Source: Candidatus Levybacteria bacterium RIFCSPHIGHO2_01_FULL_37_17 (GTDB lineage: Bacteria; Patescibacteriota; Microgenomatia; Levybacterales; UBA12049). From it: a stretch of DNA of 64,000 bases. Location of the stretch: contig MFNL01000004.1 of assembly GCA_001782035.1 (NCBI GenBank), positions 9,290 through 73,289 of the forward strand. The letters run 5' to 3'. The notes beneath the pieces were generated by a model. It did no database searches. It was not told the DNA's origin and saw only the letters and a list, made by a program, of their open reading frames with translations. Position 1 is the stretch's first letter. Every line of letters starts with the position of its first letter. Position numbers and translations under genes: made by a program. Positions 1 to 64,000 of the stretch are shown here, piece after piece.

Positions 1-1883
1 TTATCCTTATTGTCTGAAACCAGTTGTTTTACTTGCTCAAGTGCCACCTTTGCATTTTGTAAGTCTCCTTTTTGCCAATATGCAAAACCTAAATTATAGT
101 AAGCATTTGGTAAATCAGGCTTCAAATTAATTGCTGTTTGAAACTGTTCTATAGCCCTATCCCAGGCCTGAAGCTGGTAATAAATACCTCCCAAGTTTAT
201 GTATTCCTGCGGGTTTGTCGGGTCAAAAATCGCTGATTGTTGGGCAGCAAGTATGGCAAAGGAGTCGGCGTTATCTCCAAAACCAATTAAGCTTCTGTAA
301 ACTGCCGATAAATTCTGCCAGTTTGCGGCATTATACTGCGAAATTGTTGTTGCGCGCCTCGCCGAATTAATAGATTGCTGCACCAGGGAATAAATTGTCT
401 GTTGTTGCTGGGCAGAAGGGGACGAGCCTTGCGGAATTGAGCTAGAAAGAGAATTTGCAAGAGCAAGGTTTGTTTGGGAAAAAAGCCGATGATAGGAATC
501 TACATAGTTTCCGGTTAGACTGTTAAGGGATTGTAGCTGATTGTTGTAAGTTTCGTTTCCGTTATTTGCTCTTGCAAAAACGAGCGATTTTTGAAAAGTA
601 GTATTTGCCTGCACAAAATTAAAGGTTAAAAAGCCAAATAATGCCGTAAAAAGAAGAATTAAAACGAATATAATGGTAGAAAGCGTCCTTCCAAACCTCT
701 CGTTACCGGCGCCTTCCGATAATACAAAATAGCCTCGTTTTGATACATTCAACGAAAGCTCAAGTTCGGAATAATTTGCACCTCCGGTAAGGTTTTTAAA
801 GGAAGCGTAAAGGCCAAGAAGGAAGAAAAATAGCACCAAATGGAAAAAAGATAGTGGAAGGACAAAAAATGCAACTACTACTACCACCAAAGGAATAAAA
901 GGCTTTTTCTCTCTAACTATTTTGTATGCTAAAAATAAGAATGATGCGAGTCCGACTAAACCGGTTGTTGCTAAAAGTTCCAAAACAAAAGTAGTGGAGC
1001 GGAAGAATGTTAAGTTCCAAATATTGTCAAACTGATTAAAAGCGGCAGACTTAAATCTAAGAAAGCTGATTGCAAATTCGCCGTAACCTGCGCCAAATAA
1101 AAAGCCCGTCAAAAGCCTTTGAGCGTCTTGGGAAATAGCTGCAAATGCAGTTTGAAAACCGGTTGCAAGGGGCAGAATTAATGTAGTAGTAAGTTTTAGT
1201 GTGCTATATAATGATACAGCAAATCCAACTATTGTGATTAGGGTTAATAAAGATAGAAGAATGAGATGAAAATTTCTAGTTTCATTTTGCAAAACATGTT
1301 TCCATTTACCTAAAAAAGGAAATAGAAAATAACCTGCAAAAAGCAAAAGAAATCCCAGATAAATAGTTTGGTCAAGACCGCTTCCGAGTGGCGTAAAAGT
1401 TTGGTTTTTGGCAAAATCGTAGGGAAAAACATATAGTTTGAAGAAATTCAGTATAGAAATGAGTGAAAGCAAAGCTCCTCCCGCAATCAAAGAAAGGGTT
1501 AAAGCATTAAAAGATTTCTGATTTTTTATATTGTATGTTATTGCGTAAAAGGAAATACCCGCAAACATTATCGGTACAAAATTAATTAGGGAATCAAACC
1601 TTGCAACCGATAAAACCGCAGAAATTCCAAGCGCTATTATAAATAGTAATATTGGAAGGTCAAAAGGAGTTCTGCTTACCGGAAGTTTTTCCAAAATCAG
1701 AGTTTTAACTCCGTATAAAAGCAATAGAGCCAAAACGACAAAAATTAAGAGTGCTTGCTTAGGCAGTATAAATAAATCGGTTGTTATATCAGTAAAGAGA
1801 AGCGGGAAGACTACAAAGAGTCCGCCAAGCAAGGCAAGCGATGCTTTTTCTATTAATAAAGCCAGTTTTTCTTTTTCTCTCAT
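1..1883 (-). CDS. O-antigen ligase (Wzy_C)-like polytopic membrane protein with C-terminal TPR repeats; start codon at 1883, C-terminus runs off the window edge
   Basis: Hand translation of the minus strand from ATG 1881-1883 (MREKEKLALLIEKAS...) gives an uninterrupted reading frame of more than 620 aa. It has many TM helices, a Wzy_C-like stretch (LELLATTGLVGLASFLFLAY) and a C-terminal TPR-like tail (NLGGIYYQLQAWDRAIEQFQTAINLKPDLPNAYYNLGFAYWQKGD). It is a paralog of the 827-aa ORF at 55789-58272. It is absent from the ORF track because it is partial. Confidence 0.55.
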   Translation of the reverse strand, partial: MREKEKLALLIEKASLALLGGLFVVFPLLFTDITTDLFILPKQALLIFVVLALLLLYGVKTLILEKLPVSRTPFDLPILLFIIALGISAVLSVARFDSLINFVPIMFAGISFYAITYNIKNQKSFNALTLSLIAGGALLSLISILNFFKLYVFPYDFAKNQTFTPLGSGLDQTIYLGFLLLFAGYFLFPFLGKWKHVLQNETRNFHLILLSLLTLITIVGFAVSLYSTLKLTTTLILPLATGFQTAFAAISQDAQRLLTGFLFGAGYGEFAISFLRFKSAAFNQFDNIWNLTFFRSTTFVLELLATTGLVGLASFLFLAYKIVREKKPFIPLVVVVVAFFVLPLSFFHLVLFFFLLGLYASFKNLTGGANYSELELSLNVSKRGYFVLSEGAGNERFGRTLSTIIFVLILLFTALFGFLTFNFVQANTTFQKSLVFARANNGNETYNNQLQSLNSLTGNYVDSYHRLFSQTNLALANSLSSSIPQGSSPSAQQQQTIYSLVQQSINSARRATTISQYNAANWQNLSAVYRSLIGFGDNADSFAILAAQQSAIFDPTNPQEYINLGGIYYQLQAWDRAIEQFQTAINLKPDLPNAYYNLGFAYWQKGDLQNAKVALEQVKQLVSDNKD

Positions 1884-1976
1884 TACTAAGTAGTTGATAT
1901 CTTGTAATTAGTATCTAGCACGTCAAATATAATGTCAAGGATAAAAACTGTTGTGCTATATTAGAAGATAAGCTTA

Positions 1977-3641
1977 ATGAAAAAAACTGTCTTCCTCTTT
2001 CTTGGGATTGGTTTTTTAGTCTACATTCAGTCTCTATTTAATGGGTTTGTTATTGATGATTTGACTCAAGTTGTAAACAATAACGTGCTTTACGGATTTG
2101 ATAAAATTCCCTCGATATTTGTTTACTTTTGGGGAAGCTATTATAAACCTTTATTCTACGTAACATTAAATATTATTTTGACTATTTTTGGCAATAATCC
2201 ATTTCCATTTCACCTAGCTCAGCTCATCTTCCATATTGCAAATACTGTCCTTATATTTCTTCTGTTTTCTAGATTCTTCAAAAAAAATGTAAGTTTTATC
2301 TTGGCTTTAATTTTTCTAGTTCACCCTGCAATTTCGGAAGCAGTTTTGTATATTTCAGCTTTTCAAGATGTTTTATACTCATTTTTTGGACTTATTGCTT
2401 TAAATATTCTAGTACGCTTCGAAAAACCAAAATACACGGCATTGGTATTTTTCTTTTTGATTCTTTCACTACTTTCTAAAGAAACCGGCATTGCATTTTT
2501 CGGCATTGCAGTTGTTTATAAATTTCTTTTTGATAGGACAAATTTTGTCAGATATCTAATATACTCCTCTTTAATTGTTGGAGTTTATGTTTTTATAAGG
2601 ATTGGAATTTTGAACATTAATCCTTTTAATTCCGCTTTTAAGCCAATTTGGACTTATGATTCAGATATTTATACTAGATTAATCAGTATTCCGAAAATTA
2701 TTTATAAATACTTAACGCTCTTTGTCTGGCCGGATAAGCTTCAGGTGATACAACTTTGGTGGGTTAGAAAAGTAAATTTTCAAGATTTTTACTTGCCATT
2801 AACTGCAATTACAGTTTTTTTTAGCGTAGTTAGTTTATATGGTATACGTAAATATCTATTATTAAAGAAAGAATCATTTCCGTATTTGTTTTTTCTTGCT
2901 TTTCTTGTAATAGGACTTCTTCTTCATATTCAAATTATTGCCTTAGATGCGACTTTTGCCGAACGCTGGTTTTATCTTCCCCTTATTGCTCTTTTAGGAC
3001 TTGTCGGATTTATCCTAAACCGAATTAAATTCAATTCAGGCACGAAAAAGATTTTTTATGTGTTGGCAATACTGATAATAATGCTTCTTTCTACCAGAAC
3101 TTTTATAAGATCATTTGATTGGTTAGGCCATAAAAGTTTAGCAGTTCACGACTTTGAGGTAGATAAATTAAATCCAGGAACCTATTTCTTGCTGGCCGAC
3201 TATTACATGGGGAATAAACAGTACGCAGATGCATATAAACTCTATACAAAAGTAGGGGAAATTGCACCTAAAAATGAAATTGTGGACAGTCCGTTGGCTT
3301 TTATCGAACTTTTCAGGGGAAATGAAAAAAAAGCGGAAGAAATACTACGAAACTCCCCTAAGACAATCTTACCTAATCTGCTGAATTATGCATACATATT
3401 ACTTAAGTCGGATCCTAAGGCAGGAAAGGTTCTTTTAGTTAATTCATTAAAAAAATTTCCAGATAGCTACGAAATTAATATATTACTTGGTCTAACAGAG
3501 TATAATTTAGGAAACAAGGAAGAAGCAGTTAAGTATATTAAAAAAGCTATAACCCTAAACAGGTCAAAGACAGCTGAATATAATATGCTTTTAAACTCAA
3601 TTGATAAAAATATTCCAATAAATATAAATTATAAACTGTAG
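1977..3641 (+). CDS. GT-C type membrane glycosyltransferase-like protein (PMT/TMTC/DUF1736-like N-terminal domain with FVIDD motif) with C-terminal TPR repeats
   Basis: Track ORF of 554 aa. The N-terminal 400 aa are polytopic with an early luminal-loop acidic motif (NGFVIDD). The C-terminal 150 aa are TPR-like (YYMGNKQYADAYKLY..., LGLTEYNLGNKEEAVKYIKKAI). Confidence 0.5.
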   Translation: MKKTVFLFLGIGFLVYIQSLFNGFVIDDLTQVVNNNVLYGFDKIPSIFVYFWGSYYKPLFYVTLNIILTIFGNNPFPFHLAQLIFHIANTVLIFLLFSRFFKKNVSFILALIFLVHPAISEAVLYISAFQDVLYSFFGLIALNILVRFEKPKYTALVFFFLILSLLSKETGIAFFGIAVVYKFLFDRTNFVRYLIYSSLIVGVYVFIRIGILNINPFNSAFKPIWTYDSDIYTRLISIPKIIYKYLTLFVWPDKLQVIQLWWVRKVNFQDFYLPLTAITVFFSVVSLYGIRKYLLLKKESFPYLFFLAFLVIGLLLHIQIIALDATFAERWFYLPLIALLGLVGFILNRIKFNSGTKKIFYVLAILIIMLLSTRTFIRSFDWLGHKSLAVHDFEVDKLNPGTYFLLADYYMGNKQYADAYKLYTKVGEIAPKNEIVDSPLAFIELFRGNEKKAEEILRNSPKTILPNLLNYAYILLKSDPKAGKVLLVNSLKKFPDSYEINILLGLTEYNLGNKEEAVKYIKKAITLNRSKTAEYNMLLNSIDKNIPININYKL

Positions 3642-3657
3642 CTTATTCCTGTTTTGC

Positions 3658-6600
3658 TTAATTTATTATCAAGAAATTGAATTTAACATCAATTGGTACT
3701 GGCACGCTTATTCCTACAGTAAAGCTTTCTTGCGGCAATTGTCTTAAAAGATAAAGTGATTGACCCAGGGTTTGACTAACAGGTGTCACATAAATAAGTG
3801 AGTTCTCCGTTACAAGGGTGTTTTTAACAGTTATTTCGCTCTTATTAGCTTTTAGTGTTATTGTTCCGGCAGATCCCGTTGCTAAGACTTCATTTCCGGC
3901 AGCCAAAGCCTGCTGAGCGATAGATAAATTGAGCTTAGAAAATGTCCCGGCGCCTGATGCAACTAAATTTCCCAGACTATCAACTTTAAGGACTTCATCG
4001 GTTTCATTCTGAATTCTTAATTCTGAATTCTTAATTCCTATGTTGTTAGCATATAACGTTCCCTCAACGGTAACATCGCTTCCAAACTTGGCATCTCCAT
4101 TAGGGTCGATGTAAATTAAACCCGCCATAATTGAAATTCCTCCTTGTCTAAGGGGTTGCAGGTTTAAATCCGAACCTAGTATATTTATTGAGTTTTCCGC
4201 CAAAATTAGAGTCCCATTTATTGCAAGCTGTCCTACAATTGAAGTATCGGAAAGGGTAGTAATTCCATAAGTTGTAAGTCCTTGGCTAAATACAGCGGTC
4301 TGTGAATTCAAATTATCAACATAAGCAAGTTGACTAGAAAAAGTAGCGATATTTATGTAGTTACTAGATGCTAGTTCATAGTTACTAGTTCCGGAGGAAC
4401 TTGCTGACAGAGTTGGAAAAGGCTCACTAGTTGCTGCCTGTGAAGCAGTATAATAGTTATTCGTAACATAATTTGCCGAAAGAGTTGCCGTTTGTATATT
4501 TAATCCTTCTATCTGATCGGCAATTATTCTTTGAGCCCGCAGTGTTCCGGATAGAGTGGCATTGTTTGCACTAATATTTCCGCTTGAGTCAATAGATGCA
4601 ACAGCCGATCCGCTCGCGTTTTGAATCTCAAGCTTCGACTCACCCTTGTTATCATTTAGTTTTATTGCAATTTTTGCATCCGGATTTTTAGCCAACGGGT
4701 TAAGCAGATTTGTGCTTATCTGTTCGCTTGATGCAATTGGTGAAATTAATTGTTGCTGTGTGATTGTTTCATTGACAACTCTAGCTATATAATTTCTTAA
4801 ACTTTGACCTGCAATAGTCACAGAATCGGCAGTTACATTTAGCGAACTTGTAGTAATGCTTCCTATATTAGCCGATCCCGTTACTACGATATTTCTTGTA
4901 TTAATAATGCCCGATCGTATGTTTCCAATAAAGGCCTCCGCAAGCCCTGCGATTCTAGTTATATTTCTTCCCGACTCTTTTACTATAAATTGGTCCGGAT
5001 TCTGCTCAATAATACTCAGATTTCCGGAGTTACTTATAGCTAGATCGGCTTCGATATTTACCATTTTTGTTTTTTGGCCTTCTATCTGAAGTTGCTGGTC
5101 CTGTACACCCTTGACGATTAAAGGGGTTATCCTTCCATAATCTATTCCCCATGGATTACTTTTAAAATCATCCCCATTTGTTCCAGGGGAGACTGCAAAT
5201 TCATAAGCTTCATACAATTCCTGTGCTATAAAACCAGTTACTCGTGATTCATCAGAGATCCATGTGAAATCTCTAACTTTAATTTTCATTAAATCATCTA
5301 TGGTAAAATGAGTGTTTACTATATCCTTCTTTAATCTTGCATCTGAGGATGTTTCAAAAAAGGTACAATTACCCGCACATCCTTCTATATTCCCCTGGTT
5401 AACCTCATCGCTATCGCGAAAAGCTACAAACCAAGTATTCGCGGTACTGTCAGCAACTCCTGCCTGAATTAGCATTACATTCTGGTTGGCATTTGTGTTT
5501 GTATTTTCTACTGCTAATACCCAGCAGCTTGCGCATGCGCTTGAACTGCGGTTATAGGAAATGTCAACGTCTGTTGCGCTGTCAACAGTAGCATTAAAAA
5601 TAGCGCCGCCGTCTACTGTTAAGGCGCCTGAAAAGGCGCCTGTCGTAGCTGTAAAACTGATTGTCCCGTTGGTATTATTATCAATCGTTTCACCATTTTG
5701 AAGATTAATGTCTGTGGTAACCCCGGTGTTTGAAATGCTTATCGCAGTTGTAGCTGCGCCTGAGAGAGTGAAAGCTGTTCCGGTAGCATTACTTGAAATG
5801 TTTCCAGTTGAACTTACCTGGAAGTCATCTCCGTTTCCAACCGTGAAGAGAGCTGCCGGTGATGTATCTCCGATCCCCACATTACCGTTGTATTCAATTG
5901 TCAGCAAATTCGTAGCATCATATCTCCAGTCAATAAAAGCTGAAGAGGCAGTGTCTCGTGCCACAAGATGAAACGGTCCGTCGAGCCAACCATAAGGCTG
6001 AAGAGTTAATCTAGAGACTTCACCTGCAGTTCCGGCTGAGGCTATCTGGGAGCCAATATGAACATCAGATGCTCCAGCCGTGACAGCATCTACGGTTCCC
6101 CCATTGTTATCAAATATTGCCTTCCCTGTAAATTTAATGAATCCGTTGGTATTATTATCAATCGTTTCACCATTCTGAAGATTAATATCTGTAGTAACTC
6201 CTGTATTAGTAAAGTTAAGGCCTGTTGTTGCAGCGCCTGCAACAGTTATACCGCCAGTTCCGTCTACTCGTAAATTTGCATTTGTTTCAATATCCCCTTC
6301 AACATACAATTCTTCTGCTGTAGTAGCGATATCACCATCAGTGGATATGTTTCCTATGACAAACAAGCCATCAGATTTAATCTGAGCCCATACTGTGGCC
6401 CCAAAAATACTTGAAAAATATAAATCCTTTGCGCTACCGCTAGTAAGAGCAGATCCCGACTGTATATAATTTGCTGTTGAGTTTGCTGCAACTCTGAAGA
6501 TAGAATCATCAGTTGCAGATGAAAATATATCTACAGAGCCTCCATTTTCTATTTTAAATTTAGTTGTTCCAGAGCTTGAAGCAGTTAGTAAATCCTGATT

Positions 6601-9600
6601 TTCTAACTGGTCAAAAATCGCCAATGCTTTCCCCGTTACTTGCACTGATAATGGTCGAGTGGCGTGGAGCACAGAAATTGGCGTTGCTGTTCCTAATCCA
6701 AATAAATTGCTAGAGTCATTATAAAAAATATTGCTGTTGTCTTCTGCCAAAACTCCGCTTGTTCCTGCAAAAACTACGGAGCCAGCTGTAAAAGTAGTAT
6801 CAATTCCTCCGTCTGCGTAAATCAATCCATCTACCTCAAGCGCGTCTGATACAAGAAGATCGTTGCTCGCGCCAACATTTGCTCCGCCGGCTGTTGCAGT
6901 CCCAATTCTGTTATATGCAACAGCAGTTGAGCCTGCGATTTGAAATACGCCACTTGTTATAAGCGACGTTCCACCGGCAGGGTCTAAAAAGTAGGTAGAA
7001 TCGTTAATGTCATAATATTGCGAACTATAAGTATTCCCGCTGCTATCAATTCTAAATTGCGTAATCCCTGATTTACTTGCCGCGATAATATCTTGATTTT
7101 CTATCTGGTCAAATATAGCCAAAGCCTTACCAGTTGCACCTGCTAAAAGAGGTCTTGTGACATATAATTGCGAAATTGGATTACTATGCCCAATTCCCAC
7201 ATTTCCTTGCCCTTTAACTACAAATCTGGCTACACCACTGTTACTTGCGGTAATTAGATCGCCTGTTTTATCGTTATCAACAACAAGCGCTGCGAATGAA
7301 GTATGAGCAGAAATACTTGCAACCGGATTTGTCCCCTGGAATTTCCCTCCTGCTCCTATTAAGCGAAATGTGGCAGAGCTAGTGGCTTGAGCTCCGAAAA
7401 GGAAATCAACAGTACTGTTATTGGTATAGAGAGCTCCGGATGTTTGATTCCAGAATTCATCTGTTGTTACTCCAGTCCCACAATATCCAAATGCCGGACT
7501 TGTCCCACCAAGCAAACACTGGGATGAAGTTCCTGCTGTAGTCTGTGCTAAAACTCCGCTTCCATTTGTGTACAAAGGCCCACCATTTGAGGTAAAAGCG
7601 GAGAATGTGATTGTGCCGCTTGATGTTATACCTGTTGCCGCTGTAATAGCGCCTGTTGAGTTGATTTGGAAATCATCTCCGTCACCAACTGTAAAAAGGG
7701 AAGCAGGAGATGAGTCTCCGATTCCCACATTTCCTCCTGCAAATATGGCAGAGTAGTTAGTGCTTGATCCGGATTGGGAATCTATATACAAACCGTAAGA
7801 TGTTGTAGTCCCACTCAAACCTTGATTATTGACAAGAACACCGTATTGGGTGGTTGGTTTCAAGGAGCCAAGGGCCACAGGGGAACCTATTCTTGCCGTT
7901 GTCCCATTTGTTACTGCTCCCGAAACAGCACTGTAAACATTTGCAAAGTCTCCTGCAATTGCGTCCGTTATTGTAACACTTGAAGGGGGAGCAAAAAATG
8001 CAGCCAAAAGTCCACCCCTTGCCAGTGCAATGCTGGAGCTTGGAGCAAACGTGGGTGCAACATCTATTCCCGCGGGAATATTACCAGCTCCGTTAAAAGT
8101 ATTTCGCAGCCTTACTGAGGCAGCGTCATTGCTATTAGTTATTGTAGAGGTCACGCTTATTATGCCGACATTTGATCCTGTTGTAGTCAAACTTCCGGAA
8201 ACTACTACTTGACCATTTGCAACATCTAACAGTTGTGAAGGTGTTGTCGTACCAATTCCAACTTTCCCGCTATAACCGTTATTGGGCATAATTATTAATT
8301 GTCCGCTAATTGATGCTTGAGTTTGGTTGCTTAAGTTGGAAAGTCCTGTAAATGCAAATTTAGCACTAGTTGTCGCTTGGCCTCCGATAAGAAGATCAAC
8401 AGTTGAATTGTTAGGATACAAAGCTCCGTTTGTTTGGTTCCAGAAGAAATCAAGACTTTGGCCGGTTGCACAGCTCCCAAAACTGGGAGTCGTTCCACCA
8501 AGCAAACACTGAGTAGTTGTCCCTGCTGTAACTTGAGCAAGCTGCCCGCTTCCATTTGTATACAACGGACCACCATTCGAAGTAAAAGTAGAAAATGTAA
8601 TTGTTGAAGAAGCGGTAATGGTTCCTATATTTAGTAAATTTCCGGAGGAGTCAATTCTTTGCGTGCCCCCACTACCACCAGTATTTATTCCTGTTGTTCC
8701 ATTAAGCGTTGTTCCTTGAAATGTTCCATTTGTTTGAAGATTTCCTCCAATTGCTTTAATAAGATATATACCCCCGTAAAAATTGACTCCTTTCCCATCA
8801 TCTGTAAAGGCTAAGCCGCCGCCTGCAATTGTTACCCTGTCAGTAGGGGAAGCTGTGCCAACGGTTAGATTCCCTCCTGTTCCCGCATTTGGATATACGA
8901 CTAAATTTCCAGAAACTGTTGCAGTAGTTGTTCCGCTATTAACATTTAAAACCGCAAATTTCGCAGAAGTTGTTGATTGTCCGCCTATTAATAAATCTAC
9001 TGTTGAATTGTTAGGATATAGTGCTCCATCAGTTTGGTTCCAATAAAGTTCATTAGAAGGAGTACCTGCAGGACAGCTGCTCCAAGACGGAGCAGAGGCG
9101 CCTGAGAGCAAACACTGTCCTGCCGTATTTGTATTTGCCCCTGTCAAAACTCCTGTTGATACAGTTGCATACAGTACGTTATTGTTAGCGTTAAATCCAC
9201 TGAATGTAATAGTACCTCCCGCGGATAAGTTGTTAAGCCCTGTTACGCTCTGGTTATTTCCCGTTACAGCTCCTGTTAATGTTAGCGCTCCTAAACGTAG
9301 AGTACCACCGGAGGCTGAAATATCGTGATTTCCGGTGGCTGTAAAGGTTAAATCTGAATCTGCACCGCTTAAAGTAAGCCCAGTCGTGCCCTGAAGAGTC
9401 GAATCTCCGGCTAAAGTTTCGTTTCCGCTGTTATCAATTGTAAACTGGGCAATGCCTGAAGCTGATGCGCTAATAATAGGACCGGTTGAGTCTTGGTTAA
9501 TAGTAAATGCGCTTCTGCCGGAGCTTGTGGCAAGAACTGAGAACTCATCATTTATTTGTACGCTTCCGGGTACTGTTGAAATATTTCCTGAATTTGAGTT

Positions 9601-11349
9601 ATTAACTAAAGGCTTCTGTAAGTCTATTTTTCCCAACCCATCGGGAACAACTTGTACGTTTGAGCCTGTTCCAGTATTCGTAGTAAGCAAAAGAGGCTGA
9701 CCCGAAAGTTTAAATGTGCCTCCACTTGCGGTAAAAGTTGGATTAGCAGAGCCTCCGATTGTTAAATTACCGCTTGAATCAAGTGCTAAAACTACGTCAC
9801 TCGTACCTGCACCTGCAGCAGTTGACGGCGGGAGTCCCTGCAAAGTTTCCGAATTTGCAGCATACGCAACGGTTGCTAACTGCTGGCGTGGGGTTAGTTC
9901 GTCTGTTGATTCAATTGTCACACCCAAATAAAGCGCAGCGTTTTCGCTAAACAGGGTAGAGGGAATTGAGGTAACATTTCCTAGAATGTTGTTAAAAATT
10001 CCGTCCGTGTCGGGATTTGCCCTGTCAACTTCCTGCCACAAAAGGGCAGAGCCTGAAGCTGTTATATCGTTGTAAATTGCATAACGAATTAAAGTGCTAG
10101 AGGTAATTGGATTATCGTTTATATCTGTTAACCTACCTTGAAAGGACAAGATTCTGGGAGGAGCAGTAGGTAGGGCTGCGAATGTTGGCTGAGACTGGGG
10201 TTTTGCAAAAAATGCATTATATAAACCAAAACCCACAACCGCTAAAAAGATAATTAAAACCGCAAAATTAAAGTAATGAGCAATTGCATAAGAATGATAT
10301 CTTATGTACCACTTTGGTCTTGTATATCGAGCGTGAAAAATAAGCTTTTGAATTAGGCTCATTTGCTTTGTAGATACTGCAAATGGAGCATAAAGCTTCT
10401 TAGATATATTTTTTATACCTAGCAAATCCCTTGGAGTAATGTTTTTAATGGCAACTGTAGCCTCGCTTTTTTTAAAAACAGGCTGGCCTCTTAGTTTCCA
10501 TAAAGCCTCGATTCCCTTAGACGCAAATGAGGCAAGGGGTGCAGTTAAGATTGCGTCGAAAGTAAGTGAGCCTGCTCTGGCAAGTTTTTGAGCCAGCCTT
10601 AAGGGAGGGAAAGCCGAGTAGCCTTTATGGCTAATGGCTAAGGGTTTATGGCTAAGGGTTTCGGGAATATTTAGAGGCTGTTTTGCTTTGGAAATATTTT
10701 CAACCGAATAATCTCTGCTTACAGTTATTCCTTCTTGGTTCGCCCAGGCTAGATAGCGGCGAAGCGAAGACAATTTTCGATTGACAGTAGCCGGCGAAAA
10801 GCCTACCTCTTGCGTTAGTCTTTTCTTATATTCGTTAATCAACTCCGTATTTAAGGTTGCAAGTATTTCCTCGCTCGTACTGGTATTTAGCACTTGTTTA
10901 GCCCAAGCAATAAATTGTTTAACGTCAATGATATAGTTTTTTATAGTAAGATGTGATGATTTATCTTCAAAGAGGAAGTTTTTAAAATCTTTTAGGCTAA
11001 ACGGATCCTTCTTCGCCAAGGCTTCGGCGGATTCGGTCTTTTGCTGTTCGAATATATTAACTTGAATGATGTCCTCATCTTTGAGGAACTTAAAGAATTT
11101 TCGCAAGCTCGAAACATGCCTTTCCATTGAACTTGCAGATAAACTCTCCGCACTTTCATTCCTGTATGCCTGGATAAATTCAAAGTTAATAGAGTTAGGG
11201 GAAAATGTTCTTCCGGTTTTAGTTTCAAACCAGCGGATGAAATGCGATATATCAGAGATATAATTTTTAACCGTAATCTTAGAAGGAGTTTGTGGTTGTG
11301 AAAAAAGATAGTCTTTAAATCGCGTAAGTATAATAGGCAGGTTATTCAT
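3658..11349 (-). CDS. Giant (2563 aa) membrane-anchored surface fibre-like protein. Order of parts: N-terminal tandem tyrosine-recombinase core-binding (SAM-like) domains; one TM helix; Thr/Ser/Gly/Asn-rich repetitive ectodomain; internal peptidase S74 (phage tail-fibre intramolecular chaperone) domain; a further 558-aa C-terminal region
   Basis: Single ORF in the track. Residues about 20-110 and 125-215 each match the phage-integrase N-terminal SAM-like/core-binding pattern (ITVKNYISDISHFIRWF...MERHVSSLRKFFKFLKDEDII and LTIKNYIIDVKQFIAWA...TVNRKLSSLRRYLAWANQEGI). There is a hydrophobic helix YFNFAVLIIFLAVVGFGLYNAFF around aa 355-378. The ectodomain is low-complexity and rich in T/S/G/N with repeated modules. 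The motif SSDARLKKDI...GFIAQELYEA...IDYGRITPLIVKGVQDQQLQIE (Ser about aa 2005) matches the S-D-x-R-L-K Ser/Lys dyad and downstream consensus of the endosialidase/tail-fibre C-terminal intramolecular chaperone domain. Confidence 0.85.
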   Translation of the reverse strand: MNNLPIILTRFKDYLFSQPQTPSKITVKNYISDISHFIRWFETKTGRTFSPNSINFEFIQAYRNESAESLSASSMERHVSSLRKFFKFLKDEDIIQVNIFEQQKTESAEALAKKDPFSLKDFKNFLFEDKSSHLTIKNYIIDVKQFIAWAKQVLNTSTSEEILATLNTELINEYKKRLTQEVGFSPATVNRKLSSLRRYLAWANQEGITVSRDYSVENISKAKQPLNIPETLSHKPLAISHKGYSAFPPLRLAQKLARAGSLTFDAILTAPLASFASKGIEALWKLRGQPVFKKSEATVAIKNITPRDLLGIKNISKKLYAPFAVSTKQMSLIQKLIFHARYTRPKWYIRYHSYAIAHYFNFAVLIIFLAVVGFGLYNAFFAKPQSQPTFAALPTAPPRILSFQGRLTDINDNPITSSTLIRYAIYNDITASGSALLWQEVDRANPDTDGIFNNILGNVTSIPSTLFSENAALYLGVTIESTDELTPRQQLATVAYAANSETLQGLPPSTAAGAGTSDVVLALDSSGNLTIGGSANPTFTASGGTFKLSGQPLLLTTNTGTGSNVQVVPDGLGKIDLQKPLVNNSNSGNISTVPGSVQINDEFSVLATSSGRSAFTINQDSTGPIISASASGIAQFTIDNSGNETLAGDSTLQGTTGLTLSGADSDLTFTATGNHDISASGGTLRLGALTLTGAVTGNNQSVTGLNNLSAGGTITFSGFNANNNVLYATVSTGVLTGANTNTAGQCLLSGASAPSWSSCPAGTPSNELYWNQTDGALYPNNSTVDLLIGGQSTTSAKFAVLNVNSGTTTATVSGNLVVYPNAGTGGNLTVGTASPTDRVTIAGGGLAFTDDGKGVNFYGGIYLIKAIGGNLQTNGTFQGTTLNGTTGINTGGSGGTQRIDSSGNLLNIGTITASSTITFSTFTSNGGPLYTNGSGQLAQVTAGTTTQCLLGGTTPSFGSCATGQSLDFFWNQTNGALYPNNSTVDLLIGGQATTSAKFAFTGLSNLSNQTQASISGQLIIMPNNGYSGKVGIGTTTPSQLLDVANGQVVVSGSLTTTGSNVGIISVTSTITNSNDAASVRLRNTFNGAGNIPAGIDVAPTFAPSSSIALARGGLLAAFFAPPSSVTITDAIAGDFANVYSAVSGAVTNGTTARIGSPVALGSLKPTTQYGVLVNNQGLSGTTTSYGLYIDSQSGSSTNYSAIFAGGNVGIGDSSPASLFTVGDGDDFQINSTGAITAATGITSSGTITFSAFTSNGGPLYTNGSGVLAQTTAGTSSQCLLGGTSPAFGYCGTGVTTDEFWNQTSGALYTNNSTVDFLFGAQATSSATFRLIGAGGKFQGTNPVASISAHTSFAALVVDNDKTGDLITASNSGVARFVVKGQGNVGIGHSNPISQLYVTRPLLAGATGKALAIFDQIENQDIIAASKSGITQFRIDSSGNTYSSQYYDINDSTYFLDPAGGTSLITSGVFQIAGSTAVAYNRIGTATAGGANVGASNDLLVSDALEVDGLIYADGGIDTTFTAGSVVFAGTSGVLAEDNSNIFYNDSSNLFGLGTATPISVLHATRPLSVQVTGKALAIFDQLENQDLLTASSSGTTKFKIENGGSVDIFSSATDDSIFRVAANSTANYIQSGSALTSGSAKDLYFSSIFGATVWAQIKSDGLFVIGNISTDGDIATTAEELYVEGDIETNANLRVDGTGGITVAGAATTGLNFTNTGVTTDINLQNGETIDNNTNGFIKFTGKAIFDNNGGTVDAVTAGASDVHIGSQIASAGTAGEVSRLTLQPYGWLDGPFHLVARDTASSAFIDWRYDATNLLTIEYNGNVGIGDTSPAALFTVGNGDDFQVSSTGNISSNATGTAFTLSGAATTAISISNTGVTTDINLQNGETIDNNTNGTISFTATTGAFSGALTVDGGAIFNATVDSATDVDISYNRSSSACASCWVLAVENTNTNANQNVMLIQAGVADSTANTWFVAFRDSDEVNQGNIEGCAGNCTFFETSSDARLKKDIVNTHFTIDDLMKIKVRDFTWISDESRVTGFIAQELYEAYEFAVSPGTNGDDFKSNPWGIDYGRITPLIVKGVQDQQLQIEGQKTKMVNIEADLAISNSGNLSIIEQNPDQFIVKESGRNITRIAGLAEAFIGNIRSGIINTRNIVVTGSANIGSITTSSLNVTADSVTIAGQSLRNYIARVVNETITQQQLISPIASSEQISTNLLNPLAKNPDAKIAIKLNDNKGESKLEIQNASGSAVASIDSSGNISANNATLSGTLRAQRIIADQIEGLNIQTATLSANYVTNNYYTASQAATSEPFPTLSASSSGTSNYELASSNYINIATFSSQLAYVDNLNSQTAVFSQGLTTYGITTLSDTSIVGQLAINGTLILAENSINILGSDLNLQPLRQGGISIMAGLIYIDPNGDAKFGSDVTVEGTLYANNIGIKNSELRIQNETDEVLKVDSLGNLVASGAGTFSKLNLSIAQQALAAGNEVLATGSAGTITLKANKSEITVKNTLVTENSLIYVTPVSQTLGQSLYLLRQLPQESFTVGISVPVPIDVKFNFLIIN
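4977..5345 (-). other. Peptidase S74 / intramolecular chaperone auto-processing domain inside the giant protein (predicted self-cleavage at the Ser of SDARLK)
   Basis: Minus-strand codons tca gat gca aga tta aag aag gat ata at 5337-5311. Protein motif SDARLKKDIVN...RDFTWISDESRVTGFIAQELYEAYEF...WGIDYGRITPLIVKGVQDQQLQIE. Confidence 0.65.
7340..9130 (-). repeat. Three copies of a ~55-aa module (QCLLGGT.P.FG.C..G....FWNQT.GALY.NNSTVDLLIGGQ.T.SAKF) encoded at about 7340-7520, 8340-8530 and 8940-9130. Further duplicated modules (DINLQNGETIDNNTNG at about 5690-5740 and 6150-6200; IGD.SPA.LFTVG.GDDFQ..STG at about 5800-5890 and 7660-7740)
   Basis: Repeated peptides are visible in the giant ORF translation. 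They are mirrored by near-identical antisense ORF peptides in the track (e.g. 8327..8512 vs 8783..9046, and 5708..5971 vs 7568..7756). Confidence 0.7.
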
Positions 11350-11924
11350 ATTTTGAGACTAATTTCCGAAATAAAAATTCCAAATTAGCACTCCAGGCAC
11401 GAAATTATACGGATTATACGGTTTATACAAAGGTTCATGTTTATTCTGATACATACTATATAGAATAGAAAATTTATGTGAAAATTGTCAATATCCTAGA
11501 GTATAGTGCAAAATTAATATTGATATATTAAGATCTAGTCATTTAAATCCAATTTTTTTTGTGAAAATGGCCATATTTAGTGTTTTAACGCATTAAAACA
11601 TACTACGAAAAAAATTAGAATATATAACACAGTGTCAATTAATATATAAAAGTATAACACGACTTTACTTATCATTTGAGTCCTAGAATATAATATTAAG
11701 GCAATTTAAAATTATAATTTCCCCAATTAATATTCAAATTTTTATTTTATTTCTTACTCATATTTATATTAGCGAACCATAAGCGCGGGTGATAACTCTT
11801 TTAAAAGCCATTTGCGGATTGATAATTCAACCTAAATTATTTTTTTACAGTTTTATACTTTTTTCAATCTGATTTCACGTATTAAAATTTGTTTTTTTTA
11901 CAATGTGCAGATACAATTTAGCTA

Positions 11925-12782
11925 ATGCCCAAAAATAGGTTAAAAGTTTTTAAAGTTCATAAAGTTATAAAGTTTGCGCTGGTACTTTTAACTTTTTCCT
12001 TTCTACTTTATAACTTGCAAAGCTTTAGCTTAGCTCAGTATAAGTTGCCACAGGGAAACTTAAAGACCACAGTTTCAGGAGTTTTGGGTGACTTTTACCT
12101 TAATATCACGGGGTATATTGCTCCGTTCGCATCAATTGTTCTATACGATGGAAATAAAGTTTATCTTCGGGCAACTACAGCGGATGAAAAAGGCTATTTT
12201 AGAATATCAGAAGTTTTAATCAAGATGGGTTTTTCTAAATTTTGTTTTGATGCATATGATTTTAAACGCTTGGGGGAGTCATATTCATGCCAAACAATCT
12301 CACCGGCAACTGGCTCGGTTACTATTAACGATATTTTCTTGCCTCCTACGCTGGGGCTTTCCCGTACAACCATAGAAGCAGGAGGCTCAACTACAGCTTG
12401 GGGATATTCAATGCCTGGAGCAATTGTAACGCTTAATTTTGCAGGTAAAAACCTGACAACCAAGGCTGATCAAAGCGGCTTTTATCAGTTTGTACTTAAA
12501 AATATCGACGCCGGAATATACAAGTTATATGCCAAGGCGGAACTTAACGGCAAAAAGTCACTTGATCCGCAGAAGAAAGTCGAGTTAAAATCGCTATCCA
12601 AAGCAGATCAGGCTATAGCAGTTACAGAAGATTTACTGAAAAAAATCTGGGAGCTTTTAACCACTTACTGGTTTATTTGGATTGTAGTACCGGTTATTAT
12701 CCTAATTATTATACTTTTGTGGAGGCTCTCAAAAATGCACCGACATCACTATTTGCACCATCAATATTTTGTAGGATACTGA
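11925..12782 (+). CDS. Secreted, C-terminally membrane-anchored protein with two prealbumin/Ig-like (carboxypeptidase-regulatory-like) domains
   Basis: 285 aa. N-terminal signal/anchor (FALVLLTFSFLLYNL); GYF.I and GFY.F beta-sandwich motifs; C-terminal TM (WFIWIVVPVIILIIILLW) followed by a His-rich tail. Confidence 0.55.
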   Translation: MPKNRLKVFKVHKVIKFALVLLTFSFLLYNLQSFSLAQYKLPQGNLKTTVSGVLGDFYLNITGYIAPFASIVLYDGNKVYLRATTADEKGYFRISEVLIKMGFSKFCFDAYDFKRLGESYSCQTISPATGSVTINDIFLPPTLGLSRTTIEAGGSTTAWGYSMPGAIVTLNFAGKNLTTKADQSGFYQFVLKNIDAGIYKLYAKAELNGKKSLDPQKKVELKSLSKADQAIAVTEDLLKKIWELLTTYWFIWIVVPVIILIIILLWRLSKMHRHHYLHHQYFVGY

Positions 12783-13754
12783 TTATTTTTCCGAGGCGTT
12801 TTCAGGCTCTTTTGTGGCCTCGCTTGAGCCTTTAGGACCGCTTTCTTGTCTCCTTTGGTAGTATTTCCAGCCTAATAATACCGCAACGGCTACAAGAATT
12901 ATTATAATTGTAACTTTCCACGGGAATACCCAGAAAGTAAGTGAGGCGACCAAAGGCAAATTATTATCTGTGCCATATGATGCAGCCAGTTTTGCGTTGT
13001 ACGGTCCAATCATAAACATGCTTCCGAAAGTATTTTCATAATCTCTAACCGTTTCCGGGAATATATTTCTTTGGTCAAGCTGCTGGCTTTCGTTAAAGAA
13101 AAGCCCGCTTACCGTAATGCTTCCTTTAGGCATAATATGAAGATCGGAAGCGTTTTTAATCTGTGTCAAAATTTTTATTGGGCCATACTCGGCAAGCATG
13201 TCGGTAAAAAACTTACTTACTTCTGCTTTTATAGTTACATCACCGGCAACTGTAATGTAGAAAAGCGAACCAAGCTGTGTATTAACCGTTCCCCCTGTTG
13301 CATCTTTTTTTTCTTGATTTATAGGCTCATATACCAAAGCGGCATAATGGCCTCCGGGTTTGGCATCGGCAGGAACCCTCAAATAGTAGCTGATTATTTG
13401 TGTTGCGCCGGGTTGTAGTGTAAATTCATTTGGAGTAGCAACAATCCATGATGCAGCCGAATATTTATTATTGAGAGTATTTGGAGCAAGAAGCTGGGGA
13501 GTTCCTTTGCTGTCGGATACAATATAATCTTGAACGCCGACTTTAAAAGTTAGCGCAATATTGCTTTCGTTTACAATTTTGGTTGTTCCCTCTGTGGACT
13601 GTCCGGGATTTAACTCGTGAGAAATATTTGGATTAATTAAAGTAATTGTTCGCTGCAGTTCTTGTGCAAAAGCTGTCCCTACTGTTAAAAAAACCAAAGC
13701 AAAAAGCGTGGTTGCAAGTACTCTTTTCTTAAATTTTAAGGGCAGATTTTTCAT
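12783..13754 (-). CDS. CscA/DUF916-like cell-surface protein (signal peptide, about 270-aa ectodomain, C-terminal TM anchor)
   Basis: 323 aa. Signal peptide LATTLFALVFLTVGTAFA. Shares the motif SW(I/V)....E.TL.P......I...VP..A..G.H with the 343-aa ORF (15266-16297) and the 376-aa ORF (43083-44213). C-terminal TM VTIIIILVAVAVLLGW. Confidence 0.55.
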   Translation of the reverse strand: MKNLPLKFKKRVLATTLFALVFLTVGTAFAQELQRTITLINPNISHELNPGQSTEGTTKIVNESNIALTFKVGVQDYIVSDSKGTPQLLAPNTLNNKYSAASWIVATPNEFTLQPGATQIISYYLRVPADAKPGGHYAALVYEPINQEKKDATGGTVNTQLGSLFYITVAGDVTIKAEVSKFFTDMLAEYGPIKILTQIKNASDLHIMPKGSITVSGLFFNESQQLDQRNIFPETVRDYENTFGSMFMIGPYNAKLAASYGTDNNLPLVASLTFWVFPWKVTIIIILVAVAVLLGWKYYQRRQESGPKGSSEATKEPENASEK

Positions 13755-13756
13755 TT

Positions 13757-15262
13757 TTAAAAGTTACCAGTTGCAACAAAAGTAAATACTGTTGAATAAA
13801 TTCCTGCAGGAGTGGTTGCTCCTACGGTTGCCGCATATTCTATTTCTGTCTTTCTTGCGCTAGCCGGTGCGCTATAGTTTGCTATATTGGCATAATATCC
13901 GTTAACGCCGGTGTTAAATGGATTTGAGTATTTTGCACCGCTTGAAAAATCTGTTGCAGCATTAGCCCATGTAGTAGCGTTGACATCTGCCCCGCAAGGA
14001 TGAATTCCAAAGTATGCGTTGCCTGTTGCAGGGAATATCGCAGGAGCAGGCGTATCAACTGCAGTTAAACCGCTACTGCTCATGTTATCTGTCAGGAAAA
14101 ATCCGCTTGAAGGGTTTATAAATCTTCCCGAAGATGTTGCAGTAATGGAGTATCCGAATGCGCCATTTGTTGATACAGAAAGTTCTTGTGCTGAAATATT
14201 AATTATTCCATTTGATAAGGAGCCTAAGTTTACAAAAGTCGATGTCGCATCAAGACCAGTCCCAGGGTTAGTTGTATCGCCTGCCGCGCAGGAACCATTT
14301 TGCGAGTTAATATTTGTACCGTTTGCAAGACCTGTTATTGTAAATGTTAGAGAAGGCTCAACAGTTCCTTGTACCTGAACTGCTTCAATTATTCCTATTT
14401 TTACGCTTGCCGTGTCTAAATCTACGTCGCTGGCATTCCTAGTTGTAACAGTTACTTTCCAGGTGCTAGCAGTTCCTGCTGTTATGCCTCCTTTAACAGG
14501 ATTGATAAGAGCAGGGGCATAAGTTGAGCAAATTCCGCTTGCGGAAACTGTTCCGGTGCATCCTATTGCCAAATAAACCGTCGTTGCGCCCGAAATCGCA
14601 GCGCCCGTTGTGACCGTAATAGATGGGGAAGATACCGAAACTCCTCCGGAGCATGCGGTTGTTGGATTGCACAAAACTGCGGAGCTGCCTAAATTGTTAA
14701 ACGCGAAAGTGGTTGCCGAAGGCGATGAAATATTGCTTGCAGAGCCTGGGAATGTCACTACTATTTTTCCGCCACTTGGAACAGATGAAACAGTCGTAAA
14801 TTTAATAATGTGAGTTGCGGTAATTGAGGTGTACATCGCGGTGCCAGCGTGGTGAGTATTTGTTACTTGTCCTGTGAAGAAAACAGTTCTTAGGTTTGAA
14901 GATGGCGTGTTGGCGGCTGACATAGACGCAACCGTTGCAGTCTCTAAAGTTTGTCCTGTGTCGTTTAGTAAAACTGCGCTATCAGATGCAATCCAGAGCG
15001 CAGAATTATAGACTGTGGTTGGCAAATCTATTACGGTTACTTGAGTTGCGTTTGCGGCCTGATCAGCAGATATAGGAGCCGAAGCAGAAGGGCGGGATGT
15101 AGTTAAAGTATCCGATACGTTAGAAAGAGTTGCGGCGTAGGTTTTAGCTGTTCCAAGTAATAAAAAAGCTAATAGAAATGTAAACAGCAAAGAAGCAAGT
15201 TTTTTGATAAATTCCATTTTAATCCCTACCTCTAATATGCAATCATAAAAGCATAAAGTCAA
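13757..15262 (-). CDS. Secreted Ser/Thr/Gly/Ala-rich surface protein with a WxL-like C-terminal motif (TPAGIYSTVFTFVATGNF)
   Basis: 501 aa, signal peptide, low-complexity T/S/G/A-rich sequence. Its C-terminal motif is shared with the ORFs at 16306-17037, 40862-43120 and 44218-44925. Confidence 0.5.
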   Translation of the reverse strand: MTLCFYDCILEVGIKMEFIKKLASLLFTFLLAFLLLGTAKTYAATLSNVSDTLTTSRPSASAPISADQAANATQVTVIDLPTTVYNSALWIASDSAVLLNDTGQTLETATVASMSAANTPSSNLRTVFFTGQVTNTHHAGTAMYTSITATHIIKFTTVSSVPSGGKIVVTFPGSASNISSPSATTFAFNNLGSSAVLCNPTTACSGGVSVSSPSITVTTGAAISGATTVYLAIGCTGTVSASGICSTYAPALINPVKGGITAGTASTWKVTVTTRNASDVDLDTASVKIGIIEAVQVQGTVEPSLTFTITGLANGTNINSQNGSCAAGDTTNPGTGLDATSTFVNLGSLSNGIINISAQELSVSTNGAFGYSITATSSGRFINPSSGFFLTDNMSSSGLTAVDTPAPAIFPATGNAYFGIHPCGADVNATTWANAATDFSSGAKYSNPFNTGVNGYYANIANYSAPASARKTEIEYAATVGATTPAGIYSTVFTFVATGNF

Positions 15263-15265
15263 GAG

Positions 15266-16297
15266 TTAATTTATCTTATTTTTAACTCGAAGCACTATAA
15301 AAACAACAATTCCCAAAACTATTAAAATTACTGCTAAATAAGTTGCCGGGAATGCAAAAAAAGAAACAGATCGGCTGAATTTTTCCCCATTTTCACCAAA
15401 TGTCAGACTTAAGTTTGCTTTATAAGGGCCAATTAGAAATTTTTCAGGCCAAATTGCCACAGGATAATTGGAGCTCGTAATCGTTTTTTCTATTTCTTTA
15501 AACTCCGCTGAATCCACTTTTATCTGTGTTTCATCCGGTATTAATCTTTGTGATCCTGCCAAAACATTTACAGATAAAAGTTTTACTTTTCCAACTTTTT
15601 GTCCGAATAAATTTTCAATAATAATCTCACCATTTATTGGGACAAAATGATCACTTGCGTTTTCAACCTGAACGGTAAATGGAACCGGGCCACTGTCTAT
15701 AAATAAAGGGGAGCTGAATTTGTCAATAAAGCCTTTAGTTTCGCCTTTCGGACCAACTGAAAGCAGAACATTCATTGCAACGCCGGCTGATGCAAGAGAT
15801 GAATTTGAAATCGTATCGGGCTTTGGATTTGTGGCAAAGAAAACCGTAAAATAATAATCTCCTTTGGCTTCATTCGGTGGTATATTTACTTCGAAGTCAA
15901 ATTCTTTTTTCTGCTTTGGAGAAAGCGTAAATGATCTTATTGATATTCCTTTATCTTTAATTTTAATTCTGTTTATAAGAAGGGGGTCAGGGAAGCTTTC
16001 AAATGTATCTAAAATCTCAATTTGTCCGTTGTTTGAAGTTGAAGCCTTAAAGGCTTTAAGCTGAATAATAATATCAAGGCTCTGCTCTGTTGGATTTTCC
16101 AGGCTAAATTTGGATTTTACCTCGGCAGGTGAAGTTGCATCAATTTCCATAACAGGTGGGAAAATTCCCAAAGAAACACTTTGAGCGAAAGCGTTTCGAG
16201 TTGAAAGTTGAAAGTAAAAAGTTGAAAGTAAAAGAAATACGAAGATTTTAAACTTCAAACTATTAAAAATAACTTTAAAAACTTTATAACTTTTCAC
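15266..16297 (-). CDS. CscA/DUF916-like cell-surface protein, paralog of 12783-13754
   Basis: 343 aa. Signal peptide; IGPYKANLSLTFG matches IGPYNAKLAASYG in the 323-aa paralog; C-terminal TM ATYLAVILIVLGIVVFIVL. Confidence 0.55.
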   Translation of the reverse strand: MKSYKVFKVIFNSLKFKIFVFLLLSTFYFQLSTRNAFAQSVSLGIFPPVMEIDATSPAEVKSKFSLENPTEQSLDIIIQLKAFKASTSNNGQIEILDTFESFPDPLLINRIKIKDKGISIRSFTLSPKQKKEFDFEVNIPPNEAKGDYYFTVFFATNPKPDTISNSSLASAGVAMNVLLSVGPKGETKGFIDKFSSPLFIDSGPVPFTVQVENASDHFVPINGEIIIENLFGQKVGKVKLLSVNVLAGSQRLIPDETQIKVDSAEFKEIEKTITSSNYPVAIWPEKFLIGPYKANLSLTFGENGEKFSRSVSFFAFPATYLAVILIVLGIVVFIVLRVKNKIN

Positions 16298-16305
16298 TTT
16301 ATAAA

Positions 16306-17037
16306 CTAATAACTTGGTATTGCTATATAATTTACTATATTTCGATATAGTCCTGCGGGCTGAGTTCCTGAAATATTAACTTTATAGGTTATATCAGATT
16401 TTCTGTTTCGTCCTACATTTGTAGAACTCATTACTGCAACTGCGGAAGGCGAGGATATAAAAGATTTGTAATAAGTCGGATCCGAAAATCCGCTTACGCA
16501 GTCTGTGCCTGAAACGTTATCGCATCTATAACCAAATCCATAAGTTAAGGCACTTGTCCATGCGGCTGAAGTTGTTGGAGTGCACGTTCCGCCGTCGCAG
16601 GAAGTTGCCGGAATATCAAACCCGCTGGCATCCACTCTTAAATCGTGGTTTTGCGAAACCGTAACTTGGTAACCGTAAGCCGAGCCGTTTGAAACCGTTA
16701 GCTGGTTGGTTCGGCTAACTGGCGAAGTTGGTGAAATAACTCCAAAATCAACCAAGGTGCTAGAAATTGAAAATCTGAAGTAAATTATGCTTGATATATA
16801 CTGAAAGCCTGCGCGCACTTTATAGTTGGGTCCTGTAAAAAGATTATTCGGAGTCTGTCCGGATGTAAATTGTAATTGAAAACCTGAGCCCGTCGGTTTT
16901 CCCGCAATGCTATTTAAATTTCCCATTTGCAGGATGTAACTGTCGTTTTTGAGAGTTTGACCCCAAACCCTTGATACACCAAATAGCATTAAAGTAATAT
17001 ATAGCCATATTAAAATGATGAATAATAAGTATTTCAT
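16306..17037 (-). CDS. Small secreted WxL-like surface protein
   Basis: 243 aa with a signal peptide. Contains AAWTSALTYGFG and the C-terminal motif TQPAGLYRNIVNYIAIPSY, which is shared with the other three cassette proteins. Confidence 0.45.
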   Translation of the reverse strand: MKYLLFIILIWLYITLMLFGVSRVWGQTLKNDSYILQMGNLNSIAGKPTGSGFQLQFTSGQTPNNLFTGPNYKVRAGFQYISSIIYFRFSISSTLVDFGVISPTSPVSRTNQLTVSNGSAYGYQVTVSQNHDLRVDASGFDIPATSCDGGTCTPTTSAAWTSALTYGFGYRCDNVSGTDCVSGFSDPTYYKSFISSPSAVAVMSSTNVGRNRKSDITYKVNISGTQPAGLYRNIVNYIAIPSY

Positions 17038-17681
17038 TTTTCTTGATTTTCCTTAGATTCTTCTCGCAAGTCTCCAGTTTCTTCAAGGATTTCGTTTAAC
17101 TTTTCCAAATCCTCTTCTTTAAGCATACCTTTTTCATCCTCAATTATCTCTTCTACGTCTTTTGAAATAGTATCTGCAGCTTCTTTTTCCCGTTCCTCTA
17201 TTGCGTTAACTTTTTCATCCTGCTGGTCGGATTTTTGATATTCACGGCCGAAAAAATAGGCAAGTGGCGACACCAGAGCAATAGATGCCACTTTTAAAAT
17301 ATTAGCAGTAAAATCTCCGGTGTTTAAATCCGGAATAAAAATTAGGATAGACCCTGCAATAAATATAAAAACTGTTAAAGGATCAAAGACGAATGCAATT
17401 CCAAAAGCAAGAAAATATATTATAAAAAATAAAGGGCTGTTTAGGCCTCCTGTTGCAAAAATAAGAAGGAAGACGAGCGTATTTAATATAAATATGCCAA
17501 AGTTGCCTTCCTGCCCAAGTTTTAGAAAGGTTTTACCTCGTCTTCTTGCAACAAGCAGTAGATATAAAGCTATGAAAAGCCCTAAAAGCTGGACCGTATA
17601 ATCCTTAAGTGGGGAGTTTTGCCAGATGTAAATAACGCCAAAAGAAAGCACAAGAGTTGCGCCTTGGACAGCAAGTTTCAT
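17034..17681 (-). CDS. Polytopic membrane protein with an acidic coiled-coil C-terminal tail; first gene of the 17681-to-12783 operon
   Basis: 215 aa; four or more TM helices; E/K-rich tail. Its stop codon overlaps the start of the next ORF by 4 nt. Confidence 0.45.
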   Translation of the reverse strand: MKLAVQGATLVLSFGVIYIWQNSPLKDYTVQLLGLFIALYLLLVARRRGKTFLKLGQEGNFGIFILNTLVFLLIFATGGLNSPLFFIIYFLAFGIAFVFDPLTVFIFIAGSILIFIPDLNTGDFTANILKVASIALVSPLAYFFGREYQKSDQQDEKVNAIEEREKEAADTISKDVEEIIEDEKGMLKEEDLEKLNEILEETGDLREESKENQEK

Positions 17682-17736
17682 ACTCTAATCGTATGTAATT
17701 TATGTCAAAACTTCAAGTTTATGTTATATTCTACTT

Positions 17737-20043
17737 ATGAAAAAGTACTTCGCAAACGAGATTGAGCAAAAATGGAGAGCGAAATGGCGAGAAGAAAAAG
17801 TTTATAAGTTCAAAGAAGATCCAAAAAGGCAAAAATACTACAATTTAGTTGAGCTTCCATACCCATCGGGCGACTTACATTTAGGACACTGGTTTGCATT
17901 TACGCCTCCGGACGTCCATGCAAGATATAAAAGGATGAAAGGCTATAATGTTTTCTTCCCAAATGGCTTCGACGCCTTTGGTCTTCCTGCGGAAAACGCA
18001 GCAATAAAGAATAGAATTCATCCCAAAGATTGGACTTATAAAAATATAGAAACCATGAAAAAGCAGTTTGAAACAATGGGAACCATGATTAACTGGGATG
18101 CTGAGGTAATAACTTCAGATCCTGCTTTTTACAAATGGAACCAGTGGATTTTTCTCAAGTTGTTTGAAAGAGGCTTGGCATACAGAGGAAAAGCTTTATC
18201 TAATTGGTGCCCAAAAGACTTAACAGTTTTGGCAAATGAGCATATAGAAGGTGGAAAATGCTGGCGATGCGGGACCGAAGTGGTTCAAAAAGAAGTAGAG
18301 CAGTGGTTTTTAAAAATAACAGAATATGCTGATCAATTAATCTGGCCCGATAATCCTGATTTTGATTGGCCAAAAGAGGTAAAGGAAGGCCAAAATAACT
18401 GGATCGGTAAAAAAGAGGGGATGTTAATCAAATTTAAACTGGCTCATGCGCCTAGTTTTTCCCCTACGGGGATAGACGTTTTTACAACAAGACCTGAAAC
18501 AACCGATGGAGCCTCATTTCTGGTTATTGCCCCCGAACACACATTTGTTCAAAAGATTTTAAAAGAGCAAAGTTCTAAAACAAATAGCGAATATAAAACT
18601 ATAGAGAAATATGTATCAGAAGCAGAAAAAAAGACGGAAATGCAAAGAAAAGAGGACAGAACTAAGTCCGGAGTTTTCACAGGAGAATGGGCTGTCAATC
18701 CAGTAACAAAGACTGAAATTCCAATATGGATCTCCGACTACGTGTTGGCAGGTTATGGAACTGGCGCTATTATGGCTGTTCCTTTCGCAGATCAGCGGGA
18801 TAGAGAATTTGCAGAAAAGTTTAAATTGCCCGTCCCAGAAACTAAATTTAAGGCCAAGCCAGAAGGCAAGAAGTCAGTTAATTATCATCTTCGGGATTGG
18901 TCTGTCTCGCGTCAGCGCTATTGGGGAACTCCTGTGCCTGTGATTCATTGTCCAAAAGATGGAATTGTTCCGGTTCCGCTTGAAGATTTGCCTGTTGAGT
19001 TGCCATATGAAGTCGATTTTACTCCAAAAGGAAAACCGCCTTTAGCTTCAGATGAGGCTTGGTTGAATACCAAGTGCCCAAAATGCGATGGAAAAGCAAA
19101 AAGAGATGCAGAAACGCTAGATACTTTTTTTGACAGCTCCTGGTACTTTTTCCGCTACTGTTCACCTAAGTACGACAAGGGGCCATTTGAAAAGCAAAGA
19201 GTTAAAGAATTAATGCCAATTGATATTTATTTTGGAGGCTCAGAACACACACTAGGACACACTTTGTACGCACGATTTTTCACGAAATTCTTTAAAGATT
19301 TAGGACTGATTACTTTTAGCGAGTTTGCAAATAAACGAGCCCAGCACGGAGTTATTTTGGGGCCTGACGGAGCAAGAATGAGCAAAAGTAGGGGTAATGT
19401 AGTAAATCCGGATGATTTTGTAAAAGAATACGGGGCAGATACCATGCGTCTTTATATTTGTTTTATGATGCCTTACAGCGCAACTGCTCCGTGGTCGGAC
19501 AACGCAATAGCCGGAGTTTATAAGTTTTTAAAAAGAGTTTGGGATTTACAATTTAGCCTCAAAAATAAAGATTTAGATGATGAAGACTTATTTCAAATGC
19601 ATTCCGCAATAAAAAAAGTCGGAGAAGATCTTGAAAGTTTGAATTTTAATACAGCAGTATCGGCCATGATGATTTGGCTTAACTTTTTAAGTTCAAAAGG
19701 AGCGTCAAAAGAGGAATATGAAGCTATTTTGAAGCTTCTTGCGCCATTTGCCCCTTATATAACCGATGAAATTTGGCACTTATTAAATCCAGCTGCTAAC
19801 GCTATACACTTAGAGAATTTCCCTTTATTTCAATCTAAATTCATAAAGCGCGAAAACGCCCAAATTGTTGTACAAGTTAACGGAAGAGTCAGGGACACAA
19901 TTCAAATTTCCATGAGCCAAGCTGAAAATAAGAAATTCGTCGAAACTGAGGCTAAAAAAGGCGAAAAAGTAAAAAAATATCTTGAAGGTAACGTGAAAAA
20001 AACAATTTATATTCCAGCCAAACTCATAAATTTTGTAGTTTAA
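17737..20043 (+). CDS. leuS: Leucyl-tRNA synthetase
   Basis: 768 aa. HLGH (HIGH-type) motif; RMSKSRGN (KMSKS) motif; overall LeuRS architecture (PYPSGDLHLGHWFAFTPPDVHARYKRMKGYNV). Confidence 0.93.
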   Translation: MKKYFANEIEQKWRAKWREEKVYKFKEDPKRQKYYNLVELPYPSGDLHLGHWFAFTPPDVHARYKRMKGYNVFFPNGFDAFGLPAENAAIKNRIHPKDWTYKNIETMKKQFETMGTMINWDAEVITSDPAFYKWNQWIFLKLFERGLAYRGKALSNWCPKDLTVLANEHIEGGKCWRCGTEVVQKEVEQWFLKITEYADQLIWPDNPDFDWPKEVKEGQNNWIGKKEGMLIKFKLAHAPSFSPTGIDVFTTRPETTDGASFLVIAPEHTFVQKILKEQSSKTNSEYKTIEKYVSEAEKKTEMQRKEDRTKSGVFTGEWAVNPVTKTEIPIWISDYVLAGYGTGAIMAVPFADQRDREFAEKFKLPVPETKFKAKPEGKKSVNYHLRDWSVSRQRYWGTPVPVIHCPKDGIVPVPLEDLPVELPYEVDFTPKGKPPLASDEAWLNTKCPKCDGKAKRDAETLDTFFDSSWYFFRYCSPKYDKGPFEKQRVKELMPIDIYFGGSEHTLGHTLYARFFTKFFKDLGLITFSEFANKRAQHGVILGPDGARMSKSRGNVVNPDDFVKEYGADTMRLYICFMMPYSATAPWSDNAIAGVYKFLKRVWDLQFSLKNKDLDDEDLFQMHSAIKKVGEDLESLNFNTAVSAMMIWLNFLSSKGASKEEYEAILKLLAPFAPYITDEIWHLLNPAANAIHLENFPLFQSKFIKRENAQIVVQVNGRVRDTIQISMSQAENKKFVETEAKKGEKVKKYLEGNVKKTIYIPAKLINFVV

Positions 20044-20044
20044 A

Positions 20045-20641
20045 ATGGAAGATTTGCAAGAGCAGCTTGCTCCTATTTTTAAAAGATTTTGGCTCCCTAT
20101 AGTTCTTGCTTTGATCGCTTTGATGTTTTTTGCATATGGTATGATATCTTTGCTGTCAAAATCTTCTACCCCTCAAGTTAGATTTGAAACCGTTGAGTCT
20201 CTTCAAGCAGAAGCAGAAATCGCTGTTGATATCGAAGGCGCAGTAGTTAAACCGGGCGTATATAAGCTCAAATCAGGTTCAATTGTTCAGGAAGCATTAA
20301 TTGCGGCAGGAGGAGCATCAGAGGACGCAGATAGGGAATGGATGGCAAAAAATTTGAATTTGGCCTTAAAACTTACAAATGGACAAAAAATATATATTCC
20401 AAAATTGGGAGAGACCGGAACTATTTCTGTAATTCAAGACGTTGAAAGCAACTCAACAGCTCTTATAAACATAAATACAGCATCAAGTAGCGAATTAGAC
20501 ACGCTTCCCGGCATAGGTCCGGTAACAAGTACGAAAATAATAGATAACAGGCCATATAACTCAATAAATGACCTTTTAGACAAAAAAATTGTCGGGCAAT
20601 CAACCTTTGAGAAGATAAAAGATAAAATAACCACTTTGTGA
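20045..20641 (+). CDS. comEA: Competence protein ComEA (SLBB domain plus tandem helix-hairpin-helix)
   Basis: 198 aa with an N-terminal TM. C-terminus NINTASSSELDTLPGIGPVTSTKIIDNRPYNSINDLLD. Confidence 0.85.
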   Translation: MEDLQEQLAPIFKRFWLPIVLALIALMFFAYGMISLLSKSSTPQVRFETVESLQAEAEIAVDIEGAVVKPGVYKLKSGSIVQEALIAAGGASEDADREWMAKNLNLALKLTNGQKIYIPKLGETGTISVIQDVESNSTALININTASSSELDTLPGIGPVTSTKIIDNRPYNSINDLLDKKIVGQSTFEKIKDKITTL

Positions 20642-21873
20642 AAAGTCTGCTCCTTTTTTATTTACTGCTTGTCTTATTAGTTGCTGCTCGTTTATTTTTA
20701 TTTTATTCAAACCAGCCGACATTTGCCGATAAACAACAGGTTATTTTCAAAACAACAGTAAACACCTCTCCTAAAAGCTTTAATAACTATCAGACTTTGT
20801 GGGTAAATATCTCTCCTACTACCGGCGCGCTACTCAAATTACCCGTAGATATGCAGCTGTCTTACGGAGATATAGTTTTAATTTCTGGCAGACTAAATAA
20901 TAAACTGCTAGATAGTGGTGATAATATTTTCACAATAGATTATCCAATAATCGAGCCTAAAAGTAGTGAAAAGTCCCCATTTTTAGCAGTCATATATTCT
21001 ATTCGCCAACATATAATTGATTATTTTAAGCAACATTTGGATAATGTTTCTGCAGGACTTTTGCTTGGAATAGTTTTTGGTATTAAAGACAATATACCAA
21101 AGCAGTTTCTTGATCAGATACAACAAACGGGCGTAATGCACGTTGTAGCAGCTTCGGGCATGAATGTAACTATGGTATCGGGATTTCTTTTTTATTTTTT
21201 TATTTTGTTTTTAAAAAGACAAATTGCAATAGTAGCAGCAATAGGAGGAATCGCTTTTTACGTGATTCTAGCAGGCTTTGAGGCCTCTATTGTGCGCGCT
21301 GCAATAATGGGTTCAATTGTATTTGGAGCACAAATCATCGGAAAGCAAAAAGAGAGTGCCCACATTTTGTTTCTGACAGTAATTTTAATGCTATTCTTGT
21401 GGCCGGAATTTTTAATTAGTATCGGTTTTCAGTTAAGCGTTGCTGCAACCTTGGGAATTCTTTTCATCCCTATGCTTTTTTCGCGCTTTACAAATAGTTT
21501 TACCGAGGTATTTATTGTCACAATTTCAGCCCAGCTTGCTACTTTGCCAATTTTAATTGCAAATTTTGGAGCCTATTCGGTTCTTTCTATATTTACAAAC
21601 GCTTTTGTATTGTGGACTATTCCAATCCTCACAATTTTAGGCATGATTTCGGCGGTTTTTGTTTTTATTTTGCCGCTTTTTGCGAGTTTGTTTTTGTACA
21701 TTGCACTTCCTTTTTTGCTCTTTTTTAGAACGGTAGTAGAGTTTTTTGCCTCAACTACCGCAATTTTGACATTTTCGAGTTTTTCCTGGCAATTCAGTCT
21801 TGCTTATTATTTTATACTTGCTGCTGCAGTTTTGTTTTTTTATGAAAAGATACATAAGCGTTCTTTTTCTTAG
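20638..21873 (+). CDS. comEC: ComEC/Rec2 N-terminal portion (DUF4131 plus competence channel domain)
   Basis: 411 aa polytopic protein; competence-domain motif TGVMHVVAASGMNVTMVSGF. Confidence 0.8.
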   Translation: MKSLLLFYLLLVLLVAARLFLFYSNQPTFADKQQVIFKTTVNTSPKSFNNYQTLWVNISPTTGALLKLPVDMQLSYGDIVLISGRLNNKLLDSGDNIFTIDYPIIEPKSSEKSPFLAVIYSIRQHIIDYFKQHLDNVSAGLLLGIVFGIKDNIPKQFLDQIQQTGVMHVVAASGMNVTMVSGFLFYFFILFLKRQIAIVAAIGGIAFYVILAGFEASIVRAAIMGSIVFGAQIIGKQKESAHILFLTVILMLFLWPEFLISIGFQLSVAATLGILFIPMLFSRFTNSFTEVFIVTISAQLATLPILIANFGAYSVLSIFTNAFVLWTIPILTILGMISAVFVFILPLFASLFLYIALPFLLFFRTVVEFFASTTAILTFSSFSWQFSLAYYFILAAAVLFFYEKIHKRSFS

Positions 21874-22666
21874 CATTGCAGCTTTGGGTTTGTTGTTTAT
21901 TTACCAAAGCTTTAGTTTATCTGACGGCAGACTTCATATGGTCGTTTGCGACATTGGCCAGGGCGATGGGATTTATATAAGAGCAGATAACGGGGCGGAT
22001 TTAATAGTGGATGGAGGCCCTGACAATCGTATTTTAGATTGTCTTTCTAAGCATATGCCTTTTTGGGACAGAACTATTGAGGTTATGATTTTAACTAATC
22101 CGGACGCCGACCACTTGCGCGGTGTCACTCATATCATTGACAGCTACAAAGTGATACATTATGCAACGGTTGATTTCCCCAAGCAAACTGCAGCTTACAA
22201 ACTATTACAGAGTAAATTAAGGCAGAAAAACATAACTACAGAGTATTATTTTAGTGGTGAAAAAATAATTTTCGGGAAAACCGAATTTAGCTTTTTATGG
22301 CCGGATAAAAGTTTTAACGGCGGAACCGTAAATGACAATTCGGTCGTGGGAAGACTTACCTTTGGGAACTTCAGCGCTCTTTTAACAGGGGATGTCGGCG
22401 CAAATATTTTGGACACCCAAAAAATAGGAAAAGTTAATGTTTTAAAAGTCCCTCATCATGGTTCAAAAACTGGAATGAGCGATATATTTTTAAACGAAAC
22501 AATGCCTAATTTAGCTATAATTTCGGTTGGAAAACACAATAATTATGGTCATCCTGCGTCTTTAAGCCTTGAGCTTTTAAAAAAACATAATGTTAAAACT
22601 TTGCGAACTGACTTAAATGGTGAAGTGGAAGTAGTATCGGATGGCAATAGTTACTGGGTAAATTGA
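21800..22666 (+). CDS. comEC: ComEC C-terminal metallo-beta-lactamase domain, encoded as a separate ORF that overlaps the previous one by 74 nt in another frame
   Basis: 288 aa; VCDIGQGDG...NPDADHLRG...VPHHGSKTG metallo-beta-lactamase motifs. Confidence 0.8.
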   Translation: MLIILYLLLQFCFFMKRYISVLFLSIAALGLLFIYQSFSLSDGRLHMVVCDIGQGDGIYIRADNGADLIVDGGPDNRILDCLSKHMPFWDRTIEVMILTNPDADHLRGVTHIIDSYKVIHYATVDFPKQTAAYKLLQSKLRQKNITTEYYFSGEKIIFGKTEFSFLWPDKSFNGGTVNDNSVVGRLTFGNFSALLTGDVGANILDTQKIGKVNVLKVPHHGSKTGMSDIFLNETMPNLAIISVGKHNNYGHPASLSLELLKKHNVKTLRTDLNGEVEVVSDGNSYWVN

Positions 22667-22995
22667 GCAGTAGCTGTTTTGTGATGTCTAAATTTGAACC
22701 TGTCGGGATATCGAAGCCCTTGAATTATCCCTCCAATTGCTATGCCATTAATTATTGACAGATACTGGAATCCTTCATAATTAATCAGAGTTATTCCTGT
22801 TATTAATGTCAATATTAGCCAATGGTGGATATGATAAATTTTACTCCTTGAATGTATTCTTAAATTTGGAGAAAGCTCTATTTTCCATACTTGAACCCTG
22901 GGGAGCTTATGTTTCTTTTTCTCGGGATGAGAGAAATAAAGAAAAAACACGTACCCTAGCCAAATAGAAAATAAAAATGTAAATAATCCGCTCAT
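22651..22995 (-). CDS. Hypothetical small membrane protein
   Basis: 114-aa ORF with two hydrophobic segments; no recognisable family. Confidence 0.3.
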   Translation of the reverse strand: MSGLFTFLFSIWLGYVFFLYFSHPEKKKHKLPRVQVWKIELSPNLRIHSRSKIYHIHHWLILTLITGITLINYEGFQYLSIINGIAIGGIIQGLRYPDRFKFRHHKTATAQFTQ

Positions 22996-23115
22996 ATTAT
23001 ATAAGCATTTTCAGCTTATAGTATATATGTGTATCATACAACATCTTCAAGGCCATTTCAAGTGCAGGGAAGTTGTTCATTTGAATGTGATAGAATGATG
23101 ATTAAAGGAGTTTTT

Positions 23116-24729
23116 GTGACAAAAAAATTATACTCAATTTTATCGGGTTTAGCCTCGGAAATGGGCGTAAAAGAACCTAATTTTAAAGTCGAGGTTCCAA
23201 AAAATAAAACACATGGAGATTTGAGCTCAAATATTGCCCTTGCTTTGGCAAAAACACTCGATAGAAACCCGATGGAGTTAGCCAAAGAGATCTCGGAAAA
23301 GCTTAAAATAGATTCTAGTTTAATTTCAAAAATAGAGATTGCAGCTCCCGGCTTCATTAACTTTTGGTTTTCACAAGAGTATCTTTCTTCTCGGGTTCAA
23401 AATATTATTAAAGAAGATGATCTATATGGCTCAATTGATTTGGGCAAAGGTAAAAAAGCAAGCGTAGAATATGTATCCGCAAATCCAACGGGGCCTTTAC
23501 ATATTGGAAACGCAAGGGGCGGGCCTCTTGGAGATATTATTGCAAACATAATGCAGAAAGCGGGCTACCGCGTCAGCCGCGAGTATTTGCACAACGATAT
23601 AGGAGGACAGGTAGAAAAACTGGGAGAAACCATTTATTACTTGCTCAATCCGTCAGATAAACCAAAAGATTATGAACTTCAGTATAGGGGAGAATATGTT
23701 TACGATTTGGCCAAAGAAGTTAATACAAAGCTCCACAACTCAAAACTTTCTAAAGAAGAATTTATGAAAGAAGCGGGCAAAATCGCAGTTGAAATTATGC
23801 TTGAGCAAATTTTAGAAGATTGCAAACTAATGGGAATTAATTTTGATAAAATTACAAAAGAGTCCGAACTACGAAAAGACGTATCAAAAACGCTTGACAG
23901 GCTCAAAAACTCTTTAAAAGAGAATGAAGGAGCTTTATGGTTTGCTCCGAGTGACCAGTATTTAAAAGACAGAGAAACGGTTGTTAGAAAATCGAACGGA
24001 GAATATACATACTTTGCGTCTGATATTGTTTACCACAACCAAAAGCTGTCTGAAAACGATATTGCAATTGATGTTTTAGGAGTAAACCACAGTGGACATG
24101 TTCCCAAACTTTTCGCTGTTGCAAAAGCATTAGGGCATAATCCGGACAGTTTAAAAGTTGTCTTATACCAGTTTGTTAGGCTAAAACAAGGTTCAGAATC
24201 TCTCAAAATGAGCAAAAGGGAAGGGACTTTTGTTACAGCAAAAGAGGTTTTGCAGGAAGTCGGTAAAGATGCTTTCAGATTTTTTCTTGTCTCGCAAAAT
24301 AATCAAAGCCATATAGATTTTGACATTGAGTTGGCAAAGAAGAGGGCAGCTGAAAATCCTGTTTTCTATGTTCAGTATGCATACACACGAATAGCGAGCA
24401 TATTCGCTAAACTTAAAACTGAAAATTTAAAACTTAAAACTGATGATTTAGGTTCAAAACTCAAAGAAAAAGAGGAGCTGGAGTTGATGAGGCTTCTTTT
24501 GCAGCTACCAACGCTAGTTGAAACGGTCGCGCAAAATTTTGCCGTCAATTTAATTACAAATTACTCTGTAGAGCTTGCGACTTCATTCCACCGGTTTTAC
24601 GAAAAACAACAAGTGCTTTCAGTGGAAAGTGAGCTCAAAAATGCCCGACTCGCTTTACTCAAGGCAACTCAAATCACGCTAAGAAATACACTGGACTTAC
24701 TCGGAATATCCGCTCCGGAGAAGATGTAG
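23116..24729 (+). CDS. argS: Arginyl-tRNA synthetase. Start assigned to GTG 23116, preceded by AAAGGAG; the track ORF extends to 23029
   Basis: HIGNARGG class-I motif and ArgRS C-terminal anticodon-binding region. SD AAAGGAG at 23104-23110, 5 nt before the GTG. Confidence 0.9.
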   Translation: MTKKLYSILSGLASEMGVKEPNFKVEVPKNKTHGDLSSNIALALAKTLDRNPMELAKEISEKLKIDSSLISKIEIAAPGFINFWFSQEYLSSRVQNIIKEDDLYGSIDLGKGKKASVEYVSANPTGPLHIGNARGGPLGDIIANIMQKAGYRVSREYLHNDIGGQVEKLGETIYYLLNPSDKPKDYELQYRGEYVYDLAKEVNTKLHNSKLSKEEFMKEAGKIAVEIMLEQILEDCKLMGINFDKITKESELRKDVSKTLDRLKNSLKENEGALWFAPSDQYLKDRETVVRKSNGEYTYFASDIVYHNQKLSENDIAIDVLGVNHSGHVPKLFAVAKALGHNPDSLKVVLYQFVRLKQGSESLKMSKREGTFVTAKEVLQEVGKDAFRFFLVSQNNQSHIDFDIELAKKRAAENPVFYVQYAYTRIASIFAKLKTENLKLKTDDLGSKLKEKEELELMRLLLQLPTLVETVAQNFAVNLITNYSVELATSFHRFYEKQQVLSVESELKNARLALLKATQITLRNTLDLLGISAPEKM

Positions 24730-24742
24730 AAATTATTTTCCG

Positions 24743-25093
24743 TTATAATTCTTCCGTGGCTAATGATATTGCAAAAGAGGTTGTAGTAACTGCAAGTCCT
24801 GCAAGGAATTCAGTCGTATTACCACGGTTTCCTGCGTCAATTGTATACAAGAATGCACCTGTTGTCGCAGCTAATTTACCCAACCTTAGAAGATTTCTGA
24901 TTGAATTAGATCTATCGGCAATCCAATCCAATGCTTTGTAAGCGCTTTCATGTTTTGCTATTCTTGTCTCCTGATTCTGTAGTACGGAAAGATATTCCTC
25001 CATTGCCTTAACTACATCAGCGTTAACCCCGCCCTTAGCTACAGCATAATCTTTTTCTATTAGATTCAAATCAAAAATTCTTTCCGAACTCAT
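24743..25093 (-). CDS. Hypothetical protein
   Basis: 116-aa ORF convergent with argS; no family recognised. Confidence 0.35.
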   Translation of the reverse strand: MSSERIFDLNLIEKDYAVAKGGVNADVVKAMEEYLSVLQNQETRIAKHESAYKALDWIADRSNSIRNLLRLGKLAATTGAFLYTIDAGNRGNTTEFLAGLAVTTTSFAISLATEEL

Positions 25094-25190
25094 AATATCC
25101 GATAGTATACCACGATCTGCTTAGAAGTCAAATTTGAACAGATTTTGACCTATTCAAAACCCCTAACTTTTCCGTTATAATAATGCTTCT

Positions 25191-26465
25191 ATGAACTACA
25201 CAAGAAGAGTTTTGGAAAATGGCCTGCGAGTCCTCACAATTCCTATGCCTTCATTTGAAAGTGCAACAGTTATGGCAATGGTTGGAGCAGGATCAAGATA
25301 CGAAACCACAAAAAACAACGGAATCTCCCACTTTTTAGAACATATGGCCTTTAAAGGAACGAACAAAAGACCTTCGGCTATGGAAATTGCAAGCATGATA
25401 GACGGAATTGGAGGCGAATTTAATGCTTTTACAAGCAAAGAAGTAACGGGATATTTTGTAAAAGCAGCAAAAAACCATGCAGAACTTTGCTTGGATGTTT
25501 TATCCGACATGCTCCAAAATTCAAAACTAGATGCTTTGGAGATAGAAAAAGAAAGGGGAGTAATACTTGAGGAAATCAACTTATACGAAGATACTCCAAG
25601 CAGAAAAATTGGCGATGTTTATGAAAGTCTTTTGTATGGAGATACGCCCATGGGATGGGATATTGCAGGAAGAAAAGATGTAATTAGAAACATTACTAGG
25701 CAGGATTTTGTCGACTACTTGTCTAGTTTGTACAGCGCAAAAAACATAGTTGTAGTTGTTGCTGGGGGAATAATTCCTGAAAAAATTGAGGCTATGGCGG
25801 TAAATTATTTCGGCAAGATGCCTAGCTTTGATACAGTTAGTTATAACAAAGTAGATGAAAACCAGGTCAAACCATCTCTTTATATAAAACATAAAGATAC
25901 TGAACAGGTTCATATAGCCCTAGGTTTTCGAACAGTAGCGCTGGAGCATCCGGATAGATATGCATTATCGGTTCTTGGTTCAATTCTTGGTGGGGGAATG
26001 AGCTCACGATTATTTAGCGAAGTTAGAGAAAAAAGAGGCTTAGCGTACTACGTTAGAACAGGCTCGGAAAATTATCAGGACGTTGGAAATATAGTCTCAA
26101 CTGCTGGACTTGACCCAAAAAGAATAGAAGACGGAATCAAAGTAATAATTGAGGAATATTCTAAATTCGCAAGTGGGAAAGCTGAAATAACCAAAACTGA
26201 ACTTGCAAAATCCAAAGAATACATAAAAGGGCATTTAGTTTTGGAAGAGGAAGATAGCCGTTTTATGGCTGCATTTTACGCTCAAAACGAGCTTTTAGAA
26301 AAGCAAATGGAAACACCGGAAGACTTAATTGATAAGATTATGAAGGTAACAATGGAAGAAGTTGAGGAAGTTGCCAAAAAATACTTTAAAAAGGAAACCT
26401 TAAATTTGGCAATAATCGGAAAATTTAAAGACAAAGCCCATTTCGAAAAACTACTTAAGCTTTAA
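25191..26465 (+). CDS. M16-family zinc metallopeptidase (insulinase-like)
   Basis: HFLEHMAFKGT inverted zinc-binding motif (HxxEH); 424 aa. Confidence 0.85.
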   Translation: MNYTRRVLENGLRVLTIPMPSFESATVMAMVGAGSRYETTKNNGISHFLEHMAFKGTNKRPSAMEIASMIDGIGGEFNAFTSKEVTGYFVKAAKNHAELCLDVLSDMLQNSKLDALEIEKERGVILEEINLYEDTPSRKIGDVYESLLYGDTPMGWDIAGRKDVIRNITRQDFVDYLSSLYSAKNIVVVVAGGIIPEKIEAMAVNYFGKMPSFDTVSYNKVDENQVKPSLYIKHKDTEQVHIALGFRTVALEHPDRYALSVLGSILGGGMSSRLFSEVREKRGLAYYVRTGSENYQDVGNIVSTAGLDPKRIEDGIKVIIEEYSKFASGKAEITKTELAKSKEYIKGHLVLEEEDSRFMAAFYAQNELLEKQMETPEDLIDKIMKVTMEEVEEVAKKYFKKETLNLAIIGKFKDKAHFEKLLKL

Positions 26466-26902
26466 TTTTTTTTGGCTTTAAGCTTTCTTATAATTTCGAT
26501 AGATTTTTTTCCAAGCTCAAGCTCTGCAGGATTTTCATTAATAAACCATCTGCCCCATTGTTCCTTATCAGTGCCTTTTTGGGTATTGTGTATCCAGTAA
26601 CCGAAAACATCTTCCTCGAAATTAGTTTGCTCAGTTAGTTCTATTACTCCTTGCCAAAGTACATTATCGGGATTTTCTTTATCAAAAATAGTCAATTTAT
26701 CACCATCATGTAAGACATGAAGTCCGGCGTAATCCCATGTTTTTTGATTTGTGAATCTTTCATCCATAAATGCCCATGAGCCTCCCTCGGATCCAGTTTC
26801 AGAAAAAAAATAAGCTATTCCTCTAAAGTGAGTTTCTATTTCAGGTGGGATTTTTGTTTCTTGTCTAGCTGGCATAGGAATGGGATTATAAGGCTGAAAC
26901 AA
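26462..26902 (-). CDS. Hypothetical protein
   Basis: 146-aa ORF; no family recognised. Confidence 0.4.
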   Translation of the reverse strand: MFQPYNPIPMPARQETKIPPEIETHFRGIAYFFSETGSEGGSWAFMDERFTNQKTWDYAGLHVLHDGDKLTIFDKENPDNVLWQGVIELTEQTNFEEDVFGYWIHNTQKGTDKEQWGRWFINENPAELELGKKSIEIIRKLKAKKN

Positions 26903-26995
26903 GTGTAAGTCAAATTTTGTTATGAATCGGTTATAACAATGTTATTACATTCTTTCTATTTACATTTTCGCTTTTACGCTTTAAAATTAGCGGTG

Positions 26996-27547
26996 ATGGA
27001 AAAGACATTAGTACTTCTTAAGCCGGATGCCGTAAAACGTGGAATAATGGGGGAGATAATCCACAGATTTGAACGTATGGGACTTCGAATAGCTGCTATG
27101 AAAATGGTACAGGCAGACAGAAAGTTGCTAGACAAGCATTATGCAACCGATAAAACTTCAACTTTGGAGCGAATTGGAGGCAAAACAATCGATACTTACA
27201 AAAAATATGGTAAAGATGTAAAAAAGGAATTCGGCACCGAGACGGCTGAAAAAGTTGGAAAAGTAGTTGTCGGCTGGCTCTTGGACTTTATGACCTCTAC
27301 GCCAGTTGTAGCAATGGTAGTAGAAGGTAGGCACGCAGTAGATAATGTTGTTGCTTTAGCGGGCTCCACAATGCCCGTGGGAGCAGCTCCGGGGACAATC
27401 CGGGGAGACTTTTCAACAGACAGCGCTGCTTATGCAAACGAAGAAAAAAGAGCAGTTACAAATCTGATTCATATTTCGGCAACGCGCGAGGAAGCAGAAT
27501 TTGAAATTGGTCTTTGGTTTACCCCTTCAGAAATCCACAACTATTAA
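26996..27547 (+). CDS. ndk: Nucleoside diphosphate kinase with an internal insertion
   Basis: MEKTLVLLKPDAV..., GTIRGDF, NLIHIS (catalytic His). The start is taken at ATG 26996 rather than the track start at 26939. Confidence 0.85.
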   Translation: MEKTLVLLKPDAVKRGIMGEIIHRFERMGLRIAAMKMVQADRKLLDKHYATDKTSTLERIGGKTIDTYKKYGKDVKKEFGTETAEKVGKVVVGWLLDFMTSTPVVAMVVEGRHAVDNVVALAGSTMPVGAAPGTIRGDFSTDSAAYANEEKRAVTNLIHISATREEAEFEIGLWFTPSEIHNY

Positions 27548-28119
27548 GACGGAGTATTTGCCGAAAGATAGGCAGGATTTTCATAGCGAAATCCTTCTCC
27601 ATCTTTAAAAACAATAGGATAGGGTATATCTCTTACAAGTCTTTGAGCTATTTCACTTACATGTCTCAATTGTCCTTGATCTGCATGCAAATACATGGCA
27701 TCTTTATAAAACATCATTTTAATCATAAACAAAGCAGTGTAATCGCCTGAAAACTGGGTAACTCTCCAAATTAGCCTTTCATAACCAGGGAGATGATGAA
27801 AGGTTCCCGGAATTGGCAACGAGCTTATTTTGCCTTTTACAACATCGCTCAAAATTCTATCTGTTTTCAAGCTATGGTTAAACCATACTTCATGGGTTAT
27901 ACCACTTCCTTCCTGGGTTAGTGAGTATAAGTTTTCAAGCAGAGTAAAAACCCCTTTTTGCTGAGGATTTAGAGTTTGTAGCATCTCTGCTTTTCTTGCT
28001 TCGTAATCCTGCCCCAATAGGCCAAGAGGATTTCTTTCCATCCAAGGATTATACGGATGTGCGTATATATCGTCAAGAGTTTTTTTGTTCGCGATAGTGA
28101 AGATATGCCAGTATTGCAA
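27544..28119 (-). CDS. Hypothetical protein
   Basis: 191-aa ORF; no family recognised; overlaps the VKOR ORF start by 47 nt. Confidence 0.4.
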   Translation of the reverse strand: MQYWHIFTIANKKTLDDIYAHPYNPWMERNPLGLLGQDYEARKAEMLQTLNPQQKGVFTLLENLYSLTQEGSGITHEVWFNHSLKTDRILSDVVKGKISSLPIPGTFHHLPGYERLIWRVTQFSGDYTALFMIKMMFYKDAMYLHADQGQLRHVSEIAQRLVRDIPYPIVFKDGEGFRYENPAYLSANTPS

Positions 28120-28504
28120 TACCGGTTGAGGTTGCTGCGGAAAGAAGACAGTATTGGCAGAAAGCGTGCAAAACGAACGCCTGAATTCCTAGTAGAATTG
28201 CCGAAACTATTAGTCCGGTTGCAGCCAATAAATAATAGGCCTGATGAAAAATCTTCTTATAGTTCGTCATTATCAAAAGACACACTAATATAACACTTAA
28301 ATAGAAAAGCGAGCCTAAAAGTGCGGTAGGAATGCCCAAAATAACCGCGTACTGACTTGTTAGTACGGTTTCGCAATTGCCGATTGTGCAAGGAGGAATT
28401 GTATTTCTAAAATGTACTAGGGTTAAGTAAGTTGCATCTAAAAATCCTAAAAATGCAATAATTGCGGAATAAATAATAAACTTATTTTTCAAAGGCATCA
28501 TCAA
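28073..28504 (-). CDS. Vitamin K epoxide reductase (VKOR) family membrane protein
   Basis: 143 aa; loop cysteines CTIGNC; TVLTSQYA..GIPTALLG; CXXC active site CQYC in the last TM. Confidence 0.75.
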   Translation of the reverse strand: MMMPLKNKFIIYSAIIAFLGFLDATYLTLVHFRNTIPPCTIGNCETVLTSQYAVILGIPTALLGSLFYLSVILVCLLIMTNYKKIFHQAYYLLAATGLIVSAILLGIQAFVLHAFCQYCLLSAATSTGIAILAYLHYREQKNS

Positions 28505-29210
28505 TTAACTTTTTAAAGTCTTCGTAGCTACTTGCAGTGATTCTTGCCCCGTTTAGAAAGAAACTTGGCGTTGAATTAATTCCTGCGGAAATTGCCTGCT
28601 TTTCCGATTCGGAAACAAATTTTTTTGCTTCTTGCGAGTTCATATCTGTAGTAAATTTTTCTGCATTCAACCCCAGTTTTTGAGCGTAATTTACAAAAAT
28701 AGTCTGTGGACTAGGTGACTTTTCCCAATCTGGTTGATTGGTAAATAAAGCATCTGCCATTTCCCAGAATTTTCCCTGAAGGTTTGCTGCGTATCCGGCT
28801 TGGGCTGCAATTTGAGCATTAGGATGGATATTTGTCAAAGGAAAATTTCTGTAAACGTATCTGACATTCGGATACTCGGTAAGAATTTGCTTAACAAGAG
28901 GGTGATATGAAGCGCAGGCCGGGCATTGTAAGTCCGAGTATTCAATTAAACTTACTTTGGAATTCTTATTACCAAGTACAATGTCATATTCGCTACTCAT
29001 TGGAACAGTTTGGCTTGTGTCAATTGAGGAAGTAGGGGATTTATTTACAAAAAGCGCAAGGCCAAAAATTGCAATTCCTACCAAAACTGCAACTGCCCCC
29101 CAAAGCCCGAATTTTTTCATCTGTTCTTTTCGAGCAGCAGCTTCAGCTTCTTTTTGCCACTCGCTTTTCTGTAGTGCTTTCTTTTGTGCCTTAGTTAGTT
29201 TTTCCACCAA
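28482..29210 (-). CDS. DsbA-like thioredoxin-fold disulfide oxidoreductase, N-terminally membrane anchored
   Basis: 242 aa; a TM helix then the CPAC thioredoxin active site (YSDLQCPACASYHP). Overlaps the VKOR gene by 23 nt, so the two are likely translationally coupled. Confidence 0.8.
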   Translation of the reverse strand: MVEKLTKAQKKALQKSEWQKEAEAAARKEQMKKFGLWGAVAVLVGIAIFGLALFVNKSPTSSIDTSQTVPMSSEYDIVLGNKNSKVSLIEYSDLQCPACASYHPLVKQILTEYPNVRYVYRNFPLTNIHPNAQIAAQAGYAANLQGKFWEMADALFTNQPDWEKSPSPQTIFVNYAQKLGLNAEKFTTDMNSQEAKKFVSESEKQAISAGINSTPSFFLNGARITASSYEDFKKLIDDAFEK

Positions 29211-29278
29211 AATATAATCTCACTTGAGTAAGTTTTTTTCAAGAGGGGAAATTATTTTTTGTGATAAAATACTTGCGA

Positions 29279-29350
29279 GCCCCTATAGCTCAACGGATAG
29301 AGCAAGCCCGTCCTAAGGGCGAGATGATGGTTCAATTCCGTCTAGGGGTA
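29279..29350 (+). tRNA. tRNA-Arg (anticodon CCT)
   Basis: Cloverleaf folded by hand: acceptor GCCCCTA/TAGGGGT, D-arm GCTC..GAGC, anticodon loop GTCCTAA, T-arm GATGG TTCAATT CCGTC; 72 nt; no encoded CCA. Confidence 0.85.
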
Positions 29351-29354
29351 CTTG

Positions 29355-29426
29355 CGGGGTGTAGTGAATCGGTATCACGCATCGTTCGGGACGATGAGAC
29401 ACTGGGTTCAATTCCCAGCACCCCGA
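29355..29426 (+). tRNA. tRNA-Pro (anticodon CGG)
   Basis: Acceptor CGGGGTG/CACCCCG (the C1-G72 pair typical of tRNA-Pro), anticodon loop TTCGGGA, T-arm CTGGG TTCAATT CCCAG, discriminator A; lies 4 nt after tRNA-Arg. Confidence 0.85.
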
Positions 29427-29430
29427 CTTA

Positions 29431-30168
29431 ATGAAAAGAAAAGAGGTAATAAAATTTATTGTTCTTCGAACGGCCGGAAATTTTTTGGTGCTTTTTGCAA
29501 TTTATGGAATTCTTGCTACGTTTGGACCGGCTCTTTATTACGAACTCAATTTTAGAATTTTGTCGGCGAGGGGAGTAACTTTTACAGTCGCAGAACCCTC
29601 AGCTGGGGCACAAGAAGAAATACCTGTTCAAGAAAATCAACTTGAGCCAACTCCAACTCCAATTCCCCCGCAAGGCATAGACAGTTTTGCAGATGTTTTG
29701 TTGGGGGCGCGTGAACAGGTTTTGGTGGCTCCAGATACAGACTTTAGCATTGTTATTCCCAAAATCGGCGCTGCGGCAAGAATTTTTCCAAATGTCGACC
29801 CAACAAACGAGCAGGAATACCAAAAAATTCTGCTGCAAGGTGTGGCTCATGCCAGGGGTACAGTTTTCCCCGGACTTTTAGGCAATATTTATCTTTTTGC
29901 CCATTCAACAGACAATTTCTGGGACGTAGGCCGCTATAACGCAGTTTTCTATCTGCTTAAAGATTTGGCAGCAGGGGATGAAATAACGGTTTTTTATCAA
30001 GGAGTAAGACATGATTACATTGTCAGTGAGTCAAAAATAGTTAATCCAAATGACATCTCTCATATTATTGATGCGCAAAAACAGGGAAGCGAAACTCTAA
30101 TTTTGCAAACCTGCTGGCCTCCCGGAACCACATTCCAACGCCTTTTGGTGTTTGCAAAGCCAAAATGA
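29431..30168 (+). CDS. Sortase family transpeptidase
   Basis: 245 aa; N-terminal TM; catalytic His in LFAHS; TLILQTCWP (TLxTC active-site Cys motif). Confidence 0.8.
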   Translation: MKRKEVIKFIVLRTAGNFLVLFAIYGILATFGPALYYELNFRILSARGVTFTVAEPSAGAQEEIPVQENQLEPTPTPIPPQGIDSFADVLLGAREQVLVAPDTDFSIVIPKIGAAARIFPNVDPTNEQEYQKILLQGVAHARGTVFPGLLGNIYLFAHSTDNFWDVGRYNAVFYLLKDLAAGDEITVFYQGVRHDYIVSESKIVNPNDISHIIDAQKQGSETLILQTCWPPGTTFQRLLVFAKPK

Positions 30169-30833
30169 TAAGTTTTAAAAATCAACAAATTCAAGGTTTG
30201 GCTCTAGATATAGATGAAACACTATCTTTTACTGCTGGCTATTGGGTTGAAGAGCTTTCCAAAAATTTTGGAAACCCACAAAAATTATCTGCAAGAGAGA
30301 TATTCTTAAAATACAGACTCATCCAAAAGTATCCGCACTGGCAGACAAAAGAAGCAGAAAAGTGGATGGAAAATGCCCGGAGCTCTAACGAAATACAGAA
30401 AAATCTCCCCTTAATTGCAAACGCAAACAACGCAGTCAATAAATTAAATAAAATTATACCAATCGCTTGTTATTTAACGGTTAGGCCAAAAAATGTAATA
30501 CAAGGGACAAAACGCTGGCTGGAAAAGCATAAATTCCCAAAAGCGGAAATAATCGCAAGACCATCGAGTCTTCCTTATGAGGAAGGTACACGCTGGAAGG
30601 CGAAAATGCTCTTAAAACTGTATCCAAAAGTGTTGGGGATTGTGGATGACAATTCAAGTCTTATTAAATACCTGCCCAAGACGTATAAAGGATTTATATT
30701 TTTATACGATATTCCGCGACAAAAGTTTAACTCAAAAAAAATTATAGCCTGCCCAACGTGGGAAGATGTTTTGAATAAGGCAAAAACTATTTTTACTAAA
30801 AACAATCAATTTAAAACTCAATCCGAGAACTAG
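30165..30833 (+). CDS. HAD-superfamily hydrolase-like protein
   Basis: 222 aa; LALDIDETLS near the N-terminus fits the DxDxT motif; otherwise unassigned. Confidence 0.4.
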   Translation: MISFKNQQIQGLALDIDETLSFTAGYWVEELSKNFGNPQKLSAREIFLKYRLIQKYPHWQTKEAEKWMENARSSNEIQKNLPLIANANNAVNKLNKIIPIACYLTVRPKNVIQGTKRWLEKHKFPKAEIIARPSSLPYEEGTRWKAKMLLKLYPKVLGIVDDNSSLIKYLPKTYKGFIFLYDIPRQKFNSKKIIACPTWEDVLNKAKTIFTKNNQFKTQSEN

Positions 30834-30844
30834 TTACTTTGTTC

Positions 30845-30872
30845 TTGACTTTATCCGTGCCTTTGCTATAAT
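30845..30872 (+). promoter_or_regulatory. Near-consensus sigma70-type promoter (TTGACT-16-TATAAT) 8 nt upstream of ATG 30881 (near-leaderless)
   Basis: TTGACT at 30845-30850, TATAAT at 30867-30872. Confidence 0.5.
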
Positions 30873-30880
30873 CCCTGCTT

Positions 30881-31264
30881 ATGTCAGAGCTAGAAATCTA
30901 TCGAAGAATAAATCACCAACCAGAATCAACAATGATTCATATTTCCGACAAAAACGGTGAGTACGATACGGAGTTAGGAAAATTAAAGGTCAGAGTAACT
31001 AAAGTTGATACCTTGGGACGTCTAAAACAGTTAGTTCTTGAGGCAGACTTTTTAAAAGGTAAGCTAAGAAGGAATTATTGGAAAAGACGAAGAATTAGAA
31101 CCATTGATTTAAGTTCGGGTTATGGGAGGCAGGACATATCTAAACGAGAGACGCTAATTGTTTATCCAGATGGATATCAAAAGGGCATGCCTTCAAGAAG
31201 AGCTTTGCGATTCAGCTCGGGCGAAATTTGGCCTAAAGATCAGGGTAAGCATATAAATACTTGA
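30881..31264 (+). CDS. Hypothetical basic protein (127 aa)
   Basis: Track ORF directly behind the consensus promoter; R/K-rich; no family recognised. Confidence 0.45.
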   Translation: MSELEIYRRINHQPESTMIHISDKNGEYDTELGKLKVRVTKVDTLGRLKQLVLEADFLKGKLRRNYWKRRRIRTIDLSSGYGRQDISKRETLIVYPDGYQKGMPSRRALRFSSGEIWPKDQGKHINT

Positions 31265-31310
31265 AGTTTTCACAGAAAATAAGGTTTTCACCCTCATAAA
31301 CTCCTAAAAC

Positions 31311-31339
31311 TTGACAAGTTTGACTACCTTTGATACACT
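31311..31339 (+). promoter_or_regulatory. Sigma70-type promoter TTGACA-17-TACACT
   Basis: TTGACA at 31311-31316, TACACT at 31334-31339. Followed by the strong SD AAAGGAGGT at 31354-31362. Confidence 0.45.
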
Positions 31340-31366
31340 TTTAGTTTGTTGAAAAGGAGGTAAAAT

Positions 31367-31528
31367 ATGCCAGGAAGAGAACTGGTCAGAGAACTAAGAA
31401 TCTCTTCAGAACTTCAAACTTCCCCTGACAAACCTGCTCAAATGCAGGCTCAGACGGTATTTGAAAATGTTTCAATCCCTAAGTGGATGATTCAAAACAG
31501 AAGAGGAAGAAGAGTTGCTGCAAGATAA
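31367..31528 (+). CDS. Small ORF (53 aa, MPGRELVRELRISSELQTSPDKPAQMQAQTVFENVSIPKWMIQNRRGRRVAAR), not in the track (under 60 aa)
   Basis: ATG 31367 is preceded by AAAGGAGGTAAAAT. Stop TAA at 31526-31528 overlaps the next -35 box. Confidence 0.35.
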   Translation: MPGRELVRELRISSELQTSPDKPAQMQAQTVFENVSIPKWMIQNRRGRRVAAR

Positions 31529-31571
31529 TTGACAACTAAGTTGGTTCTGCTATAATTCCCGCGAAAGCGGG
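31529..31571 (+). promoter_or_regulatory. Consensus promoter TTGACA-16-TATAAT, followed immediately by a GNRA-tetraloop hairpin CCCGCGAAAGCGGG in the 5' leader of the next ORF
   Basis: TTGACA at 31529-31534, TATAAT at 31551-31556, hairpin at 31558-31571, ATG at 31582. Confidence 0.5.
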
Positions 31572-31581
31572 ATTTTAGTAT

Positions 31582-31773
31582 ATGAGTGAGATTGAGCCAA
31601 GATCAGTTTACGGCAGACAAATTCCAGATGAAAATCAAAGAGAAAGTGCTATGGAAGATAGCTCTCTCAGGTTTGCGCTTTTTAAAACAGGAAGAGAAGT
31701 CAAACGAAAACTAACAAGAAATCCAAAAACTCCACAAAAACCTCTAATTAATGATCACGGGAGAAGCCTTTAA
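31582..31773 (+). CDS. Hypothetical small protein (63 aa)
   Basis: Track ORF; its stop TAA abuts the ATG of the next ORF (TAAATG). Confidence 0.4.
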   Translation: MSEIEPRSVYGRQIPDENQRESAMEDSSLRFALFKTGREVKRKLTRNPKTPQKPLINDHGRSL

Positions 31774-32073
31774 ATGGCAGCAGAATTAGGAAAATTGGCT
31801 GAACTAGCACGAAAAGATAGAGATTTTTATTCAAGCTCTCAATTTCTTAATGTAGCGGGTAATTTTTTGCTTGATGATGAACAAATTCCGCTTAGCCTTG
31901 ATCCAATACCGCAACCTGATACATTAATCTCTCTTGCTAAAAGACTTAAAGAGCAGAAATTCGAGCGGGGAGCAAGCTTAATACTAGCTCTAAATAAGTT
32001 TCTTAACGATACCGGAATATTTACAGACGAAAAGCAAGCTGAATTGGTGGCAAAAGCTAAAAAAGCAGCATAA
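31774..32073 (+). CDS. Hypothetical small protein (99 aa), translationally coupled to the upstream ORF
   Basis: Track ORF; no family recognised. Confidence 0.4.
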   Translation: MAAELGKLAELARKDRDFYSSSQFLNVAGNFLLDDEQIPLSLDPIPQPDTLISLAKRLKEQKFERGASLILALNKFLNDTGIFTDEKQAELVAKAKKAA

Positions 32074-32124
32074 GAATAATAGGTTAGAACTTGACAAATG
32101 AATACAGAAAGCTATAGTAAAAGT

Positions 32125-32619
32125 ATGGCCGAAGAAGGAAAAGATAAACTTCCCTTAGAACCCTTGAACAAACCTGAGTTTCGAGTCCCCGGATTTCCTA
32201 AAAAACCAGCTTCCAAGGATTTATATAGAAACACAACCGTTAAATGGGAAAGAGAAGAAAGAGAGGCTGCCGAAAGAAGACGAGAAGATTTGAGGAGAAT
32301 GCAGGAGAAAGCCGATTTAAGCGAACAAGCTGCTCGTGAAGAAAGACAAAGGGAAAGAGAGCATTTAGACCGTAAACTTAGAGAAAGGGAAGAACGGGAA
32401 GCTCTCAAAAATGTATTACCAAAAGACAAATTAGCCAGAGGCGAGGCGGATCCGCTCAAATTAGGAGATCCAATACCAGAAGGTGTAGTTTTAACCTCAA
32501 GAAGACCATCCAATTCTGAAATCGATGAATTTACAGGGATCAAACGTAGTGGGTCAGTAGAAAGATTCTCACGTAGGCCTCAAGATCCTAATGTTTCTCC
32601 AAAAATCCTCAAAAAGTAG
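32125..32619 (+). CDS. Hypothetical charged coiled-coil protein (R/E-rich). Start taken at ATG 32125, since the track start 32098 lies inside the promoter spacer
   Basis: Promoter TTGACA at 32091-32096, spacer 16 nt, TATAGT at 32113-32118, then 6 nt to ATG 32125 (near-leaderless). Protein contains REEREAAERRREDLRRMQEKADLSEQAAREERQREREHLDRKLREREERE. Confidence 0.45.
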   Translation: MAEEGKDKLPLEPLNKPEFRVPGFPKKPASKDLYRNTTVKWEREEREAAERRREDLRRMQEKADLSEQAAREERQREREHLDRKLREREEREALKNVLPKDKLARGEADPLKLGDPIPEGVVLTSRRPSNSEIDEFTGIKRSGSVERFSRRPQDPNVSPKILKK

Positions 32620-32656
32620 GAAGCACTAACAAAATACAACAAAGCTTAAGTTCTCA

Positions 32657-33862
32657 CTACTTGAGGCTGATTGTGTAAAGGTTTGGAGTAATTGCCAAAT
32701 TTCCTAAGTTTGTTAAAATAACCAATTTACTAGCTCCTGGCCACGAGAAAACAAAGTTATCCACAAACGGACCCGCATAAACAGTTGTTTGATTTTGTGC
32801 GTCGAATTCCATAATGTCGATTTTCCCATTGTGAACATAAACCAAATGCTTAGAATCCGGGTACCAGCTTAAGGGAAGAGGCGAGCCCAAATCTACTTTA
32901 GGCAAATTGTCCAATACTTTGTAATTTTTGTCCTCTTTTATGTCGTAAACATATACGGCGTCTTTTTCGATATTTCTAGTCTCCGCCGTTGAGTTTGTAC
33001 CTATTAATGGAGGTACTATTAAAGGATCTAGAGTCCCCGAAACAGAGGCAGTGTAGAGTATTTTTGTATCATCGGGTGCCCAGTCTAATACCTTAAAGTA
33101 CTTTGATACAACTTGTCTTACGTTTTTCTTGAGCCCTGCAATTCTTGCATCTTCTTTTTCGCCTCTTAGCTCCTCCCAGGTTGCGTTTAATGTATCTAAG
33201 GTAAGAGTTACATTTACAGGGTTTGTATTTAATGAGTCAGCGGAAAGAAGAAAATTGGCTTCAATTGGGCTCTCAAAGCCTGCTAGAAGCTGTTTACTAT
33301 CCGGTGACCAGCTAAGTTTGGCTTCGGAAAAAAGATTGATGCCAAGCTCATTTGCGATCTGCGTAGAAGCATTTTGAAGCGTTAAAATGGGCCGCAATGT
33401 CATATCGAGTACATATATTCCGTTTCTTTCAGCAGACTGTGATGCAACAGAATAAGCGAGCAGAGTTTTTGATGCGTCAAGTACGGGATTTAAAACTCCA
33501 ATGTTTGTTATGCTTTCAAGCTTTGGAGCAGTTGGAATAAGAAATGCATCTGCCTTGCTTACTACTTCTTTTTTAATTTCTATTTTCTTTTTCCACTCAA
33601 AATAACCGTCCTTGTAAATCCGCACTTCGTACTGCCCTGGGGTTAAATTAATGGTTGTATCTGTAGCAGTTGCAAGCTCTCCGTTTACAAAAACTTGGGC
33701 TCCGTTGGGAGTACTTGTTGCAACTAAAAGTCCCGTTCCTGCGACTCTTGGAGTGCCACCGTCTAGGCCAAATCTATAGCCTCGTCCATAAAGAATTACT
33801 GCTGCAGTAGCAGCAAGAAGAATCGCAATAACCCCAAATGAAATAAGAAGCTGTTTTCGCAT
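32657..33862 (-). CDS. PEGA-domain plus TolB-like beta-propeller protein, N-terminally anchored
   Basis: 401 aa; N-terminal TM; PEGA-like STPNGAQVFVNGELATATDTTINLTPGQYEVRIYKDGYF; repeated SWSPDSK / DWAPDDTK / SWYPDSKH propeller-blade motifs. Confidence 0.6.
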   Translation of the reverse strand: MRKQLLISFGVIAILLAATAAVILYGRGYRFGLDGGTPRVAGTGLLVATSTPNGAQVFVNGELATATDTTINLTPGQYEVRIYKDGYFEWKKKIEIKKEVVSKADAFLIPTAPKLESITNIGVLNPVLDASKTLLAYSVASQSAERNGIYVLDMTLRPILTLQNASTQIANELGINLFSEAKLSWSPDSKQLLAGFESPIEANFLLSADSLNTNPVNVTLTLDTLNATWEELRGEKEDARIAGLKKNVRQVVSKYFKVLDWAPDDTKILYTASVSGTLDPLIVPPLIGTNSTAETRNIEKDAVYVYDIKEDKNYKVLDNLPKVDLGSPLPLSWYPDSKHLVYVHNGKIDIMEFDAQNQTTVYAGPFVDNFVFSWPGASKLVILTNLGNLAITPNLYTISLK

Positions 33863-34023
33863 AAGTTAGCGCATTATACAACCCTACCTGGCCACTTGCA
33901 AGTTAAGAATTGGGTGTTATAATCCTTGTATCGAAGCTAGAGCATTAAATGATAGAGATGAGTAATAGTCTGATGCTTTTATGGTAAATTTACAATCTAT
34001 TATTTACTATTTACAATTTTACG

Positions 34024-35043
34024 ATGGCATTATCTAAGCGAGTTGGAATTGATTTGGGCACGGCAAACACGCTTGTTTATCTGGCAGGTGAGGGAATTGT
34101 ATTAAATGAGCCAACAGTAGTAGCTGTAACAGCCGAAGAAAACCGAGTTGTTGCAGTTGGAAAAGAAGCAAAAGAAATGCTTGGACGAACCCCAGGAAAT
34201 ATTGTAGCAATGAGACCCCTGAGGGATGGAGTAATTGCAGACTACACAATAACTGAAGCTATGCTCTCTTATTTTATAGATAAAGCGGCGGGCAAATCCT
34301 ACTTTTTTAAACCCGAAGTTATGATTTGTATACCATCTGGCGTAACTCAGGTTGAAAGAAGGGCGGTTTTAGATGCAACAATGGCGGCAGGTGCACGAGT
34401 TGCCTATTTAATTGAAGAGCCTTTGGCAGCAGCAATTGGGGCAAAAGTTCCTATTGCGCAGCCTGCAGGGCATATGATAGTTGATATAGGAGGAGGTTCA
34501 ACAGAGGCTGCAGTTATTTCCCTAGGAGGAGTAGTGGTGCATCATTCGGTAAGAGTGGGAGGAAATAAGATAGATGAGGCAATCTCAGCCTACTGCAAAA
34601 AGAAATTTAATCTTTTGATAGGTGAGCGAACGGCAGAAGAAATAAAAATCCAAATGGGAAACGCATTAGTGGATGAAAAAAAGGTATCAGATCAAAGGAA
34701 AATGGAAATTAGGGGACGTGATGCAATAACTGGCTTACCCAGAACCATTGAATTAAACGAAGGACAAGTAAACGAAGCAATATTGTCTACCTTGATGGAT
34801 ATTATTTCAGCGGTAAAAGGCGTTATGGAGCAGACACCCCCGGAATTGGCAAGTGATATTATTGATAAAGGAGTTATTATGAGTGGTGGGACGTCACTTC
34901 TTACAAACCTTGACAAATTAATGACAAAAGTAACAGGCGTTCCTTGTCATGTCGCGGAAGATGCATTACTTTGTGTTGTAAGGGGAACCGGTGTTGCCCT
35001 TGAAAACATAGAGCTTTATAAAAGAAGCATAGCCAAGAAGTAA
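34024..35043 (+). CDS. mreB: MreB/Mbl-family actin-like protein (stand-alone paralog)
   Basis: 339 aa; GIDLGTANTLVY...; DIGGGSTE; overall MreB fold motifs. Confidence 0.85.
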   Translation: MALSKRVGIDLGTANTLVYLAGEGIVLNEPTVVAVTAEENRVVAVGKEAKEMLGRTPGNIVAMRPLRDGVIADYTITEAMLSYFIDKAAGKSYFFKPEVMICIPSGVTQVERRAVLDATMAAGARVAYLIEEPLAAAIGAKVPIAQPAGHMIVDIGGGSTEAAVISLGGVVVHHSVRVGGNKIDEAISAYCKKKFNLLIGERTAEEIKIQMGNALVDEKKVSDQRKMEIRGRDAITGLPRTIELNEGQVNEAILSTLMDIISAVKGVMEQTPPELASDIIDKGVIMSGGTSLLTNLDKLMTKVTGVPCHVAEDALLCVVRGTGVALENIELYKRSIAKK

Positions 35044-35283
35044 AGATAAGTATCCTATAATGATATTACACCTAAAACCTTACATCTCTAGCTCCATACT
35101 TTCACAAAGTTTTTTCACGAAAGTACAGATTATAGTAAATGGATTGATAAACGGATATAAATCCTTACTCGATGGTAAAGTGGGCAAGGGACAAGGCTAT
35201 TTACTATGAGTATTAAAAATGTTCAAAAATTTCGAAAAGAAGAAAATTATAAAAATACGGTTATATCTTATAGTTAAATTAGC

Positions 35284-35994
35284 ATGTTAAACAAAATAAA
35301 GTTACTGGGAGTTGGTATAACAAAGGCAAGCGAGGAAGATATCTTAGAGTTTATTACTAAAGGTCTAGACAAAATTGGTGAAAAATATTATATCGTGACA
35401 CCAAACCCCGAAATTTTAGTGGTTGCCAACAAAAACTCATATTATAAAAAAGTGTTAAACGGTGCCAAAATAGCCTTACCCGATGGTATAGGGGTGGTCT
35501 GGGGTACTCGGATCATGGGTGAATGGCTTGAAGGGAGAATAACAGGTGTAGACTTCGTGAAAAGTCTGTGTAAACATATATCAAATCGGCCTATAACAGT
35601 AAGCTTTTTAGGGGGTGGCCCTAACGTAGCAGAGCTAACCGCTGAGTGCTTAAAGACCGAAAACAAGGGGTTAAAGGTCGTTTGGGCACAAAAAGAATGG
35701 CAAAATGCTCTAAAATTACAACGTACGGACATACTTTTTGTTGCATTTGGATCTCCAAAGCAGGAAATATGGATAAAAGAGCACTTAAAAGATGTTCCGG
35801 CAAGCGTTGTTATAGGGGTAGGGGGCGCATTTGATTTAATAAGTGGAAAAGTTTCAAGGGCACCAAGTGCGATTAGAGACATGGGATTTGAATGGCTTTA
35901 CCGATTGATCATACAACCTTGGAGAATTAAAAGGCAATTGTCACTTATAACATTTATATATTTAATAGTAAAAGAAAAGATTAAGACTTATTAA
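35284..35994 (+). CDS. WecB/TagA/CpsF-family (GT26) glycosyltransferase
   Basis: 236 aa; YIVTPNPEILV...AKIALPDGIGVVWG family signature. Confidence 0.75.
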   Translation: MLNKIKLLGVGITKASEEDILEFITKGLDKIGEKYYIVTPNPEILVVANKNSYYKKVLNGAKIALPDGIGVVWGTRIMGEWLEGRITGVDFVKSLCKHISNRPITVSFLGGGPNVAELTAECLKTENKGLKVVWAQKEWQNALKLQRTDILFVAFGSPKQEIWIKEHLKDVPASVVIGVGGAFDLISGKVSRAPSAIRDMGFEWLYRLIIQPWRIKRQLSLITFIYLIVKEKIKTY

Positions 35995-36624
35995 AAAGCA
36001 AATATCATTTTCACAAACGTTAAAACAAAAAAATATAAAACTCTTCGATTTAAAATTTCTTCGCAATTTACAAATTTAAAGAAAAGAAAGGGAAATTGAG
36101 CGCCAATAAAGTTGAAATACTATGATGTATTTAGGTAGCTTTAATAACATTAATATATAAATAGTTTATTATATTGAGGCTAATTTTAAAATAAGACCTA
36201 TAATAGTGCATTTAAAATTTGTTTAAAACTAGAATAAAAATCGAAATAGCAATTAATTAGAGGCTGTGAAGGATATTTACCGATTATTTACCGAATATTT
36301 AGTTTCGAACTTAATTTTATGAATATATCTACATTTTCACGTTGTTTTTAATATGCATTGCAATTTTAGTCTAAGTTGTTTAGAAGGAAAGTTTAAATAG
36401 GTGATTTTGCCAAATATGCTGATAAATAAATCTAATCGTCCTATTTAACTACGTAGCACTTTAATTTACTATTTGCTAAAATAGCTTTAAAATTACTTTA
36501 TTTTGCCTCAGTTTGATCATATTTTGCATTGCAGGGATTCAATTCACCTATTTCGATTATATTTCGTATTTTGATATCTATCTTTGTGCTTGCTTTTTTC
36601 ATTGAAATAATTTTGAATAAGTAT

Positions 36625-37485
36625 ATGGACTATAAATTGATAGAGGACGAAGGAGGGCGCTGGACAATACTCGCTCCTAAAAGGGCAAAGAGGCCAAATG
36701 AGGCGACCGGCACAGAACCGACTTGTCCCTTTTGCGTTGGGATGGTTGAGGGACGAGAAGAAGTTTTTAGAATTGGAAATAAAGACGCCTGGAGAGTAAT
36801 TGTAGTTAAAAATTCTTTTCCCTTTGCGCCAATCCATGAAGTAATAGTGCATTCTCCCGATCACCACAAAAGTTTTGATGAGCTTCCAATAAATCAGTCG
36901 GAAGAAATTTTAAAAGCATATAGAGAGCGTTTTAATACTCATAAGGATCAAGGAGCTGTAATTATTTTTAATAATCATGGCGAGCCCTCGGGAGAATCGC
37001 TTCCGCACCCTCACAGTCAGCTTGTGGTGCTTCCAGCAAATCTGAAACTGAATCTTGCACATCATGAGATTTCAAAAGGCAGCAAAACCAAAGAAACCCC
37101 GTACTTTAGCATATTTGCGCCAACAGAAAGTCAGTGGCCGGATGAGGTGTGGTTTTATCCAAAAGAACGCAATAAATTGTTTGGTGAAATTTCAGATGGG
37201 CAAATTCGTGATTTGGCAAAAAACCTTTATAGGCTAATCCAGATTATGGATCTGCGGCATGGACATGAATTTCCATATAACTTTATTATTTATCCGTATA
37301 AAGATTGGTATTTAAGACTTGTGCCAAGATATAAAATAATTGGGGGCTTTGAAGTTGGAACTGGTGTTTTTGTAAACACACAAGACCCAAAAGAAACTAT
37401 AGAATTTATCATCGAGCACTTTGACGCTCCGGATGAGCAGAAAATCAAATCGGCTCACAAAGCCTCTTACAGAAGGGGAGTATAA
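36625..37485 (+). CDS. Galactose-1-phosphate uridylyltransferase-like HIT-family nucleotidyltransferase (GalT-like). Start taken at ATG 36625
   Basis: RWTILAPKRAKRP N-terminal motif; CPFC zinc motif; HPHSQ (HxHxQ) active site LPHPHSQLVVLP. Confidence 0.65.
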   Translation: MDYKLIEDEGGRWTILAPKRAKRPNEATGTEPTCPFCVGMVEGREEVFRIGNKDAWRVIVVKNSFPFAPIHEVIVHSPDHHKSFDELPINQSEEILKAYRERFNTHKDQGAVIIFNNHGEPSGESLPHPHSQLVVLPANLKLNLAHHEISKGSKTKETPYFSIFAPTESQWPDEVWFYPKERNKLFGEISDGQIRDLAKNLYRLIQIMDLRHGHEFPYNFIIYPYKDWYLRLVPRYKIIGGFEVGTGVFVNTQDPKETIEFIIEHFDAPDEQKIKSAHKASYRRGV

Positions 37486-37493
37486 AATACCTC

Positions 37494-37522
37494 TTGACAA
37501 GTACTGTTATACTTAGTTATAT
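37494..37522 (+). promoter_or_regulatory. Promoter TTGACA-17-TTATAT upstream of the excisionase-like gene
   Basis: TTGACA at 37494-37499. Confidence 0.4.
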
Positions 37523-37563
37523 TGTAGATAATTAATGATCATATTGATTATTAAAAGAGCAGT

Positions 37564-37773
37564 ATGCCAGATCAACTTTCAATAAATAATCTGCCAGATC
37601 TTCTAACAGTACGGGAAGTTGCTCAAATTTTGCGCGTTTCCCCCTTAACTATTAAAAGATGGGGTAAAAGAGGAAAATTGCCCGCAATCAGAATTAACTC
37701 AAGAGGAGATAGACGCTACAAAAAAGAAGCAGTCCTCTGGCTTTTAGGAATTGCCGGCCCAACCACAGAATAG
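37564..37773 (+). CDS. Excisionase-family helix-turn-helix DNA-binding protein (Xis/AlpA-like)
   Basis: 69 aa; LLTVREVAQILRVSPLTIKRWGKRGKLPAIRINSRGDRRYKKEAV matches the excisionase-family HTH pattern (LLTV.EAA..L.VS..TI.R....G.LPA.RIG.R.RI). Confidence 0.65.
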   Translation: MPDQLSINNLPDLLTVREVAQILRVSPLTIKRWGKRGKLPAIRINSRGDRRYKKEAVLWLLGIAGPTTE

Positions 37774-37782
37774 GTTTATTCT

Positions 37783-37815
37783 CAACAAAAAACCGCCAAA
37801 ATGGCGGATTTTTGT
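37783..37815. terminator. Bidirectional rho-independent terminator between the convergent xis-like gene and rplL
   Basis: A-run, then stem CCGCCA (37793-37798), loop AAA, stem TGGCGG (37802-37807), then ATTTTTGT. Confidence 0.6.
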
Positions 37816-37831
37816 AAAGTAGAAACTAAAT

Positions 37832-38230
37832 TTACTTTAGCTCTACAGTAGCGCCTGCTGCAGTTAATTTTTCCTTAGCTTCATTTGCTGTTTGTTTGTT
37901 AACTGCTGTCATTACTTCTTTTGGAGCTGTATCTACCAATGCTTTTGCATCGGCGAGTCCCAAAGTTGGAACTAATTCTCTAATCACTTTAATTACTGCA
38001 ATTTTGTTTGCTCCACCTGAGGCAAGCATTACATTAAATACAGTTTGTTCGCTAACTTCTTCTCCTGCTTCAGCTGATGCTGCTGCTCCTGCCTGCGCCG
38101 GTGCGGCTGCAACCATTGATTGAGCAGAAACTCCAAACTTCTCCTCGAGTTTCTTTACAAATTCCGAAAGTTCGAGAACTGACATTTCTTCAACTGCTTT
38201 TAAAAGATCTTCTTGATTTACTTTTGCCAT
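37832..38230 (-). CDS. rplL: 50S ribosomal protein L7/L12
   Basis: MAKVNQEDLLKAVEEMSVLELSEFVKKLEEKFGV...; the ATG overlaps the TGA stop of rplJ. Confidence 0.9.
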   Translation of the reverse strand: MAKVNQEDLLKAVEEMSVLELSEFVKKLEEKFGVSAQSMVAAAPAQAGAAASAEAGEEVSEQTVFNVMLASGGANKIAVIKVIRELVPTLGLADAKALVDTAPKEVMTAVNKQTANEAKEKLTAAGATVELK

Positions 38231-38934
38231 CAATTCTCACCTCCTTTATGATCTGTTTCTTGATTTTCAGGTTGTTCAGCTGCTTTTTCTTCTGCTGTTT
38301 CTGCAAGTATTGTTTCAGGTTCTTTTTCTTCCTGAGCAGTAGCTTTTAGTGGTTGTTGAGGAGCAGGTTCTGATATCGGCTCGGGCGCAGGGGCTACATC
38401 CGCAGGTTTTGCTTGAGCTACGACATTTAAAGTCATTACAAGTTTTTGCAAATTCCAGTTTAAAGCACGGTGAAGACCTGTAATAGGGGATTTAAGGCCA
38501 AAAACAAGCTGGGTAAGCAAAACTTCTTTGGTAGGAAGCGTGGAAAGCTTAAGAATCTGCTCGCCGGTTATAAAATCGCCTTCCATTATTCCAAACCTTA
38601 CATTGGGTAAATTAAGTTCTTTAATTACTTTTGCAAGTGCTTTAAGAGGGGCAATAATGTCGTTATATAAAAATAAAGTACCGGTTTGTCCATCTAATGC
38701 GTACTCTCCTTCTAGTTTTTTGTCAGTTGCCCTTACTAAAAGCGAATTTTTAGCAACGACAAATTCGGATTCTGCCTTTTTAAGCTCTTTTTTTAGGCCC
38801 TCTATTTGCTTGTGAGTGAGTCCGGCATAGTTTGTAAAAACAACAGCCTTAGCTTTGCCAAACTTATCGGAAAGAGAAGATACTATTGCCATTTTCTTTT
38901 CTCTATTTTTGCTTACTTTTGGTTCGTTGCTCAT
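38230..38934 (-). CDS. rplJ: 50S ribosomal protein L10 with a Pro/Ala/Glu-rich C-terminal extension of about 70 aa. Start taken at ATG 38934 (MSNEPK...)
   Basis: KKMAIVSSLSDKFGKAKAVVFTNYAGLTHKQIEGLKKELKKAESEFVVAKNSLLVRA aligns to the L10 N-terminal region. TGA stop at 38230-38232. Confidence 0.85.
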   Translation of the reverse strand: MSNEPKVSKNREKKMAIVSSLSDKFGKAKAVVFTNYAGLTHKQIEGLKKELKKAESEFVVAKNSLLVRATDKKLEGEYALDGQTGTLFLYNDIIAPLKALAKVIKELNLPNVRFGIMEGDFITGEQILKLSTLPTKEVLLTQLVFGLKSPITGLHRALNWNLQKLVMTLNVVAQAKPADVAPAPEPISEPAPQQPLKATAQEEKEPETILAETAEEKAAEQPENQETDHKGGEN

Positions 38935-38940
38935 AAAATA

Positions 38941-38966
38941 AAAAAACACTCCTAAAACAGAGTGTT
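38941..38966 (-). promoter_or_regulatory. Hairpin plus U-tract immediately upstream of the rplJ start codon. A candidate L10-leader attenuator that sequesters the GGAG Shine-Dalgarno
   Basis: Minus strand reads AACACTC TGTTTTAG GAGTGTT TTTTATTTT ATG. The 3' stem arm contains GGAGTG 13 nt before the ATG. Confidence 0.45.
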
Positions 38967-39276
38967 AACGAGTTCTAAGATTGAACTCTAGTTTACCGCT
39001 CGACAGGTCTTATTTTTGCGCCTGTTGTCTTAGGTTAAACCATTTTAACAAAGGCTTGTTAAAACGTCAAGTCAGGATTTTTGCCTCGAAGATATTCTTT
39101 TTCAATCTTAGGAGGAATAGGGCGGAATTGAACAGTATCTTTTTCTGGTGTTTTTACAGCAGCATTAAAAACAGGTACTTTTTCGGTCCAAGAACGTAAA
39201 TTTGATATAACTCTTTCTATCATAACTTGAGGTGGTATTATAACTTATAACTCAATAAATTACAATCTGTTACAGT

Positions 39277-40266
39277 TTAAAGCCAGCCAAAAATCGGATC
39301 ATTAAAGTTATCAGGGCGGCTGTTTGTTGCTATTCCAGGCTGGTATCCAATGTAGAAATCAATTTCTCCTTTTTGTAAATCACATTTTTCTGTTTGATCC
39401 AGAATAATTTTGGCAATTTCATGAGTGGAACTCATTGGCATTTCCAATGACTCATTAGAGCTTAATCTGTTAAGAGCTTCAAAGACCGGGCGAAACTTGT
39501 CAATTAGATCTCCGGCATCAGTCCCTCTTAGTAAGGGAGCTATAAAATCTATGAATGTTGCGCCAGTTATCCTTGCTAAATCTCTAAGAGCAAGACTGCC
39601 ATCTGCTTTCGTTGCGCCAACCGGATAATAAAACCAAGGACCAGAATATTCTGATTTCCTCTGTGCGTATTTAGAAATAGTGCTGTCTAAAACTACAATT
39701 TTGGAATTTGAGTTAATGTTTCCATTCTCAGCTAGAGCTCTTGCAAGTCTTAAGGTAGAATCTGCATTTGTGTGCAGGCCTGTAAGAATTGATTCGGGAA
39801 GGCTCATAAGCTCTTCGAGTTCTTGGGTTTCTTTTTTAGCTAAATCTATAGGAATTTTTCCATGAAGTTCTAATTCTTTTTGTAATCTTAAAATAGCCAA
39901 TCCAACTTTTCTTTTTGTTGTTATAAATCCTTCTGCGGCAAGAGCAAAAAGGTCTATGGCCTGTCTTTCTGAAAGCCCCATTTCTAAATAGGCGTCTTGG
40001 ACTTGGTCCGGTTTATTAAGGTCTGCAACAAATGGTTTTATCTGCCCAGTGCTATTTGCTGCAACCTCGTCATACAAAGATTCGAATTTCGCCCAAGATC
40101 TTGTTCCAACATATACTGTATAGCCTTTGGCAGCCATAAGTTTTACGATCTCGGCTCCCGTTTTTCCTCCTCCGCCTAATAGCAGTACCGGATTCTTTGA
40201 TTGGGGTTCGCGTTCTGTTGCAACTGTTTGTTCAAATGGAATTGTTTTTCTTGTTTCAGCGCTCAT
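39277..40266 (-). CDS. Rossmann-fold NAD(P)-binding protein (saccharopine-dehydrogenase-like N-terminus); function unknown
   Basis: 329 aa; PVLLLGGGGKTGAEIVKLMAAKGYTVYVGTRS dinucleotide-binding motif. Lies between the rplA fragment and rplJ. Confidence 0.5.
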   Translation of the reverse strand: MSAETRKTIPFEQTVATEREPQSKNPVLLLGGGGKTGAEIVKLMAAKGYTVYVGTRSWAKFESLYDEVAANSTGQIKPFVADLNKPDQVQDAYLEMGLSERQAIDLFALAAEGFITTKRKVGLAILRLQKELELHGKIPIDLAKKETQELEELMSLPESILTGLHTNADSTLRLARALAENGNINSNSKIVVLDSTISKYAQRKSEYSGPWFYYPVGATKADGSLALRDLARITGATFIDFIAPLLRGTDAGDLIDKFRPVFEALNRLSSNESLEMPMSSTHEIAKIILDQTEKCDLQKGEIDFYIGYQPGIATNSRPDNFNDPIFGWL

Positions 40267-40313
40267 ATAAGTTAGCGACAGTAGAATATATCAAAGTATA
40301 GCAGGTAAGTCAA

Positions 40314-40694
40314 TTAAGCCCCAATTTTAATCCCGGGGCTCATTGTGGATTTGAGTATAATGCTTACAATATTGTCTTTTTTTACTGCCGAAATCATAGC
40401 TTCGATATTTTCTGAAAGTTTATCAGTGCCAAAAGACATTTTGCCAACTGTTAAGTGCATAATAGGGTTTTTGGCTTCAGTTTTAAAGTTAATCTGCCCG
40501 CTTTCGTATGCAGCCTTTGAAATTAGAAAGTTAGGTTTTATTGAAAAGATATGGTATATTTTTGGCGCGGGAAGAATTGCGAGGGTAAAGTTGACGGTGG
40601 AATTTGCATAAGACTTATTTGTATGAGCAGAAAAAAGCATTAGAATAATAACTATAATCAAAAACTTTAATAAAAAAAATCTTATTCCTGCCAT
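40314..40694 (-). pseudogene. Chimeric ORF whose C-terminal 60 codons are a duplicated rplA 3' end (remnant copy)
   Basis: The 126-aa ORF ends ...YESGQINFKTEAKNPIMHLTVGKMSFGTDKLSENIEAMISAVKKDNIVSIILKSTMSPGIKIGA. This is near-identical to the rplA C-terminus. Its N-terminal 60 aa are unrelated and hydrophobic. Confidence 0.7.
40321..40500. repeat. Direct repeat copy A (about 180 bp) of the rplA 3' end
   Basis: 40330-40472 is identical to 45010-45152 (143 bp exact). Identity decays with scattered mismatches out to 40321 and 40500. Confidence 0.85.
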
Positions 40695-40861
40695 AAAATT
40701 TCTCCTTGCTTTGAAGGACAGAAGAAAAATCTAAAGTAATAGTCTTAAGCATTTTGTACCAGTACGTAATATTAACTATCAATTATTTATTCAAAGAAAG
40801 GTTAAGAGATAATACTATCTTAATTTAAAGTTGTAAAGAGGAATAAAACAATCAAAAGTGG

Positions 40862-43120
40862 TCAGTTTGCTGTTACAGTTATGGTCATTTCTATTGTATA
40901 ACTTCCGGCGGTTTGCTCTGCGGGAATAGTTTGACTAATACTTGTTCCTGTTAAATCCCAATAACAATTTGTTCCGGCAGATGCCCCGGCAGTTAACAAA
41001 GTTATAGAATCAGTTACTCCTTGAGAAAATGAACCTTGTGATCCCAAAGAAAGACCGGTATTATTGCATCCCGACTTTGGCGTTATAGTCGCTCCGGTAG
41101 GATCAATGCTCATTTGCCCCCCATAACTGTCTGCATCTCCTCCATCTCCTGCCTGAGCAGTTGGGTCGTTGAAATCATATTTAGGAGTTCCCGATGACCA
41201 TAAGGCAGTAGGGCCTGCGTTTGCTGCAACCGTTAATGTCCATTGTGCATTTCCGGTGGAATTATCTACTCTAATTTTTTCAGAAGATATGCCAAAAGTT
41301 CCCGTTGTTGTTTGATAAATAAGATTAAATATTTTTGTCGTCATTGTAAGAGTAGGACTTGTTACAGGATCTCCGTTAGAATCCACTATATCGGCAGAAA
41401 GAGTTCCCCCCGCCGACTGAATTGTAATCACTCCTGAGGAATAGGCACTGACTTGCGGATTAAAACCGTCACTCGTGATACCGTAAACATAGTAATCGCC
41501 CGGGGTCACGCCTGTAGTGTCCCAAGAGCAAGTTGAGTTAGTTCCTTCGGCTGCACTAGCGCAAGCGCCGGAAATAGCCACACCATCAAGGCCGGAATTG
41601 TTTGTATCGTAATAAAACGCTGCGGTAACTACATCGTCGGTGTCTGCTAATGTATAAGTAATGTTATAAGAATCACCTACAGTTACCGTGTCGCCAGTTC
41701 CATCCGGCTGGGAAATACTTAATGTTGGAGCAGGATTTGCTACCTGAACCGCAATACTTAAAGCATAATAAGTTGTATTAGCTACCTTATCCCAGGTAGT
41801 TGCCACTAAATCCGTCCCGTCTGTAGAGTAGGTATTTGAAGTATCGCTGAACCAGCCCGTTGCATTAGTGGCGGCTTGAACAGTTGTATCTGTAGAGTCT
41901 TGGCGAAGAATAAAAGTTCCTCCACTTGATTCTGCTCCTTGATAAGCTGAAAGGCGGGAAAAAGAAGCTGCAAATCCTAGTGAGAATTGGGCTAGACTTT
42001 CCGCTACATTAAGAGACACCATTCTGCCTCCCAGATATTGAGGTTGATTGTCCACAGCAAATACCGCACCTCCCGTATTGCCTAAAGCAAGGAAAGAAAT
42101 TCCGCCTGAACTATCATAAAGCTCTACCATAATATTTTGGACTGTTAGCGTGCCTGTGTCTGTTAATGTGGTAGATTGAAAGGAGAGTTTGTCTCCGTCA
42201 TTTACCACTTTAGTATTTGAGGTATCCTCTTTAAGCCCCGTTTGTCCTGAACTATAAGTTACCGATGGAGCGGTTCCCGATCCTGTTGCTCCGCTTATGG
42301 TAAAGGTTGTATCCGTTGTTCGTGTATTTGCCGAGACAAAAACTTGAATATTTCGGATGGTTACAGTTCCTGTAGGTATTTTAATTAAAGTCTCACCTAT
42401 TGCCTGAGTGGTTGTTTTGGTAGAAGTTCCTCCTAAATGTCGGTAGGCTGTTTCCGAGGCTACCGTATAAGCTAAAGAACCCGATGCTCCCAATCGGGAT
42501 ACAGTTCCTGTTGATGGAGTAAATACAAATCCTATGTAGGTAAAAGTCCAGTTGGAATTACCCGATCCACCAGAGGCTACATATAAAGCAATCGTGTCCC
42601 CTGCGGAAACTGAAAGTGTGTGGGTACTATCTACTAGCTCTCCTGCCCCAACAGGAGAACCTCCTGGAGCCAGTGTAAGCTTGGGGTCGTTTGCTCCGTT
42701 TGCCTCACTGCCGTTTTTATAAAAAGCAACTCTAGGGTCAGAAGCAGTCCTATTTCCGCTCTTTATATTGGCCGAAAGATAAGAAATAGTCCCAGCAGTT
42801 CTGAAAGTTACGACCTTATTGGCGTGGTCGTCTAAACCCAGAATTAAATCTCCAGTAAAAGGGGAAGCAAAATAGTTCCTGTTTGTAGGGGCTACCGCTA
42901 CTCCATTAAGGTCGGACTGGATTATTCGGGAAGGGTATGCTGACGCAGCCAGTGATTGTGGAATTAGTGGCGGTATTGCAGTGTTTTTCCAAACATGTGG
43001 CCAGCCTGAAAAAATCCATGCGAAAATTAAAAGGAAAATATAAACTTTCCGCCAAATATGATATTGCGCAGAATGGGATGATTTATTTGTCCGTTGGTGG
43101 AACTTTAATTTTGTCATTTT
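40862..43120 (-). CDS. Large secreted Thr/Ser/Gly-rich surface protein with a WxL-like C-terminal domain (NAQWTLTVAAN ... NCYWDLTGTSISQTIPAEQTAGSYTIEMTITVTAN)
   Basis: Track ORF 40862-43195 (777 aa). Start moved to Met26 (MTKLKF, nt 43120) to reduce overlap with the upstream gene; a signal-peptide-like segment follows. Confidence 0.6.
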   Translation of the reverse strand, partial: KMTKLKFHQRTNKSSHSAQYHIWRKVYIFLLIFAWIFSGWPHVWKNTAIPPLIPQSLAASAYPSRIIQSDLNGVAVAPTNRNYFASPFTGDLILGLDDHANKVVTFRTAGTISYLSANIKSGNRTASDPRVAFYKNGSEANGANDPKLTLAPGGSPVGAGELVDSTHTLSVSAGDTIALYVASGGSGNSNWTFTYIGFVFTPSTGTVSRLGASGSLAYTVASETAYRHLGGTSTKTTTQAIGETLIKIPTGTVTIRNIQVFVSANTRTTDTTFTISGATGSGTAPSVTYSSGQTGLKEDTSNTKVVNDGDKLSFQSTTLTDTGTLTVQNIMVELYDSSGGISFLALGNTGGAVFAVDNQPQYLGGRMVSLNVAESLAQFSLGFAASFSRLSAYQGAESSGGTFILRQDSTDTTVQAATNATGWFSDTSNTYSTDGTDLVATTWDKVANTTYYALSIAVQVANPAPTLSISQPDGTGDTVTVGDSYNITYTLADTDDVVTAAFYYDTNNSGLDGVAISGACASAAEGTNSTCSWDTTGVTPGDYYVYGITSDGFNPQVSAYSSGVITIQSAGGTLSADIVDSNGDPVTSPTLTMTTKIFNLIYQTTTGTFGISSEKIRVDNSTGNAQWTLTVAANAGPTALWSSGTPKYDFNDPTAQAGDGGDADSYGGQMSIDPTGATITPKSGCNNTGLSLGSQGSFSQGVTDSITLLTAGASAGTNCYWDLTGTSISQTIPAEQTAGSYTIEMTITVTAN

Positions 43121-44213
43121 CCTCGACTGTATAAGGAGGTTTGAGTTTATTGACTTTAGCAAGTAGTTTCCAGGAAACACTATGTTTTTTGGCAATAGAA
43201 TTTATATCCTCGCCAGCAATTACCGTATACTCCATCCAATGTTTTTTAATCCATCTTTTGCGTTTCCATGATAGCAAAAATATAACAATACAAACAATCA
43301 AGAACAAAAGAATTGAGGCTTCAATTGCAGCTGCCGCCGGAGTAGGAAGGCTAAAAAATATAATTGGTGAACCAGTAAGCCGAGCTAATTCCTTACCGCT
43401 TTTTACTCCAACACTTGCTTCTTTATTGGCATCGTATTCTACAACCAATTCAGACTTATACCAACCTCCCCAGAAGGGTTTTTTGAGTTCGAAGTTCCAC
43501 TCAGACGTTTGGTCTCTTAAAATTACATATTCTCCTCCGGCTTTTGCATAGTCAAGACCGAAGATATATTTAGTTGTCACGAATACATTTGTATCAATTG
43601 AAACGTTTCCTATGTTTTTTACCCTTGGTTGAAGTGTATAATCTTCTTTATTTTGCAATATATTGAAATTAACAATTTCAAGTTTTCTTACTATTTCCCC
43701 GGGTACCGTTAGCACCACCCGCAATCCTGTTCTAGTAGAAATAACAGCTCCGGATTGATTTTCCTGTTTTTTCTTTTTTTCTTGGATTAAAATGCAGCCA
43801 TTGTGTTCACCAACGCTGGCATTTTTTGGAACTGTTATATTAAAATCAACAATTTCATTGGTTTTAGGATCAAGAGTAACTTCGGTTTTATCCAGCTTTA
43901 TCCATGAGCCTACTTCAATTTTTTGCTCGGAAAATTGCTTACACGCAAAAGCTCCTCCTGTTGAAGGGGTTGAATCTGTTGCATATATTAATAGCGTTTT
44001 TCTTTCAGCGCTATTGTTAATAACAAGAAGTCCGTCTTTAACAGACTCCCCAGGAGTTAAGCCGTGAATGAATATCGATTCCGTGCGCGCCAGCTCCGGT
44101 CTAGGATAGGCAGGACGACCTCCAATGCCTCCGTATTCTATGGCAAACGCCTGTAAATTAAATATAAATATAAAAAAAACAGCAGAAGCTGTTAATCCGA
44201 GTTTACGTTTCAT
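43083..44213 (-). CDS. CscA/DUF916-like surface protein with a C-terminal TM and a cytoplasmic LysM domain
   Basis: 376 aa; signal peptide; VGSWIKLDKTEVTLDPKTNEIVDFNITVPKNASVGEHNGCILIQE, the motif shared with ORFs 12783-13754 and 15266-16297; TM ILLFLIVCIVIFLL; LysM-like YTVIAGEDINSIAKKHSVSWKLLAKVNKLKPPYTVEENDKIKVP. Confidence 0.6.
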   Translation of the reverse strand: MKRKLGLTASAVFFIFIFNLQAFAIEYGGIGGRPAYPRPELARTESIFIHGLTPGESVKDGLLVINNSAERKTLLIYATDSTPSTGGAFACKQFSEQKIEVGSWIKLDKTEVTLDPKTNEIVDFNITVPKNASVGEHNGCILIQEKKKKQENQSGAVISTRTGLRVVLTVPGEIVRKLEIVNFNILQNKEDYTLQPRVKNIGNVSIDTNVFVTTKYIFGLDYAKAGGEYVILRDQTSEWNFELKKPFWGGWYKSELVVEYDANKEASVGVKSGKELARLTGSPIIFFSLPTPAAAAIEASILLFLIVCIVIFLLSWKRKRWIKKHWMEYTVIAGEDINSIAKKHSVSWKLLAKVNKLKPPYTVEENDKIKVPPTDK

Positions 44214-44217
44214 AGAT

Positions 44218-44925
44218 TTAACTAGCTACGACGGAGAGAGTCAAATTAATATCGTAATCACTAGCTGCTGGCTGTTCGGCTGGAACCTTTTGGCTAATGG
44301 ATACACCTGTCAGTTTCCAGTCTCCAATATCATCGGAACTGGCTGCTCCGGTTAAAACTGTGATCGAATCAACGGTTCCTTCGTTAAAAGCATTGCTGCT
44401 TCCCTTGGTAATATTGGTTGTTGCGCAGCTTGCGCATTGTCCAACCGCAAGTGTTCCAACGGATGGATCAACAGTCATCTGACCTTTTAACGAATCGGTA
44501 TCAGCTCCATCTGCGCATCCTGCAGGACTTCCAGTAGGATCATTAAAATCCATATCGGTACCACCGCTGTCCCAAAAATCAGTAGGGTCGGAAGCTGCAA
44601 GACTAGCCACCCAGCCATCATCTGCAGCATCGGGATTGGTTACATAAATAACTTGCGAAGCGGTACCAAAAGTACCTGTTGAAGTTTGGCAGCTAAAGCT
44701 GAAAGTGACTGCTCCCATGGCTACCGCAGGGCTACTAACAGTTACATAGCTTGCGTCGACTATATCAACTGCAAGTGAGCCCGCATTAATAGTTTGAGTA
44801 AAATTTGAAGTTGCGGAGGCAAATACCTGTGACAAAAAGCTGATAGAACTTATATAGACTACAAAAAATATAAATATAAGTCTTTTGTTGTCTAATAAAA
44901 ACTCTCTTAAAGTATAAGAAATCAT
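44218..44925 (-). CDS. Small secreted WxL-like surface protein
   Basis: 235 aa; signal peptide; GWVASLAAS ... DWKLTGVSISQKVPAEQPAASDYDINLTLSVVAS parallels the C-terminus of the 777-aa protein. Confidence 0.55.
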   Translation of the reverse strand: MISYTLREFLLDNKRLIFIFFVVYISSISFLSQVFASATSNFTQTINAGSLAVDIVDASYVTVSSPAVAMGAVTFSFSCQTSTGTFGTASQVIYVTNPDAADDGWVASLAASDPTDFWDSGGTDMDFNDPTGSPAGCADGADTDSLKGQMTVDPSVGTLAVGQCASCATTNITKGSSNAFNEGTVDSITVLTGAASSDDIGDWKLTGVSISQKVPAEQPAASDYDINLTLSVVAS

Positions 44926-44993
44926 CCCCTAATATTAGTGAAACACTTTTGATCACGAAATGCAAGTCATAAGATTAGCTTAATTGGTCTACT

Positions 44994-45818
44994 TTACGGT
45001 CTAATCTTGATCCCGGGGCTCATTGTGGATTTGAGTATAATGCTTACAATATTGTCTTTTTTTACTGCCGAAATCATAGCTTCGATATTTTCTGAAAGTT
45101 TATCAGTGCCAAAAGACATTTTGCCAACTGTTAAGTGCATAATAGGGTTTTTAGCCTCGGTTTTAAAATTAATTTGCCCAGCCTCATATTTTTTGACAAC
45201 ATCCTCCGGTTTTTCTGTAATTGTCCCGTTTTTGGGGTTTGGCATTAAGCCTCTTGGGCCTAAAACCTTAGCAACTTTGGCAAGTTTTGGCATCATGTCC
45301 GCAGTTGCCACCAAAATATCAAAATTAACTACTCCTTTTTCTACTTCCGCAATTAATTTATCATCCGCAATGGCTACTCTTGTTTTTTTCCCTGTTCCAT
45401 TTGGAAGAGTTACGTTTCCGGAAATACCGGAGACAGTGGTATTTATGTGAAGCTCCACTGTTTCATCGAATTTGCCTCTTTGGACTTTGCCCAAAATTTC
45501 CAAACCCTCTGATAATGAATATATTTTGTTTTGCTCAACTTTTGCTGCAAAATCGTTATATGTGTTTGAGTGGGGAGCTTTTTGAAATTTTTCTTTTTTT
45601 GTCTTTTTTTCTTCCTTTTTAACTTCTTGAGAATCTTTGACTTCTTCTTTTATTTCTTCCTTCTGCTCGGAAAGTTTAACTTCTTCTACATTTTCCTCTT
45701 TTTGAGCAACTTTTTCAGCCTTTTTTGCCTCTTTTTTGGAATCACGACGCTCTTGTAGTCTTTTAGACTTTGCCGCTTCCTCCAGTTCGTCAAATGATTT
45801 AACTCTTACCTTTCCCAT
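44994..45818 (-). CDS. rplA: 50S ribosomal protein L1 with a K/E-rich N-proximal insertion of about 75 aa
   Basis: L1 domain ...LGPRGLMPNPKNGTITEKPEDVVKKYEAGQINFKTEAKNPIMHLTVGKMSFGTD...; the extension is KSKRLQERRDSKKEAKKAEKVAQKEENVEEVK.... Confidence 0.9.
   Translation of the reverse strand: MGKVRVKSFDELEEAAKSKRLQERRDSKKEAKKAEKVAQKEENVEEVKLSEQKEEIKEEVKDSQEVKKEEKKTKKEKFQKAPHSNTYNDFAAKVEQNKIYSLSEGLEILGKVQRGKFDETVELHINTTVSGISGNVTLPNGTGKKTRVAIADDKLIAEVEKGVVNFDILVATADMMPKLAKVAKVLGPRGLMPNPKNGTITEKPEDVVKKYEAGQINFKTEAKNPIMHLTVGKMSFGTDKLSENIEAMISAVKKDNIVSIILKSTMSPGIKIRP
45001..45180. repeat. Direct repeat copy B, the 3' end of intact rplA
   Basis: See copy A. Confidence 0.85.
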
Positions 45819-45820
45819 AC

Positions 45821-46246
45821 TTATTGAACCTTCACTCCCATGCTTCGGGCGACTCCTTCAACAATTTTAACTGCTTGGGGGAGTTCGTCTGTGTTTAAAT
45901 CTTCCATTTTGTCTTTTGCAATTTGCTCTGCTTGTGCTTTAGACAAAGTTCCAGCCACTTCTGTCCCGGGTTTTTGCGCACCCCTTTCTTTCCCTAAAGC
46001 TTTTTTAATCATTTCTGCAATTGGGGATTTTTTGACAATAAAAGAAAAAGTTCTGTCTTCATAAACTGTAATTACAGCAGGAACGATAGTTCCTTTTTGG
46101 TCAGCTGTTTTGTCGTTAAATGCTTTAACAAACTCCATAATAGGGAGGCCGTGGGGGCCTAATGCTGTTCCAACGGGTGGAGCTGGAGTCGCTGCTCCTG
46201 CGGGAATATTTATTTTTATAATTGTCTTAACTTTTTTTGTTGCCAT
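45821..46246 (-). CDS. rplK: 50S ribosomal protein L11
   Basis: MATKKVKTIIKINIPAGAATPAPPVGTALGPHGLPIMEFVKAFN. Confidence 0.93.
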   Translation of the reverse strand: MATKKVKTIIKINIPAGAATPAPPVGTALGPHGLPIMEFVKAFNDKTADQKGTIVPAVITVYEDRTFSFIVKKSPIAEMIKKALGKERGAQKPGTEVAGTLSKAQAEQIAKDKMEDLNTDELPQAVKIVEGVARSMGVKVQ

Positions 46247-46336
46247 ATTTAATTTGGGAGAGTAGAGAAGAGTCTAAAAGATTTCTTATCTACTGGTTCA
46301 AACGACCTAAGTCTCCCAGGTTATTAAGTTTTTGTA

Positions 46337-47215
46337 TTATAACTTAGTTACTTGTAAAAAGTCTAGCTCTACAGGTGTTTCTCTTCCAAAAATTGAAACC
46401 AAAACTTTAATTTTCCCTCTTGCGTCGTCAATATTGTCAACCGTCCCAAGAAAATCCGTAAAAGGCCCGTCTACTATTTTTACGGCTTCGCCAACCGTAA
46501 AAGTTGTCGTAAATAAAGGCTCCTCAGCCTCCATAAACTTTTTTATTGCAGCTACCTCTTTATCGGAAATTGGAGTTGGTTTGTTTCCAGCGCCGATAAA
46601 TGCCGTTACTCCTTGGGTAGTTCTAACAAGCAGCCAGCTTTCATCATCTAATATCATTTTAACTAAAACGTATCCGGGGAAAATTTTCTCTTTGACGTTT
46701 TCCTTTTTACCCTGGCTTACCTTAATGGTATCTCGGGTAGGTACAATTATGTCAAAAATTCTGTTTTCAAATCCCATCGACTCAACTCTTTGGTGAAGAG
46801 ATTTTGCCACTTTATTTTCGTGTCCCGAATAAGTATGAATTATGTACCACTTTCCAGCATCAGAGGCTTTAGAAGTAGTAGGTTGACTTTTTTCCTCCGG
46901 AGCAACTTGGTCTGTTGGTTCATTTGCTTGGGATTCTTGGGCTTCTTCTCGATCTTCTGCTTCTTTTTCAACAGCTTCCTGTACTGTATTTTCCTCGCTT
47001 TGCGGCTGTTCAACGGATGCTGTTTCTTGAGTTATTTGCTCTGGTTCGGATGGTTCGCCAACAGATTGTCCTTCGTCTTCAGGTGCTTCTATTTGCATAT
47101 CGGTAGGCGGGGGAAGTTGATCCTCCTTTGGTGCTTCTATTTCCGTATCGGGAATTGGTTGCGAAGGAAGAACCGGAGCTTGATCTTCTGTTTTTTGATT
47201 TTGATCGTCATTCAT
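46337..47215 (-). CDS. nusG: Transcription antitermination factor NusG with an acidic low-complexity N-terminal extension of about 120 aa
   Basis: NGN domain KWYIIHTYSGHENKVAKSL; KOW FTVGEAVKIVDGPFTDFLGTVDNID. Confidence 0.9.
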   Translation of the reverse strand: MNDDQNQKTEDQAPVLPSQPIPDTEIEAPKEDQLPPPTDMQIEAPEDEGQSVGEPSEPEQITQETASVEQPQSEENTVQEAVEKEAEDREEAQESQANEPTDQVAPEEKSQPTTSKASDAGKWYIIHTYSGHENKVAKSLHQRVESMGFENRIFDIIVPTRDTIKVSQGKKENVKEKIFPGYVLVKMILDDESWLLVRTTQGVTAFIGAGNKPTPISDKEVAAIKKFMEAEEPLFTTTFTVGEAVKIVDGPFTDFLGTVDNIDDARGKIKVLVSIFGRETPVELDFLQVTKL

Positions 47216-47216
47216 T

Positions 47217-47405
47217 TTATCTAGTAATTAAAACCTCCGTTGCTTTAGTTAATAAAAAATCTACTCCGCCTAAAAACAGACCTACGATTAAACTGACTAT
47301 AATAACTACGCCAGTTAATCTTATCACCTCGGCACGAGTTGGCCAGACGACTTTTTTAAGTTCGTCCCTAACTTCTGCTAAAAAACCAACAGGTGTTGTT
47401 GCCAT
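47217..47405 (-). CDS. secE: Preprotein translocase subunit SecE
   Basis: 62 aa; VVWPTRAEVIRLTGVVIIVSLIVGLFLGGVDFLL. Confidence 0.85.
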   Translation of the reverse strand: MATTPVGFLAEVRDELKKVVWPTRAEVIRLTGVVIIVSLIVGLFLGGVDFLLTKATEVLITR

Positions 47406-47453
47406 AAAAATAAAATCGTGAGTTTTCGGGATTTGTCAACATTCTAGCAAATA

Positions 47454-48044
47454 TTAACTTTTATGTAAAGGAGTAGGGTGGAGCTTGGATATTACAAAAT
47501 ACCCGACTTCGGGACTTACCTGTGTTCCAACAATTCTAGGTCTCCACGCAGAAATAGAAGTGGGATCGCTTTCGTCGCTATAAAGGGAGCCAATACGAGA
47601 TACTTTAACCTCGTAAATATCGCCAGATTCAAATAACCGTTTAATTAGAGGCTCCGCAATGGTGTCTATTTCTTCCCCACAGATAATAATTTCAGTATGG
47701 TGAGTTAAGCCCTTATGATGTTTAGAAAGCTCACTTATTAAATCTTGATATTTTTTATTTGGAGCAGTTAAATCAGCAAGAGTTTGTATATTGTCCGGAA
47801 TCAAGGCTCTGGCTTTTAGTCTTCTTATTAAATCAGATTGTTTTTGATTTAAGTTTTCGTTTTTAGGCATAACCAATAAAACTTCCGAAGTATTTATTGG
47901 CGGATAAAGAATAGATACCCGTTCATAAAGACGGTCAGCTTGTATCTCGTGCGTTTCGTTATCGCCCGAATAAGGATACGCTAGTATCACAAGCCTTGAC
48001 AGTGGATAAGGTCTTAGATATTCAAGTTTTCTTTCTGCCACCAT
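47454..48044 (-). CDS. Hypothetical protein
   Basis: 196-aa ORF upstream of secE; no family recognised. Confidence 0.4.
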   Translation of the reverse strand: MVAERKLEYLRPYPLSRLVILAYPYSGDNETHEIQADRLYERVSILYPPINTSEVLLVMPKNENLNQKQSDLIRRLKARALIPDNIQTLADLTAPNKKYQDLISELSKHHKGLTHHTEIIICGEEIDTIAEPLIKRLFESGDIYEVKVSRIGSLYSDESDPTSISAWRPRIVGTQVSPEVGYFVISKLHPTPLHKS

Positions 48045-48085
48045 AGTAGCGCATTATACATAAATAGGCTTTTGGGTTCAAATCC

Positions 48086-48114
48086 TTGACAGCAAAATGT
48101 ACAAGCTTTACAAT
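48086..48114 (+). promoter_or_regulatory. Promoter TTGACA-17-TACAAT for galU; it lies inside the N-terminus of the track ORF
   Basis: TTGACA at 48086-48091, TACAAT at 48109-48114. Confidence 0.45.
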
Positions 48115-48126
48115 CGAATTTGCACC

Positions 48127-49008
48127 ATGAGTAAGGTTACAAAAGCAGTAATCCCCGCAGCCGGATTTGGAACCCGATTTTTACCTCAAACAAAAGCAAT
48201 GCCCAAAGAAATGCTCCCAATTGTTGATAAACCTGTTATTCAATACGTGGTTGAGGAAGTAGTGGACTCAGGAATAAAAGATATCGTAATTATAACCGGT
48301 TCAAATAAAAGAGCAATTGAGGATCATTTCGACACCCCAAACCAAGACCTTGTACAAAATCTTGTTTCAAGCGGAAAGCACGAGCTTTTGGATTCTATTA
48401 AAAAGTTGGCTGAAATGGCCAACTTTATTTATATTAGGCAAAAAGGGCCATATGGAAACGGAACGCCAATATTATCGGCTGAACCAGCAATTGACGGAGA
48501 GCCCTTTGCAGTTTTATGGGGAGATGAGTTTATTTACAGTAAGCCCCCAAGGTTAAAGCAAATGATTGCGGTTCATGAAAAATACGGAGGGGTAGTAATT
48601 TCAGGTGTTAGAATTAACGAAAAGCAAGATTTAAAAAGATATGGAATCGCAAATGTTACAGCAGTTGAAGGGAATGTTTATAGAATAAATGAAATTGTGG
48701 AAAAGCCGGAGCCGGAATCTGCTCCTTCTAATTTAGCAACGCATGGCGGCTACATTCTTCCTCCTGAAATTTTTGATGCTTTAAGAACCGTAGAGCCTGG
48801 AAAGGGAGGGGAAGTCTGGTTGGTTGATGGAATAAATAAATTAAGAGAAAAAGGTGTGGAAGTGTTTGCAGTTGAAATTGAAAACGGAAAATATTACGAT
48901 ACAGGAAACAAATTAGAGTACATGAAAACTGTGGTGGAGCTTGCCTTGAAGCACCCCGATATTAACGGAGATTTTAAAAAATTCCTCAAAGAACTTGATC
49001 TTGAATGA
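48127..49008 (+). CDS. galU: UTP--glucose-1-phosphate uridylyltransferase
   Basis: MSKVTKAVIPAAGFGTRFLPQTKAMPKEMLPIVDKPVIQYVVEE. Confidence 0.9.
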   Translation: MSKVTKAVIPAAGFGTRFLPQTKAMPKEMLPIVDKPVIQYVVEEVVDSGIKDIVIITGSNKRAIEDHFDTPNQDLVQNLVSSGKHELLDSIKKLAEMANFIYIRQKGPYGNGTPILSAEPAIDGEPFAVLWGDEFIYSKPPRLKQMIAVHEKYGGVVISGVRINEKQDLKRYGIANVTAVEGNVYRINEIVEKPEPESAPSNLATHGGYILPPEIFDALRTVEPGKGGEVWLVDGINKLREKGVEVFAVEIENGKYYDTGNKLEYMKTVVELALKHPDINGDFKKFLKELDLE

Positions 49009-49610
49009 GAGTCGGATTATTTTTTATTTTCCTCTTTAGTTTATTCACGAGCTTTGTTTATTTTAACGTTTTAACAAAATTGGATTACGACTTAACAGTG
49101 TTTATTCAAAACTTTATACCGGCAAGTCTGGATATCCCTTTTTCGGTTTTTAGCATCATAGGAAATTTCGAAATTGCGGGTATGCTTTTGCTTTTAATAC
49201 TTTTTATATTTAAGAAATTGAACCAAATTGTTGTTCTTTTTCTTTTTGCCCTTCTGCATATTCCTGAACTTTTTTTAAAGGCAAATTTAAATCATCCAGG
49301 TCCTCCGATTGAAATACTAAGAACTATTAAACTTTTTCCTATTCCACAAATTAGTATCGCGGGTGAATATTTTTCTTATCCTTCGGGTCATTCCGCCCGT
49401 ACCATTTTTATTTCGATAATACTCCTTGTACTTGTTTCAAGGCTAAAACTGCCCAAGAGCTCGAAATATTTGATTTATGGATTAATTTTAATTTTTGACT
49501 TTGTAATGTTAGTTTCAAGAGTTTATCTTGCAGAACATTGGGCAACTGACGTTGTTGGAGGGAGCCTACTGGGTGCTGCCTTTGGATTTATCACTCTTCT
49601 CTTTATCTAA
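49005..49610 (+). CDS. PAP2-family membrane phosphatase
   Basis: PSGH (SYPSGHSAR) and SRVYLAEHWATDVVGG (SR....H...D) motifs. Confidence 0.75.
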   Translation: MRVGLFFIFLFSLFTSFVYFNVLTKLDYDLTVFIQNFIPASLDIPFSVFSIIGNFEIAGMLLLLILFIFKKLNQIVVLFLFALLHIPELFLKANLNHPGPPIEILRTIKLFPIPQISIAGEYFSYPSGHSARTIFISIILLVLVSRLKLPKSSKYLIYGLILIFDFVMLVSRVYLAEHWATDVVGGSLLGAAFGFITLLFI

Positions 49611-49637
49611 TTTTGCATTATAAACCCTATTGTCAAG

Positions 49638-49975
49638 TTGACAAAAATAGAGCCAGTTTTGTTATAATTTAGTTGTTCTTTGGTATAGGAGATAGTTGGT
49701 AAGATTTTCTTCTACAAGTTCAATGGGTTTGAAGTACCCCTTACCATTATGGTGAGCGGGGACAGAGTGAATTAGTCTTAACCCGTGGGTTAAGATTTAG
49801 CTCTCTTAGTTACAGGCTCGGAGAAACATCGACTATTTCGGTACCAAAGACGAATTTATCAAATCCTTTAGGCTAGAACTTAAGCTATCAGAGGCTCTAC
49901 TTTAACTTCTCGTTTTCTTTGTGTTCGGTAACTTTTCTGCAGTGCTTACAGTACTTTTTTAATAATAGTTTTGCT
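49638..49975 (+). ncRNA. Candidate structured non-coding transcript driven by an extended -10 promoter (TGtTATAAT at 49660-49668; TTGACA at 49638-49643). No ORF on either strand; family not identified
   Basis: Perfect hairpin CTTAACCC-GTG-GGTTAAG at about 49775-49795; a second hairpin CCCCTTACCA-TTA-TGGTGAGCGGGG at about 49736-49764; T-run at 49955-49960. Confidence 0.3.
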
Positions 49976-50082
49976 TCTGTATTTATTTTGTTTCTTGTAG
50001 TTACGTAGTTTCTATTTTTGCAGATAGTACAAACTAAGCCAAGTATTATTCTGTGTTCTCTTTTTGCCATTTGAGTATTATA

Positions 50083-50114
50083 TAAAAAATTTGAGCATCA
50101 TTCAACGCTCAAAT
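50083..50114 (-). terminator. Rho-independent terminator of the minus-strand tRNA operon
   Basis: Minus strand reads GAAATTTGAGC-GTTGAATGAT-GCTCAAATTTTTTAT (stem TTTGAGC/GCTCAAA). Confidence 0.55.
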
Positions 50115-50219
50115 TTCAGAGCCGACAGTGGGAATCCCTTCGACTTCGCTCAGGATAAACTCCTCATCCCAATCAAAATTCGAAAATTTCACGCGAATGG
50201 TGAGCTTGTCGAATCCAGA

Positions 50220-50291
50220 GCCGACAGTGGGAATCGGACCCACGATCTAGTCATTACCAATGACTTGCTCTACCACTGAGCCATGTCGGCA
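50220..50291 (-). tRNA. tRNA-Thr (anticodon GGT)
   Basis: rc reads GCCGACA TG GCTC AGTGGTA GAGC A AGTCA TTGGTAA TGACT AGATC GTGGG TCCGATT CCCAC TGTCGGC T. Confidence 0.85.
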
Positions 50292-50292
50292 T

Positions 50293-50380
50293 GGTGCTGA
50301 GGGAGAGATTTGCACTCCCGTAGCCCTTGCGGGCGCCTGGTCTACAGCCAGGTGCGATTGACTACTCCGCCACCTCAGCA
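50293..50380 (-). tRNA. tRNA-Tyr (anticodon GTA), long variable arm, encoded CCA
   Basis: rc reads GCTGAGG...CCTGG CTGTAGA CCAGG CGCCCGCAAGGGCTAC GGGAG TGCAAAT CTCCC CCTCAGC A CCA. Confidence 0.85.
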
Positions 50381-50381
50381 T

Positions 50382-50455
50382 GGAGCCGAAGGTGGGATTC
50401 GAACCCACGGCTTGCTGTTTACAAAACAGCTACTCTACCACTGAGTTACTTCGGC
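50382..50455 (-). tRNA. tRNA-Thr (anticodon TGT), encoded CCA
   Basis: rc reads GCCGAAG TA ACTC AGTGGTA GAGT A GCTGT TTTGTAA ACAGC AAGCC GTGGG TTCGAAT CCCAC CTTCGGC T CCA. Confidence 0.85.
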
Positions 50456-50516
50456 GCTGTCTAATTTTACCAAATAGTTGCTTGGTTTAGAAGAGTTGAG
50501 TATAATTCAAAAGAAT

Positions 50517-50588
50517 AGGGACGTGGTGAAATGGTTATCACAGCAGTCTCCAAAACTGCTTTTCTCAGTTCGAATCTGAGCGTCCCTG
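50517..50588 (+). tRNA. tRNA-Trp (anticodon CCA)
   Basis: AGGGACG TG GTGA AATGGTTA TCAC A GCAGT CTCCAAA ACTGC TTTT CTCAG TTCGAAT CTGAG CGTCCCT G. Upstream promoter TTGCTT-17-TATAAT (TATAAT at 50501-50506). Confidence 0.85.
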
Positions 50589-50681
50589 CAGCTACTTTTT
50601 TGGTTTAGGAATTAACTCACTTAAAGAACATCTTCGGAATGAACTCTTATTAAGGGAAGAGTCTTGCCTTATCAATAAGAA

Positions 50682-50933
50682 TTATGCAGCAGTTTTTTTT
50701 GTTTGTTTTAAAACTAAACCTTCTCTTACAAAGCTTTTTAATGGGCCTAAATCTTGTGGAGTTGTAGAGCAGACGTAAATTATCGAGGCTTCTCTGCCTT
50801 TTCCATGTTTTTCAGTTGCAACCCCACTTAGGGATGCAGATTGCTCAAATTGTGGAACTTGCTCATTTAGAATCTTGTACATGACGCATTTCCCGCCGTT
50901 TCTGCCTTCAACAAGAAACTCCTGAAGCGCCAT
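50682..50933 (-). CDS. Hypothetical small protein (83 aa)
   Basis: Track ORF downstream of the AAA ATPase gene; no family recognised. Confidence 0.35.
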   Translation of the reverse strand: MALQEFLVEGRNGGKCVMYKILNEQVPQFEQSASLSGVATEKHGKGREASIIYVCSTTPQDLGPLKSFVREGLVLKQTKKTAA

Positions 50934-50974
50934 TAATTAATTCTAGGCACGAGAAAATTGCTTTGTCAAGTTAT

Positions 50975-52627
50975 TTACTTTTTTGAAGAAGGTTCAGAAA
51001 AGCCTAATTTTCTTGCTTTTCTCACAGTTTCATATGTTTGAATTACAGAGAGGAGATCCTGCGTATTAACGGGAGTAGGATTTTGGTTTCTCATTTCCTC
51101 TCTTACTTTTCTTGCCAAAGACCTTCTTACGACCTCTTCAATATCAGCTCCACTGAATCCTTTTGTGGCGTTAATCAGCTGGTCAGTATCTACTGATTCA
51201 TCAAATATTTTTCTTCCCCCTGCGCTTGTTGCAACCTGTTCTGCTTTTTTCATTTTAAGGTCAAATATTTTAGCCCGTTGGGCGATATCAGGTAAGGGAA
51301 CTTCAATTAACATATCAAGTCTTCCAGGTCTTTTTAAAGCTGGGTCTATTGCTTCCACTCTGTTTGTGGTTCCGACAACTACGATTCCTTCTGGTCGCTC
51401 GTTCAGCCCATCTAAATTCGAGAGCAATACCGTAACAACTCTACTTGTAACTTCAGATGATTGGTTTCTATTACCAGCTAACGCATCTAGTTCATCAATT
51501 AATATTACGACTGGGGCATTTTTTCTTGCTTTTTCAAAAACAGCATTTAAGAGTCGTTCCGTTCTTCCATAAAGAGAATGTAAAACATCTGCAAGTTCAA
51601 CAACGTATATTCCAACCCCTGCCTCGTGTGCAAGTGCTTTTGTAAGCATTGTCTTTCCAGTTCCAGGTTCTCCAAAAAGCAGTAGACCACTTGGTGCTTG
51701 AGTGCCCCATCTTGCATAAGCCTGTGGCTCTCTTAATGCGTGAACTATTGTCTGTAATTCCTCTTTTGCTTTGTCGTTGCCTCCAATGTCATCAAATGTT
51801 TCAGAAGGCATAGATATTAATTGAATTTTTTGCTCAATTTCATTTTGAATTTCTTCATCAGTATCAATCATCCCACTTGCTGATAGTGCTCTTTTTCTTT
51901 CTTTGATCGCAATTTCTGCATCCTCTAGTTTTGAAGCTAGGTTTTTTTGTGGTTTAATTTCGTATGTTTCAGAAGGAGGGATAGCAAAATCTGATTTATA
52001 AACAACACTCATTACTTCTTGAAGAACCCCTGCATATTTTGCGTATTCTCGCTCAAATCCTTCGGCTGTTTCATCACTCATGTCTCCTTCAGTATGGATG
52101 CAAATTCCCGGAAGTGGTATGGGAGTGTTTTTTCCAGGATTGTGAATAATATAATCACTGCCCTGATAATGAATTTTAATATCTTCGATTGTTGTTTCAA
52201 CTTCAAATTCAGAACTGCCGCGTAGTGACTCTAACTGGGTACCCAATCTTAACATTTTTCCTTCCATGGCATTTCTGACACTATCAGCATTGAGAATGCT
52301 CGAGAGAGGATTGTCATCGCGAGGAAGATCGGCTTCATTGAAGTACTGGGTTTTTAATTCATATAGTCTTTCTTCAGGATTATAGAGTACGGCGGTTATT
52401 ATTTTATTTATCGTGCTGTCTTCTGGATCTTGCTCAGCGATTATTAAGCCGTCATCGCCATTAACACCCGGTAGACGACTAAGGTACTGACTTCTTGCAG
52501 CTTGATGCTTAATAGAAAGCCAACGGAAAATCAAATCCGCCCCTTGTGCAGATACTTTAAACTCTGATTTCGGGTCCTCTTTTGACCCAAATCCCCATAG
52601 TCTTTTTCTATCAGGGTTCATAAACAA
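50975..52627 (-). CDS. AAA-family ATPase with an unassigned N-terminal domain of about 280 aa
   Basis: Walker A LLLFGEPGTGKT; Walker B VVILIDELDAL; second region of homology GTTNRVEAIDPALKRPGRLD. Confidence 0.8.
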   Translation of the reverse strand: MFMNPDRKRLWGFGSKEDPKSEFKVSAQGADLIFRWLSIKHQAARSQYLSRLPGVNGDDGLIIAEQDPEDSTINKIITAVLYNPEERLYELKTQYFNEADLPRDDNPLSSILNADSVRNAMEGKMLRLGTQLESLRGSSEFEVETTIEDIKIHYQGSDYIIHNPGKNTPIPLPGICIHTEGDMSDETAEGFEREYAKYAGVLQEVMSVVYKSDFAIPPSETYEIKPQKNLASKLEDAEIAIKERKRALSASGMIDTDEEIQNEIEQKIQLISMPSETFDDIGGNDKAKEELQTIVHALREPQAYARWGTQAPSGLLLFGEPGTGKTMLTKALAHEAGVGIYVVELADVLHSLYGRTERLLNAVFEKARKNAPVVILIDELDALAGNRNQSSEVTSRVVTVLLSNLDGLNERPEGIVVVGTTNRVEAIDPALKRPGRLDMLIEVPLPDIAQRAKIFDLKMKKAEQVATSAGGRKIFDESVDTDQLINATKGFSGADIEEVVRRSLARKVREEMRNQNPTPVNTQDLLSVIQTYETVRKARKLGFSEPSSKK

Positions 52628-52673
52628 GCAATGTTAGCACAGTCAAAATGAAAAATCAACAACTATAGGGCGA

Positions 52674-53306
52674 TTATAGGCCAAGGAGATGTTCGGAGAA
52701 TTGCAAAAGACTAAAAATCAGACTTCCCAGCGAAAAGCCTGCAATTGGAAACAGGAGCAGGAAAAATAAAATAAAAATTCCTATAAATCCTATTGATAAA
52801 TACTGCGCAGCTTCTTTCTCGGGTAAAATAAGAGCAAAAATTTTTGAGCCATCTAGCGGGGGAATGGGGATTAAATTAAATATAGCAAGAAGAAGATTAA
52901 GTCTGACAACCAGCTCTAGAATCGGAAATACAAGTGAATAAACCTCAAAAGAGATAGGAAACAGTCCTAATAGTTTAATAACTCCTGCCGCGCCAAGTGC
53001 AATTAACACATTTGTCGCAGGCCCGGCTAAAGACACAAGCGCCATATCTTTTCTGCCGTCTTTTAAATTAAACGGGTCAACCGGAACCGGCTTGGCTGCG
53101 CCAAAAATTACAGGCGAGCCTGATAAAAGAAGGATTAAAGGCAAAGCAATACTCATAATTGGGTCAATATGAGGCCTTGGGTCTAGTGTTAAGCGGTTCA
53201 TAAGGCGGGCTGTTGGGTCGCCTAAGCGTTCTGCAACAGTCCCGTGCGCAATTTCATGAAGTATTGCGCTGTAGATTAAAATTATAAGAAGGAGTATTAT
53301 TTCCAT
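52674..53306 (-). CDS. M50-family (site-2 protease-like) membrane metalloprotease
   Basis: LHEIAHG (HExxH) and the PIPPLDGSKI (LDG) motif. Confidence 0.75.
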   Translation of the reverse strand: MEIILLLIILIYSAILHEIAHGTVAERLGDPTARLMNRLTLDPRPHIDPIMSIALPLILLLSGSPVIFGAAKPVPVDPFNLKDGRKDMALVSLAGPATNVLIALGAAGVIKLLGLFPISFEVYSLVFPILELVVRLNLLLAIFNLIPIPPLDGSKIFALILPEKEAAQYLSIGFIGIFILFFLLLFPIAGFSLGSLIFSLLQFSEHLLGL

Positions 53307-53356
53307 TTAGATATTATAATTGATTTAACCTCACTTTTACAGTATAATGGCAATCT

Positions 53357-53635
53357 ATGGCAAAAGGAATGAAATGTGATAATTGTGGCAAAGGCATAAT
53401 GTACGGTCACAACGTTTCACACGCAAAAAACAGAACAAGAAGAATTTTTAAACCAAACTTGCACAGTGCTCGAATTTTAAGAGGCGCAGGTTACGTTACT
53501 ATGAAGCTTTGTACAAAATGCTTAAGGCTTTTAAAAGCAGGAGTTACAAGAACAAAGAATCAAAAAAAAGAAATTAAAGAGGTTCAAGGCTCACAAGTTG
53601 AAGAACAACCTCAAGCAGCAGCTGCAACAGTCTAA
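53357..53635 (+). CDS. rpmB: 50S ribosomal protein L28 with a C-terminal extension
   Basis: [36 protein letters not shown]. Confidence 0.8.
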
Positions 53636-53988
53636 TCTAGGGCTTTCTCTTCAAATCTTGCCCGGATTAAAGTTAAGGGAAGTAAAATTAGACAGTAAAA
53701 AACTAATCCAGCGTAAGAGTTTTGTGCTATAGAAATTCCTATTACTGTTGCGGAAATTCCAATGTACATCGGATGATTAAAGTATTTATAAAGTCCTCGG
53801 CTTACACGCTTTTGTTTTTTGGGCAATATTCCAAACGAGCTTCCTAAATTTACTATGCTGGTTGCCCAGAAAATCACGCCAAAAATTGCAACTACAACTC
53901 CCAGATAAGAGAGAGGGACAGGAATAAACTTTCCTCCAAAATAGGCTAAATACAAATTAGCAAAGTAAATCATTGGAATGATGACCAT
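53632..53988 (-). CDS. Isoprenylcysteine carboxyl methyltransferase / phospholipid methyltransferase-family membrane protein. Start taken at an internal Met to avoid overlapping fmt
   Basis: [14 protein letters not shown] (RHPxY-type motif); four TM helices. Track ORF is 53632-54060. Confidence 0.6.
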
Positions 53989-54010
53989 ACTCGCAAATTG
54001 TAAGCCAAGT

Positions 54011-54853
54011 TTAAGAGCCTGCATTATTTTTAAGAAACTTAATAAGTTTTGGGTCTGCATCGGGATAACCGTTTATAAAATCTTTGTAGCTAACTTCATT
54101 TTTGCCCTCGACCTGAACTCTTTTAAATGGAAGGAATTTTATTAACTTCTCTTCCGTTTTTGAAATTTGTGTTCGGGTCCAAACTCCGGGCCACGGAAAG
54201 TAAGCGCGAGCTATTCGGTTCAATATTTCAAATTCAGGCATTTTTTCAACACTAACGTAACCATCTTGCCGTGTTAGAGTTTTGGTAAAAGTCGCATGCT
54301 CGTGGTTTTGTTCTTTGAGGTTAATCTCGCCACCAACATAAAGCTCAATAACATCAATAAGTAGTCTTGCTCCTTCTCTAAAAAGTATTTCATAAAGACT
54401 TTGCGCAGTATCGTCGGGGCTAATTTGGCGTTCTTCAGCAGTCAAAACTGGTCCATGGTCCATTTGTTCATCAAGCTTTATTATGCTTACTCCTGTTTTT
54501 TCATCTCCGTTTAAAATAGCTTGCTGGATAGGCGATGGGCCGCGATATTTTGGAAGAAGGGAAGGATGGACGTTGAGAATTCCGTGGGGAAAATGGTTTA
54601 AAACCTCTTTAGGAATTATTAATCCAAAGTCAGCAACCACGCCTAAATCAGATTTATTATTTAACACTGCTGATTTAAGTTCTTCTTTATTTCTTACCTG
54701 TATAATTTCTATCCCTTTAGAATTACAAAATGGGATAATCGAAGACTTTTCATCGCTTTCAGTTGTATAAACCCTCTGAAGTTCAAAATTGTTTTTCAAA
54801 GTTTCAATAATAGGAAAAACATTATGCGAAGACCCAAAAAAGACAATTTTCAT
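54011..54853 (-). CDS. fmt: Methionyl-tRNA formyltransferase
   Basis: MKIVFFGSS...; NVHPSLLPKYRGPSPIQQAILNGDEKTGVSII. Confidence 0.9.
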   Translation of the reverse strand: MKIVFFGSSHNVFPIIETLKNNFELQRVYTTESDEKSSIIPFCNSKGIEIIQVRNKEELKSAVLNNKSDLGVVADFGLIIPKEVLNHFPHGILNVHPSLLPKYRGPSPIQQAILNGDEKTGVSIIKLDEQMDHGPVLTAEERQISPDDTAQSLYEILFREGARLLIDVIELYVGGEINLKEQNHEHATFTKTLTRQDGYVSVEKMPEFEILNRIARAYFPWPGVWTRTQISKTEEKLIKFLPFKRVQVEGKNEVSYKDFINGYPDADPKLIKFLKNNAGS

Positions 54854-54870
54854 AGATTAATTGTATTATA

Positions 54871-55251
54871 TTGACAACTCATAATAAAAGCTTTAATATC
54901 TACGCTATGAATTTATTGGAGAGAGTAAGGTACATAGGCGCAAGACTTTTGAGCTGGAAAGTTGAGCCAATAGACGAAGCAATTAACAGATCGGAAGTTG
55001 AATATGAAACCGCAGGCCAAGCCCTTCGCACAGCTAATTCAAGAGTCAGCAATTATTTTATAGACAACGAAGGAGCGTTTTCAGAAGATTTACCGGAACC
55101 TTTAGAGGAAGAAAGAGATTTCGCCGAAGAAAGATTTGAGCACTTGAGGCGATTAAAAATTAGGGCGCAAATACCAAGAAAAGTAGAAGTTGTAGTTTTT
55201 AATAAGCGTTTTAATCTTACAAAAGTAGAGCAACTTCAGTACGGACCCTAA
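54871..55251 (+). CDS. Hypothetical protein
   Basis: 126-aa ORF; no family recognised. Confidence 0.4.
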   Translation: MTTHNKSFNIYAMNLLERVRYIGARLLSWKVEPIDEAINRSEVEYETAGQALRTANSRVSNYFIDNEGAFSEDLPEPLEEERDFAEERFEHLRRLKIRAQIPRKVEVVVFNKRFNLTKVEQLQYGP

Positions 55252-55838
55252 ACATCTATTTCCTCAAAAACATCCTCACCTTTTTCATTTTTTCGTGATT
55301 TGTAAAGTTTACCTTTTTGCTCCAAAACTCTTTTTGGAAATAAAATTCCTTCTAAATGGTCGATTTCATGCTGGATTATTGTGGCCATAAATCCATTAAA
55401 TTTTTTTACATTCTTTTTACCTTTTTCATCTTGCCACTCAAGAGTAATTTTCGGGTATCTGTCAACCTCTCCCCAAATACCAACAAGTGACAAACATCCT
55501 TCCAGTTTTCTAATTCTTTTCTTTTTAGTTTTTTTTATCGGCTCAAAAGACAAAACAATCGGATTAATAAAAATCTCGATTTTTGCTTTCTCTCCTGCTT
55601 TTGTTATAAAAACTCTTTTTTCAACTCCTATTTGGGGTGCTGCAAGACCAACTCCAATTGGGTCGTGTGCTGAAATAAGGGCCTGTTGCATATCTTTCAA
55701 TAAATTGTCTAAATTCTTATCGAACTTAGTAATTGGTTCTGCTTCGATGGAGAGAATGGGATTTGGAGCATTTAATATTTCAGACATATCACTTTTGCCA
55801 GGTATCCAAGGCCTCTTGAGCAGCTTGATTTGGTCCAA
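55248..55838 (-). CDS. def: Peptide deformylase
   Basis: GVGLAAPQIG; EGCLS; HEIDHLEG motifs. Confidence 0.9.
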   Translation of the reverse strand: MDQIKLLKRPWIPGKSDMSEILNAPNPILSIEAEPITKFDKNLDNLLKDMQQALISAHDPIGVGLAAPQIGVEKRVFITKAGEKAKIEIFINPIVLSFEPIKKTKKKRIRKLEGCLSLVGIWGEVDRYPKITLEWQDEKGKKNVKKFNGFMATIIQHEIDHLEGILFPKRVLEQKGKLYKSRKNEKGEDVFEEIDV

Positions 55839-58272
55839 AAATTTTAATGATATATTCCATTGTCTCTATTGCCTTCTTTTCATACTCTGTATCTACGACC
55901 TGTCCATTTTTTAATGCCAATTCATGGTAGAAAAGCCCCATCGCGTAATATGCATTTCCTCCCTGATAATCAGGTTTTAGCTTTGTCGTTTGCTTAAGCT
56001 CTTTTATCGCTTCTAAAAGTTGCCCGTTTTGGCCAAGAAGCACGCCTAAATTATATGAAATATCAGCATCCGTTGGAGCAAGTTCTTTTGCCCGTTTTAT
56101 AGCATCAAGTGCCTTTGGAAGATAGCTTGCGTCAACTTGCGAAAGGGAGTAAAAAACTCTGACTCTTGTTTTTGCAAAAACAACATTATTGGGATTTTCC
56201 TTTTGTATTCTATCGCTTTGGGCGATTGAATTGTCCAGAAGTTGTTTTGCAACATTTACATCGGCCTGATTTGGGTTTTGGCTGTTTTGATAAAGGATTG
56301 CAGACGCAACAATTGCGTTGTTTAAAGAAAGCTCGTCCCTAAATGTGGGCTCACTGGGCCTAAGCTCAACGGCTTTTTGTAAAAAGGGGTAGGCTTCTTG
56401 ATAATTTCCACCTCTGTCAAAATTGTAGCCTAAATAGTAATATCTGTCTGCCTGCCAAAACCTTAAAAGAACAAATATAAGATATGCGCCCCCAATAACG
56501 ATTAAAATAGCTAGCATTTTTTGGAGATTGCTCATTGTTAAAACTTCTCTTTTTTCTTTTGAAAAAATAAAAGAGTAATTCTCGCCCTTGAGGAGCCCTG
56601 CATGTATTAAAAATACTGCGGGAAGAAGATAAAAGAAGATATTAATCATTACAACCGAAAAACCGAAGAAGTTTGTTATAAGAATGCTAATGTACGATGC
56701 GATAATTGCTGCAAAAAGCAAGGCTTGCCTTCCTAATTTTTTTGTATTTTTAAAAACAAAGCGAATGCTTATAAAAAGAAAAGCCCCTATCATTAAAAAG
56801 TATGTAACAATACCTATTGTTCCTGTAGTGGCTAAGAAATTTATATATTCGTTATGAGCTTTGTTGTATAGAAAATTCCACTCAGACGTTTTATTGTGTT
56901 CAATTGGCCTAAATTTGTAATATGCAAAAGCATAAGTTTCTACTCCCGAGCCAAAAATCGGATAGTTTTTCCATATATCGACCCCGCCTTTCCAAACATA
57001 AAGCCTTATTTCCCCGGATTCTGTTCCGCCAAGCGGTTGTGCCGGGGCAGTCGGTGCTTTTGAGACTTCTTTGACCTGCGCTGGATTTGCTTTAACAAGA
57101 TTTTGGTATTTCTCGTTTATCCCCCTTAAAGTAAATATATCCAAAAAGGAAAAAGGTTGCCCGTTAAAGAACGTGATTGCGTAAAATAAAATTATAAGGG
57201 ACGCAAAGATTTTAAAATCCAGGGATGGTCTTTTTAAATTAAATTTGGGTTTTATATAAAAATAAAAATAGTAAATTAAAAAAAGAGCAAATACTATCCA
57301 TGCGGCAAGCACAGATCCTCTGGCTATTGTCCAGAGAATCGATACGTAGCAAAGGCCGATAAAAGTAAAAAGTAATGCCGCGAAAACAAGATTGTAGTTT
57401 TTAAGAAAATTTTTCGGTTTTTCCACTGACAAGCCGTTATGGACAAAATTTATAAAGATAGCCATCAGTAAGGGAATAATTACAACAAGATATGCACCGT
57501 ACCATGCAGGCTGTCCAAGTGTCGAGAAAATTCTAACTTTTGGCTGAAAATCTGCTGTCCAGCATGAAACATCAAATGTACCCCTAAACAAAAGGCAGGT
57601 TGGGTCGTATCCAAAGTGGGAGGGAAGTCCCCATAAAACAATAAGAGCTGCGCTTGAAAGACCAAAATAAAGAACTTTCTTAATAAAATCATTTGGGGAA
57701 ACTTTAAGAAAAACTATAAAAGAAGCAAAAACCGTAATTGCCGAAACAAGCGTTTGTAGTGGAAAAAAGTTTTCGGCTGATGTGGTCCTGAAAAACGAAG
57801 CGACAAAGTTTCCTGCAAAAAATATGACAATCGCAGCTATGAATAAAGCAATATTTCTTGTATTAAGCAGACTTTCTTTCTCTTCTTCTTTGCCAAAATC
57901 TCTAAAGTTAGAAACAAAGGCATAGTAAAGGAAAACAAAAGAAAGAATTGATAAAAGTCCTCCATTAAACCTTGAATAATATCCCCACAACGAAACGTGC
58001 ATATCAAGAGAGAAAATGGTTGAGATAATTTGTGAGCCTACAAAAAGTGCAATAGGTATGTCCAGAGGGGTTTTTTGGAGGTAAAACTGTCTCTTTACAA
58101 CCATTTTTGTAAACCAAGCAGTGCCAATTATTATTGTTAAGATGAAAGTTGCCCAAAGTTTGTTAAATTCAAATAGTTCTGACGTGTCTCCGACTAAAGC
58201 TAGAGGAACGAGAAAGAATAGAAGATAAAAGCAGTACTGTATTGTTTTATTTAATAAATTTAATAACCTCAT
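55789..58272 (-). CDS. O-antigen ligase (Wzy_C)-like polytopic membrane protein with C-terminal TPR repeats (paralog of ORF 1-1883)
   Basis: 827 aa; more than 12 TM helices; NEYINFLATTGTIGIVTYF Wzy_C-like motif; C-terminal TPR-like repeats. Confidence 0.65.
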   Translation of the reverse strand: MRLLNLLNKTIQYCFYLLFFLVPLALVGDTSELFEFNKLWATFILTIIIGTAWFTKMVVKRQFYLQKTPLDIPIALFVGSQIISTIFSLDMHVSLWGYYSRFNGGLLSILSFVFLYYAFVSNFRDFGKEEEKESLLNTRNIALFIAAIVIFFAGNFVASFFRTTSAENFFPLQTLVSAITVFASFIVFLKVSPNDFIKKVLYFGLSSAALIVLWGLPSHFGYDPTCLLFRGTFDVSCWTADFQPKVRIFSTLGQPAWYGAYLVVIIPLLMAIFINFVHNGLSVEKPKNFLKNYNLVFAALLFTFIGLCYVSILWTIARGSVLAAWIVFALFLIYYFYFYIKPKFNLKRPSLDFKIFASLIILFYAITFFNGQPFSFLDIFTLRGINEKYQNLVKANPAQVKEVSKAPTAPAQPLGGTESGEIRLYVWKGGVDIWKNYPIFGSGVETYAFAYYKFRPIEHNKTSEWNFLYNKAHNEYINFLATTGTIGIVTYFLMIGAFLFISIRFVFKNTKKLGRQALLFAAIIASYISILITNFFGFSVVMINIFFYLLPAVFLIHAGLLKGENYSFIFSKEKREVLTMSNLQKMLAILIVIGGAYLIFVLLRFWQADRYYYLGYNFDRGGNYQEAYPFLQKAVELRPSEPTFRDELSLNNAIVASAILYQNSQNPNQADVNVAKQLLDNSIAQSDRIQKENPNNVVFAKTRVRVFYSLSQVDASYLPKALDAIKRAKELAPTDADISYNLGVLLGQNGQLLEAIKELKQTTKLKPDYQGGNAYYAMGLFYHELALKNGQVVDTEYEKKAIETMEYIIKIFGPNQAAQEALDTWQK

Positions 58273-58349
58273 CGGTAGACTTGTTCAGTTGAACAATCGT
58301 AACATATTGGAAATTGAGCCGCAAGGTGTTAGAATTGCCTTGAATCATT

Positions 58350-59477
58350 ATGTTGGACAAGCTATTTTCACTCTTTTCATACGACATAGGAATTGATCTT
58401 GGAACCGCAAATACACTTGTTTGGGTGAGGGGGAAAGGTATTGTAATAAGAGAACCTTCGGTTGTTGCAATGCACAAAAAAAGCAAGAAAATTATTGCTG
58501 TGGGCACAGAAGCAAAAAAAATGCTTGGTAAAACTCCTGTAAATATTGTCACCGTACGGCCTCTAAAAGGTGGAGTAATAGCAGATTTTGACGCAACCCT
58601 TGCCATGATCACCCATTATATTCAGAGTGTGCACGAAATTGGAAAAATTGTGCCTACTGTCTTTTCAAGACCAAGGGTCGTAATCGGAATTCCATCGGGC
58701 GTTACGGAGGTAGAGCGAAGAGCTGTTTGGGAAGCAGCTTTAAGCGCGGGCGCAAGAGAAGCTTTTTTAATTGAGGAATCTATGGCATCTGCAATTGGAG
58801 AGAATATTTCGGTTTTTGCACCAACAGGAATTATGGTTGTTGATATTGGAGGAGGGACTACAGAAGTTGCGGTAATTTCTTTGGGGGGAATTGTTGTTGG
58901 CAAGTCTTTAAAAATTGCAGGAGACAACATGGATTTGGCAATTGCTCATTACATAAGACTTAGACATGGGCTTTTGATAGGTGAAAAAACCGCAGAAGAT
59001 TTGAAAATTACAATAGGAAGCGCCTACGCAAAAGGCTCAAAATATAAAAACGCAACAATTCAACCCCAACAGTTAAACGGTGAAGGGGCAGTTGATATTG
59101 AAAAAAACGAAGCAGGGGAGAAAGTGGCAATTATAAGAGGACGGGATATAGAAACTGGTCTTCCAAAAAGCTTAAAAGTTACAGAAGTGGAAGTTAGAGA
59201 AGCCCTTGCTCCCGTTTTAACACAAATAATTAATGCGGTTGCAGAGATTTTAGAAGAATCTCCGCCCGAGTTGACATCCGACATTCTGGAACATGGTGTT
59301 CTTCTTACTGGTGGAGGAAGCAAGCTTCCGGGGATAGATAAATTAATAGTTGAACGAATCCATATACCTGTTATTCCAAGCGAAGACCCCTTAACCAGCG
59401 TGGTTAGAGGAACTGGGAAAGTTTTAGAAGACGAGTCACTTCTAGCACGTGTTAAAGTAATCGGCGGCCTGCAATAA
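58350..59477 (+). CDS. mreB: Rod shape-determining protein MreB
   Basis: IGIDLGTANTLVWV...; DIGGGTTEVAVISLGG. Confidence 0.9.
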   Translation: MLDKLFSLFSYDIGIDLGTANTLVWVRGKGIVIREPSVVAMHKKSKKIIAVGTEAKKMLGKTPVNIVTVRPLKGGVIADFDATLAMITHYIQSVHEIGKIVPTVFSRPRVVIGIPSGVTEVERRAVWEAALSAGAREAFLIEESMASAIGENISVFAPTGIMVVDIGGGTTEVAVISLGGIVVGKSLKIAGDNMDLAIAHYIRLRHGLLIGEKTAEDLKITIGSAYAKGSKYKNATIQPQQLNGEGAVDIEKNEAGEKVAIIRGRDIETGLPKSLKVTEVEVREALAPVLTQIINAVAEILEESPPELTSDILEHGVLLTGGGSKLPGIDKLIVERIHIPVIPSEDPLTSVVRGTGKVLEDESLLARVKVIGGLQ

Positions 59478-59513
59478 CTTGTAACAAATCTTCAAAAGCA
59501 CTAAAATGATTTC

Positions 59514-60287
59514 ATGCCGCAGCGAAATCCGACCTTATTTTTTTTTATACTTTTTATATCTGCAGTCCTTATTATTGTTGTTTCAAAATTCAATCTTCTA
59601 AATCTGGCAACTGGTGTAGTTCAAAATGTATTTGCTCCGGCGCAAACTACCTTGAGAAATATATTTGTAAAAGATGAAAGCAGTGCAAAACAAGAAAATT
59701 TAGAACTTGCCTCCAAGCTGGTTGAGCAGCAAAAACTAATTTCTGACAACAAAGCATTAAAAGACCAATTCCAAACCGTAAAAGTCAATTCAACATATTT
59801 AATTCCTGCAAAAATAGTAGGATCGCCGAGTTTTGTCCCGGGACTATCTGTTCCTGAAGAATTTATCATAAATTTAGGCACAGAAGACGGAGTAAAGGCG
59901 GGACAGGCCGTAGTTTATAAAGATAATTTAGTTGGAATTATAAAAAAAGCAAATAATTCCTTCTCCAAAGTTATATTGGTAAGCGCGTCTTCTTTTAGTT
60001 TGACCGCAAAAACGCTTTCAGATAGCGCATCGGGTGTTGCCAGGGGAAAAGGGGGAGGACAAATAATTTTTGAAAATGTTTTGCTTTCACAACGAATCGC
60101 AAAAGACGATCTAGTAGTTAGCAGAGGAAGCATAAACCAAGAAGGAGAAGGAACCGCACCAAACTTAATAATCGGAAAAATTGTATCTGTTAATAAAGCC
60201 CCAAGTAGCCTTTTCCAGTCGGCAAAAATAATGCCTTTAATTGATTTCCATGCTCTTTCTACTATATTTGTCGTAGTTAAACAATGA
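59514..60287 (+). CDS. mreC: Rod shape-determining protein MreC-like
   Basis: N-terminal TM, coiled coil, then a beta-rich domain; position between mreB and mreD. Confidence 0.65.
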   Translation: MPQRNPTLFFFILFISAVLIIVVSKFNLLNLATGVVQNVFAPAQTTLRNIFVKDESSAKQENLELASKLVEQQKLISDNKALKDQFQTVKVNSTYLIPAKIVGSPSFVPGLSVPEEFIINLGTEDGVKAGQAVVYKDNLVGIIKKANNSFSKVILVSASSFSLTAKTLSDSASGVARGKGGGQIIFENVLLSQRIAKDDLVVSRGSINQEGEGTAPNLIIGKIVSVNKAPSSLFQSAKIMPLIDFHALSTIFVVVKQ

Positions 60288-60712
60288 TTTTTGCATTTCC
60301 TCTTATTTTAATCGCATTGCTTTTGGAGGCATCGGCCTTGTCCCTTCCTCTTACTTTAGTAACTATTGTAACGTTGTCCTTTTTTTATAACCAAAGGCAA
60401 GTTCTTTTTCTTGCAGCATTCTTTGGAATACTTTTGGACATACTACTTTTGCAAACCATTGGAATTTCGGCTATTTTTTTTCTTATAGCAGTTTTTCTAC
60501 TATTTTTATATAAACGAAAAATAGAAGATAGTAAGCAAGTAGTGTTTATTATTAATTTAATAACCGCAGTTTTATACGCGCTAATTATAAAAGGGACTGT
60601 TTCCTTTTTTGAGCCTCTGACCGTTGCAATATTTGGTCTAGCCTTCTTTGTTATTCTAACTAAATTCAAAACTTTAAAAAATAAAAATAATAATTTAAGT
60701 TTTAATGTCTAA
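60284..60712 (+). CDS. mreD: MreD-like small polytopic membrane protein
   Basis: 142 aa; five hydrophobic helices; overlaps the mreC stop; precedes PBP2. Confidence 0.55.
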   Translation: MIFAFPLILIALLLEASALSLPLTLVTIVTLSFFYNQRQVLFLAAFFGILLDILLLQTIGISAIFFLIAVFLLFLYKRKIEDSKQVVFIINLITAVLYALIIKGTVSFFEPLTVAIFGLAFFVILTKFKTLKNKNNNLSFNV

Positions 60713-62472
60713 TGGAAGATGATTTTAGTGAAAGTTTGATAACGGAAACCTCAAGAGGACAAGGTTTCGGAAGGAAAACAAATAGTACAAGAGGGTATTT
60801 TCTTTTTTTATTATTCTTTTTGGTGTTTGCGGCTATTTTTTTAAGAGTCTTTTTCCTCCAAATAGTAAAAGGTGAATATTTCAGAGTACTTTCTGATCAA
60901 AACAGAACAAAAACGGTATCAATTCATGCCGAAAGGGGAATAATTATGGACAGAAACGGTATCCCTTTAGTTTTTAATGAACCCGGGTACAGGATGACAA
61001 AAGAAGGTAAAACTATCCAGCTAAGTCACCAGGAAGCACTTGCTTTTCTTACCAAAGAAAGCAATAAATTGGAAGTTGATTCCCTAAGACGTTATGCATA
61101 CGGTGAAGATCTAGCTCATGTTTTGGGGTATATAGGACAAATTTCGGCTGAAGAGCTTAAAGAACCGGCCTTTACAGAGCACAAAGGCAGCGATGTGATC
61201 GGCAAGGAAGGAATAGAGAGAAGCTATGAACAAAGATTAAAAGGAATAGACGGCAAAAAACTAATAGAAGTAGATTCAAGCGGAAGACAGTTGAGAGCTC
61301 TTGGACAGGATGAGCCAATTGCCGGAGACAATATAACTTTAACCATTGATTTAGAACTACAGCAAAAAACTTTTGAGGCGATGGAAGATGTTAAGAAAGG
61401 AGCCGCTATTGTAAGTTCTGCAGGAGGTGGAATTTTAGCACTTGTTTCTAAGCCTTCATTTGACCCAAATCTTTTTACAATGGGAGAAAGCTACAAAAGC
61501 GCTACCACATCGGGCTATCAAAATATTGAGCAGGTGCTTTTAGACTCAACGGCTCAACCTCTACTTAATAGAGCTATATCGGGTGTTTATCCTCCCGGCT
61601 CCACGTTTAAAATAGTAGTAGCATCAGCAGCCCTAAAAGATAAAGTAATTGATGCCAGTTATTCAATTGAGGACACAGGGATTTTACATGTAGGATCATT
61701 TTCTTTTTCCAACTGGTATTTTACAGGTTATGGCAAAACAGATGGACAGGTTAATGTTGTTAAAGGAATAAAGCGCTCAAATGATATTTTCTTTTACAGA
61801 CTCGCCGAACTTTTAGGAGTTGAGAAAATCGCAAAAGACGCATCAAAGTTTTTCTTAGGGAAAAAATTAGGAGTGGATTTAATAGGGGAAGCAAGCGGAA
61901 CTCTTCCTAACGAGCAGTGGAAAAAAGAAAATATAGGCGAGGGCTGGTATTTGGGTGATACTTACCACTTAGGAATAGGACAAGGGTACCTACTTTCTAC
62001 CCCCTTGCAAGTTAACGCTTGGACACAAGCAATTACAAACGAAGGAATACTCAAAAGACCCCATTTGTTAAAAGAGAAAAAGGAGGAGACTATTTCAAAA
62101 GGCCTTCTGGATAAAAAATCTTACGAACTGGTAAGGCAGGGAATGGTTGAGTCTTGTGCTCAAGGTGGTGTTGCATGGCCGCTATTTGATTTTAAAGTTA
62201 AAAATTCAAAACTAAAAATAGACGGGAAAAACTTTTTAGAAGTTAAAGGGGCTTCCGGCTCTGCTGATATGAGGCAAGTCGTTATTGCATGTAAAACCGG
62301 AACTGCAGAACATGGAGACACAAAAGGAATTCCTCATGCTTGGATTACTCTATTTGCCCCTGCCTATAATCCGGAAATTGTGGTTACGATTTTGGCTGAA
62401 GAAAGCGGGGAAGGAAGCAATGTCGCAGCCCCAATTGCAAAAAAAATCCTAGAGGCTTATTTTGGGGAATGA
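60712..62472 (+). CDS. mrdA: Penicillin-binding protein 2 (class B transpeptidase)
   Basis: STFKIVVASAAL (SxxK), KRSNDIFF (SxN), KTGTAEH (KTG). Confidence 0.85.
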   Translation: MEDDFSESLITETSRGQGFGRKTNSTRGYFLFLLFFLVFAAIFLRVFFLQIVKGEYFRVLSDQNRTKTVSIHAERGIIMDRNGIPLVFNEPGYRMTKEGKTIQLSHQEALAFLTKESNKLEVDSLRRYAYGEDLAHVLGYIGQISAEELKEPAFTEHKGSDVIGKEGIERSYEQRLKGIDGKKLIEVDSSGRQLRALGQDEPIAGDNITLTIDLELQQKTFEAMEDVKKGAAIVSSAGGGILALVSKPSFDPNLFTMGESYKSATTSGYQNIEQVLLDSTAQPLLNRAISGVYPPGSTFKIVVASAALKDKVIDASYSIEDTGILHVGSFSFSNWYFTGYGKTDGQVNVVKGIKRSNDIFFYRLAELLGVEKIAKDASKFFLGKKLGVDLIGEASGTLPNEQWKKENIGEGWYLGDTYHLGIGQGYLLSTPLQVNAWTQAITNEGILKRPHLLKEKKEETISKGLLDKKSYELVRQGMVESCAQGGVAWPLFDFKVKNSKLKIDGKNFLEVKGASGSADMRQVVIACKTGTAEHGDTKGIPHAWITLFAPAYNPEIVVTILAEESGEGSNVAAPIAKKILEAYFGE

Positions 62473-62813
62473 GCACTTCTGGCGGCGACTATTTCTCTAA
62501 TTTCTCCTGATATAGCATAAACTCTTAAAAAATTGGAAAAGAAATCGTTACTTTGGAAAATTCCTGACAAACTCTTTACTTTTGTTTTGAACCAATCCAA
62601 CCCTTGCTGAACTTGGTCTGGCTCAAACTCTTTACTCACAAGAAAGATTTTTCCTGCTTCGTCTTTAGTTTTTCCGGAAATTGTTAATTTGTCTCCATTA
62701 AGATACCCCTCAACCATTGCATTTTCCGCAGATTCTTCAAGAAAAGCGATAACCGCCGGAACTTGCTCGGTTAGTGTTTCGCTTCTTGCTTCTATTGATC
62801 CAGCTCGTGACAT
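62457..62813 (-). CDS. Hypothetical protein (the track ORF extends to 62936)
   Basis: No family recognised; start uncertain. Confidence 0.3.
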   Translation of the reverse strand: MSRAGSIEARSETLTEQVPAVIAFLEESAENAMVEGYLNGDKLTISGKTKDEAGKIFLVSKEFEPDQVQQGLDWFKTKVKSLSGIFQSNDFFSNFLRVYAISGEIREIVAARSAHSPK

Positions 62814-62867
62814 GGTAGCAATATTAAGATAGCAAGAGTAAAAAGTCAAATGTAGTATTATAAATTT

Positions 62868-63947
62868 ATGGAAGAGCGTGACTATTATTTGGGATTTAGC
62901 TTGGTAAGCGGGATTGGGCCTAAGACCTTTGCTCAACTTCTCAAATATTTCAAAACCGCAGAGACAGCATGGAATGCAAGTCTAAAAGAGTTTAAAAATG
63001 CAGGGCTTGGAGAACTTACAACTCAAAAATTTGAAAAGGCAAGGGGAGAGTTCAATTTTGCCGAATACAAAAGAAAATTAAAGCTTCAAAAAATTGATTA
63101 TATTGCTATAGTAGATAAAGAATATTCTCCACTCTTAAAGCAAATTCCAAACCCGCCAATTTTACTATTTATCAAGGGTAATAAATCTTTACTAAAGAGT
63201 TCACAAATTCTGGCAATTGTTGGGACAAGAAAAATGACAAATTATGGGCAAGAAGTAACGGAAAAGTTTGCTTTTGAACTTGCGAGTGCCGGATTTACAA
63301 TTGTTTCCGGAATGGCACTGGGGGTGGATGGGCAAGCGCATAGCTCAACCATGTTTGCAAAAGGCAAAACTATTGCGGTTTTGGGAAACGGAGTTGATTT
63401 GCCGTTTCCAACTTCTAATCAAAACTTATATCACAGAATTTTAGAAAGCGGAGGAGCAATAATTTCCGAGTTTCCACCGGGCGAGCCGCCAAACAAAGGT
63501 ACTTTTCCTTCTCGAAATAGAATTATTGCAGGTATTTCTCAGGGAATTTTAGTTACAGAAGGCGCAGAAGATTCAGGCTCTTTAATTACCGCAAATTATG
63601 GACTGGAATTCAAAAGAAAAGTCTTTGCAGTACCCGGGCCGATAACAAGTCCGCTTTCCGCAGCGCCTTTGAGGCTTATTGAAAAGGGAGCAAGGTTGGT
63701 TGTTTCACCCGATGATATTTTAAAAGAATTTGATGTGCGAAAAGTTCAAAAAGATAAAGAATCAAGGCTCAAAGGATTAACAAAAGAAGAGTTAAAAATA
63801 GCTCAAATTATTGAAAACGAGCCTTTGTCATTTGATGAGATCGTAAGAAAACTAAATTCAGAATCCTCAAAAGTAGCAACAATACTATCTATTATGGAAA
63901 TAAAGGGAATTATTAAAAACTTTGGAGGAAATTACTCCTTAAATTGA
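62868..63947 (+). CDS. dprA: DNA processing protein DprA (Smf)
   Basis: GTRKMTNYGQEVTEKFAFELASAGFTIVSGMALGVDGQAHSS Rossmann-like DprA core. Confidence 0.85.
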   Translation: MEERDYYLGFSLVSGIGPKTFAQLLKYFKTAETAWNASLKEFKNAGLGELTTQKFEKARGEFNFAEYKRKLKLQKIDYIAIVDKEYSPLLKQIPNPPILLFIKGNKSLLKSSQILAIVGTRKMTNYGQEVTEKFAFELASAGFTIVSGMALGVDGQAHSSTMFAKGKTIAVLGNGVDLPFPTSNQNLYHRILESGGAIISEFPPGEPPNKGTFPSRNRIIAGISQGILVTEGAEDSGSLITANYGLEFKRKVFAVPGPITSPLSAAPLRLIEKGARLVVSPDDILKEFDVRKVQKDKESRLKGLTKEELKIAQIIENEPLSFDEIVRKLNSESSKVATILSIMEIKGIIKNFGGNYSLN

Positions 63948-64000
63948 CAAAAGGCCTCTAGTTTGATATATTCCCGAGCAATATGGCAGCAGAAATTGAT

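What the first reader, a model, noticed from the sequence alone, without database searches (positions are those of the whole stretch)
3658..11349. Giant surface protein combining cytoplasmic tandem integrase core-binding domains, a repetitive fibre ectodomain and an internal tail-fibre S74 self-cleaving chaperone domain
The 2563-aa protein opens with two consecutive copies of the tyrosine-recombinase N-terminal SAM-like/core-binding fold, with no catalytic domain. A single TM helix follows, then about 2200 aa of T/S/G/N-rich sequence carrying three copies of a ~55-aa Cys-containing module. The phage tail-fibre/endosialidase intramolecular chaperone signature (S-D-A-R-L-K Ser/Lys dyad, GFIAQELYE, IDYGRITPLIVKG) sits about 560 aa before the C-terminus. 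In phages this domain is strictly C-terminal and is removed after trimerisation. The only well-known internal use is eukaryotic MYRF, where it releases a DNA-binding domain from the membrane. Here the DNA-binding-type domains are cytoplasmic and the S74 domain is extracellular. That predicts a trimeric, proteolytically processed adhesion fibre whose cytoplasmic end could bind DNA or another ligand. Such a protein is a candidate host-attachment structure if this organism is an episymbiont.
Basis: partly seen in the sequence, partly recalled or inferred. Interest (0 to 1): 0.85.

Follow-up and report, generated by a model that had tools for sequence, protein, structure and literature searches.

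The report
Giant self-cleaving surface fibre of Levybacteria
A 2,563-residue protein of an uncultured Levybacteria (CPR) bacterium has two integrase-type DNA-binding-fold domains inside the cell, one membrane helix, and a phage-tail-fibre-like fibre outside with a built-in self-cutting domain; it belongs to a large, unstudied family mislabelled "integrase" and is probably a cell-surface attachment fibre.

Summary
ORF 3658-11349 (-) encodes 2,563 aa. It has two Phage_int_SAM core-binding (CB) domains and no catalytic domain. One TM helix follows (362-380), then an acidic 2,180-aa G/T/S/A/N-rich ectodomain with internal repeats. A Peptidase_S74 domain starts at Ser2002 (S-x4-K dyad), 562 aa before the C-terminus. 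The exact protein occurs in independent assemblies, so it is not a chimera.

It is one member of a large family, mostly from Levybacteria and annotated "site-specific integrase/XerD". At least 189 species genomes encode a relative, and the C module matches 862 cluster representatives at 50% identity. The family has a conserved N module (CB-CB, basic linker, TM, stem, about 640 aa), a variable mosaic middle, a swappable fibre-terminator slot, and a conserved 460-aa C module ending FNW[LI]I[VI]N.

The slot holds a phi29-gp12/G2-type chaperone in 119 of 166 members, S74 in 29, and other modules in 18.

The gene is chromosomal, sits at a fixed syntenic position next to WxLIP-like surface-protein genes, and has no relative in the viral contigs scanned.

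Best reading: a type-II-anchored, trimeric, autoprocessed tail-fibre-like surface fibre. What the cytoplasmic CB pair binds is unknown. I rate it a new variant of a known kind, apparently undescribed.

The parts
3658..11349 (-). Whole gene, 2563 aa plus stop. This is OGH02180.1/OGH36553.1, 'hypothetical protein A2798_03570', Candidatus Levybacteria bacterium.
11462..11491 (-). Promoter-like site (TTGACA-18-TATTCT) about 110 bp upstream of the ATG, inside a 575-bp AT-rich intergenic region. This is a consensus match only.
11074..11343 (-). CB1: first tyrosine-recombinase core-binding (SAM-like) domain, residues 3-92, cytoplasmic.
   Evidence: Pfam PF02899 9-92; AF2 helices 3-91 at pLDDT about 90; Foldseek matches to lambda Int CB and XerA. 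Invariant residues T26, K28, N29, Y30, D33, W40, R77.
10726..11004 (-). CB2: second core-binding domain, residues 116-208, cytoplasmic.
   Evidence: Second PF02899 stretch; XerC model matches 124-236; 30% identical to CB1. Invariant residues T135, K137, N138, Y139, D142, W149, R191.
10279..10725 (-). Basic cytoplasmic linker, residues 209-357 (KR 16%, DE 3% over residues 236-357). It has a long helix at 248-286 and the juxtamembrane motif RPxWYxxYHSY.
10207..10278 (-). Single transmembrane helix (signal anchor), residues 358-381. N-in topology is inferred.
   Evidence: Hydropathy peak at 362-380, conserved in position in 40 of 40 homologues; AF2 helix 355-386; charge asymmetry.
9430..10206 (-). 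Conserved membrane-proximal ectodomain stem, residues 382-640. It includes a beta-sandwich at 400-495.
   Evidence: BLASTP coverage in 120 of 120 homologues; AF2 pLDDT 81-89 for 400-495; mean pairwise identity 55-62%.
5347..9429 (-). Variable mosaic fibre region, residues 641-2001. G/T/S/A/N-rich, no Pfam family. It carries the recurring GxVGIG(T/D)xxP motif and internal repeats.
   Evidence: the family profile hits the Bd2133 beta-helix 8ond_A at E 3.5e-7.
8818..9312 (-). Cys-pair repeat module, copy 1 (residues 680-844; Cys746/Cys759).
8212..8682 (-). Cys-pair repeat module, copy 2 (residues 890-1046; Cys948/Cys960).
7165..7692 (-). Cys-pair repeat module, copy 3 (residues 1220-1395; Cys1278/Cys1290).
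5050..5346 (-). Peptidase_S74 intramolecular-chaperone domain, residues 2002-2100. The predicted cleavage and nucleophile residue is Ser2002 (codon 5344-5346). The predicted general base is Lys2007 (codon 5329-5331).
   Evidence: PF13884, E 3.7e-8; S-x4-K present in 30 of 30 S74-type family members; coordinates checked.
3661..5049 (-). Conserved family-specific C module, residues 2101-2563. It is fibrous (beta segments and short helices) and ends in a beta-sandwich (2484-2563, nt 3661-3900) and the invariant C-terminal motif SFTVG...FN[WF]LI[IV]N.
   Evidence: Present in about 112 of 120 homologues; 862 representative clusters, always at the C-terminus; AF2 pLDDT 85-95 for the last 80 aa; matches to phage tail-fibre and K1-lyase_C domains.
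15266..16297 (-). Conserved co-directional upstream neighbour o343. It is a WxLIP_PGBD-like surface protein with an N-terminal signal and a C-terminal TM anchor.
   Evidence: Present in 48 of 50 loci with enough upstream flank; PF06030 hit in 15 of 23 members.
16306..17037 (-). Conserved co-directional upstream neighbour o243. It is a secreted protein with four invariant Cys and no Pfam family.
   Evidence: Present in 49 of 50 loci.
17034..17681 (-). Conserved co-directional upstream neighbour o215. It is a multi-pass membrane protein with a net-acidic helical C-terminal tail.
   Evidence: Present in 36 of 50 loci.

Best explanation
The gene encodes a type-II (N-in) membrane-anchored, phage-tail-fibre-like surface fibre. 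It is a core chromosomal component of the Levybacteria cell envelope.

Shown here:
- The domain order is CB-CB, basic linker, one TM helix, conserved stem, variable mosaic fibre, S74 chaperone/protease domain with an intact S-x4-K dyad, then a conserved 460-aa fibre-plus-beta-sandwich C module.
- This order is conserved in more than 160 complete homologues.
- The slot before the C module holds alternative self-processing or fibre-terminating modules.
- The locus is conserved next to WxLIP-like surface-protein genes.
- No relative was found on viral contigs.

Inferred mechanism:
1. The TM helix acts as a signal anchor and the 2,180-aa ectodomain is exported.
2. Three chains are brought into register by the C-terminal part.
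3. The S74 domain chaperones folding of the upstream triple-stranded fibre, then cuts at Ser2002.
4. This separates a membrane-anchored fibre (1-2001) from a conserved 562-aa fragment (S74 plus C module).
5. The fragment is shed or stays bound non-covalently as a cap.
6. The variable part just upstream of the cut becomes the distal, specificity-determining end, as in phage fibres. It mediates attachment to a host cell or surface.

The cytoplasmic tandem CB domains and the basic linker (net +22) hold the fibre base to an anionic cytoplasmic ligand. That ligand could be DNA or the nucleoid, or an acidic protein such as the tail of the conserved neighbour o215. Which of these it is remains open.
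For: Domains and motifs.

Topology: one TM helix conserved in position. Cytoplasmic part pI 9.9, ectodomain pI 4.3, and all Cys outside.

Family architecture: N module in 120 of 120 homologues and C module in about 112 of 120, with a variable middle.

Slot before the C module, in 166 complete members: 119 G2-type (D-x-[AGS]-E in 117, close variants in 2), 29 S74-type (30 of 30 S74-type sequences, counting this protein, keep S-x4-K), and 18 other. The slot always lies 450-780 aa from the C-terminus.

Tail-fibre relationship: the family profile hits the Bdellovibrio MAT fibre Bd2133 beta-helix at E 3.5e-7. The C-terminal beta-sandwich gives 34 BFVD hits at E <= 1e-3, mostly phage tail-fibre or K1-lyase C-terminal proteins. 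There are also weak PDB tailspike matches and a weak K1-lyase_C hit at E 0.009.

Precedent: S74 self-cleavage at an SDxxxK motif in a surface fibre of a bacterium that preys on other bacteria was shown experimentally for Bd3182 (PMC10769870).

Genomic setting: chromosomal and syntenic in 49 of 50 loci, at least 189 species genomes, no viral contig.
Against: No experiment or multimer model supports trimerisation or cleavage here. The AF2 monomer model of residues 1985-2563 is poor (mean pLDDT 50), including the S74 part.

An S74 domain followed by 460 conserved residues has no characterised precedent. Release of the C module is therefore an extrapolation.

About 11% of members have no recognisable self-cleaving module in the slot. 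Cleavage therefore cannot be essential to the family's basic function.

The conserved distal C module could equally be the functional tip.

Synteny with the surface-protein genes extends into LeuRS-ComEA-ComEC. It may reflect general gene-order conservation in one lineage rather than functional coupling.

No episymbiotic lifestyle or host is documented for this organism.
Confidence: 0.55

Rival explanations
1. Transmembrane DNA-binding device. The tandem CB domains bind DNA: a specific site in the manner of a XerC/XerD pair on dif, or the nucleoid non-specifically. The fibre then works as a ToxR-like membrane-tethered regulator or a chromosome/DNA tether. It would couple contact at the fibre tip to gene expression, chromosome positioning or DNA handling. 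This can coexist with the fibre model. It is a rival only for what the cytoplasmic end does.
For: The CB domains are bona fide XerC/D-type (E 1e-21 and 3e-21). They keep the family's hallmark motifs, with invariant basic residues K28, R77, K137 and R191 and nearly invariant R83, K84, K192 and R197. Both are basic (median pI about 9.6 across 36 members). They are as conserved as the outer modules, at 50-53% mean pairwise identity. The topology of cytoplasmic DNA-binding fold, single TM helix and external domain equals that of ToxR/CadC-type regulators (established knowledge). ComEA/ComEC lie 9 kb away in conserved synteny.
Against: No DNA binding was tested. CB domains alone bind DNA weakly in characterised recombinases (general knowledge, from memory). 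No repeated or palindromic candidate site stood out in the upstream region. The ComEA/ComEC genes are divergently oriented beyond LeuRS, so they are more likely just syntenic. The basic charge could equally serve the positive-inside rule, lipid binding, or the acidic tail of o215.
Confidence: 0.25
2. Non-cleaving connector. In this family the S74/G2 modules serve only as trimerisation or registration nodes. The conserved C module stays covalently attached and is the functional distal tip. It would bind a conserved target such as peptidoglycan or another glycan, or the neighbouring o243/o343 surface proteins. The variable middle would be a spacer or decoy shaped by phage or host pressure.
For: The C module is conserved (about 50% mean pairwise identity; tip 57%) and always terminal, with an invariant C-terminal motif. 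Its beta-sandwich resembles tailspike C-terminal domains. About 11% of members carry modules with no known protease motif in the same slot.
Against: The catalytic motifs are kept in every S74-type member (30 of 30) and G2-type member (119 of 119, counting 2 close variants). This argues that chemistry, not just fold, is under selection. In all characterised S74 proteins with an intact dyad the bond is cut (PMC10769870; other cases from memory).
Confidence: 0.15
3. Misannotation or artefact class: a true tyrosine recombinase (as the databases name the family), a prophage tail-fibre gene, or an assembly or frameshift chimera joining an integrase 5' end to a fibre gene.
For: Database names are 'site-specific integrase' and 'site-specific recombinase XerD'. 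Phage-type S74 and K1-lyase_C-like domains are present.
Against: There is no catalytic domain, and scores are 76 and 69 bits against XerC/XerD cut-offs of 335 and 330. True recombinases appear only at E > 1e-4, against E <= 4e-19 for all but one of the other hits, which are family fragments. The identical protein comes from independent assemblies. The architecture recurs in more than 160 complete homologues. The setting is chromosomal housekeeping synteny. No relative was found in 2.9 million viral contigs.
Confidence: 0.02

Closest known systems
Bdellovibrio bacteriovorus MAT (mosaic adhesive trimeric) fibres, S74 subfamily (e.g. Bd3182; Bd2133 structure 8OND; Caulton et al. 2024, PMC10769870)
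   Same: Both are chromosomally encoded, phage-tail-fibre-like surface fibres of a bacterium that lives on other bacteria. Both have a conserved base, a mosaic variable distal part, and an S74 domain with an SDxxxK motif. The family profile detects the Bd2133 beta-helix.
   Different: [quoted passage not shown] They have no cytoplasmic part. Their S74 domain is the C-terminus. Here the base is CB-CB plus a TM anchor, and the S74 domain is followed by a conserved 460-aa module.
Phage tail fibres and tailspikes with C-terminal intramolecular chaperones (K1F endosialidase and T5 pb1, S74 type; phi29 gp12, Peptidase_G2 type)
   Same: The same two chaperone/protease domain families are used, with intact catalytic motifs. 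They sit directly after a fibrous region. The terminal beta-sandwich is like tailspike C-terminal domains.
   Different: This gene is not on a phage. The chaperone is internal rather than terminal. The protein is an integral membrane protein with a cytoplasmic domain.
MYRF (eukaryotic membrane-bound transcription factor with an internal S74-type ICA domain)
   Same: An internal S74-type domain occurs in a single-pass membrane protein that also carries a DNA-binding-type domain.
   Different: In MYRF the DNA-binding and ICA domains lie on the same side of the membrane, N-terminal to the TM helix. Cleavage therefore frees the DNA-binding trimer. Here the TM helix lies between them, so cleavage cannot release the CB domains. 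The DNA-binding fold also differs (Ndt80 versus CB).
Tyrosine recombinases XerC/XerD (the source of the CB domains and of the database name)
   Same: The CB (SAM-like) fold and motifs are of XerC/D type.
   Different: There is no catalytic domain, the CB is duplicated in tandem, and the protein is membrane-anchored. The CB domains form a clade well separated from those of catalytic recombinases.
ToxR/CadC/TcpP-type membrane-bound one-component regulators
   Same: The topology is the same: N-terminal cytoplasmic DNA-binding-type domain, one TM helix, extracytoplasmic domain.
   Different: Those use an OmpR-type winged helix and small sensor domains. No regulatory role is shown here.

Membership tests
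Tyrosine recombinase (XerC/XerD, 'site-specific integrase') | C-terminal catalytic domain (PF00589) with the RKHRH-Y active site | tested here: not met
   No PF00589 hit was found. The XerC/XerD models match only positions 2-117 of about 295, at 76 and 69 bits against cut-offs of 335 and 330.
Tyrosine recombinase (XerC/XerD, 'site-specific integrase') | N-terminal core-binding (SAM-like) domain | tested here: met
   PF02899, E 1e-21, two copies. Structural matches to lambda Int CB, XerA and IntI.
Peptidase S74 / intramolecular-chaperone tail-fibre proteins | PF13884 domain above the gathering score | tested here: met
   34 bits against a cut-off of 22, residues 2002-2053.
Peptidase S74 / intramolecular-chaperone tail-fibre proteins | Ser-Lys catalytic dyad (S-D-x-x-x-K) | tested here: met
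   Ser2002 and Lys2007. The dyad is conserved in 30 of 30 S74-type family members.
Peptidase S74 / intramolecular-chaperone tail-fibre proteins | Domain is the C-terminus of the protein and is released | tested here: not met
   About 460 conserved residues follow the domain.
Peptidase S74 / intramolecular-chaperone tail-fibre proteins | Trimerisation and autoproteolysis | not testable with these tools
   Only a monomer AF2 model was possible, and the S74 region was poor.
Bdellovibrio MAT fibre family | Signal peptide followed by a conserved beta-rich N-terminal domain of about 130 aa | tested here: not met
   The N-terminus is CB-CB, a basic linker and a TM helix, with no signal peptide. The MAT definition comes from PMC10769870.
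Bdellovibrio MAT fibre family | Beta-helical trimeric fibre with capping-loop motifs | tested here: inconclusive
   The family profile hits Bd2133 residues 5-68 of the crystallised fragment at E 3.5e-7. GxVGIGxxxP motifs recur in the fibre region. No trimer model was made.
MYRF-like membrane-bound transcription factors | DNA-binding domain and ICA/S74 domain on the same side of the membrane, N-terminal to the TM helix, so that cleavage frees the DNA-binding part | tested here: not met
   The TM helix (362-380) lies between the CB domains (3-208) and the S74 domain (2002-2100).
ToxR-like one-component regulators | Cytoplasmic N-terminal DNA-binding domain, single TM helix, external domain | tested here: met
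   Topology inferred from hydropathy and charge.
ToxR-like one-component regulators | OmpR-type winged-helix DNA-binding domain and demonstrated promoter binding | tested here: not met
   The domain is a CB/SAM-like fold, not a winged helix. DNA binding was not tested.
The Levybacteria CB-TM-fibre family itself (defined here) | N module (CB-CB, TM, stem, about 640 aa), plus a C module of about 460 aa ending FN[WF][LIW]I[VI]N, plus a terminator slot 450-780 aa from the C-terminus | tested here: met

The most novel reading that the evidence does not exclude
The fibre is a physical and perhaps signalling link between the outside contact site and the chromosome. Each trimer would present six XerC/D-derived CB domains that bind DNA at the inner face of the membrane: a dif-like or other specific site, or incoming DNA. 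Host or surface contact at the processed fibre tip would then be coupled to nucleoid anchoring, gene regulation or DNA handling in an ultrasmall CPR cell. This would be a use of recombinase core-binding domains not described before.
Probability: 0.2. Interest if true: 0.85.

Novelty: new variant of a known kind. Interest (0 to 1): 0.7.

Why it matters
CPR/Patescibacteria are thought to live attached to other cells, but the attachment hardware outside Saccharibacteria is essentially unknown.

This family is a conserved, syntenic gene in hundreds of Levybacteria genomes, found as one locus per genome in all but one MAG sampled. It is currently hidden under the wrong name, "site-specific integrase/XerD". 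Recognising it has three consequences:
(1) It gives a concrete candidate for the surface fibre, with a variable part that could track host range.
(2) It corrects a systematic misannotation that inflates integrase and mobile-element counts in CPR genomes.
(3) It shows tail-fibre self-cleaving chaperones used internally, in interchangeable types, ahead of a conserved terminal module.

It also shows recombinase CB domains recruited as the cytoplasmic end of a surface protein. Both features pose clear, testable questions.

Tried and rejected
- Literature: seven full-text searches and three papers read found no description of this family. Only the Bdellovibrio MAT paper was useful.
- PDB sequence search with residues 1985-2563 gave no hit.
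- The AF2 monomer model of residues 1985-2563 was mostly unusable (pLDDT 50). Only the last 80 aa could be interpreted, and Foldseek against PDB gave nothing at E <= 1e-3.
- PHROGs gave only the integrase CB hit and one unknown-function family over the S74 region.
- Pfam found nothing in the 1,361-aa variable region.
- A search for paralogues in the window found none.
- The upstream 575-bp region showed only short AT-rich repeats of the kind expected by chance, and no candidate CB-binding site.
- The neighbouring PMT_2/TPR glycosyltransferase as a conserved partner: not conserved in other loci, within the limited downstream flank available.
- Phage origin: no relative among the viral contigs.
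- A search with the cytoplasmic 395 aa alone returned mostly truncated fragments of the same family and no second architecture.
- A possible second TM helix at about 262-280 reaches threshold only weakly, in 5 of 40 homologues and not in this protein. I rejected it as a TM segment. It would also require export of a 260-aa basic N-terminal domain.
Full report

The window carries one uninterrupted ORF at 3658-11349 on the minus strand (ATG start, 2,563 aa).

Pfam finds Phage_int_SAM_1 twice (E 1e-21) and Peptidase_S74 at residues 2002-2053 (E 3.7e-8, 34 bits against a cut-off of 22).

NCBIfam XerC/XerD models match only their N-terminal third. Scores are 76 and 69 bits against cut-offs of 335 and 330, and no PF00589 catalytic domain is found.

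The two core-binding (CB) domains (5-94 and 116-208) are 30% identical to each other (E 3e-11).

Hydropathy gives one TM helix at 362-380.

The part before the helix is basic (pI 9.9, net +22). The part after it is acidic (pI 4.3, net -78) and holds all ten cysteines. This fits an N-in, type-II orientation.

The ectodomain is G/T/S/A/N-rich. It contains three Cys-pair modules at 680-844, 890-1046 and 1220-1395 (41-73% identical), plus other repeat pairs.

The motifs SDARLK (Ser2002, Lys2007), GFIAQELYE (2039) and IDYGRITPLIVKG (2069) are present. From Ser2002 to the C-terminus is 562 aa.

2. IT IS NOT AN ARTEFACT, A PHAGE GENE OR AN INTEGRASE

The identical protein is encoded on eight contigs from independent NCBI, ENA and JGI assemblies. 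It is deposited as OGH02180.1/OGH36553.1, "hypothetical protein", Candidatus Levybacteria bacterium.

The surroundings are chromosomal: LeuRS, ComEA, ComEC and tRNA genes.

A scan of 2.9 million viral contigs found no relative.

A search with the cytoplasmic 395 aa alone found family fragments, all but one at E <= 4e-19. True recombinases with PF00589 appear only at E > 1e-4.

3. IT BELONGS TO A LARGE, CONSERVED, MISNAMED FAMILY

A search of 5.8 billion proteins gave 394 hits at E <= 1e-5. The best 120 are 1,400-4,445 aa long and all carry Phage_int_SAM. Where named, they are called "site-specific integrase" or "XerD" and come from Levybacteria or Patescibacteria.

A coverage map shows what is conserved:
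- Residues 1-640 are conserved in 120 of 120 hits.
- Residues about 2100-2563 are conserved in about 112 of 120.
- The middle is variable.

In relatives the middle holds Kelch propellers, LamG, LVIVD, pectate-lyase-like and other domains, and in one case an intein.

Nearly all complete members end in ...SFTVG(x10-12)FNW[LIW]I[VI]N.

The C module alone finds 862 representatives of 50%-identity clusters at E <= 1e-3 (469 at <= 1e-10). The match always ends at the protein's C-terminus, and lengths reach 6,048 aa.

A scan of one genome per species found at least 189 genomes with a relative. Those with meaningful names are almost all Levybacteria.

Mean pairwise identities are similar across the conserved parts:

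| Part | Mean pairwise identity |
|---|---|
| CB1 | 50% |
| CB2 | 53% |
| Stem | 55-62% |
| C module | 50% |
| C-terminal tip | 57% |

4. THE S74 DOMAIN SITS IN A CONSERVED SLOT THAT ACCEPTS ALTERNATIVE MODULES

I classified 166 complete family members:

| Module in the slot | Members | Motif |
|---|---|---|
| phi29-gp12/Peptidase_G2-type (Pfam PF11962 in short members) | 119 | D-x-[AGS]-E in 117; close variants DYME and DWAE in 2 |
| S74 | 29 | S-x4-K in 30 of 30 sequences, counting this protein |
| Neither | 18 | see below |

The slot always lies 450-780 aa from the C-terminus.

Most of the 18 share a third, unannotated module (DPLYTIDG...YSTY...GVKEE...LWxFSR). One has a fourth (APDYVFEPGY...).

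I assign the G2 Asp/Glu motif to the phi29 gp12 catalytic residues from memory of MEROPS and the gp12 structure paper. I did not test this.

It is better described as a complete tail-fibre-like unit with its usual terminator, followed by a family-specific 460-aa module.

5. STRUCTURE

The AF2 model of residues 1-660 (36-sequence alignment) shows:
- two four-helix CB bundles (pLDDT 85-93);
- a disordered basic linker with a long helix (248-286);
- the TM helix (355-386);
- a beta-sandwich at 400-495 (pLDDT 81-89).

Foldseek matches the CB domains to the lambda Int CB domain (2oxo, TM 0.74), XerA (5hxy, rmsd 1.6 A over 88 aa) and IntI.

The monomer model of 1985-2563 is poor, as expected for a trimeric fibre. 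The exception is the last 80 aa, a beta-sandwich at pLDDT 85-95. Three lines tie that domain to phage proteins:
- weak PDB matches to tailspike and tail-fibre C-terminal domains;
- 34 BFVD matches at E <= 1e-3, mainly phage tail fibres and "K1 capsule-specific polysaccharide lyase C-terminal domain" proteins;
- a sub-threshold Pfam K1-lyase_C hit (E 0.009).

A family profile also detects the beta-helix of the Bdellovibrio fibre Bd2133 (8ond_A, E 3.5e-7).

6. GENOMIC CONTEXT

I examined 50 loci with at least 8 kb of upstream flank. Three co-directional genes lie immediately upstream of the giant gene:

| Gene | Loci with it | Description |
|---|---|---|
| o215 | 36 | multi-pass membrane protein with a net-acidic helical C-tail |
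| o243 | 49 | secreted, four invariant Cys |
| o343 | 48 | WxLIP_PGBD-like, with a C-terminal TM anchor |

Beyond them lies a divergent LeuRS-ComEA-ComEC block.

Because housekeeping synteny is also kept, the linkage suggests a surface-protein cluster but does not prove functional coupling.

7. MECHANISM

Shown: the anatomy, the intact catalytic motifs, and the conservation pattern.

Inferred:
1. The TM helix is a signal anchor, and the ectodomain is exported and trimerises.
2. The S74 domain chaperones the upstream fibre and cuts at Ser2002. Self-cleavage of this kind was shown for the Bdellovibrio S74 fibre Bd3182 at its SDxxxK motif (PMC10769870).
3. This leaves a membrane-anchored fibre (1-2001) whose distal end is the variable region. 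The conserved 562-aa fragment is separated from it. The fragment is either an assembly cap that is shed or a non-covalently retained tip.

This explains why both ends are conserved while the middle is mosaic. Two points count against it. About 11% of members lack a recognisable protease in the slot. No precedent exists for an S74 domain with a long conserved extension.

The cytoplasmic CB pair is as conserved as the outer modules and keeps its basic motif residues. DNA binding is plausible but untested. The acidic tail of o215 is an alternative ligand.

8. COMPARISON AND NOVELTY

The closest characterised system is the Bdellovibrio MAT fibre family. Phage tail fibres with intramolecular chaperones supply the modules. 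This protein fails the membership tests for four groups:
- tyrosine recombinases: no catalytic domain;
- classical S74 tail fibres: the domain is not terminal;
- MAT fibres: the base is different;
- MYRF: the membrane lies between the DNA-binding-type domains and the S74 domain.

I therefore rate it a new variant of a known kind, the autoprocessed tail-fibre-like surface fibre. It has two unprecedented features: a cytoplasmic tandem CB base and a conserved module after the chaperone.

No paper in the searchable library describes the family.

Interest: 0.7.

Noticed in passing
window 1977-3641 (+) and about 1-1890 (-): Two PMT_2/TPR (GT-C mannosyltransferase-like) membrane proteins lie next to the 3' end of the giant gene. 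They could O-glycosylate the S/T-rich fibre. They were not found next to the gene in other loci, though the downstream flank available there was limited.
   Followed up: partly
window 17034-17681 (-): o215 is a conserved upstream multi-pass membrane protein. Its C-terminal 60-100 aa form a conserved, net-acidic helical tail (…EKLNEILEETEDLR…). It is a possible partner for the +22 cytoplasmic part of the giant protein.
   Followed up: partly
window 15266-16297 (-) and 16306-17037 (-): A WxLIP_PGBD-like protein with a C-terminal TM anchor, and a secreted protein with four invariant Cys, lie directly upstream of the giant gene in 48-49 of 50 loci. A further WxLIP-like/secreted set (12783-15262) occurs only in the subclade nearest this window.
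   Followed up: partly
family members P0005, P0009, P0014 and others (about 260-aa module 450-700 aa before the C-terminus); P0071: A third, unannotated module (DPLYTIDG..YSTY..GVKEE..LWxFSR..DPD..LTPxSxAxxWY) occupies the S74/G2 slot in about 10% of members. A fourth type (APDYVFEPGY..SLEEVE..HLP) occurs in P0071.
   Followed up: no
P0039 residues 961-1206: One family member carries an intein (PF14890, E 3e-15) inside its ectodomain.
   Followed up: no
PDB 9i5v chain 14: A 401-aa chain of the Porphyromonas gingivalis ribosome structure, named 'RaiA', has an N-terminal 90 aa resembling a CB domain (E 4e-5). It was the best PDB sequence match to CB1.
   Followed up: no
loci L004, L006, L007, L009 and others: Many TPA MAG records titled 'uncultured Gammaproteobacteria bacterium' (binchicken/SRP isolates) carry this family in the same Levybacteria synteny. 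The titles look like placeholder or wrong taxonomy.
   Followed up: partly
window 20638-21873 (+) and 21800-22666 (+): ComEC appears split into a Competence-domain ORF and an overlapping metallo-beta-lactamase-fold ORF. Both are found side by side in 23 or more related loci, so the split or frameshift may be natural.
   Followed up: no
window about 11395-11420 (-): A tandem CCGTATAAT CCGTATAAT lies in the 5' leader about 50-70 bp upstream of the ATG.
   Followed up: no
L066 (OY970292.1), L072, L082: In a few genomes, including a closed 1.14-Mb Levybacteria chromosome, the family gene reads as a truncated ORF of 357-677 aa. This could be a pseudogene, a split gene or a sequencing error.
   Followed up: no
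L029 and L048 (same MAG, CAYWEP01): Two family loci occur in one MAG, so some genomes may carry two paralogues.
   Followed up: no

Follow-up and report, generated by a model that had tools for sequence, protein, structure and literature searches.

The window analysed here, that is, the whole 64,000-nt stretch of the Candidatus Levybacteria bacterium RIFCSPHIGHO2_01_FULL_37_17 genome (a CPR bacterium; MFNL01000004.1:9290-73289), carries two clusters of genes for secreted and membrane-anchored proteins. Cluster 1 (12783-17681) consists of five tightly packed minus-strand ORFs in the order A-B-C-D-E; the initial annotation had described a five-gene minus-strand operon running from 17681 to 12783 and all five ORFs were confirmed. 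The genes, two C-terminal motifs and two neighbouring genes are:

17034-17681, minus strand: A, a polytopic membrane protein of 215 aa with which cluster 1 begins (ORF and hydropathy)
16306-17037, minus strand: B, a 243-aa secreted PamT-like subunit (matches to NF058579 and NF058581, below their cut-offs)
16309-16362, minus strand: C-terminal strand motif of B, QPAGLYRNIVNYIAIPSY
15266-16297, minus strand: C, a 343-aa membrane-anchored WxLIP/PapD-like chaperone candidate (PamC/PamD counterpart)
13757-15262, minus strand: D, a 501-aa secreted S/T-rich pilin candidate (NF058581, B-family HMM and synteny)
13760-13813, minus strand: C-terminal motif of D, TPAGIYSTVFTFVATGNF
12783-13754, minus strand: E, a 323-aa membrane-anchored WxLIP/PapD-like chaperone candidate
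11925-12782, plus strand: F, convergent to cluster 1, a 285-aa protein with Ig-like domains as well as a signal peptide and, at the C-terminus, a TM helix
3658-11349, minus strand: a giant fibre-like protein of 2563 aa

By hydropathy A has about four hydrophobic segments and an acidic C-terminal tail, and it matched no family in scans with the Pfam and NCBIfam models. The true start of D is likely to be the ATG at 15217. The order A-B-C-D-E, F and the giant gene is kept in two other genomes with close homologues (loci L013 and L014), where a 210-214-aa gene lies upstream of the PamT-like gene in the position of A, a 481-482-aa gene takes the position of D, and the F-type gene keeps its position and orientation and is followed by a very large gene. 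F gave weak matches to CarboxypepD_reg and Big_6 (its TM helix lies at residues 241-272), and the giant protein matched Phage_int_SAM_1 at residues 9-92 and Peptidase_S74 at residues 2002-2053; we count the latter as a conserved neighbour rather than as a demonstrated part of the machinery.

The family assignments of B and D point to the Pam pili described from Candidatus Mycosynbacter amalyticus, whose pilins polymerise by donor-strand exchange as seen by cryo-EM, whose operon encodes FimC/PapD-like chaperones with a C-terminal TM helix, whose conserved neighbourhood includes a tail-fibre-like protein and which have homologues in Microgenomatia (Troman et al. 2026, bioRxiv 10.64898/2026.03.03.709456). 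B matches NF058579 (PamT) with 33.9 bits (E 2e-8; residues 8-129 on model positions 6-127 of 241); the curated cut-off of this model is 240 bits and therefore, by NCBI's rule, B is not a PamT equivalog. It also matches NF058581 (the Pam pilin C-domain; curated cut-off 55 bits) with 35.2 bits (E 1e-8) over residues 93-243. These matches recur in the B family, NF058581 being matched by all 36 of its 36 members (best E 7.8e-10) and NF058579 by 35 of the 36. The sequence of B is identical to that of a Candidatus Levybacteria protein and it has 1078 homologues, the best 120 of which are 58-85% identical to it and, where a name is given, come almost always from Levybacteria or Patescibacteria. D is made up of an N-terminal domain and a Pam-type C-terminal domain, the latter (residues 340-501) matching NF058581 at 27.2 bits (E 3e-6; below the 55-bit cut-off), and a profile of the 243-aa family matches D at E 7e-8. 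Cluster 1 resembles a pam operon in having Sec-exported B and D with a C-terminal domain matching the Pam pilin C model below its cut-off, a PamT-like N-terminal half in B, in C and E a pair of PapD-fold proteins of two domains that the operon encodes and that carry a C-terminal TM helix, an Ig-like TM protein (F) that could take the role of PamR, an adjoining tail-fibre-like giant protein, no usher or sortase that was detected, and a CPR-restricted distribution with homologues in Microgenomatia. It differs in that its sequences are very divergent and far below the NCBI cut-offs (35 versus 55 and 34 versus 240 bits), that the host class is Microgenomatia rather than Saccharimonadia, that there is one long pilin (D) in place of PamA, PamB and PamE, and that the polytopic membrane protein A is added. 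On these profile matches we take cluster 1 to be, most likely, a distant, Microgenomatia-type pam operon, a relationship that the initial annotation had overlooked; B is predicted to be the pilus tip or acceptor and F is possibly a PamR-like membrane tether.

Cluster 2 (40862-44925) is a paralogous, widespread and unnamed three-gene module resembling the WxL surface clusters known from lactic acid bacteria. Its 376-aa, 777-aa and 235-aa ORFs and the LysM tail had all been noted previously and were found again. Its features, with the repeats that flank it, are:

44218-44925, minus strand: G, a 235-aa small subunit
44221-44319, minus strand: segment of G, WKL...PAEQ...YDINLTLSVVAS
43083-44213, minus strand: H, a 376-aa anchored WxLIP-type chaperone candidate with LysM after the TM helix
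40862-43195, minus strand: I, the large subunit (777 aa), whose N-terminal domains vary and whose C-terminal domain is of the G type
40865-40960, minus strand: segment of I, WDL...PAEQ...YTIEMTITVTAN
40314-40499: copy 1 of the direct repeat, a duplicate of the 3' end of rplA at the far edge of the cluster 2 insertion
44994-45179: copy 2 of the direct repeat, formed by the intact rplA gene's 3' end

G comprises a signal peptide, an N-terminal strand that hardly varies (TSNFTQTINAGSLAVDIVD), and a pilin-like domain of about 190 aa that no Pfam or NCBIfam model matched; its fold is a pilin-like incomplete Ig fold, resembling polymerising pilins. It has 732 homologues, with 61-78% identity across distant CPR lineages, and shares 41% identity with residues 568-777 of I (BLASTP, E 2e-39), the start of I being likely the ATG at 43117. 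In a survey of the G-type domain (709 clusters at 50% identity) it was C-terminal in all 150 of the cluster representatives listed, in proteins of 160-2069 aa. Neither G nor I matched the Pam models NF058579 and NF058581, a further difference from the Pam system. In other CPR genomes the anchor comes next after the small subunit at 67 of 72 loci, and 44 of 54 have the complete small-anchor-large triad, spread over many CPR lineages. The LysM of H (residues 329-372, 32.8 bits) is kept in 61 of 65 module anchors; the tail is predicted to be cytoplasmic, a location of which a filament model gives no account.

An element common to the two clusters is the anchor protein. C, E and H each have an N-terminal hydrophobic leader and a single C-terminal hydrophobic helix, bearing out the signal peptide and TM anchor originally proposed for C and E, and are mutual homologues (BLASTP, E 1e-11 to 1e-13); of the sequence motif said to be shared by C and E, SW[IV] is found in the 323-aa and 376-aa proteins and is absent from the 343-aa protein. 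The suggested check against PF06030 (DUF916; cut-off 27.3 bits) came out positive for H (32.6 bits), while C (25.4 bits, E 1.5e-5) and E remained sub-threshold; 22 of 31 anchor family members match this model. PF11797 (DUF3324), also put forward, was matched by no cluster protein in the Pfam scan; we nevertheless counted the anchors as WxLIP proteins, which are defined by PF06030, PF11797 and a C-terminal TM helix. A Firmicute WxLIP HMM matches H at E 3.6e-7, the ectodomains alone align with those of Firmicute WxLIPs at E 1.4e-5 (hhalign), and when the PDB was searched with the anchor profile EfmWxLIP1 was the sole match (E 3.5e-4 over both domains; H itself, E 0.018 over residues 28-259). Judged by these comparisons C, E and H are true relatives of the DUF916/WxLIP (CscA-type) proteins. 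They have the two-domain PapD-type chaperone fold, as do the chaperones of chaperone-usher systems, which suggests that a filament is assembled and not a static complex; this fold is as near to pilus chaperones as to WxLIP. With their C-terminal TM helix and their place in the operon C and E look like the FimC/PapD-like chaperones of Pam. None of the three anchors matched a Pam chaperone model. The Pam preprint makes no mention of its chaperones belonging to DUF916/WxLIP (10.64898/2026.03.03.709456).

The genomic setting of cluster 2 invites a different explanation, namely that it encodes a lattice of the envelope or S-layer type, or else is a mobile island of adhesin genes, horizontally acquired, with G as a plentiful wall protein that the anchor with its LysM would hold in place. 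The two repeats are 94% identical over the 186 nt of copy 1, and the Ribosomal_L1 match of the ORF at 40314-40694 is confined to its last 56 residues. The genes run nusG-rplK-rplA-[G, H, I, L1 fragment, SDR gene]-rplJ-rplL, and the module, lying between duplicated rplA 3' ends, splits rplKAJL. It occurs in other contexts in other genomes, and the GC content of G and I (0.43-0.46) is above the window mean (0.38). No integrase or other mobility gene was found inside the insertion, however. The conservation of G across distant lineages, unusual as it is, could be taken to favour an abundant wall protein, but S-layer proteins are usually poorly conserved, and the pairing of G, in the module, with an anchor of PapD fold and with another protein bearing the same domain fits the logic of chaperone and subunit. 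We regard a lattice or island in place of a pilus as improbable.

The four secreted proteins B, D, G and I all end in a beta-strand motif with neither hydrophobic tail nor basic anchor. A common (Q/T)PAG.Y ending had been attributed to all four; it is exact in the 243-aa and 501-aa proteins (B and D), whereas G and I have QPAASDY and QTAGSY. The second motif, W.L.G.SISQ..PAEQ, is exact in two of the four, as had been stated (position 203 of the 235-aa and position 746 of the 777-aa protein). A looser pattern (small-small-Y followed by alternating hydrophobics within the last 22 residues), set post hoc and run on the window ORFs of at least 60 aa, picked out exactly B, D, G and I among 146. By BLASTP B and D have only their last 28 residues in common, but the profile of the 243-aa family does reach D. 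The four do not form one detectable family: the B/D and G/I pairs were not linked by pairwise or profile comparison. This, and the exact motif being confined to two of four proteins, is what might be said for unrelated low-complexity S/T-rich proteins with no common function, alike at their C-termini by chance. That idea, to which we give almost no weight, is already contradicted by the size and strong conservation of the families (1078 and 732 homologues; 709 clusters at 50% identity), by the conserved gene order, by the match of curated pilin models to B and D, and by the paralogy of all three anchors.

The initial annotation saw in both loci an analogue of the Csc/WxL clusters, which are known from Lactobacillales and Bacillales (Siezen 2006; Brinster 2007; Hassan and Williamson, PMC9772566, PMC10599100; PDB 9i1y, 9i25), and this holds for the anchors and the architecture and fails for PF13731 (WxL) membership and for a single family of four C-termini. 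On such a reading two WxL-like domains and a WxLIP would make up a non-filamentous, wall-bound platform, with LysM adding peptidoglycan binding, that would present either the giant fibre or N-terminal domains with an adhesive or polysaccharide-binding function. The resemblance is real in that the anchors are WxLIP homologues with two Ig-like domains and a C-terminal TM helix, that H carries LysM, and that in cluster 2 the WxLIP gene stands beside the genes of a small protein, essentially the bare domain, and of a large one that has this domain at its C-terminus (compare Firmicute locus L001), which is the commonest WxL cluster of Hassan et al., one WxLIP with a small and a large protein (PMC10599100). 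In the WxL system a WxLIP strand is predicted by AF2 to make the beta-sandwich of WxL complete (Hassan et al. 2023). The G-type domain is C-terminal in its 150 listed representatives, like WxL, and shares collinear motifs with it (an aG.L strand, a GW.L strand, G.W.L and a terminal VP...a..Y...L.[WL].L); the G/I domain aligns with WxL at E 1.1e-3 (hhalign), weakly but collinearly, with global P values of 1.4e-4 and 2.9e-4 against 0.4-0.8 for reversed controls. The B-type domain showed no significant similarity to WxL, and the solved WxL chain 9i25_A is not among the listed matches of G, its presence in the searched libraries being unconfirmed. Against a platform, PF13731 gave no match at E up to 1 in B, D, G, I or 46 homologues of G, where WxL clusters have at least two PF13731 proteins. 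An LPXTG protein (CscD) and a sortase are frequent, not essential, in WxL/Csc clusters; in the window ORFs of 60 aa or more neither a credible LPXTG sorting signal nor a TLxTC motif turned up (sortases being sought by motif only), leaving the CscD-like part of the analogy without a counterpart. Pfam revealed no domain for carbohydrate binding in any of B, D, G and I, and nothing points to the proposed carbohydrate binding. LysM follows the TM helix on the predicted cytoplasmic side, the host is a CPR bacterium and not a Firmicute, and what is described for WxL clusters is a platform bound to peptidoglycan and not a filament, a Firmicute model that is itself largely in silico. Finally, Pam pilins, whose models match B and D, are shown filaments, G has a fold like that of polymerising pilins, and the anchor fold is equally close to pilus chaperones and WxLIP. 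We consider a wall-bound platform possible but unlikely.

With the chaperone-usher pili of Gram-negative bacteria (Pap, Fim, CFA/I, Csu) the loci share the incomplete Ig fold of G and a C-terminal strand motif in which a conserved glycine goes with alternating hydrophobics and with an aromatic residue at the end; such a motif resembles chaperone-usher pilin C-termini. No sequence-level membership of chaperone-usher families was detected, no usher-like family was found in the 19 window proteins scanned against Pfam, and in place of an outer-membrane usher and a soluble periplasmic chaperone, in a cell with neither outer membrane nor periplasm, the candidate chaperones are TM-anchored in the cytoplasmic membrane. 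CPR cells are known to have no outer membrane. Sortase-assembled Gram-positive pili have subunits with an LPXTG signal and a pilin motif, and a pilus-specific sortase; the subunits here end in a beta-strand motif, and the window ORFs of 60 aa or more showed no LPXTG or TLxTC motif. Monoderms and archaea also have donor-strand fibres (TasA/camelysin, archaeal threads, cannulae); these are, as far as we know, chaperone-free, and gave only stray sub-threshold matches (PF12389, E 0.057 in one of 46; TapA, E 0.12 in one of 46).

The reading that we favour is a filament. Its parts in cluster 1 would be the PamT-like B, the two-domain pilin D, the anchored PapD-fold chaperones C and E, the membrane protein A and probably the tether F, and in cluster 2 the very conserved small G, the anchored chaperone H with its LysM tail and the large I. 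All would be exported by Sec; the anchored chaperone would then insert a strand to cap the incomplete Ig-like C-terminal domain of a subunit (donor-strand complementation), and the strand of the next subunit would displace it (donor-strand exchange), so that the filament would grow from the membrane with neither usher nor sortase. The donor strand may be the N-terminal extension in G and the linker preceding the C-terminal domain in D and I, and the C-terminal motif (small-G-x-Y, then alternating hydrophobic and aromatic residues) would be the last strand, pairing with the donated one. Strand insertion, polymerisation and the order of subunits, like the functions given to A, to F and to the LysM tail, are put forward on this model, as is the formation of helical filaments by donor-strand exchange. 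Both clusters probably encode surface filament systems, chaperone-assisted and without an usher, of a monoderm CPR bacterium, and thin surface filaments with a membrane-anchored helper protein are their most likely product.

The open reading frames that the initial annotation had proposed for the two loci were all present. Cluster 1 (12783-17681) consists of five minus-strand genes, A-E, packed tightly with gaps or overlaps of no more than 8 nt, together with the convergent gene F, and cluster 2 (40862-44925) of genes G, H and I:

Gene A: 17034-17681, minus strand, 215 aa, roughly four hydrophobic stretches, acidic tail
Gene B: 16306-17037, minus strand, 243 aa
Gene C: 15266-16297, minus strand, 343 aa
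Gene D: 13757-15262, minus strand, 501 aa, translation probably starting from the ATG at 15217
Gene E: 12783-13754, minus strand, 323 aa
Gene F: 11925-12782, plus strand, convergent and abutting E, 285 aa; leader, Ig-like domains and a C-terminal TM helix
Giant protein gene: 3658-11349, minus strand, 2563 aa, on the far side of F
Gene G: 44218-44925, minus strand, 235 aa
Gene H: 43083-44213, minus strand, 376 aa
Gene I: 40862-43195, minus strand, 777 aa; probable start 43117

By hydropathy, N-terminal leaders are present on B, C, D, E, F, G and H and one C-terminal helix each on C, E, F and H. C, E and H are referred to here as the anchors and B, D, G and I as the secreted subunits. The B protein has an exact match in Candidatus Levybacteria bacterium RIFCSPHIGHO2_01_FULL, which assigns the window to a CPR genome within the Microgenomatia. 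The motif W.L.G.SISQ..PAEQ was exact in G and I, as had been reported, but (Q/T)PAG.Y, attributed to all four secreted proteins, was exact in B and D only, with QPAASDY in G and QTAGSY in I as its counterparts; SW[IV], ascribed to both cluster 1 anchors, is common to E and H and absent from C. A loosened pattern covering the last 22 residues, defined post hoc, selects precisely B, D, G and I among the 146 ORFs of the window. Residues 568-777 of I are 41% identical to G. The BLASTP alignment of B with D is limited to the last 28 residues, and an HMM of the B family matches D (E 7e-8), pointing to a C-terminal domain common to both. No method, pairwise or profile, found a relationship between B/D and G/I, and comparison of the B and G family profiles was not significant. 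The four C-termini that had been grouped under one motif, and their proteins in one family, therefore represent two separate families with a short strand-like pattern in common.

The anchors are mutual paralogues (E 1e-11 to 1e-13), and for them the Csc/WxL reading of the initial annotation was borne out. The PF06030 model (DUF916, now 'WxLIP_PGBD') scored 32.6 bits against H (cut-off 27.3), 25.4 against C and 16.6 against E, and was matched by 22 of 31 members of the anchor family. EfmWxLIP1 of Enterococcus faecium (9i1y, 9i25) was the sole sequence match of H in the PDB (E 0.018, both domains) and the only one found when a profile of the 31 anchors was run against the whole PDB sequence set (E 3.5e-4, both domains spanned). 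For the reciprocal test Firmicute WxL clusters were taken from plasmids, and an HMM built on nine of their WxLIPs ranked H (3.6e-7) and E (5.5e-6) top among the 146 window ORFs. Aligned with hhalign at full length, the anchors and the Firmicute WxLIPs gave a probability of 97% (E 1.3e-11); with leaders and TM helices stripped this was 80% (E 1.4e-5 over 209 columns), the reversed control giving P 0.29. The anchors of both clusters belong to the same family as the WxLIPs of enterococci, listeriae and lactobacilli, and their fold is that of the Gram-negative pilus chaperones. The NCBIfam scan of the 31 anchors matched no Pam chaperone model. A structure has been solved in which EfmWxLIP1 is in complex with a WxL domain protein of E. 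faecium (9i25, chains A and C, and 9i1y, the latter released on 2026-01-28). The strand of WxLIP predicted by Hassan et al. (2023) as completing the beta-sandwich of WxL amounts, as modelled, to donor-strand complementation.

In the Bacillus anthracis pXO1, B. cereus and B. mycoides plasmids a cluster of WxL, WxLIP and large WxL genes is placed immediately downstream of Flp/Tad-type genes (CpaB, AAA ATPase, CpaF/VirB11) and of three tiny genes of about 67 aa, and on these plasmids it may belong to a larger locus for a pilus or for mating pairs.

What the initial annotation, largely correct in its observations, had missed was the probable pilus identity of cluster 1. Searches with the Pam pilus models of NCBIfam release 20 matched B to CPR_Pam_pilin_C (E 1.1e-8, residues 93-243) and CPR_pilus_PamT (E 2.1e-8, residues 8-129) and D to CPR_Pam_pilin_C (E 3.3e-6, residues 340-501), and among sampled homologues of B the former model was matched by 36/36 and the latter by 35/36. 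All of these scores are far under the curated cut-offs, so the NCBI pipeline would leave the proteins unnamed. The models originate in a 2026 preprint (10.64898/2026.03.03.709456) in which cryo-EM of the filaments of Ca. Mycosynbacter amalyticus identified PamA and PamB as the pilins, with PamT, a single-domain tip, in the same operon, PamC and PamD being FimC/PapD-like with a C-terminal TM helix and PamR consisting of two FnIII-like domains and a TM helix; homologues are reported from Saccharimonadia and Microgenomatia, with a tail-fibre-like gene conserved alongside. Cluster 1 agrees with this description point by point and is probably a distant operon of the Pam pilus type: B resembles PamT, D would be the long pilin, the anchored two-domain proteins are C and E, F supplies the Ig-like TM protein, and the tail-fibre-like neighbour has its counterpart in the giant protein with its Peptidase_S74 domain at 2002-2053. 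C and E are the putative equivalents of PamC/D, on architecture, fold and operon position. The gene order leuS / A-B-C-D-E / F (convergent) / giant gene is repeated in two other genomes whose B homologues are 64-65% identical. PDB sequence searches with B, D and G and with the B and G family profiles gave nothing meaningful, PamA and PamB being either missing from the set or too distant.

Directly beside cluster 1 (17737-21873) lie comEA (SLBB and HHH_3 domains), comEC (Competence domain) and leuS, and the three genes again adjoin the cluster in two other Microgenomatia genomes, so that a DNA-uptake locus and the putative pilus operon are conserved neighbours. The giant protein begins with two phage-integrase SAM-like domains, predicted to be cytoplasmic, and continues through a TM segment and a long Gly/Ser/Thr-rich region to the S74 domain, an intramolecular chaperone of tail fibres; it joins, unusually, a module of DNA-binding type to a fibre.

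Cluster 2 has the architecture of a WxL cluster, as had been suggested: a small subunit, a WxLIP-type anchor and a large subunit, with a C-terminal domain common to the two subunits (compare 791 aa, 245 aa and WxLIP in an Enterococcus faecalis example). It is a variant outside all Pfam and NCBIfam models scanned. G has 732 homologues, the best 120 of which are 61-78% identical and, where named, come from Kerfeldbacteria, Peregrinibacteria and other Patescibacteria; a precomputed Pfam domain was present in two of these 120, as a PG_binding_1 extension (PF01471). A full HMMER scan for G returned 709 clusters at 50% identity (408 at E <=1e-30), and in 150/150 of the clusters listed the domain of about 190 aa (the G-type domain) was C-terminal, in proteins of 160-2069 aa. 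In a synteny survey of GTDB species representatives (79 loci) an anchor gene came next after the small gene in 67 of the 72 loci with room, and the complete small-anchor-large triad was found in 44 of 54. The module is present in many genomes of Saccharibacteria, and the lineages also take in, among others, Doudnabacteria, Gracilibacteria, Peribacteria, Kerfeldbacteria, Falkowbacteria and Dojkabacteria. Pfam and NCBIfam scans of 46 G homologues revealed no WxL, Pam or other consistent family.

At 11 surveyed loci from Gracilibacteria and Peribacteria (L019, L023-L026, L030, L032, L035, L041, L042 and L049) the G-type and anchor genes appear fragmented under table 11, a pattern compatible with UGA coding for an amino acid (code 25), and the survey therefore undercounts those lineages. 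Several further loci with the module of CPR type (L021, L022, L028, L045, L047, L056, L057, L062, L064, L069, L079 and L087) come from 'binchicken' TPA assemblies titled Gammaproteobacteria, Ectothiorhodospiraceae, Pseudomonadales or Christensenellaceae. These MAGs are either misnamed or come from mixed bins; a transfer beyond CPR seems the less probable explanation. In the window, cluster 2 (context 37832-47215) is flanked by a 186-nt direct repeat of the rplA 3' end, 94% identical (40314-40499 and 44994-45179), and the gene order is nusG-rplK-rplA, then G, H, I, an ORF for an L1 C-terminal fragment and an SDR gene, then rplJ-rplL. The module thus breaks the normally contiguous rplKAJL and resembles an inserted island with target duplication; no integrase was found within the bracketed insertion, and in other genomes the module is located elsewhere.

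The proposed membership of the secreted proteins in the WxL family (PF13731) was not supported: the model was unmatched by G, I, B, D and the 46 G homologues. In hhalign the G family scored a probability of 20% (E 1.1e-3) against 12 Firmicute WxL domains, and global alignment of 133 diverse G-domain representatives reached P 1.4e-4 with those 12 WxL sequences and 2.9e-4 with a set of 24, with reversed controls at 0.4-0.8; enlarging the WxL alignment from 12 to 24 Firmicute sequences did not improve the score. Four recognisable motifs are matched in collinear order: nAGtLsvDIVD with tAGpLsIdyV, IrV.N.ta..gWTLsIAA with v.V.D.Rg.n.GW.L.V, a mid-domain G.W.L, and SISQ.IPAEQpa.s.Y.I.mtLti with l.L.VPa....a..Y...LtW.L. 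On these alignments remote homology of the G-type domain and WxL is probable but unproven. The B family and its C-terminal domain gave no significant match to WxL, the best local match being GYqVTV to the GW.L.V motif (P 0.04-0.25). The AF2 model of G (pLDDT 75.5) shows a predicted pilin-like fold; Foldseek against the PDB returned nothing at E <=0.001, the best being CfaB and CanA (E 0.04-0.14), and the solved WxL chain 9i25_A was not among the matches listed, its presence in the searched libraries being uncertain. G is most invariant in its N-terminal strand, TSNFTQTINAGSLAVDIVD, of which residues 39-45 have pLDDT <50. The equivalent strand in I, GGTLSADIVD, lies directly ahead of the C-terminal domain, at the position matching that of the donated linker in the Pam pilins. 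TasA/camelysin-type fibres were considered for the N-terminal strand of G and yielded only stray sub-threshold matches.

The best-supported mechanism is a chaperone-assisted, usher-less donor-strand assembly at the cytoplasmic membrane, with strand insertions and polymerisation that we infer. Sec would export all the parts; the anchored PapD-fold protein would cap the incomplete C-terminal Ig domain of a subunit, and a strand of the next subunit would then displace that of the anchor, the fibre being extruded from its base. The conserved C-terminus, in which a small residue and G-x-Y are joined by alternating hydrophobics, an aromatic (at +6, in B and D) and a terminal aromatic, would form the final strand, beside the donated one; chaperone-usher pilins carry a similar C-terminal signature. 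We also infer B to be the tip, F a tether and A to have a role. Sortase-dependent pili were rejected because neither an LPXTG signal nor a sortase motif was found among the window ORFs. Carbohydrate binding, which the initial annotation had suggested, was unsupported. A LysM domain in H (residues ~297-372, with the preceding KRKRWIKK cluster) is kept in 61/65 module anchors across CPR lineages and is absent from the cluster 1 anchors. As it follows the TM helix and the K/R cluster it is predicted to be cytoplasmic, which is odd for a peptidoglycan-binding module and unexplained by donor-strand assembly.

CPR bacteria are thought to live attached to host cells, with attachment organelles of which very little is known. 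Cluster 1 probably represents a new and very divergent member of the system described in 2026, which would reach Levybacteria in a form that current NCBI models leave unnamed, and the G-H-I module, with no family model, is far more widespread than the Pam type, extending from Saccharibacteria to Gracilibacteria, Kerfeldbacteria and Dojkabacteria. WxL/Csc clusters, linked to virulence and gut colonisation, have long been puzzling; the kinship of the anchors with WxLIP, together with the pilus-chaperone fold, offers a concrete and testable mechanism for them, and hints at a common origin of chaperone-assisted fibre assembly with and without an outer membrane. In the literature searched the link between the Pam chaperones, WxLIP and the PapD fold is unmade: no paper tied WxL to PapD, donor strands or CPR, WxL/Csc clusters, Pam pili and the CPR module were nowhere connected, and the Pam preprint (10.64898/2026.03.03.709456) mentions neither WxL nor DUF916. 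We consider it possible, though rather short of probable, that the Firmicute WxL/Csc clusters, the Pam pili and the G-H-I module are three branches of one old monoderm system, in which a membrane-anchored PapD-fold chaperone (WxLIP, PamC/D or H) would assemble subunits whose C-terminal Ig domain is incomplete, using donor-strand complementation and exchange, free of an usher. If this is true, WxLIP would be a pilus-type chaperone and not a peptidoglycan- or host-binding protein, the WxL proteins of enterococci, listeriae and lactobacilli may form short fibres, and no other uncharacterised pilin of the CPR would be as widespread as the G-type domain.

Follow-up and report, generated by a model that had tools for sequence, protein, structure and literature searches.

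A conserved surface-protein operon flanked by duplicated rplA 3' ends in a groundwater Levybacteria

Islands at the 3' ends of housekeeping genes

Genomic islands located at the 3' ends of housekeeping genes, ribosomal-protein genes included, are an established phenomenon. In streptococci, ICEs and IMEs target the 3' ends of rplL, rpsI, rpmG, guaA and lysS (PMC4701971). The locus described here was found in a groundwater Levybacteria, within a 64-kb stretch of DNA that was analysed as a whole and is called the window. It resembles these elements in several respects: a conserved, essential and highly expressed gene is targeted exactly at its 3' end and remains intact, the direct repeats end at the stop codon, and the cargo is of the adaptive kind that includes surface functions (PMC4701971). 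The streptococcal elements, however, carry a tyrosine integrase gene at one edge, and their repeats measure 12-54 bp (PMC4701971), whereas the present locus combines the lack of an integrase, a repeat of ~195 nt formed by two diverged rplA alleles, rplA as the target and a CPR host.

A second likeness is found with the islands inserted at ssrA in Dehalococcoides (PMC3146451). These form a variable region after a single-copy essential gene and are bounded by direct repeats of the 3' end of this gene. They include tandem repeats, comparable to those of the relative L017 described below, many of them are devoid of an integration module, and large serine recombinases occur, as they do beside the homologous cargo of L126. 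The Dehalococcoides repeat is nevertheless limited to 20 bp of the tmRNA gene and the integrase DsiB is encoded in neighbouring islands (PMC3146451), whereas no cognate recombinase was found for the window. A third comparison can be made with the merodiploids and tandem duplications that arise during transformation (PMC3784515). RecA-dependent recombination between short repeats, as in that system, would give a junction like that of contig L041 (see below), and competence genes are present here. In contrast, the transformation mechanism duplicates resident DNA and imports no operon, and the CPR case is known from sequence alone.

This kind of island is already known and no known principle is overturned by the present case; rplA had not previously been reported as a target. 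The CPR, or Patescibacteria, are tiny and mostly uncultured episymbionts, in which surface proteins probably mediate attachment to the host. To our knowledge, little is known of how they exchange surface genes, and descriptions of mobile elements in them are few. The locus provides a concrete trace of gene acquisition, verifiable in the sequence itself, with its two rplA alleles, its putative conversion tract and its conserved surface operon. A further, independent instance was found in another species (L017).

The rplK-rplL region and the repeated rplA tail

All genes of the rplK-rplL region are carried by the minus strand (Table 1). The gene rplA is full-length, and the island behind it is flanked by direct repeats of its 3' end. 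The repeat search returned a pair of 186 nt (40314-40499 and 44994-45179) with 94% identity and a spacing of 4680; a codon-level comparison of both copies extended the homology to codon -64, i.e. ~195 nt, and showed that it stops precisely at the stop codon. The repeat reported in the preliminary description is thus present, with two corrections: it starts at the stop codon, 44994/40314 instead of 45001/40321, and is ~195 nt long instead of 180. It is the sole long non-paralogous repeat in the 64-kb window. The three co-oriented genes already recognized between the two copies were found again.

Table 1. Annotated features of the rplK-rplL region, in window coordinates
Feature	Position	Strand	Remarks
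rplK	45821-46246	-	
rplA (L1, 274 aa, Lys/Glu-rich N-terminal extension)	44994-45818	-	intact; PF00687 2.4e-32
Proximal repeat copy, last 64 rplA codons + stop	44994-45188	-	exact core 45010-45152
Spacer between rplA and first cassette gene, 68 nt	44926-44993	-	no terminator-like hairpin found
Small secreted cassette protein, 235 aa, signal peptide + one all-beta domain	44218-44925	-	CPR-wide family
WxLIP-like protein, 376 aa: signal peptide, DUF916/PGBD, C-terminal TM helix, then LysM	43083-44213	-	PF06030, PF01476
Large cassette protein, 777 aa (751-aa start by gene callers)	40862-43195	-	C-terminal ~190 aa homologous to the 235-aa protein
Intergenic stretch	40695-40861	-	promoter-like site 40837-40809; AAGGAG RBS 7 nt before chimeric-ORF ATG
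Chimeric ORF, 5' part, 62 codons, signal-peptide-like	40509-40694	-	
Distal repeat copy, 64 codons + stop, second rplA allele	40314-40508	-	PF00687 4.3e-10; exact core 40330-40472
Promoter-like site TTGACT-17-TATATT, TG-extended	40285-40313	-	between distal stop codon and SDR gene
SDR-like Rossmann protein, 329 aa	39277-40266	-	PF00106
L10 leader	38931-39052	-	sub-threshold RF00557, 40.9 bits (gathering score 44), E=4e-4
Promoter-like site upstream of L10 leader	39070-39042		
rplJ	38230-38949	-	
rplL	37832-38233	-	

The in-register alignment bore out the exact core of 143 nt with more diverged flanks. The 11 mismatches are grouped at both ends of the repeat, and a mismatch-free run of at least 143 nt would have a probability of ~5e-6. 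Between codons -64 and -1, the copies differ at 12 codons and are identical at 47 central ones. Since nine of these 12 differences are synonymous third-position changes, the two tails represent two functional rplA alleles, with a recombination or conversion tract presumed to join them, and not a decayed local duplicate; the three non-synonymous codons fall on residues that are variable among L1 proteins.

The distal copy does form a chimeric ORF (126 aa, 40314-40694), in which the rplA tail is fused in frame to another 5' part. The latter probably derives from a fourth cassette gene of which only the start is left; it shows only a weak resemblance to the N-termini of the cluster proteins (E about 0.08). 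The Rossmann gene, grouped with the cassette in the preliminary description, does lie in the interval that separates rplA from rplJ, but stands outside the repeat-bracketed unit, in a separate replaceable slot. This slot is occupied by an acyltransferase gene in L137, L042 and L017, and by an SDR gene in L043 and in the window; the SDR gene of the window is 40% identical to the 350-aa gene found in the same rplA-rplJ interval of L043.

Read-through from rplA into the island is plausible, because no terminator-like site was found between rplA and the first cassette gene, and the island is probably co-transcribed with rplKA. At the other side, rplJL seems to keep its own control region, made of the candidate L10 leader and a promoter-like site; with this leader retained by rplJ, the island would be placed between two transcription units, rplKA and rplJL. 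A foreign signature in base composition or codon usage, proposed earlier as a check, was not observed in the cassette: its GC3 (0.28-0.32 against 0.30 +/- 0.03) and its synonymous codon usage are native, which points either to an old event or to a donor of similar composition.

The rplA-rplJ interval in relatives and the cargo operon

The closest syntenic relatives, L137 (L1 core 78%) and L042 (L1 core 75%), do not contain the cassette. Their gene order is rplA, acyltransferase, small ORF, rplJ, with more than 6 kb of flanking synteny kept on each side. This comparison supports, as initially proposed, an insertion of the DNA enclosed by the repeats, with an empty site at the species level only. 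No empty-site allele was found within the species: the L1 90% cluster comprises only this sequence and all contigs carry the island, which is therefore considered fixed and not demonstrably mobile. On the side attached to rplA, synteny with L137 ends at window position 45003, 9 nt before the stop codon, and it resumes at the stop codon of the SDR gene (39278). The last ~16 nt of rplA and the downstream spacer are unlike those of the syntenic relatives. Conversely, the L137 rplA tail and the 9 nt downstream align to the distal copy, past the stop codon. This alignment fits a distal copy that would represent the ancestral chromosomal side and a proximal tail that would be the incoming one, a direction that depends on only about 9 nt of similarity past the stop codon.

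The adjacency of rplA and rplJ, initially taken as the rule, holds for ordinary bacteria (control loci), but is rare in this clade: in 24 Levybacteria and Microgenomates relatives, the interval nearly always contains other genes, unless the operon itself is disrupted. In Levybacteria, as in other Microgenomates, the gene content between rplA and rplJ is hypervariable, and this boundary is a hotspot. A second case of rplA-tail duplication was observed in L017, an independent species (L1 60%), in which the terminal 28-mer of rplA occurs three times, together with a 120-nt copy of the tail. These repeats bracket a different cargo, encoding a 714-aa beta-helix/PA14 protein, and the sequence encoded by the distal tail is plausible as an alternative L1 C-terminus. 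The uninterrupted counterpart of this structure is the rplA-acyltransferase arrangement of L042 and L137. No rplA-tail repeat was found in about 80 control loci or in the 22 other relatives (L018-L040).

The cargo was designated as WxL-like in the preliminary description. WxL, or Csc, clusters are known from Lactobacillales and Bacillales, and the literature places almost all of them in these two Firmicutes orders (PMC10599100, PMC1534035). The operon architecture agrees with this designation: a small secreted single-domain protein accompanies a large protein that ends in the same domain (architecture as in PMC10599100), and a DUF916/WxLIP protein has a signal peptide and a C-terminal TM helix. 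The DUF916-like/LysM assignment of this middle gene was confirmed by matches to PF06030 (32.6 bits, cut-off 27.3) and PF01476. A D-W-x-L motif is also conserved close to the C-terminus of the shared domain. Unlike the WxL/Csc proteins, however, none of 30 members of the 235-aa family reaches any WxL Pfam model (E up to 5), the DUF916 protein has no match to DUF3324, its LysM domain follows the TM helix, and the distribution is CPR-wide. No Pfam domain was found in these 30 members, and no NCBIfam match was obtained for the shared domain. The 235-aa protein shares 43% identity with the C-terminus of the 777-aa protein over 188 aa (E=3.6e-36), and the pairing of a small protein with a large one sharing its C-terminal domain recurs in L126 and L128. 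The AF2 model of the 235-aa protein is all-beta (pLDDT 93.5), with weak pilin-like PDB matches (E >= 0.035). A function at the cell surface is predicted for the cargo.

The 376-aa DUF916 protein has 894 homologues across CPR phyla (53-62% identity), and the 235-aa protein 732 (62-76% identity), all annotated as hypothetical. The operon is kept as a unit at 60-76% identity across these phyla, in unrelated contexts and never adjoining rplA; this cargo is mobile across genomic contexts. In L126/L127, its homologue adjoins a large serine recombinase, between two inverted tRNA-Thr genes. A surface operon of the WxL/DUF916 type, even if devoid of a WxL domain match, is therefore widespread in the CPR, although published work regards it as a trait of Firmicutes.

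Origin of the island

On balance, the 4.7-kb unit is probably an old, integrase-less island that entered the rplA tail by a single crossover. A Campbell-type recombination inside the last ~190 nt of rplA would have admitted DNA comprising a 3' piece of another rplA allele, functional and of Levybacteria origin, the conserved CPR surface-protein operon (small secreted protein, DUF916/TM/LysM protein and large protein with the same C-terminal domain) and the truncated start of a fourth gene. Following this presumed integration, rplA would remain intact and a second rplA tail would close the island on its far side. A conversion, later or tied to the integration, would have made the two tails identical over their central 143 nt. 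Under every model, the identical 143-nt core demands an additional conversion step. The crossover may tentatively be ascribed to host homologous recombination after DNA uptake; the competence genes ComEC, ComEA and DprA are located in the window. A site-specific integrase, lost or acting in trans, would be a slightly less likely agent, and other routes account for the remainder. The duplicated rplA end, first described as a footprint of site-specific integration or of homologous recombination, can thus be retained as that of a recombination with a second functional allele, whereas the site-specific route remains hypothetical, given the missing integrase, the ~195-nt repeat and the distal junction within a truncated gene.

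The two repeats may still recombine, producing a circle or a tandem copy. A 1.1-kb contig (L041) matches the predicted junction without any mismatch in 1103 nt; a tandem copy would yield the same junction as a circle, and this is a single MEGAHIT k141 contig with a 143-nt core longer than k, so that a mis-join in the graph is possible.

The main alternative, considered doubtful, is that a tyrosine or serine integrase uses the conserved rplA end encoding ...STMSPGIK as attB. The element would bring its own rplA tail and, with its integrase module deleted or located elsewhere in the genome, would be cis-mobilizable. The repeat indeed ends exactly at the stop codon, as for the ICEs in rplL (PMC4701971), but ~195 nt with an exact core of 143 nt exceeds both the typical 12-54 bp (PMC4701971) and the about 12-60 bp of a short att site. 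The three copies of L017 share the last 28 nt of rplA, as in tandem accretion, and the breakpoints of the window and of L017 both fall at GAGyCCsGG(G/A)AT, yet the repeat lengths differ between the two species (~195 nt in the window, 120 and 28 nt in L017). Integrase-less islands bounded by direct repeats of a gene 3' end are known at ssrA in Dehalococcoides (PMC3146451), and the homologous cassette of L126 has its neighbouring serine recombinase. In the window, however, no recombinase or integrase was found among the cassette proteins, as noted initially, nor among any called gene of the 64 kb, and the only excisionase-family HTH gene (37564-37773) is also kept in L137, which is devoid of the island. 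Finally, L041 would match an attP junction within the limits given above, but the distal junction lies inside a truncated gene with its own RBS and signal peptide, and resembles an illegitimate join and not a clean attP. The rplA terminus, earlier proposed as an attachment site, is at present a putative one, and the concept of a ribosomal-protein gene end as such a site was already known (PMC4701971).

It is very unlikely that no foreign DNA was involved and that slippage or unequal crossing-over produced an in-situ partial tandem duplication of the rplA 3' end around resident genes, the distal copy being a decaying pseudogene fragment. The native composition of the cassette, its fixation in all contigs of the species and the clade-wide variability of the interval are all compatible with such a local origin. 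The nine synonymous and three non-synonymous differences around an identical block argue, however, for selected alleles and conversion and not for neutral decay, the syntenic relatives are without the cassette, and a tail duplication alone leaves the 4.5-kb operon between the copies unexplained.

An assembly artefact, whether from scaffold chimerism or from the collapse or duplication of a repeat, has a negligible probability. Some short contigs do end at the repeat (L009, L011, L016) and its core barely exceeds the assembler k of 141, but the contigs that cross each of the two junctions come from several assemblers (ANAN16 scaffolds, MEGAHIT, JGI, NCBI MAGs) and from more than 10 samples, and two NCBI MAGs contain the same genes. 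The window itself corresponds to the NCBI record GCA_001782495.1 / MFOU01000006.1. The codon-structured differences at both ends of the copies also speak against a collapsed or duplicated assembly, and the artefact against which a check had been advised was not borne out. An integron gene cassette (IntI, attI, attC) was rejected, with no integrase and with repeats that are coding rplA sequence without notable structure (z = -2.1).

Beyond the single-crossover entry favoured here, a more general role of the rplA 3' end as a dedicated, recurrent capture site of the Levybacteria is improbable. Promoter-less surface cassettes would be inserted there by a trans-acting recombinase or by the competence/RecA machinery. 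Each cassette would bring or leave an rplA tail, and variable surface genes would be placed under the transcription of a ribosomal-protein operon, in an analogue of the integron platform built on a ribosomal gene terminus. Such a site may explain the large secreted proteins encoded right after rplA in the window, L017, L018 and L020.

The duplicated rplA tail and its two alleles

The last 64 codons of rplA plus the stop codon (44994-45188) are present again at 40314-40508, where the homology stops exactly at the stop codon. This alignment, with an exact core of 143 nt (40330-40472 = 45010-45152), confirms the direct repeat of the rplA 3' end around three co-oriented genes reported in the preliminary description. 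The tail contains ...ACAATGAGCCCCGGGAT..., and the repeat is the sole long one in the window, barring paralogous segments within one giant gene. A giant 2563-aa protein (3658-11349, minus strand), probably a huge surface protein, carries internal repeats at 7364-9042 and precomputed Pfam matches to Phage_int_SAM_1 (twice) and Peptidase_S74.

Features of the rplA-rplJ region, in the direction of transcription
Feature	Position	Strand	Remark
secE, nusG, rplK	upstream of rplA	minus
rplA	44994-45818	minus
235-aa protein, small cassette gene	44218-44925	minus
376-aa DUF916 + TM + LysM protein	43083-44213	minus
777-aa protein, large cassette gene	40862-43195	minus
126-aa chimeric ORF	40314-40694	minus
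SDR-like protein	39277-40266	minus
54-aa ORF	between SDR-like gene and L10 leader	minus
L10 leader, sub-threshold	38931-39052	minus	RF00557, 40.9 bits, E=4e-4
rplJ, rplL	after L10 leader	minus

The window sequence matches a Candidatus Levybacteria (CPR/Microgenomates) MAG of the Rifle aquifer data set, NCBI GCA_001782495.1 (MFOU01000006.1). Both repeat junctions are crossed by contigs from more than 10 samples, in original scaffolds, MEGAHIT k141 re-assemblies, JGI assemblies and two NCBI MAGs, so the repeat is not an assembly artefact; Logan unitigs and some MEGAHIT contigs end at the repeat, as a true repeat would cause. One population (contig L003 of the same locus, position 5865, sample ERZ27254846) carries at window position 44325 a nonsense mutation, G201*, just upstream of the invariant D-W-x-L motif of the small cassette protein, which reads as a natural loss-of-function allele.

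The two tails differ at 12 codons, 9 of which (-64, -63, -60, -58, -55, -54, -53, -5 and -4) show pure third-position synonymous changes, while the other three (A/S at -62, R/G at -2 and P/A at -1) concern residues that are variable among L1 proteins. The 47 codons between the differing ends are identical in both tails; if 11 mismatches were randomly placed in 186 nt, a mismatch-free run of at least 143 nt would have P ~5e-6. The divergence of the left flank (~28%) is similar to that between the window and L042, one of the closest syntenic relatives. Synonymous-dominated differences around an identical central block speak strongly against a local duplicate decaying in place. On this codon evidence, both tails evolved within functional rplA genes of diverged lineages before being joined, and recombination or conversion apparently made the central block uniform. 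RNA structure was rejected as a reason for the repeat (z = -2.1, no Rfam family). Over its last codons, the distal copy has in its diverged end (40314-40345, minus strand) a 6-bp GC-rich inverted repeat without mismatch, AGCCCC-N12-GGGGCT, absent from the copy attached to rplA; it may be a feature akin to a recombinase site, or chance.

The rplA-rplJ interval in relatives

Of the two closest syntenic relatives, L137 (78% identity over the L1 core) is collinear with the window over more than 6 kb on each side, from L33 to SecE-NusG-L11-L1 on one side and through L10-L12-HTH-GalT-WecG-MreB-PEGA-sortase on the other. Its rplA-rplJ interval holds a 242-aa acyltransferase and a 56-aa ORF, nothing else, and L042 (75%) has the same content. 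The cassette is thus an insertion relative to these relatives, as had been proposed. At the DNA level, the synteny with L137 stops at 45003, 9 nt short of the rplA stop, and restarts at 39278, at the SDR stop codon; the distal copy (40509-40306) aligns with the L137 rplA tail plus 9 downstream bases. Apart from this ~9-nt extension past the stop codon, the comparison with relatives gave no clear answer as to which tail is ancestral, and no empty-site L1 allele ending in ...IKIGA was found in the protein collection. Another relative, L043, has a 40%-identical SDR homologue within the same interval, which makes of the acyltransferase/SDR position a second, separate replacement slot; the SDR (Rossmann) gene belongs to this slot and lies outside the repeat-bracketed unit. 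The excisionase-family/BldC-like HTH gene (69 aa, 37564-37773, plus strand), convergent with rplL, keeps the same position in L137, which has no cassette, and a tie to the island was rejected.

The adjacency of rplA and rplJ taken as normal in the preliminary description holds for ordinary bacteria (10-400 nt apart) but not for Levybacteria, Woesebacteria and other Microgenomates, in which lineage-specific genes almost always fill the interval, or else the operon is disrupted. Large signal-anchored proteins are often found directly 3' of rplA (L017, L018 and L020). Among the 24 relatives from genome_contigs (L017-L040), rplA-tail repeats occur only in L017; the 22 others that extend far enough downstream have none. 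An alignment-based L1 scan of metagenome_contigs gave mostly distant non-CPR bacteria and was used as a control set only; no such repeat was present in ~80 control loci. An exact search of metagenome_contigs with the repeat core gave no match and hence no further junction variants, and in the viral contigs scanned the cassette family was absent and the L1 matches were full-length genes.

L017 belongs to a different Levybacteria species (L1 60%). It has three copies of the terminal 28-mer of rplA, and immediately after its 714-aa beta-helix/PA14 secreted protein comes a 120-nt copy of the tail (75% identity). Translation of this distal tail gives a plausible L1 C-terminus of another type, the differences being 8 synonymous changes plus conservative replacements; the sequence continues as TAA-AT-CTGCC...ATG of an acyltransferase, which matches the uninterrupted rplA-acyltransferase junction of L042 (TAA-CTGCC...ATG). 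A conserved sequence, CAATGCyTGCCCCGTAAAATCGC, lies just past the rplA stop in two Levybacteria (L017:10802-10840 and L018:4618-4650) and precedes homologous beta-helix/PA14 secreted proteins in both; in L018, five tandem secreted paralogues follow rplA.

Integration and transcriptional setting

If DNA with an rplA tail on it had integrated by one crossover (Campbell-type), this would account for the direct orientation of the repeats, for the survival of an intact rplA and for the presence of two alleles in the repeat. The statement that the cassette holds no recombinase is borne out, as the 64-kb window contains no integrase at all; ComEC, ComEA and DprA are present in it, and for these reasons a crossover by host homologous recombination after DNA uptake is slightly, and only tentatively, favoured. 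The action of a lost or trans-acting site-specific integrase is the somewhat less likely alternative: it would fit the end of the repeat at the stop codon, the three 28-mer copies in L017 and the precedents at rplL/rpsI/rpmG (PMC4701971) and ssrA (PMC3146451), the former also making a ribosomal gene terminus a less novel target. The earlier claim of an attachment site is tempered both by the lack of an integrase in the window and by a distal junction unlike a clean attP. At this junction, the rplA tail is fused in frame to a gene-like start that has a promoter-like site, an RBS (AAGGAG) and a signal peptide; this points to illegitimate joining at some earlier stage of the incoming DNA. The 5' half of the chimeric ORF is weakly similar to cluster proteins at their N-termini (E ~0.08); its derivation from a resident 235-aa gene upstream of the L043 SDR homologue was rejected, no similarity being found.

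A 1.1-kb contig, L041, agrees over 1103 nt, with 0 mismatches, with a hybrid of the large-gene 3' end, the chimeric start, the core, the rplA tail and the small-gene start. An excised circle would have this junction, and so would a tandem copy; the contig is a lead rather than proof, since it is a single k141 contig across the 143-nt core with no reciprocal empty-site allele recorded. The locus belongs to a known kind, the islands without an integrase that lie at housekeeping-gene 3' ends; unusual here are the rplA target, the CPR host and the long two-allele mosaic repeat.

No terminator-like hairpin was seen between rplA and the first cassette gene, rplJ retains its own leader and promoter-like site, and a promoter-like site for the SDR gene directly follows the distal stop codon. 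This arrangement places the island where two transcription units meet, with probable read-through from rplKA. The L10 leader match (40.9 bits) remains below the Rfam gathering score of 44, which suggests that CPR L10 leaders have diverged from the curated family.

The surface-protein operon

The 235-aa protein and the C-terminus of the 777-aa protein have a domain in common, 43% identical across 188 aa, and the 376-aa protein matches PF06030 (DUF916, WxL-interacting protein PGBD) above threshold, with a C-terminal TM helix followed by LysM. The architecture matches that of Firmicutes WxL clusters, which have been placed almost entirely in Lactobacillales and Bacillales (PMC10599100). The WxL label is supported by architecture and PF06030 but needs tempering, the WxL Pfam model being reached by 0 of 30 family members. 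An AF2 model built with 30 sequences was too low in pLDDT (58.7) for use; a later one (mbaa116ce96f7) reached 93.5 and gave nothing significant against the PDB, only weak pilin-like matches, and a sequence-profile search of the PDB gave no match. Composition revealed no foreign signature: in the window, GC3 and synonymous codon usage of the unit are native, the raised GC coming from codon position 2, and composition was rejected as evidence of a foreign origin.

The three-gene unit is conserved across CPR phyla at 53-76% identity, in unrelated contexts elsewhere and never beside rplA; WxL/DUF916-type operons homologous to that of the window (L126, L128 and L130) occur in Parcubacteria lineages, Kerfeldbacteria, Peregrinibacteria, Gracilibacteria and Woesebacteria. 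The closest homologue (L126:5110-15029, also L127) has for neighbours a large serine recombinase and a gene of Xre type, in a ~9.9-kb segment between two tRNA-Thr(TGT) genes that are inverted, apparently identical and accompanied by further identity in their flanks; in L126 the recombinase 3' end overlaps one of these tRNA genes. This segment may be an invertible or mobile element with the same surface operon. Genes with bAvd/23S_rRNA_IVP domains, accessory proteins of diversity-generating retroelements, adjoin homologous surface clusters in other CPR genomes (L128:8365-11494 and L126:15519-15866), a hint that such clusters may be targets or neighbours of these retroelements. In the DUF916 protein (residues ~293-376), LysM comes after the only C-terminal TM helix and the segment KRKRWIKKH and is predicted to be cytoplasmic, an odd position for a peptidoglycan-binding module; this TM-then-LysM order is kept in hundreds of CPR homologues.
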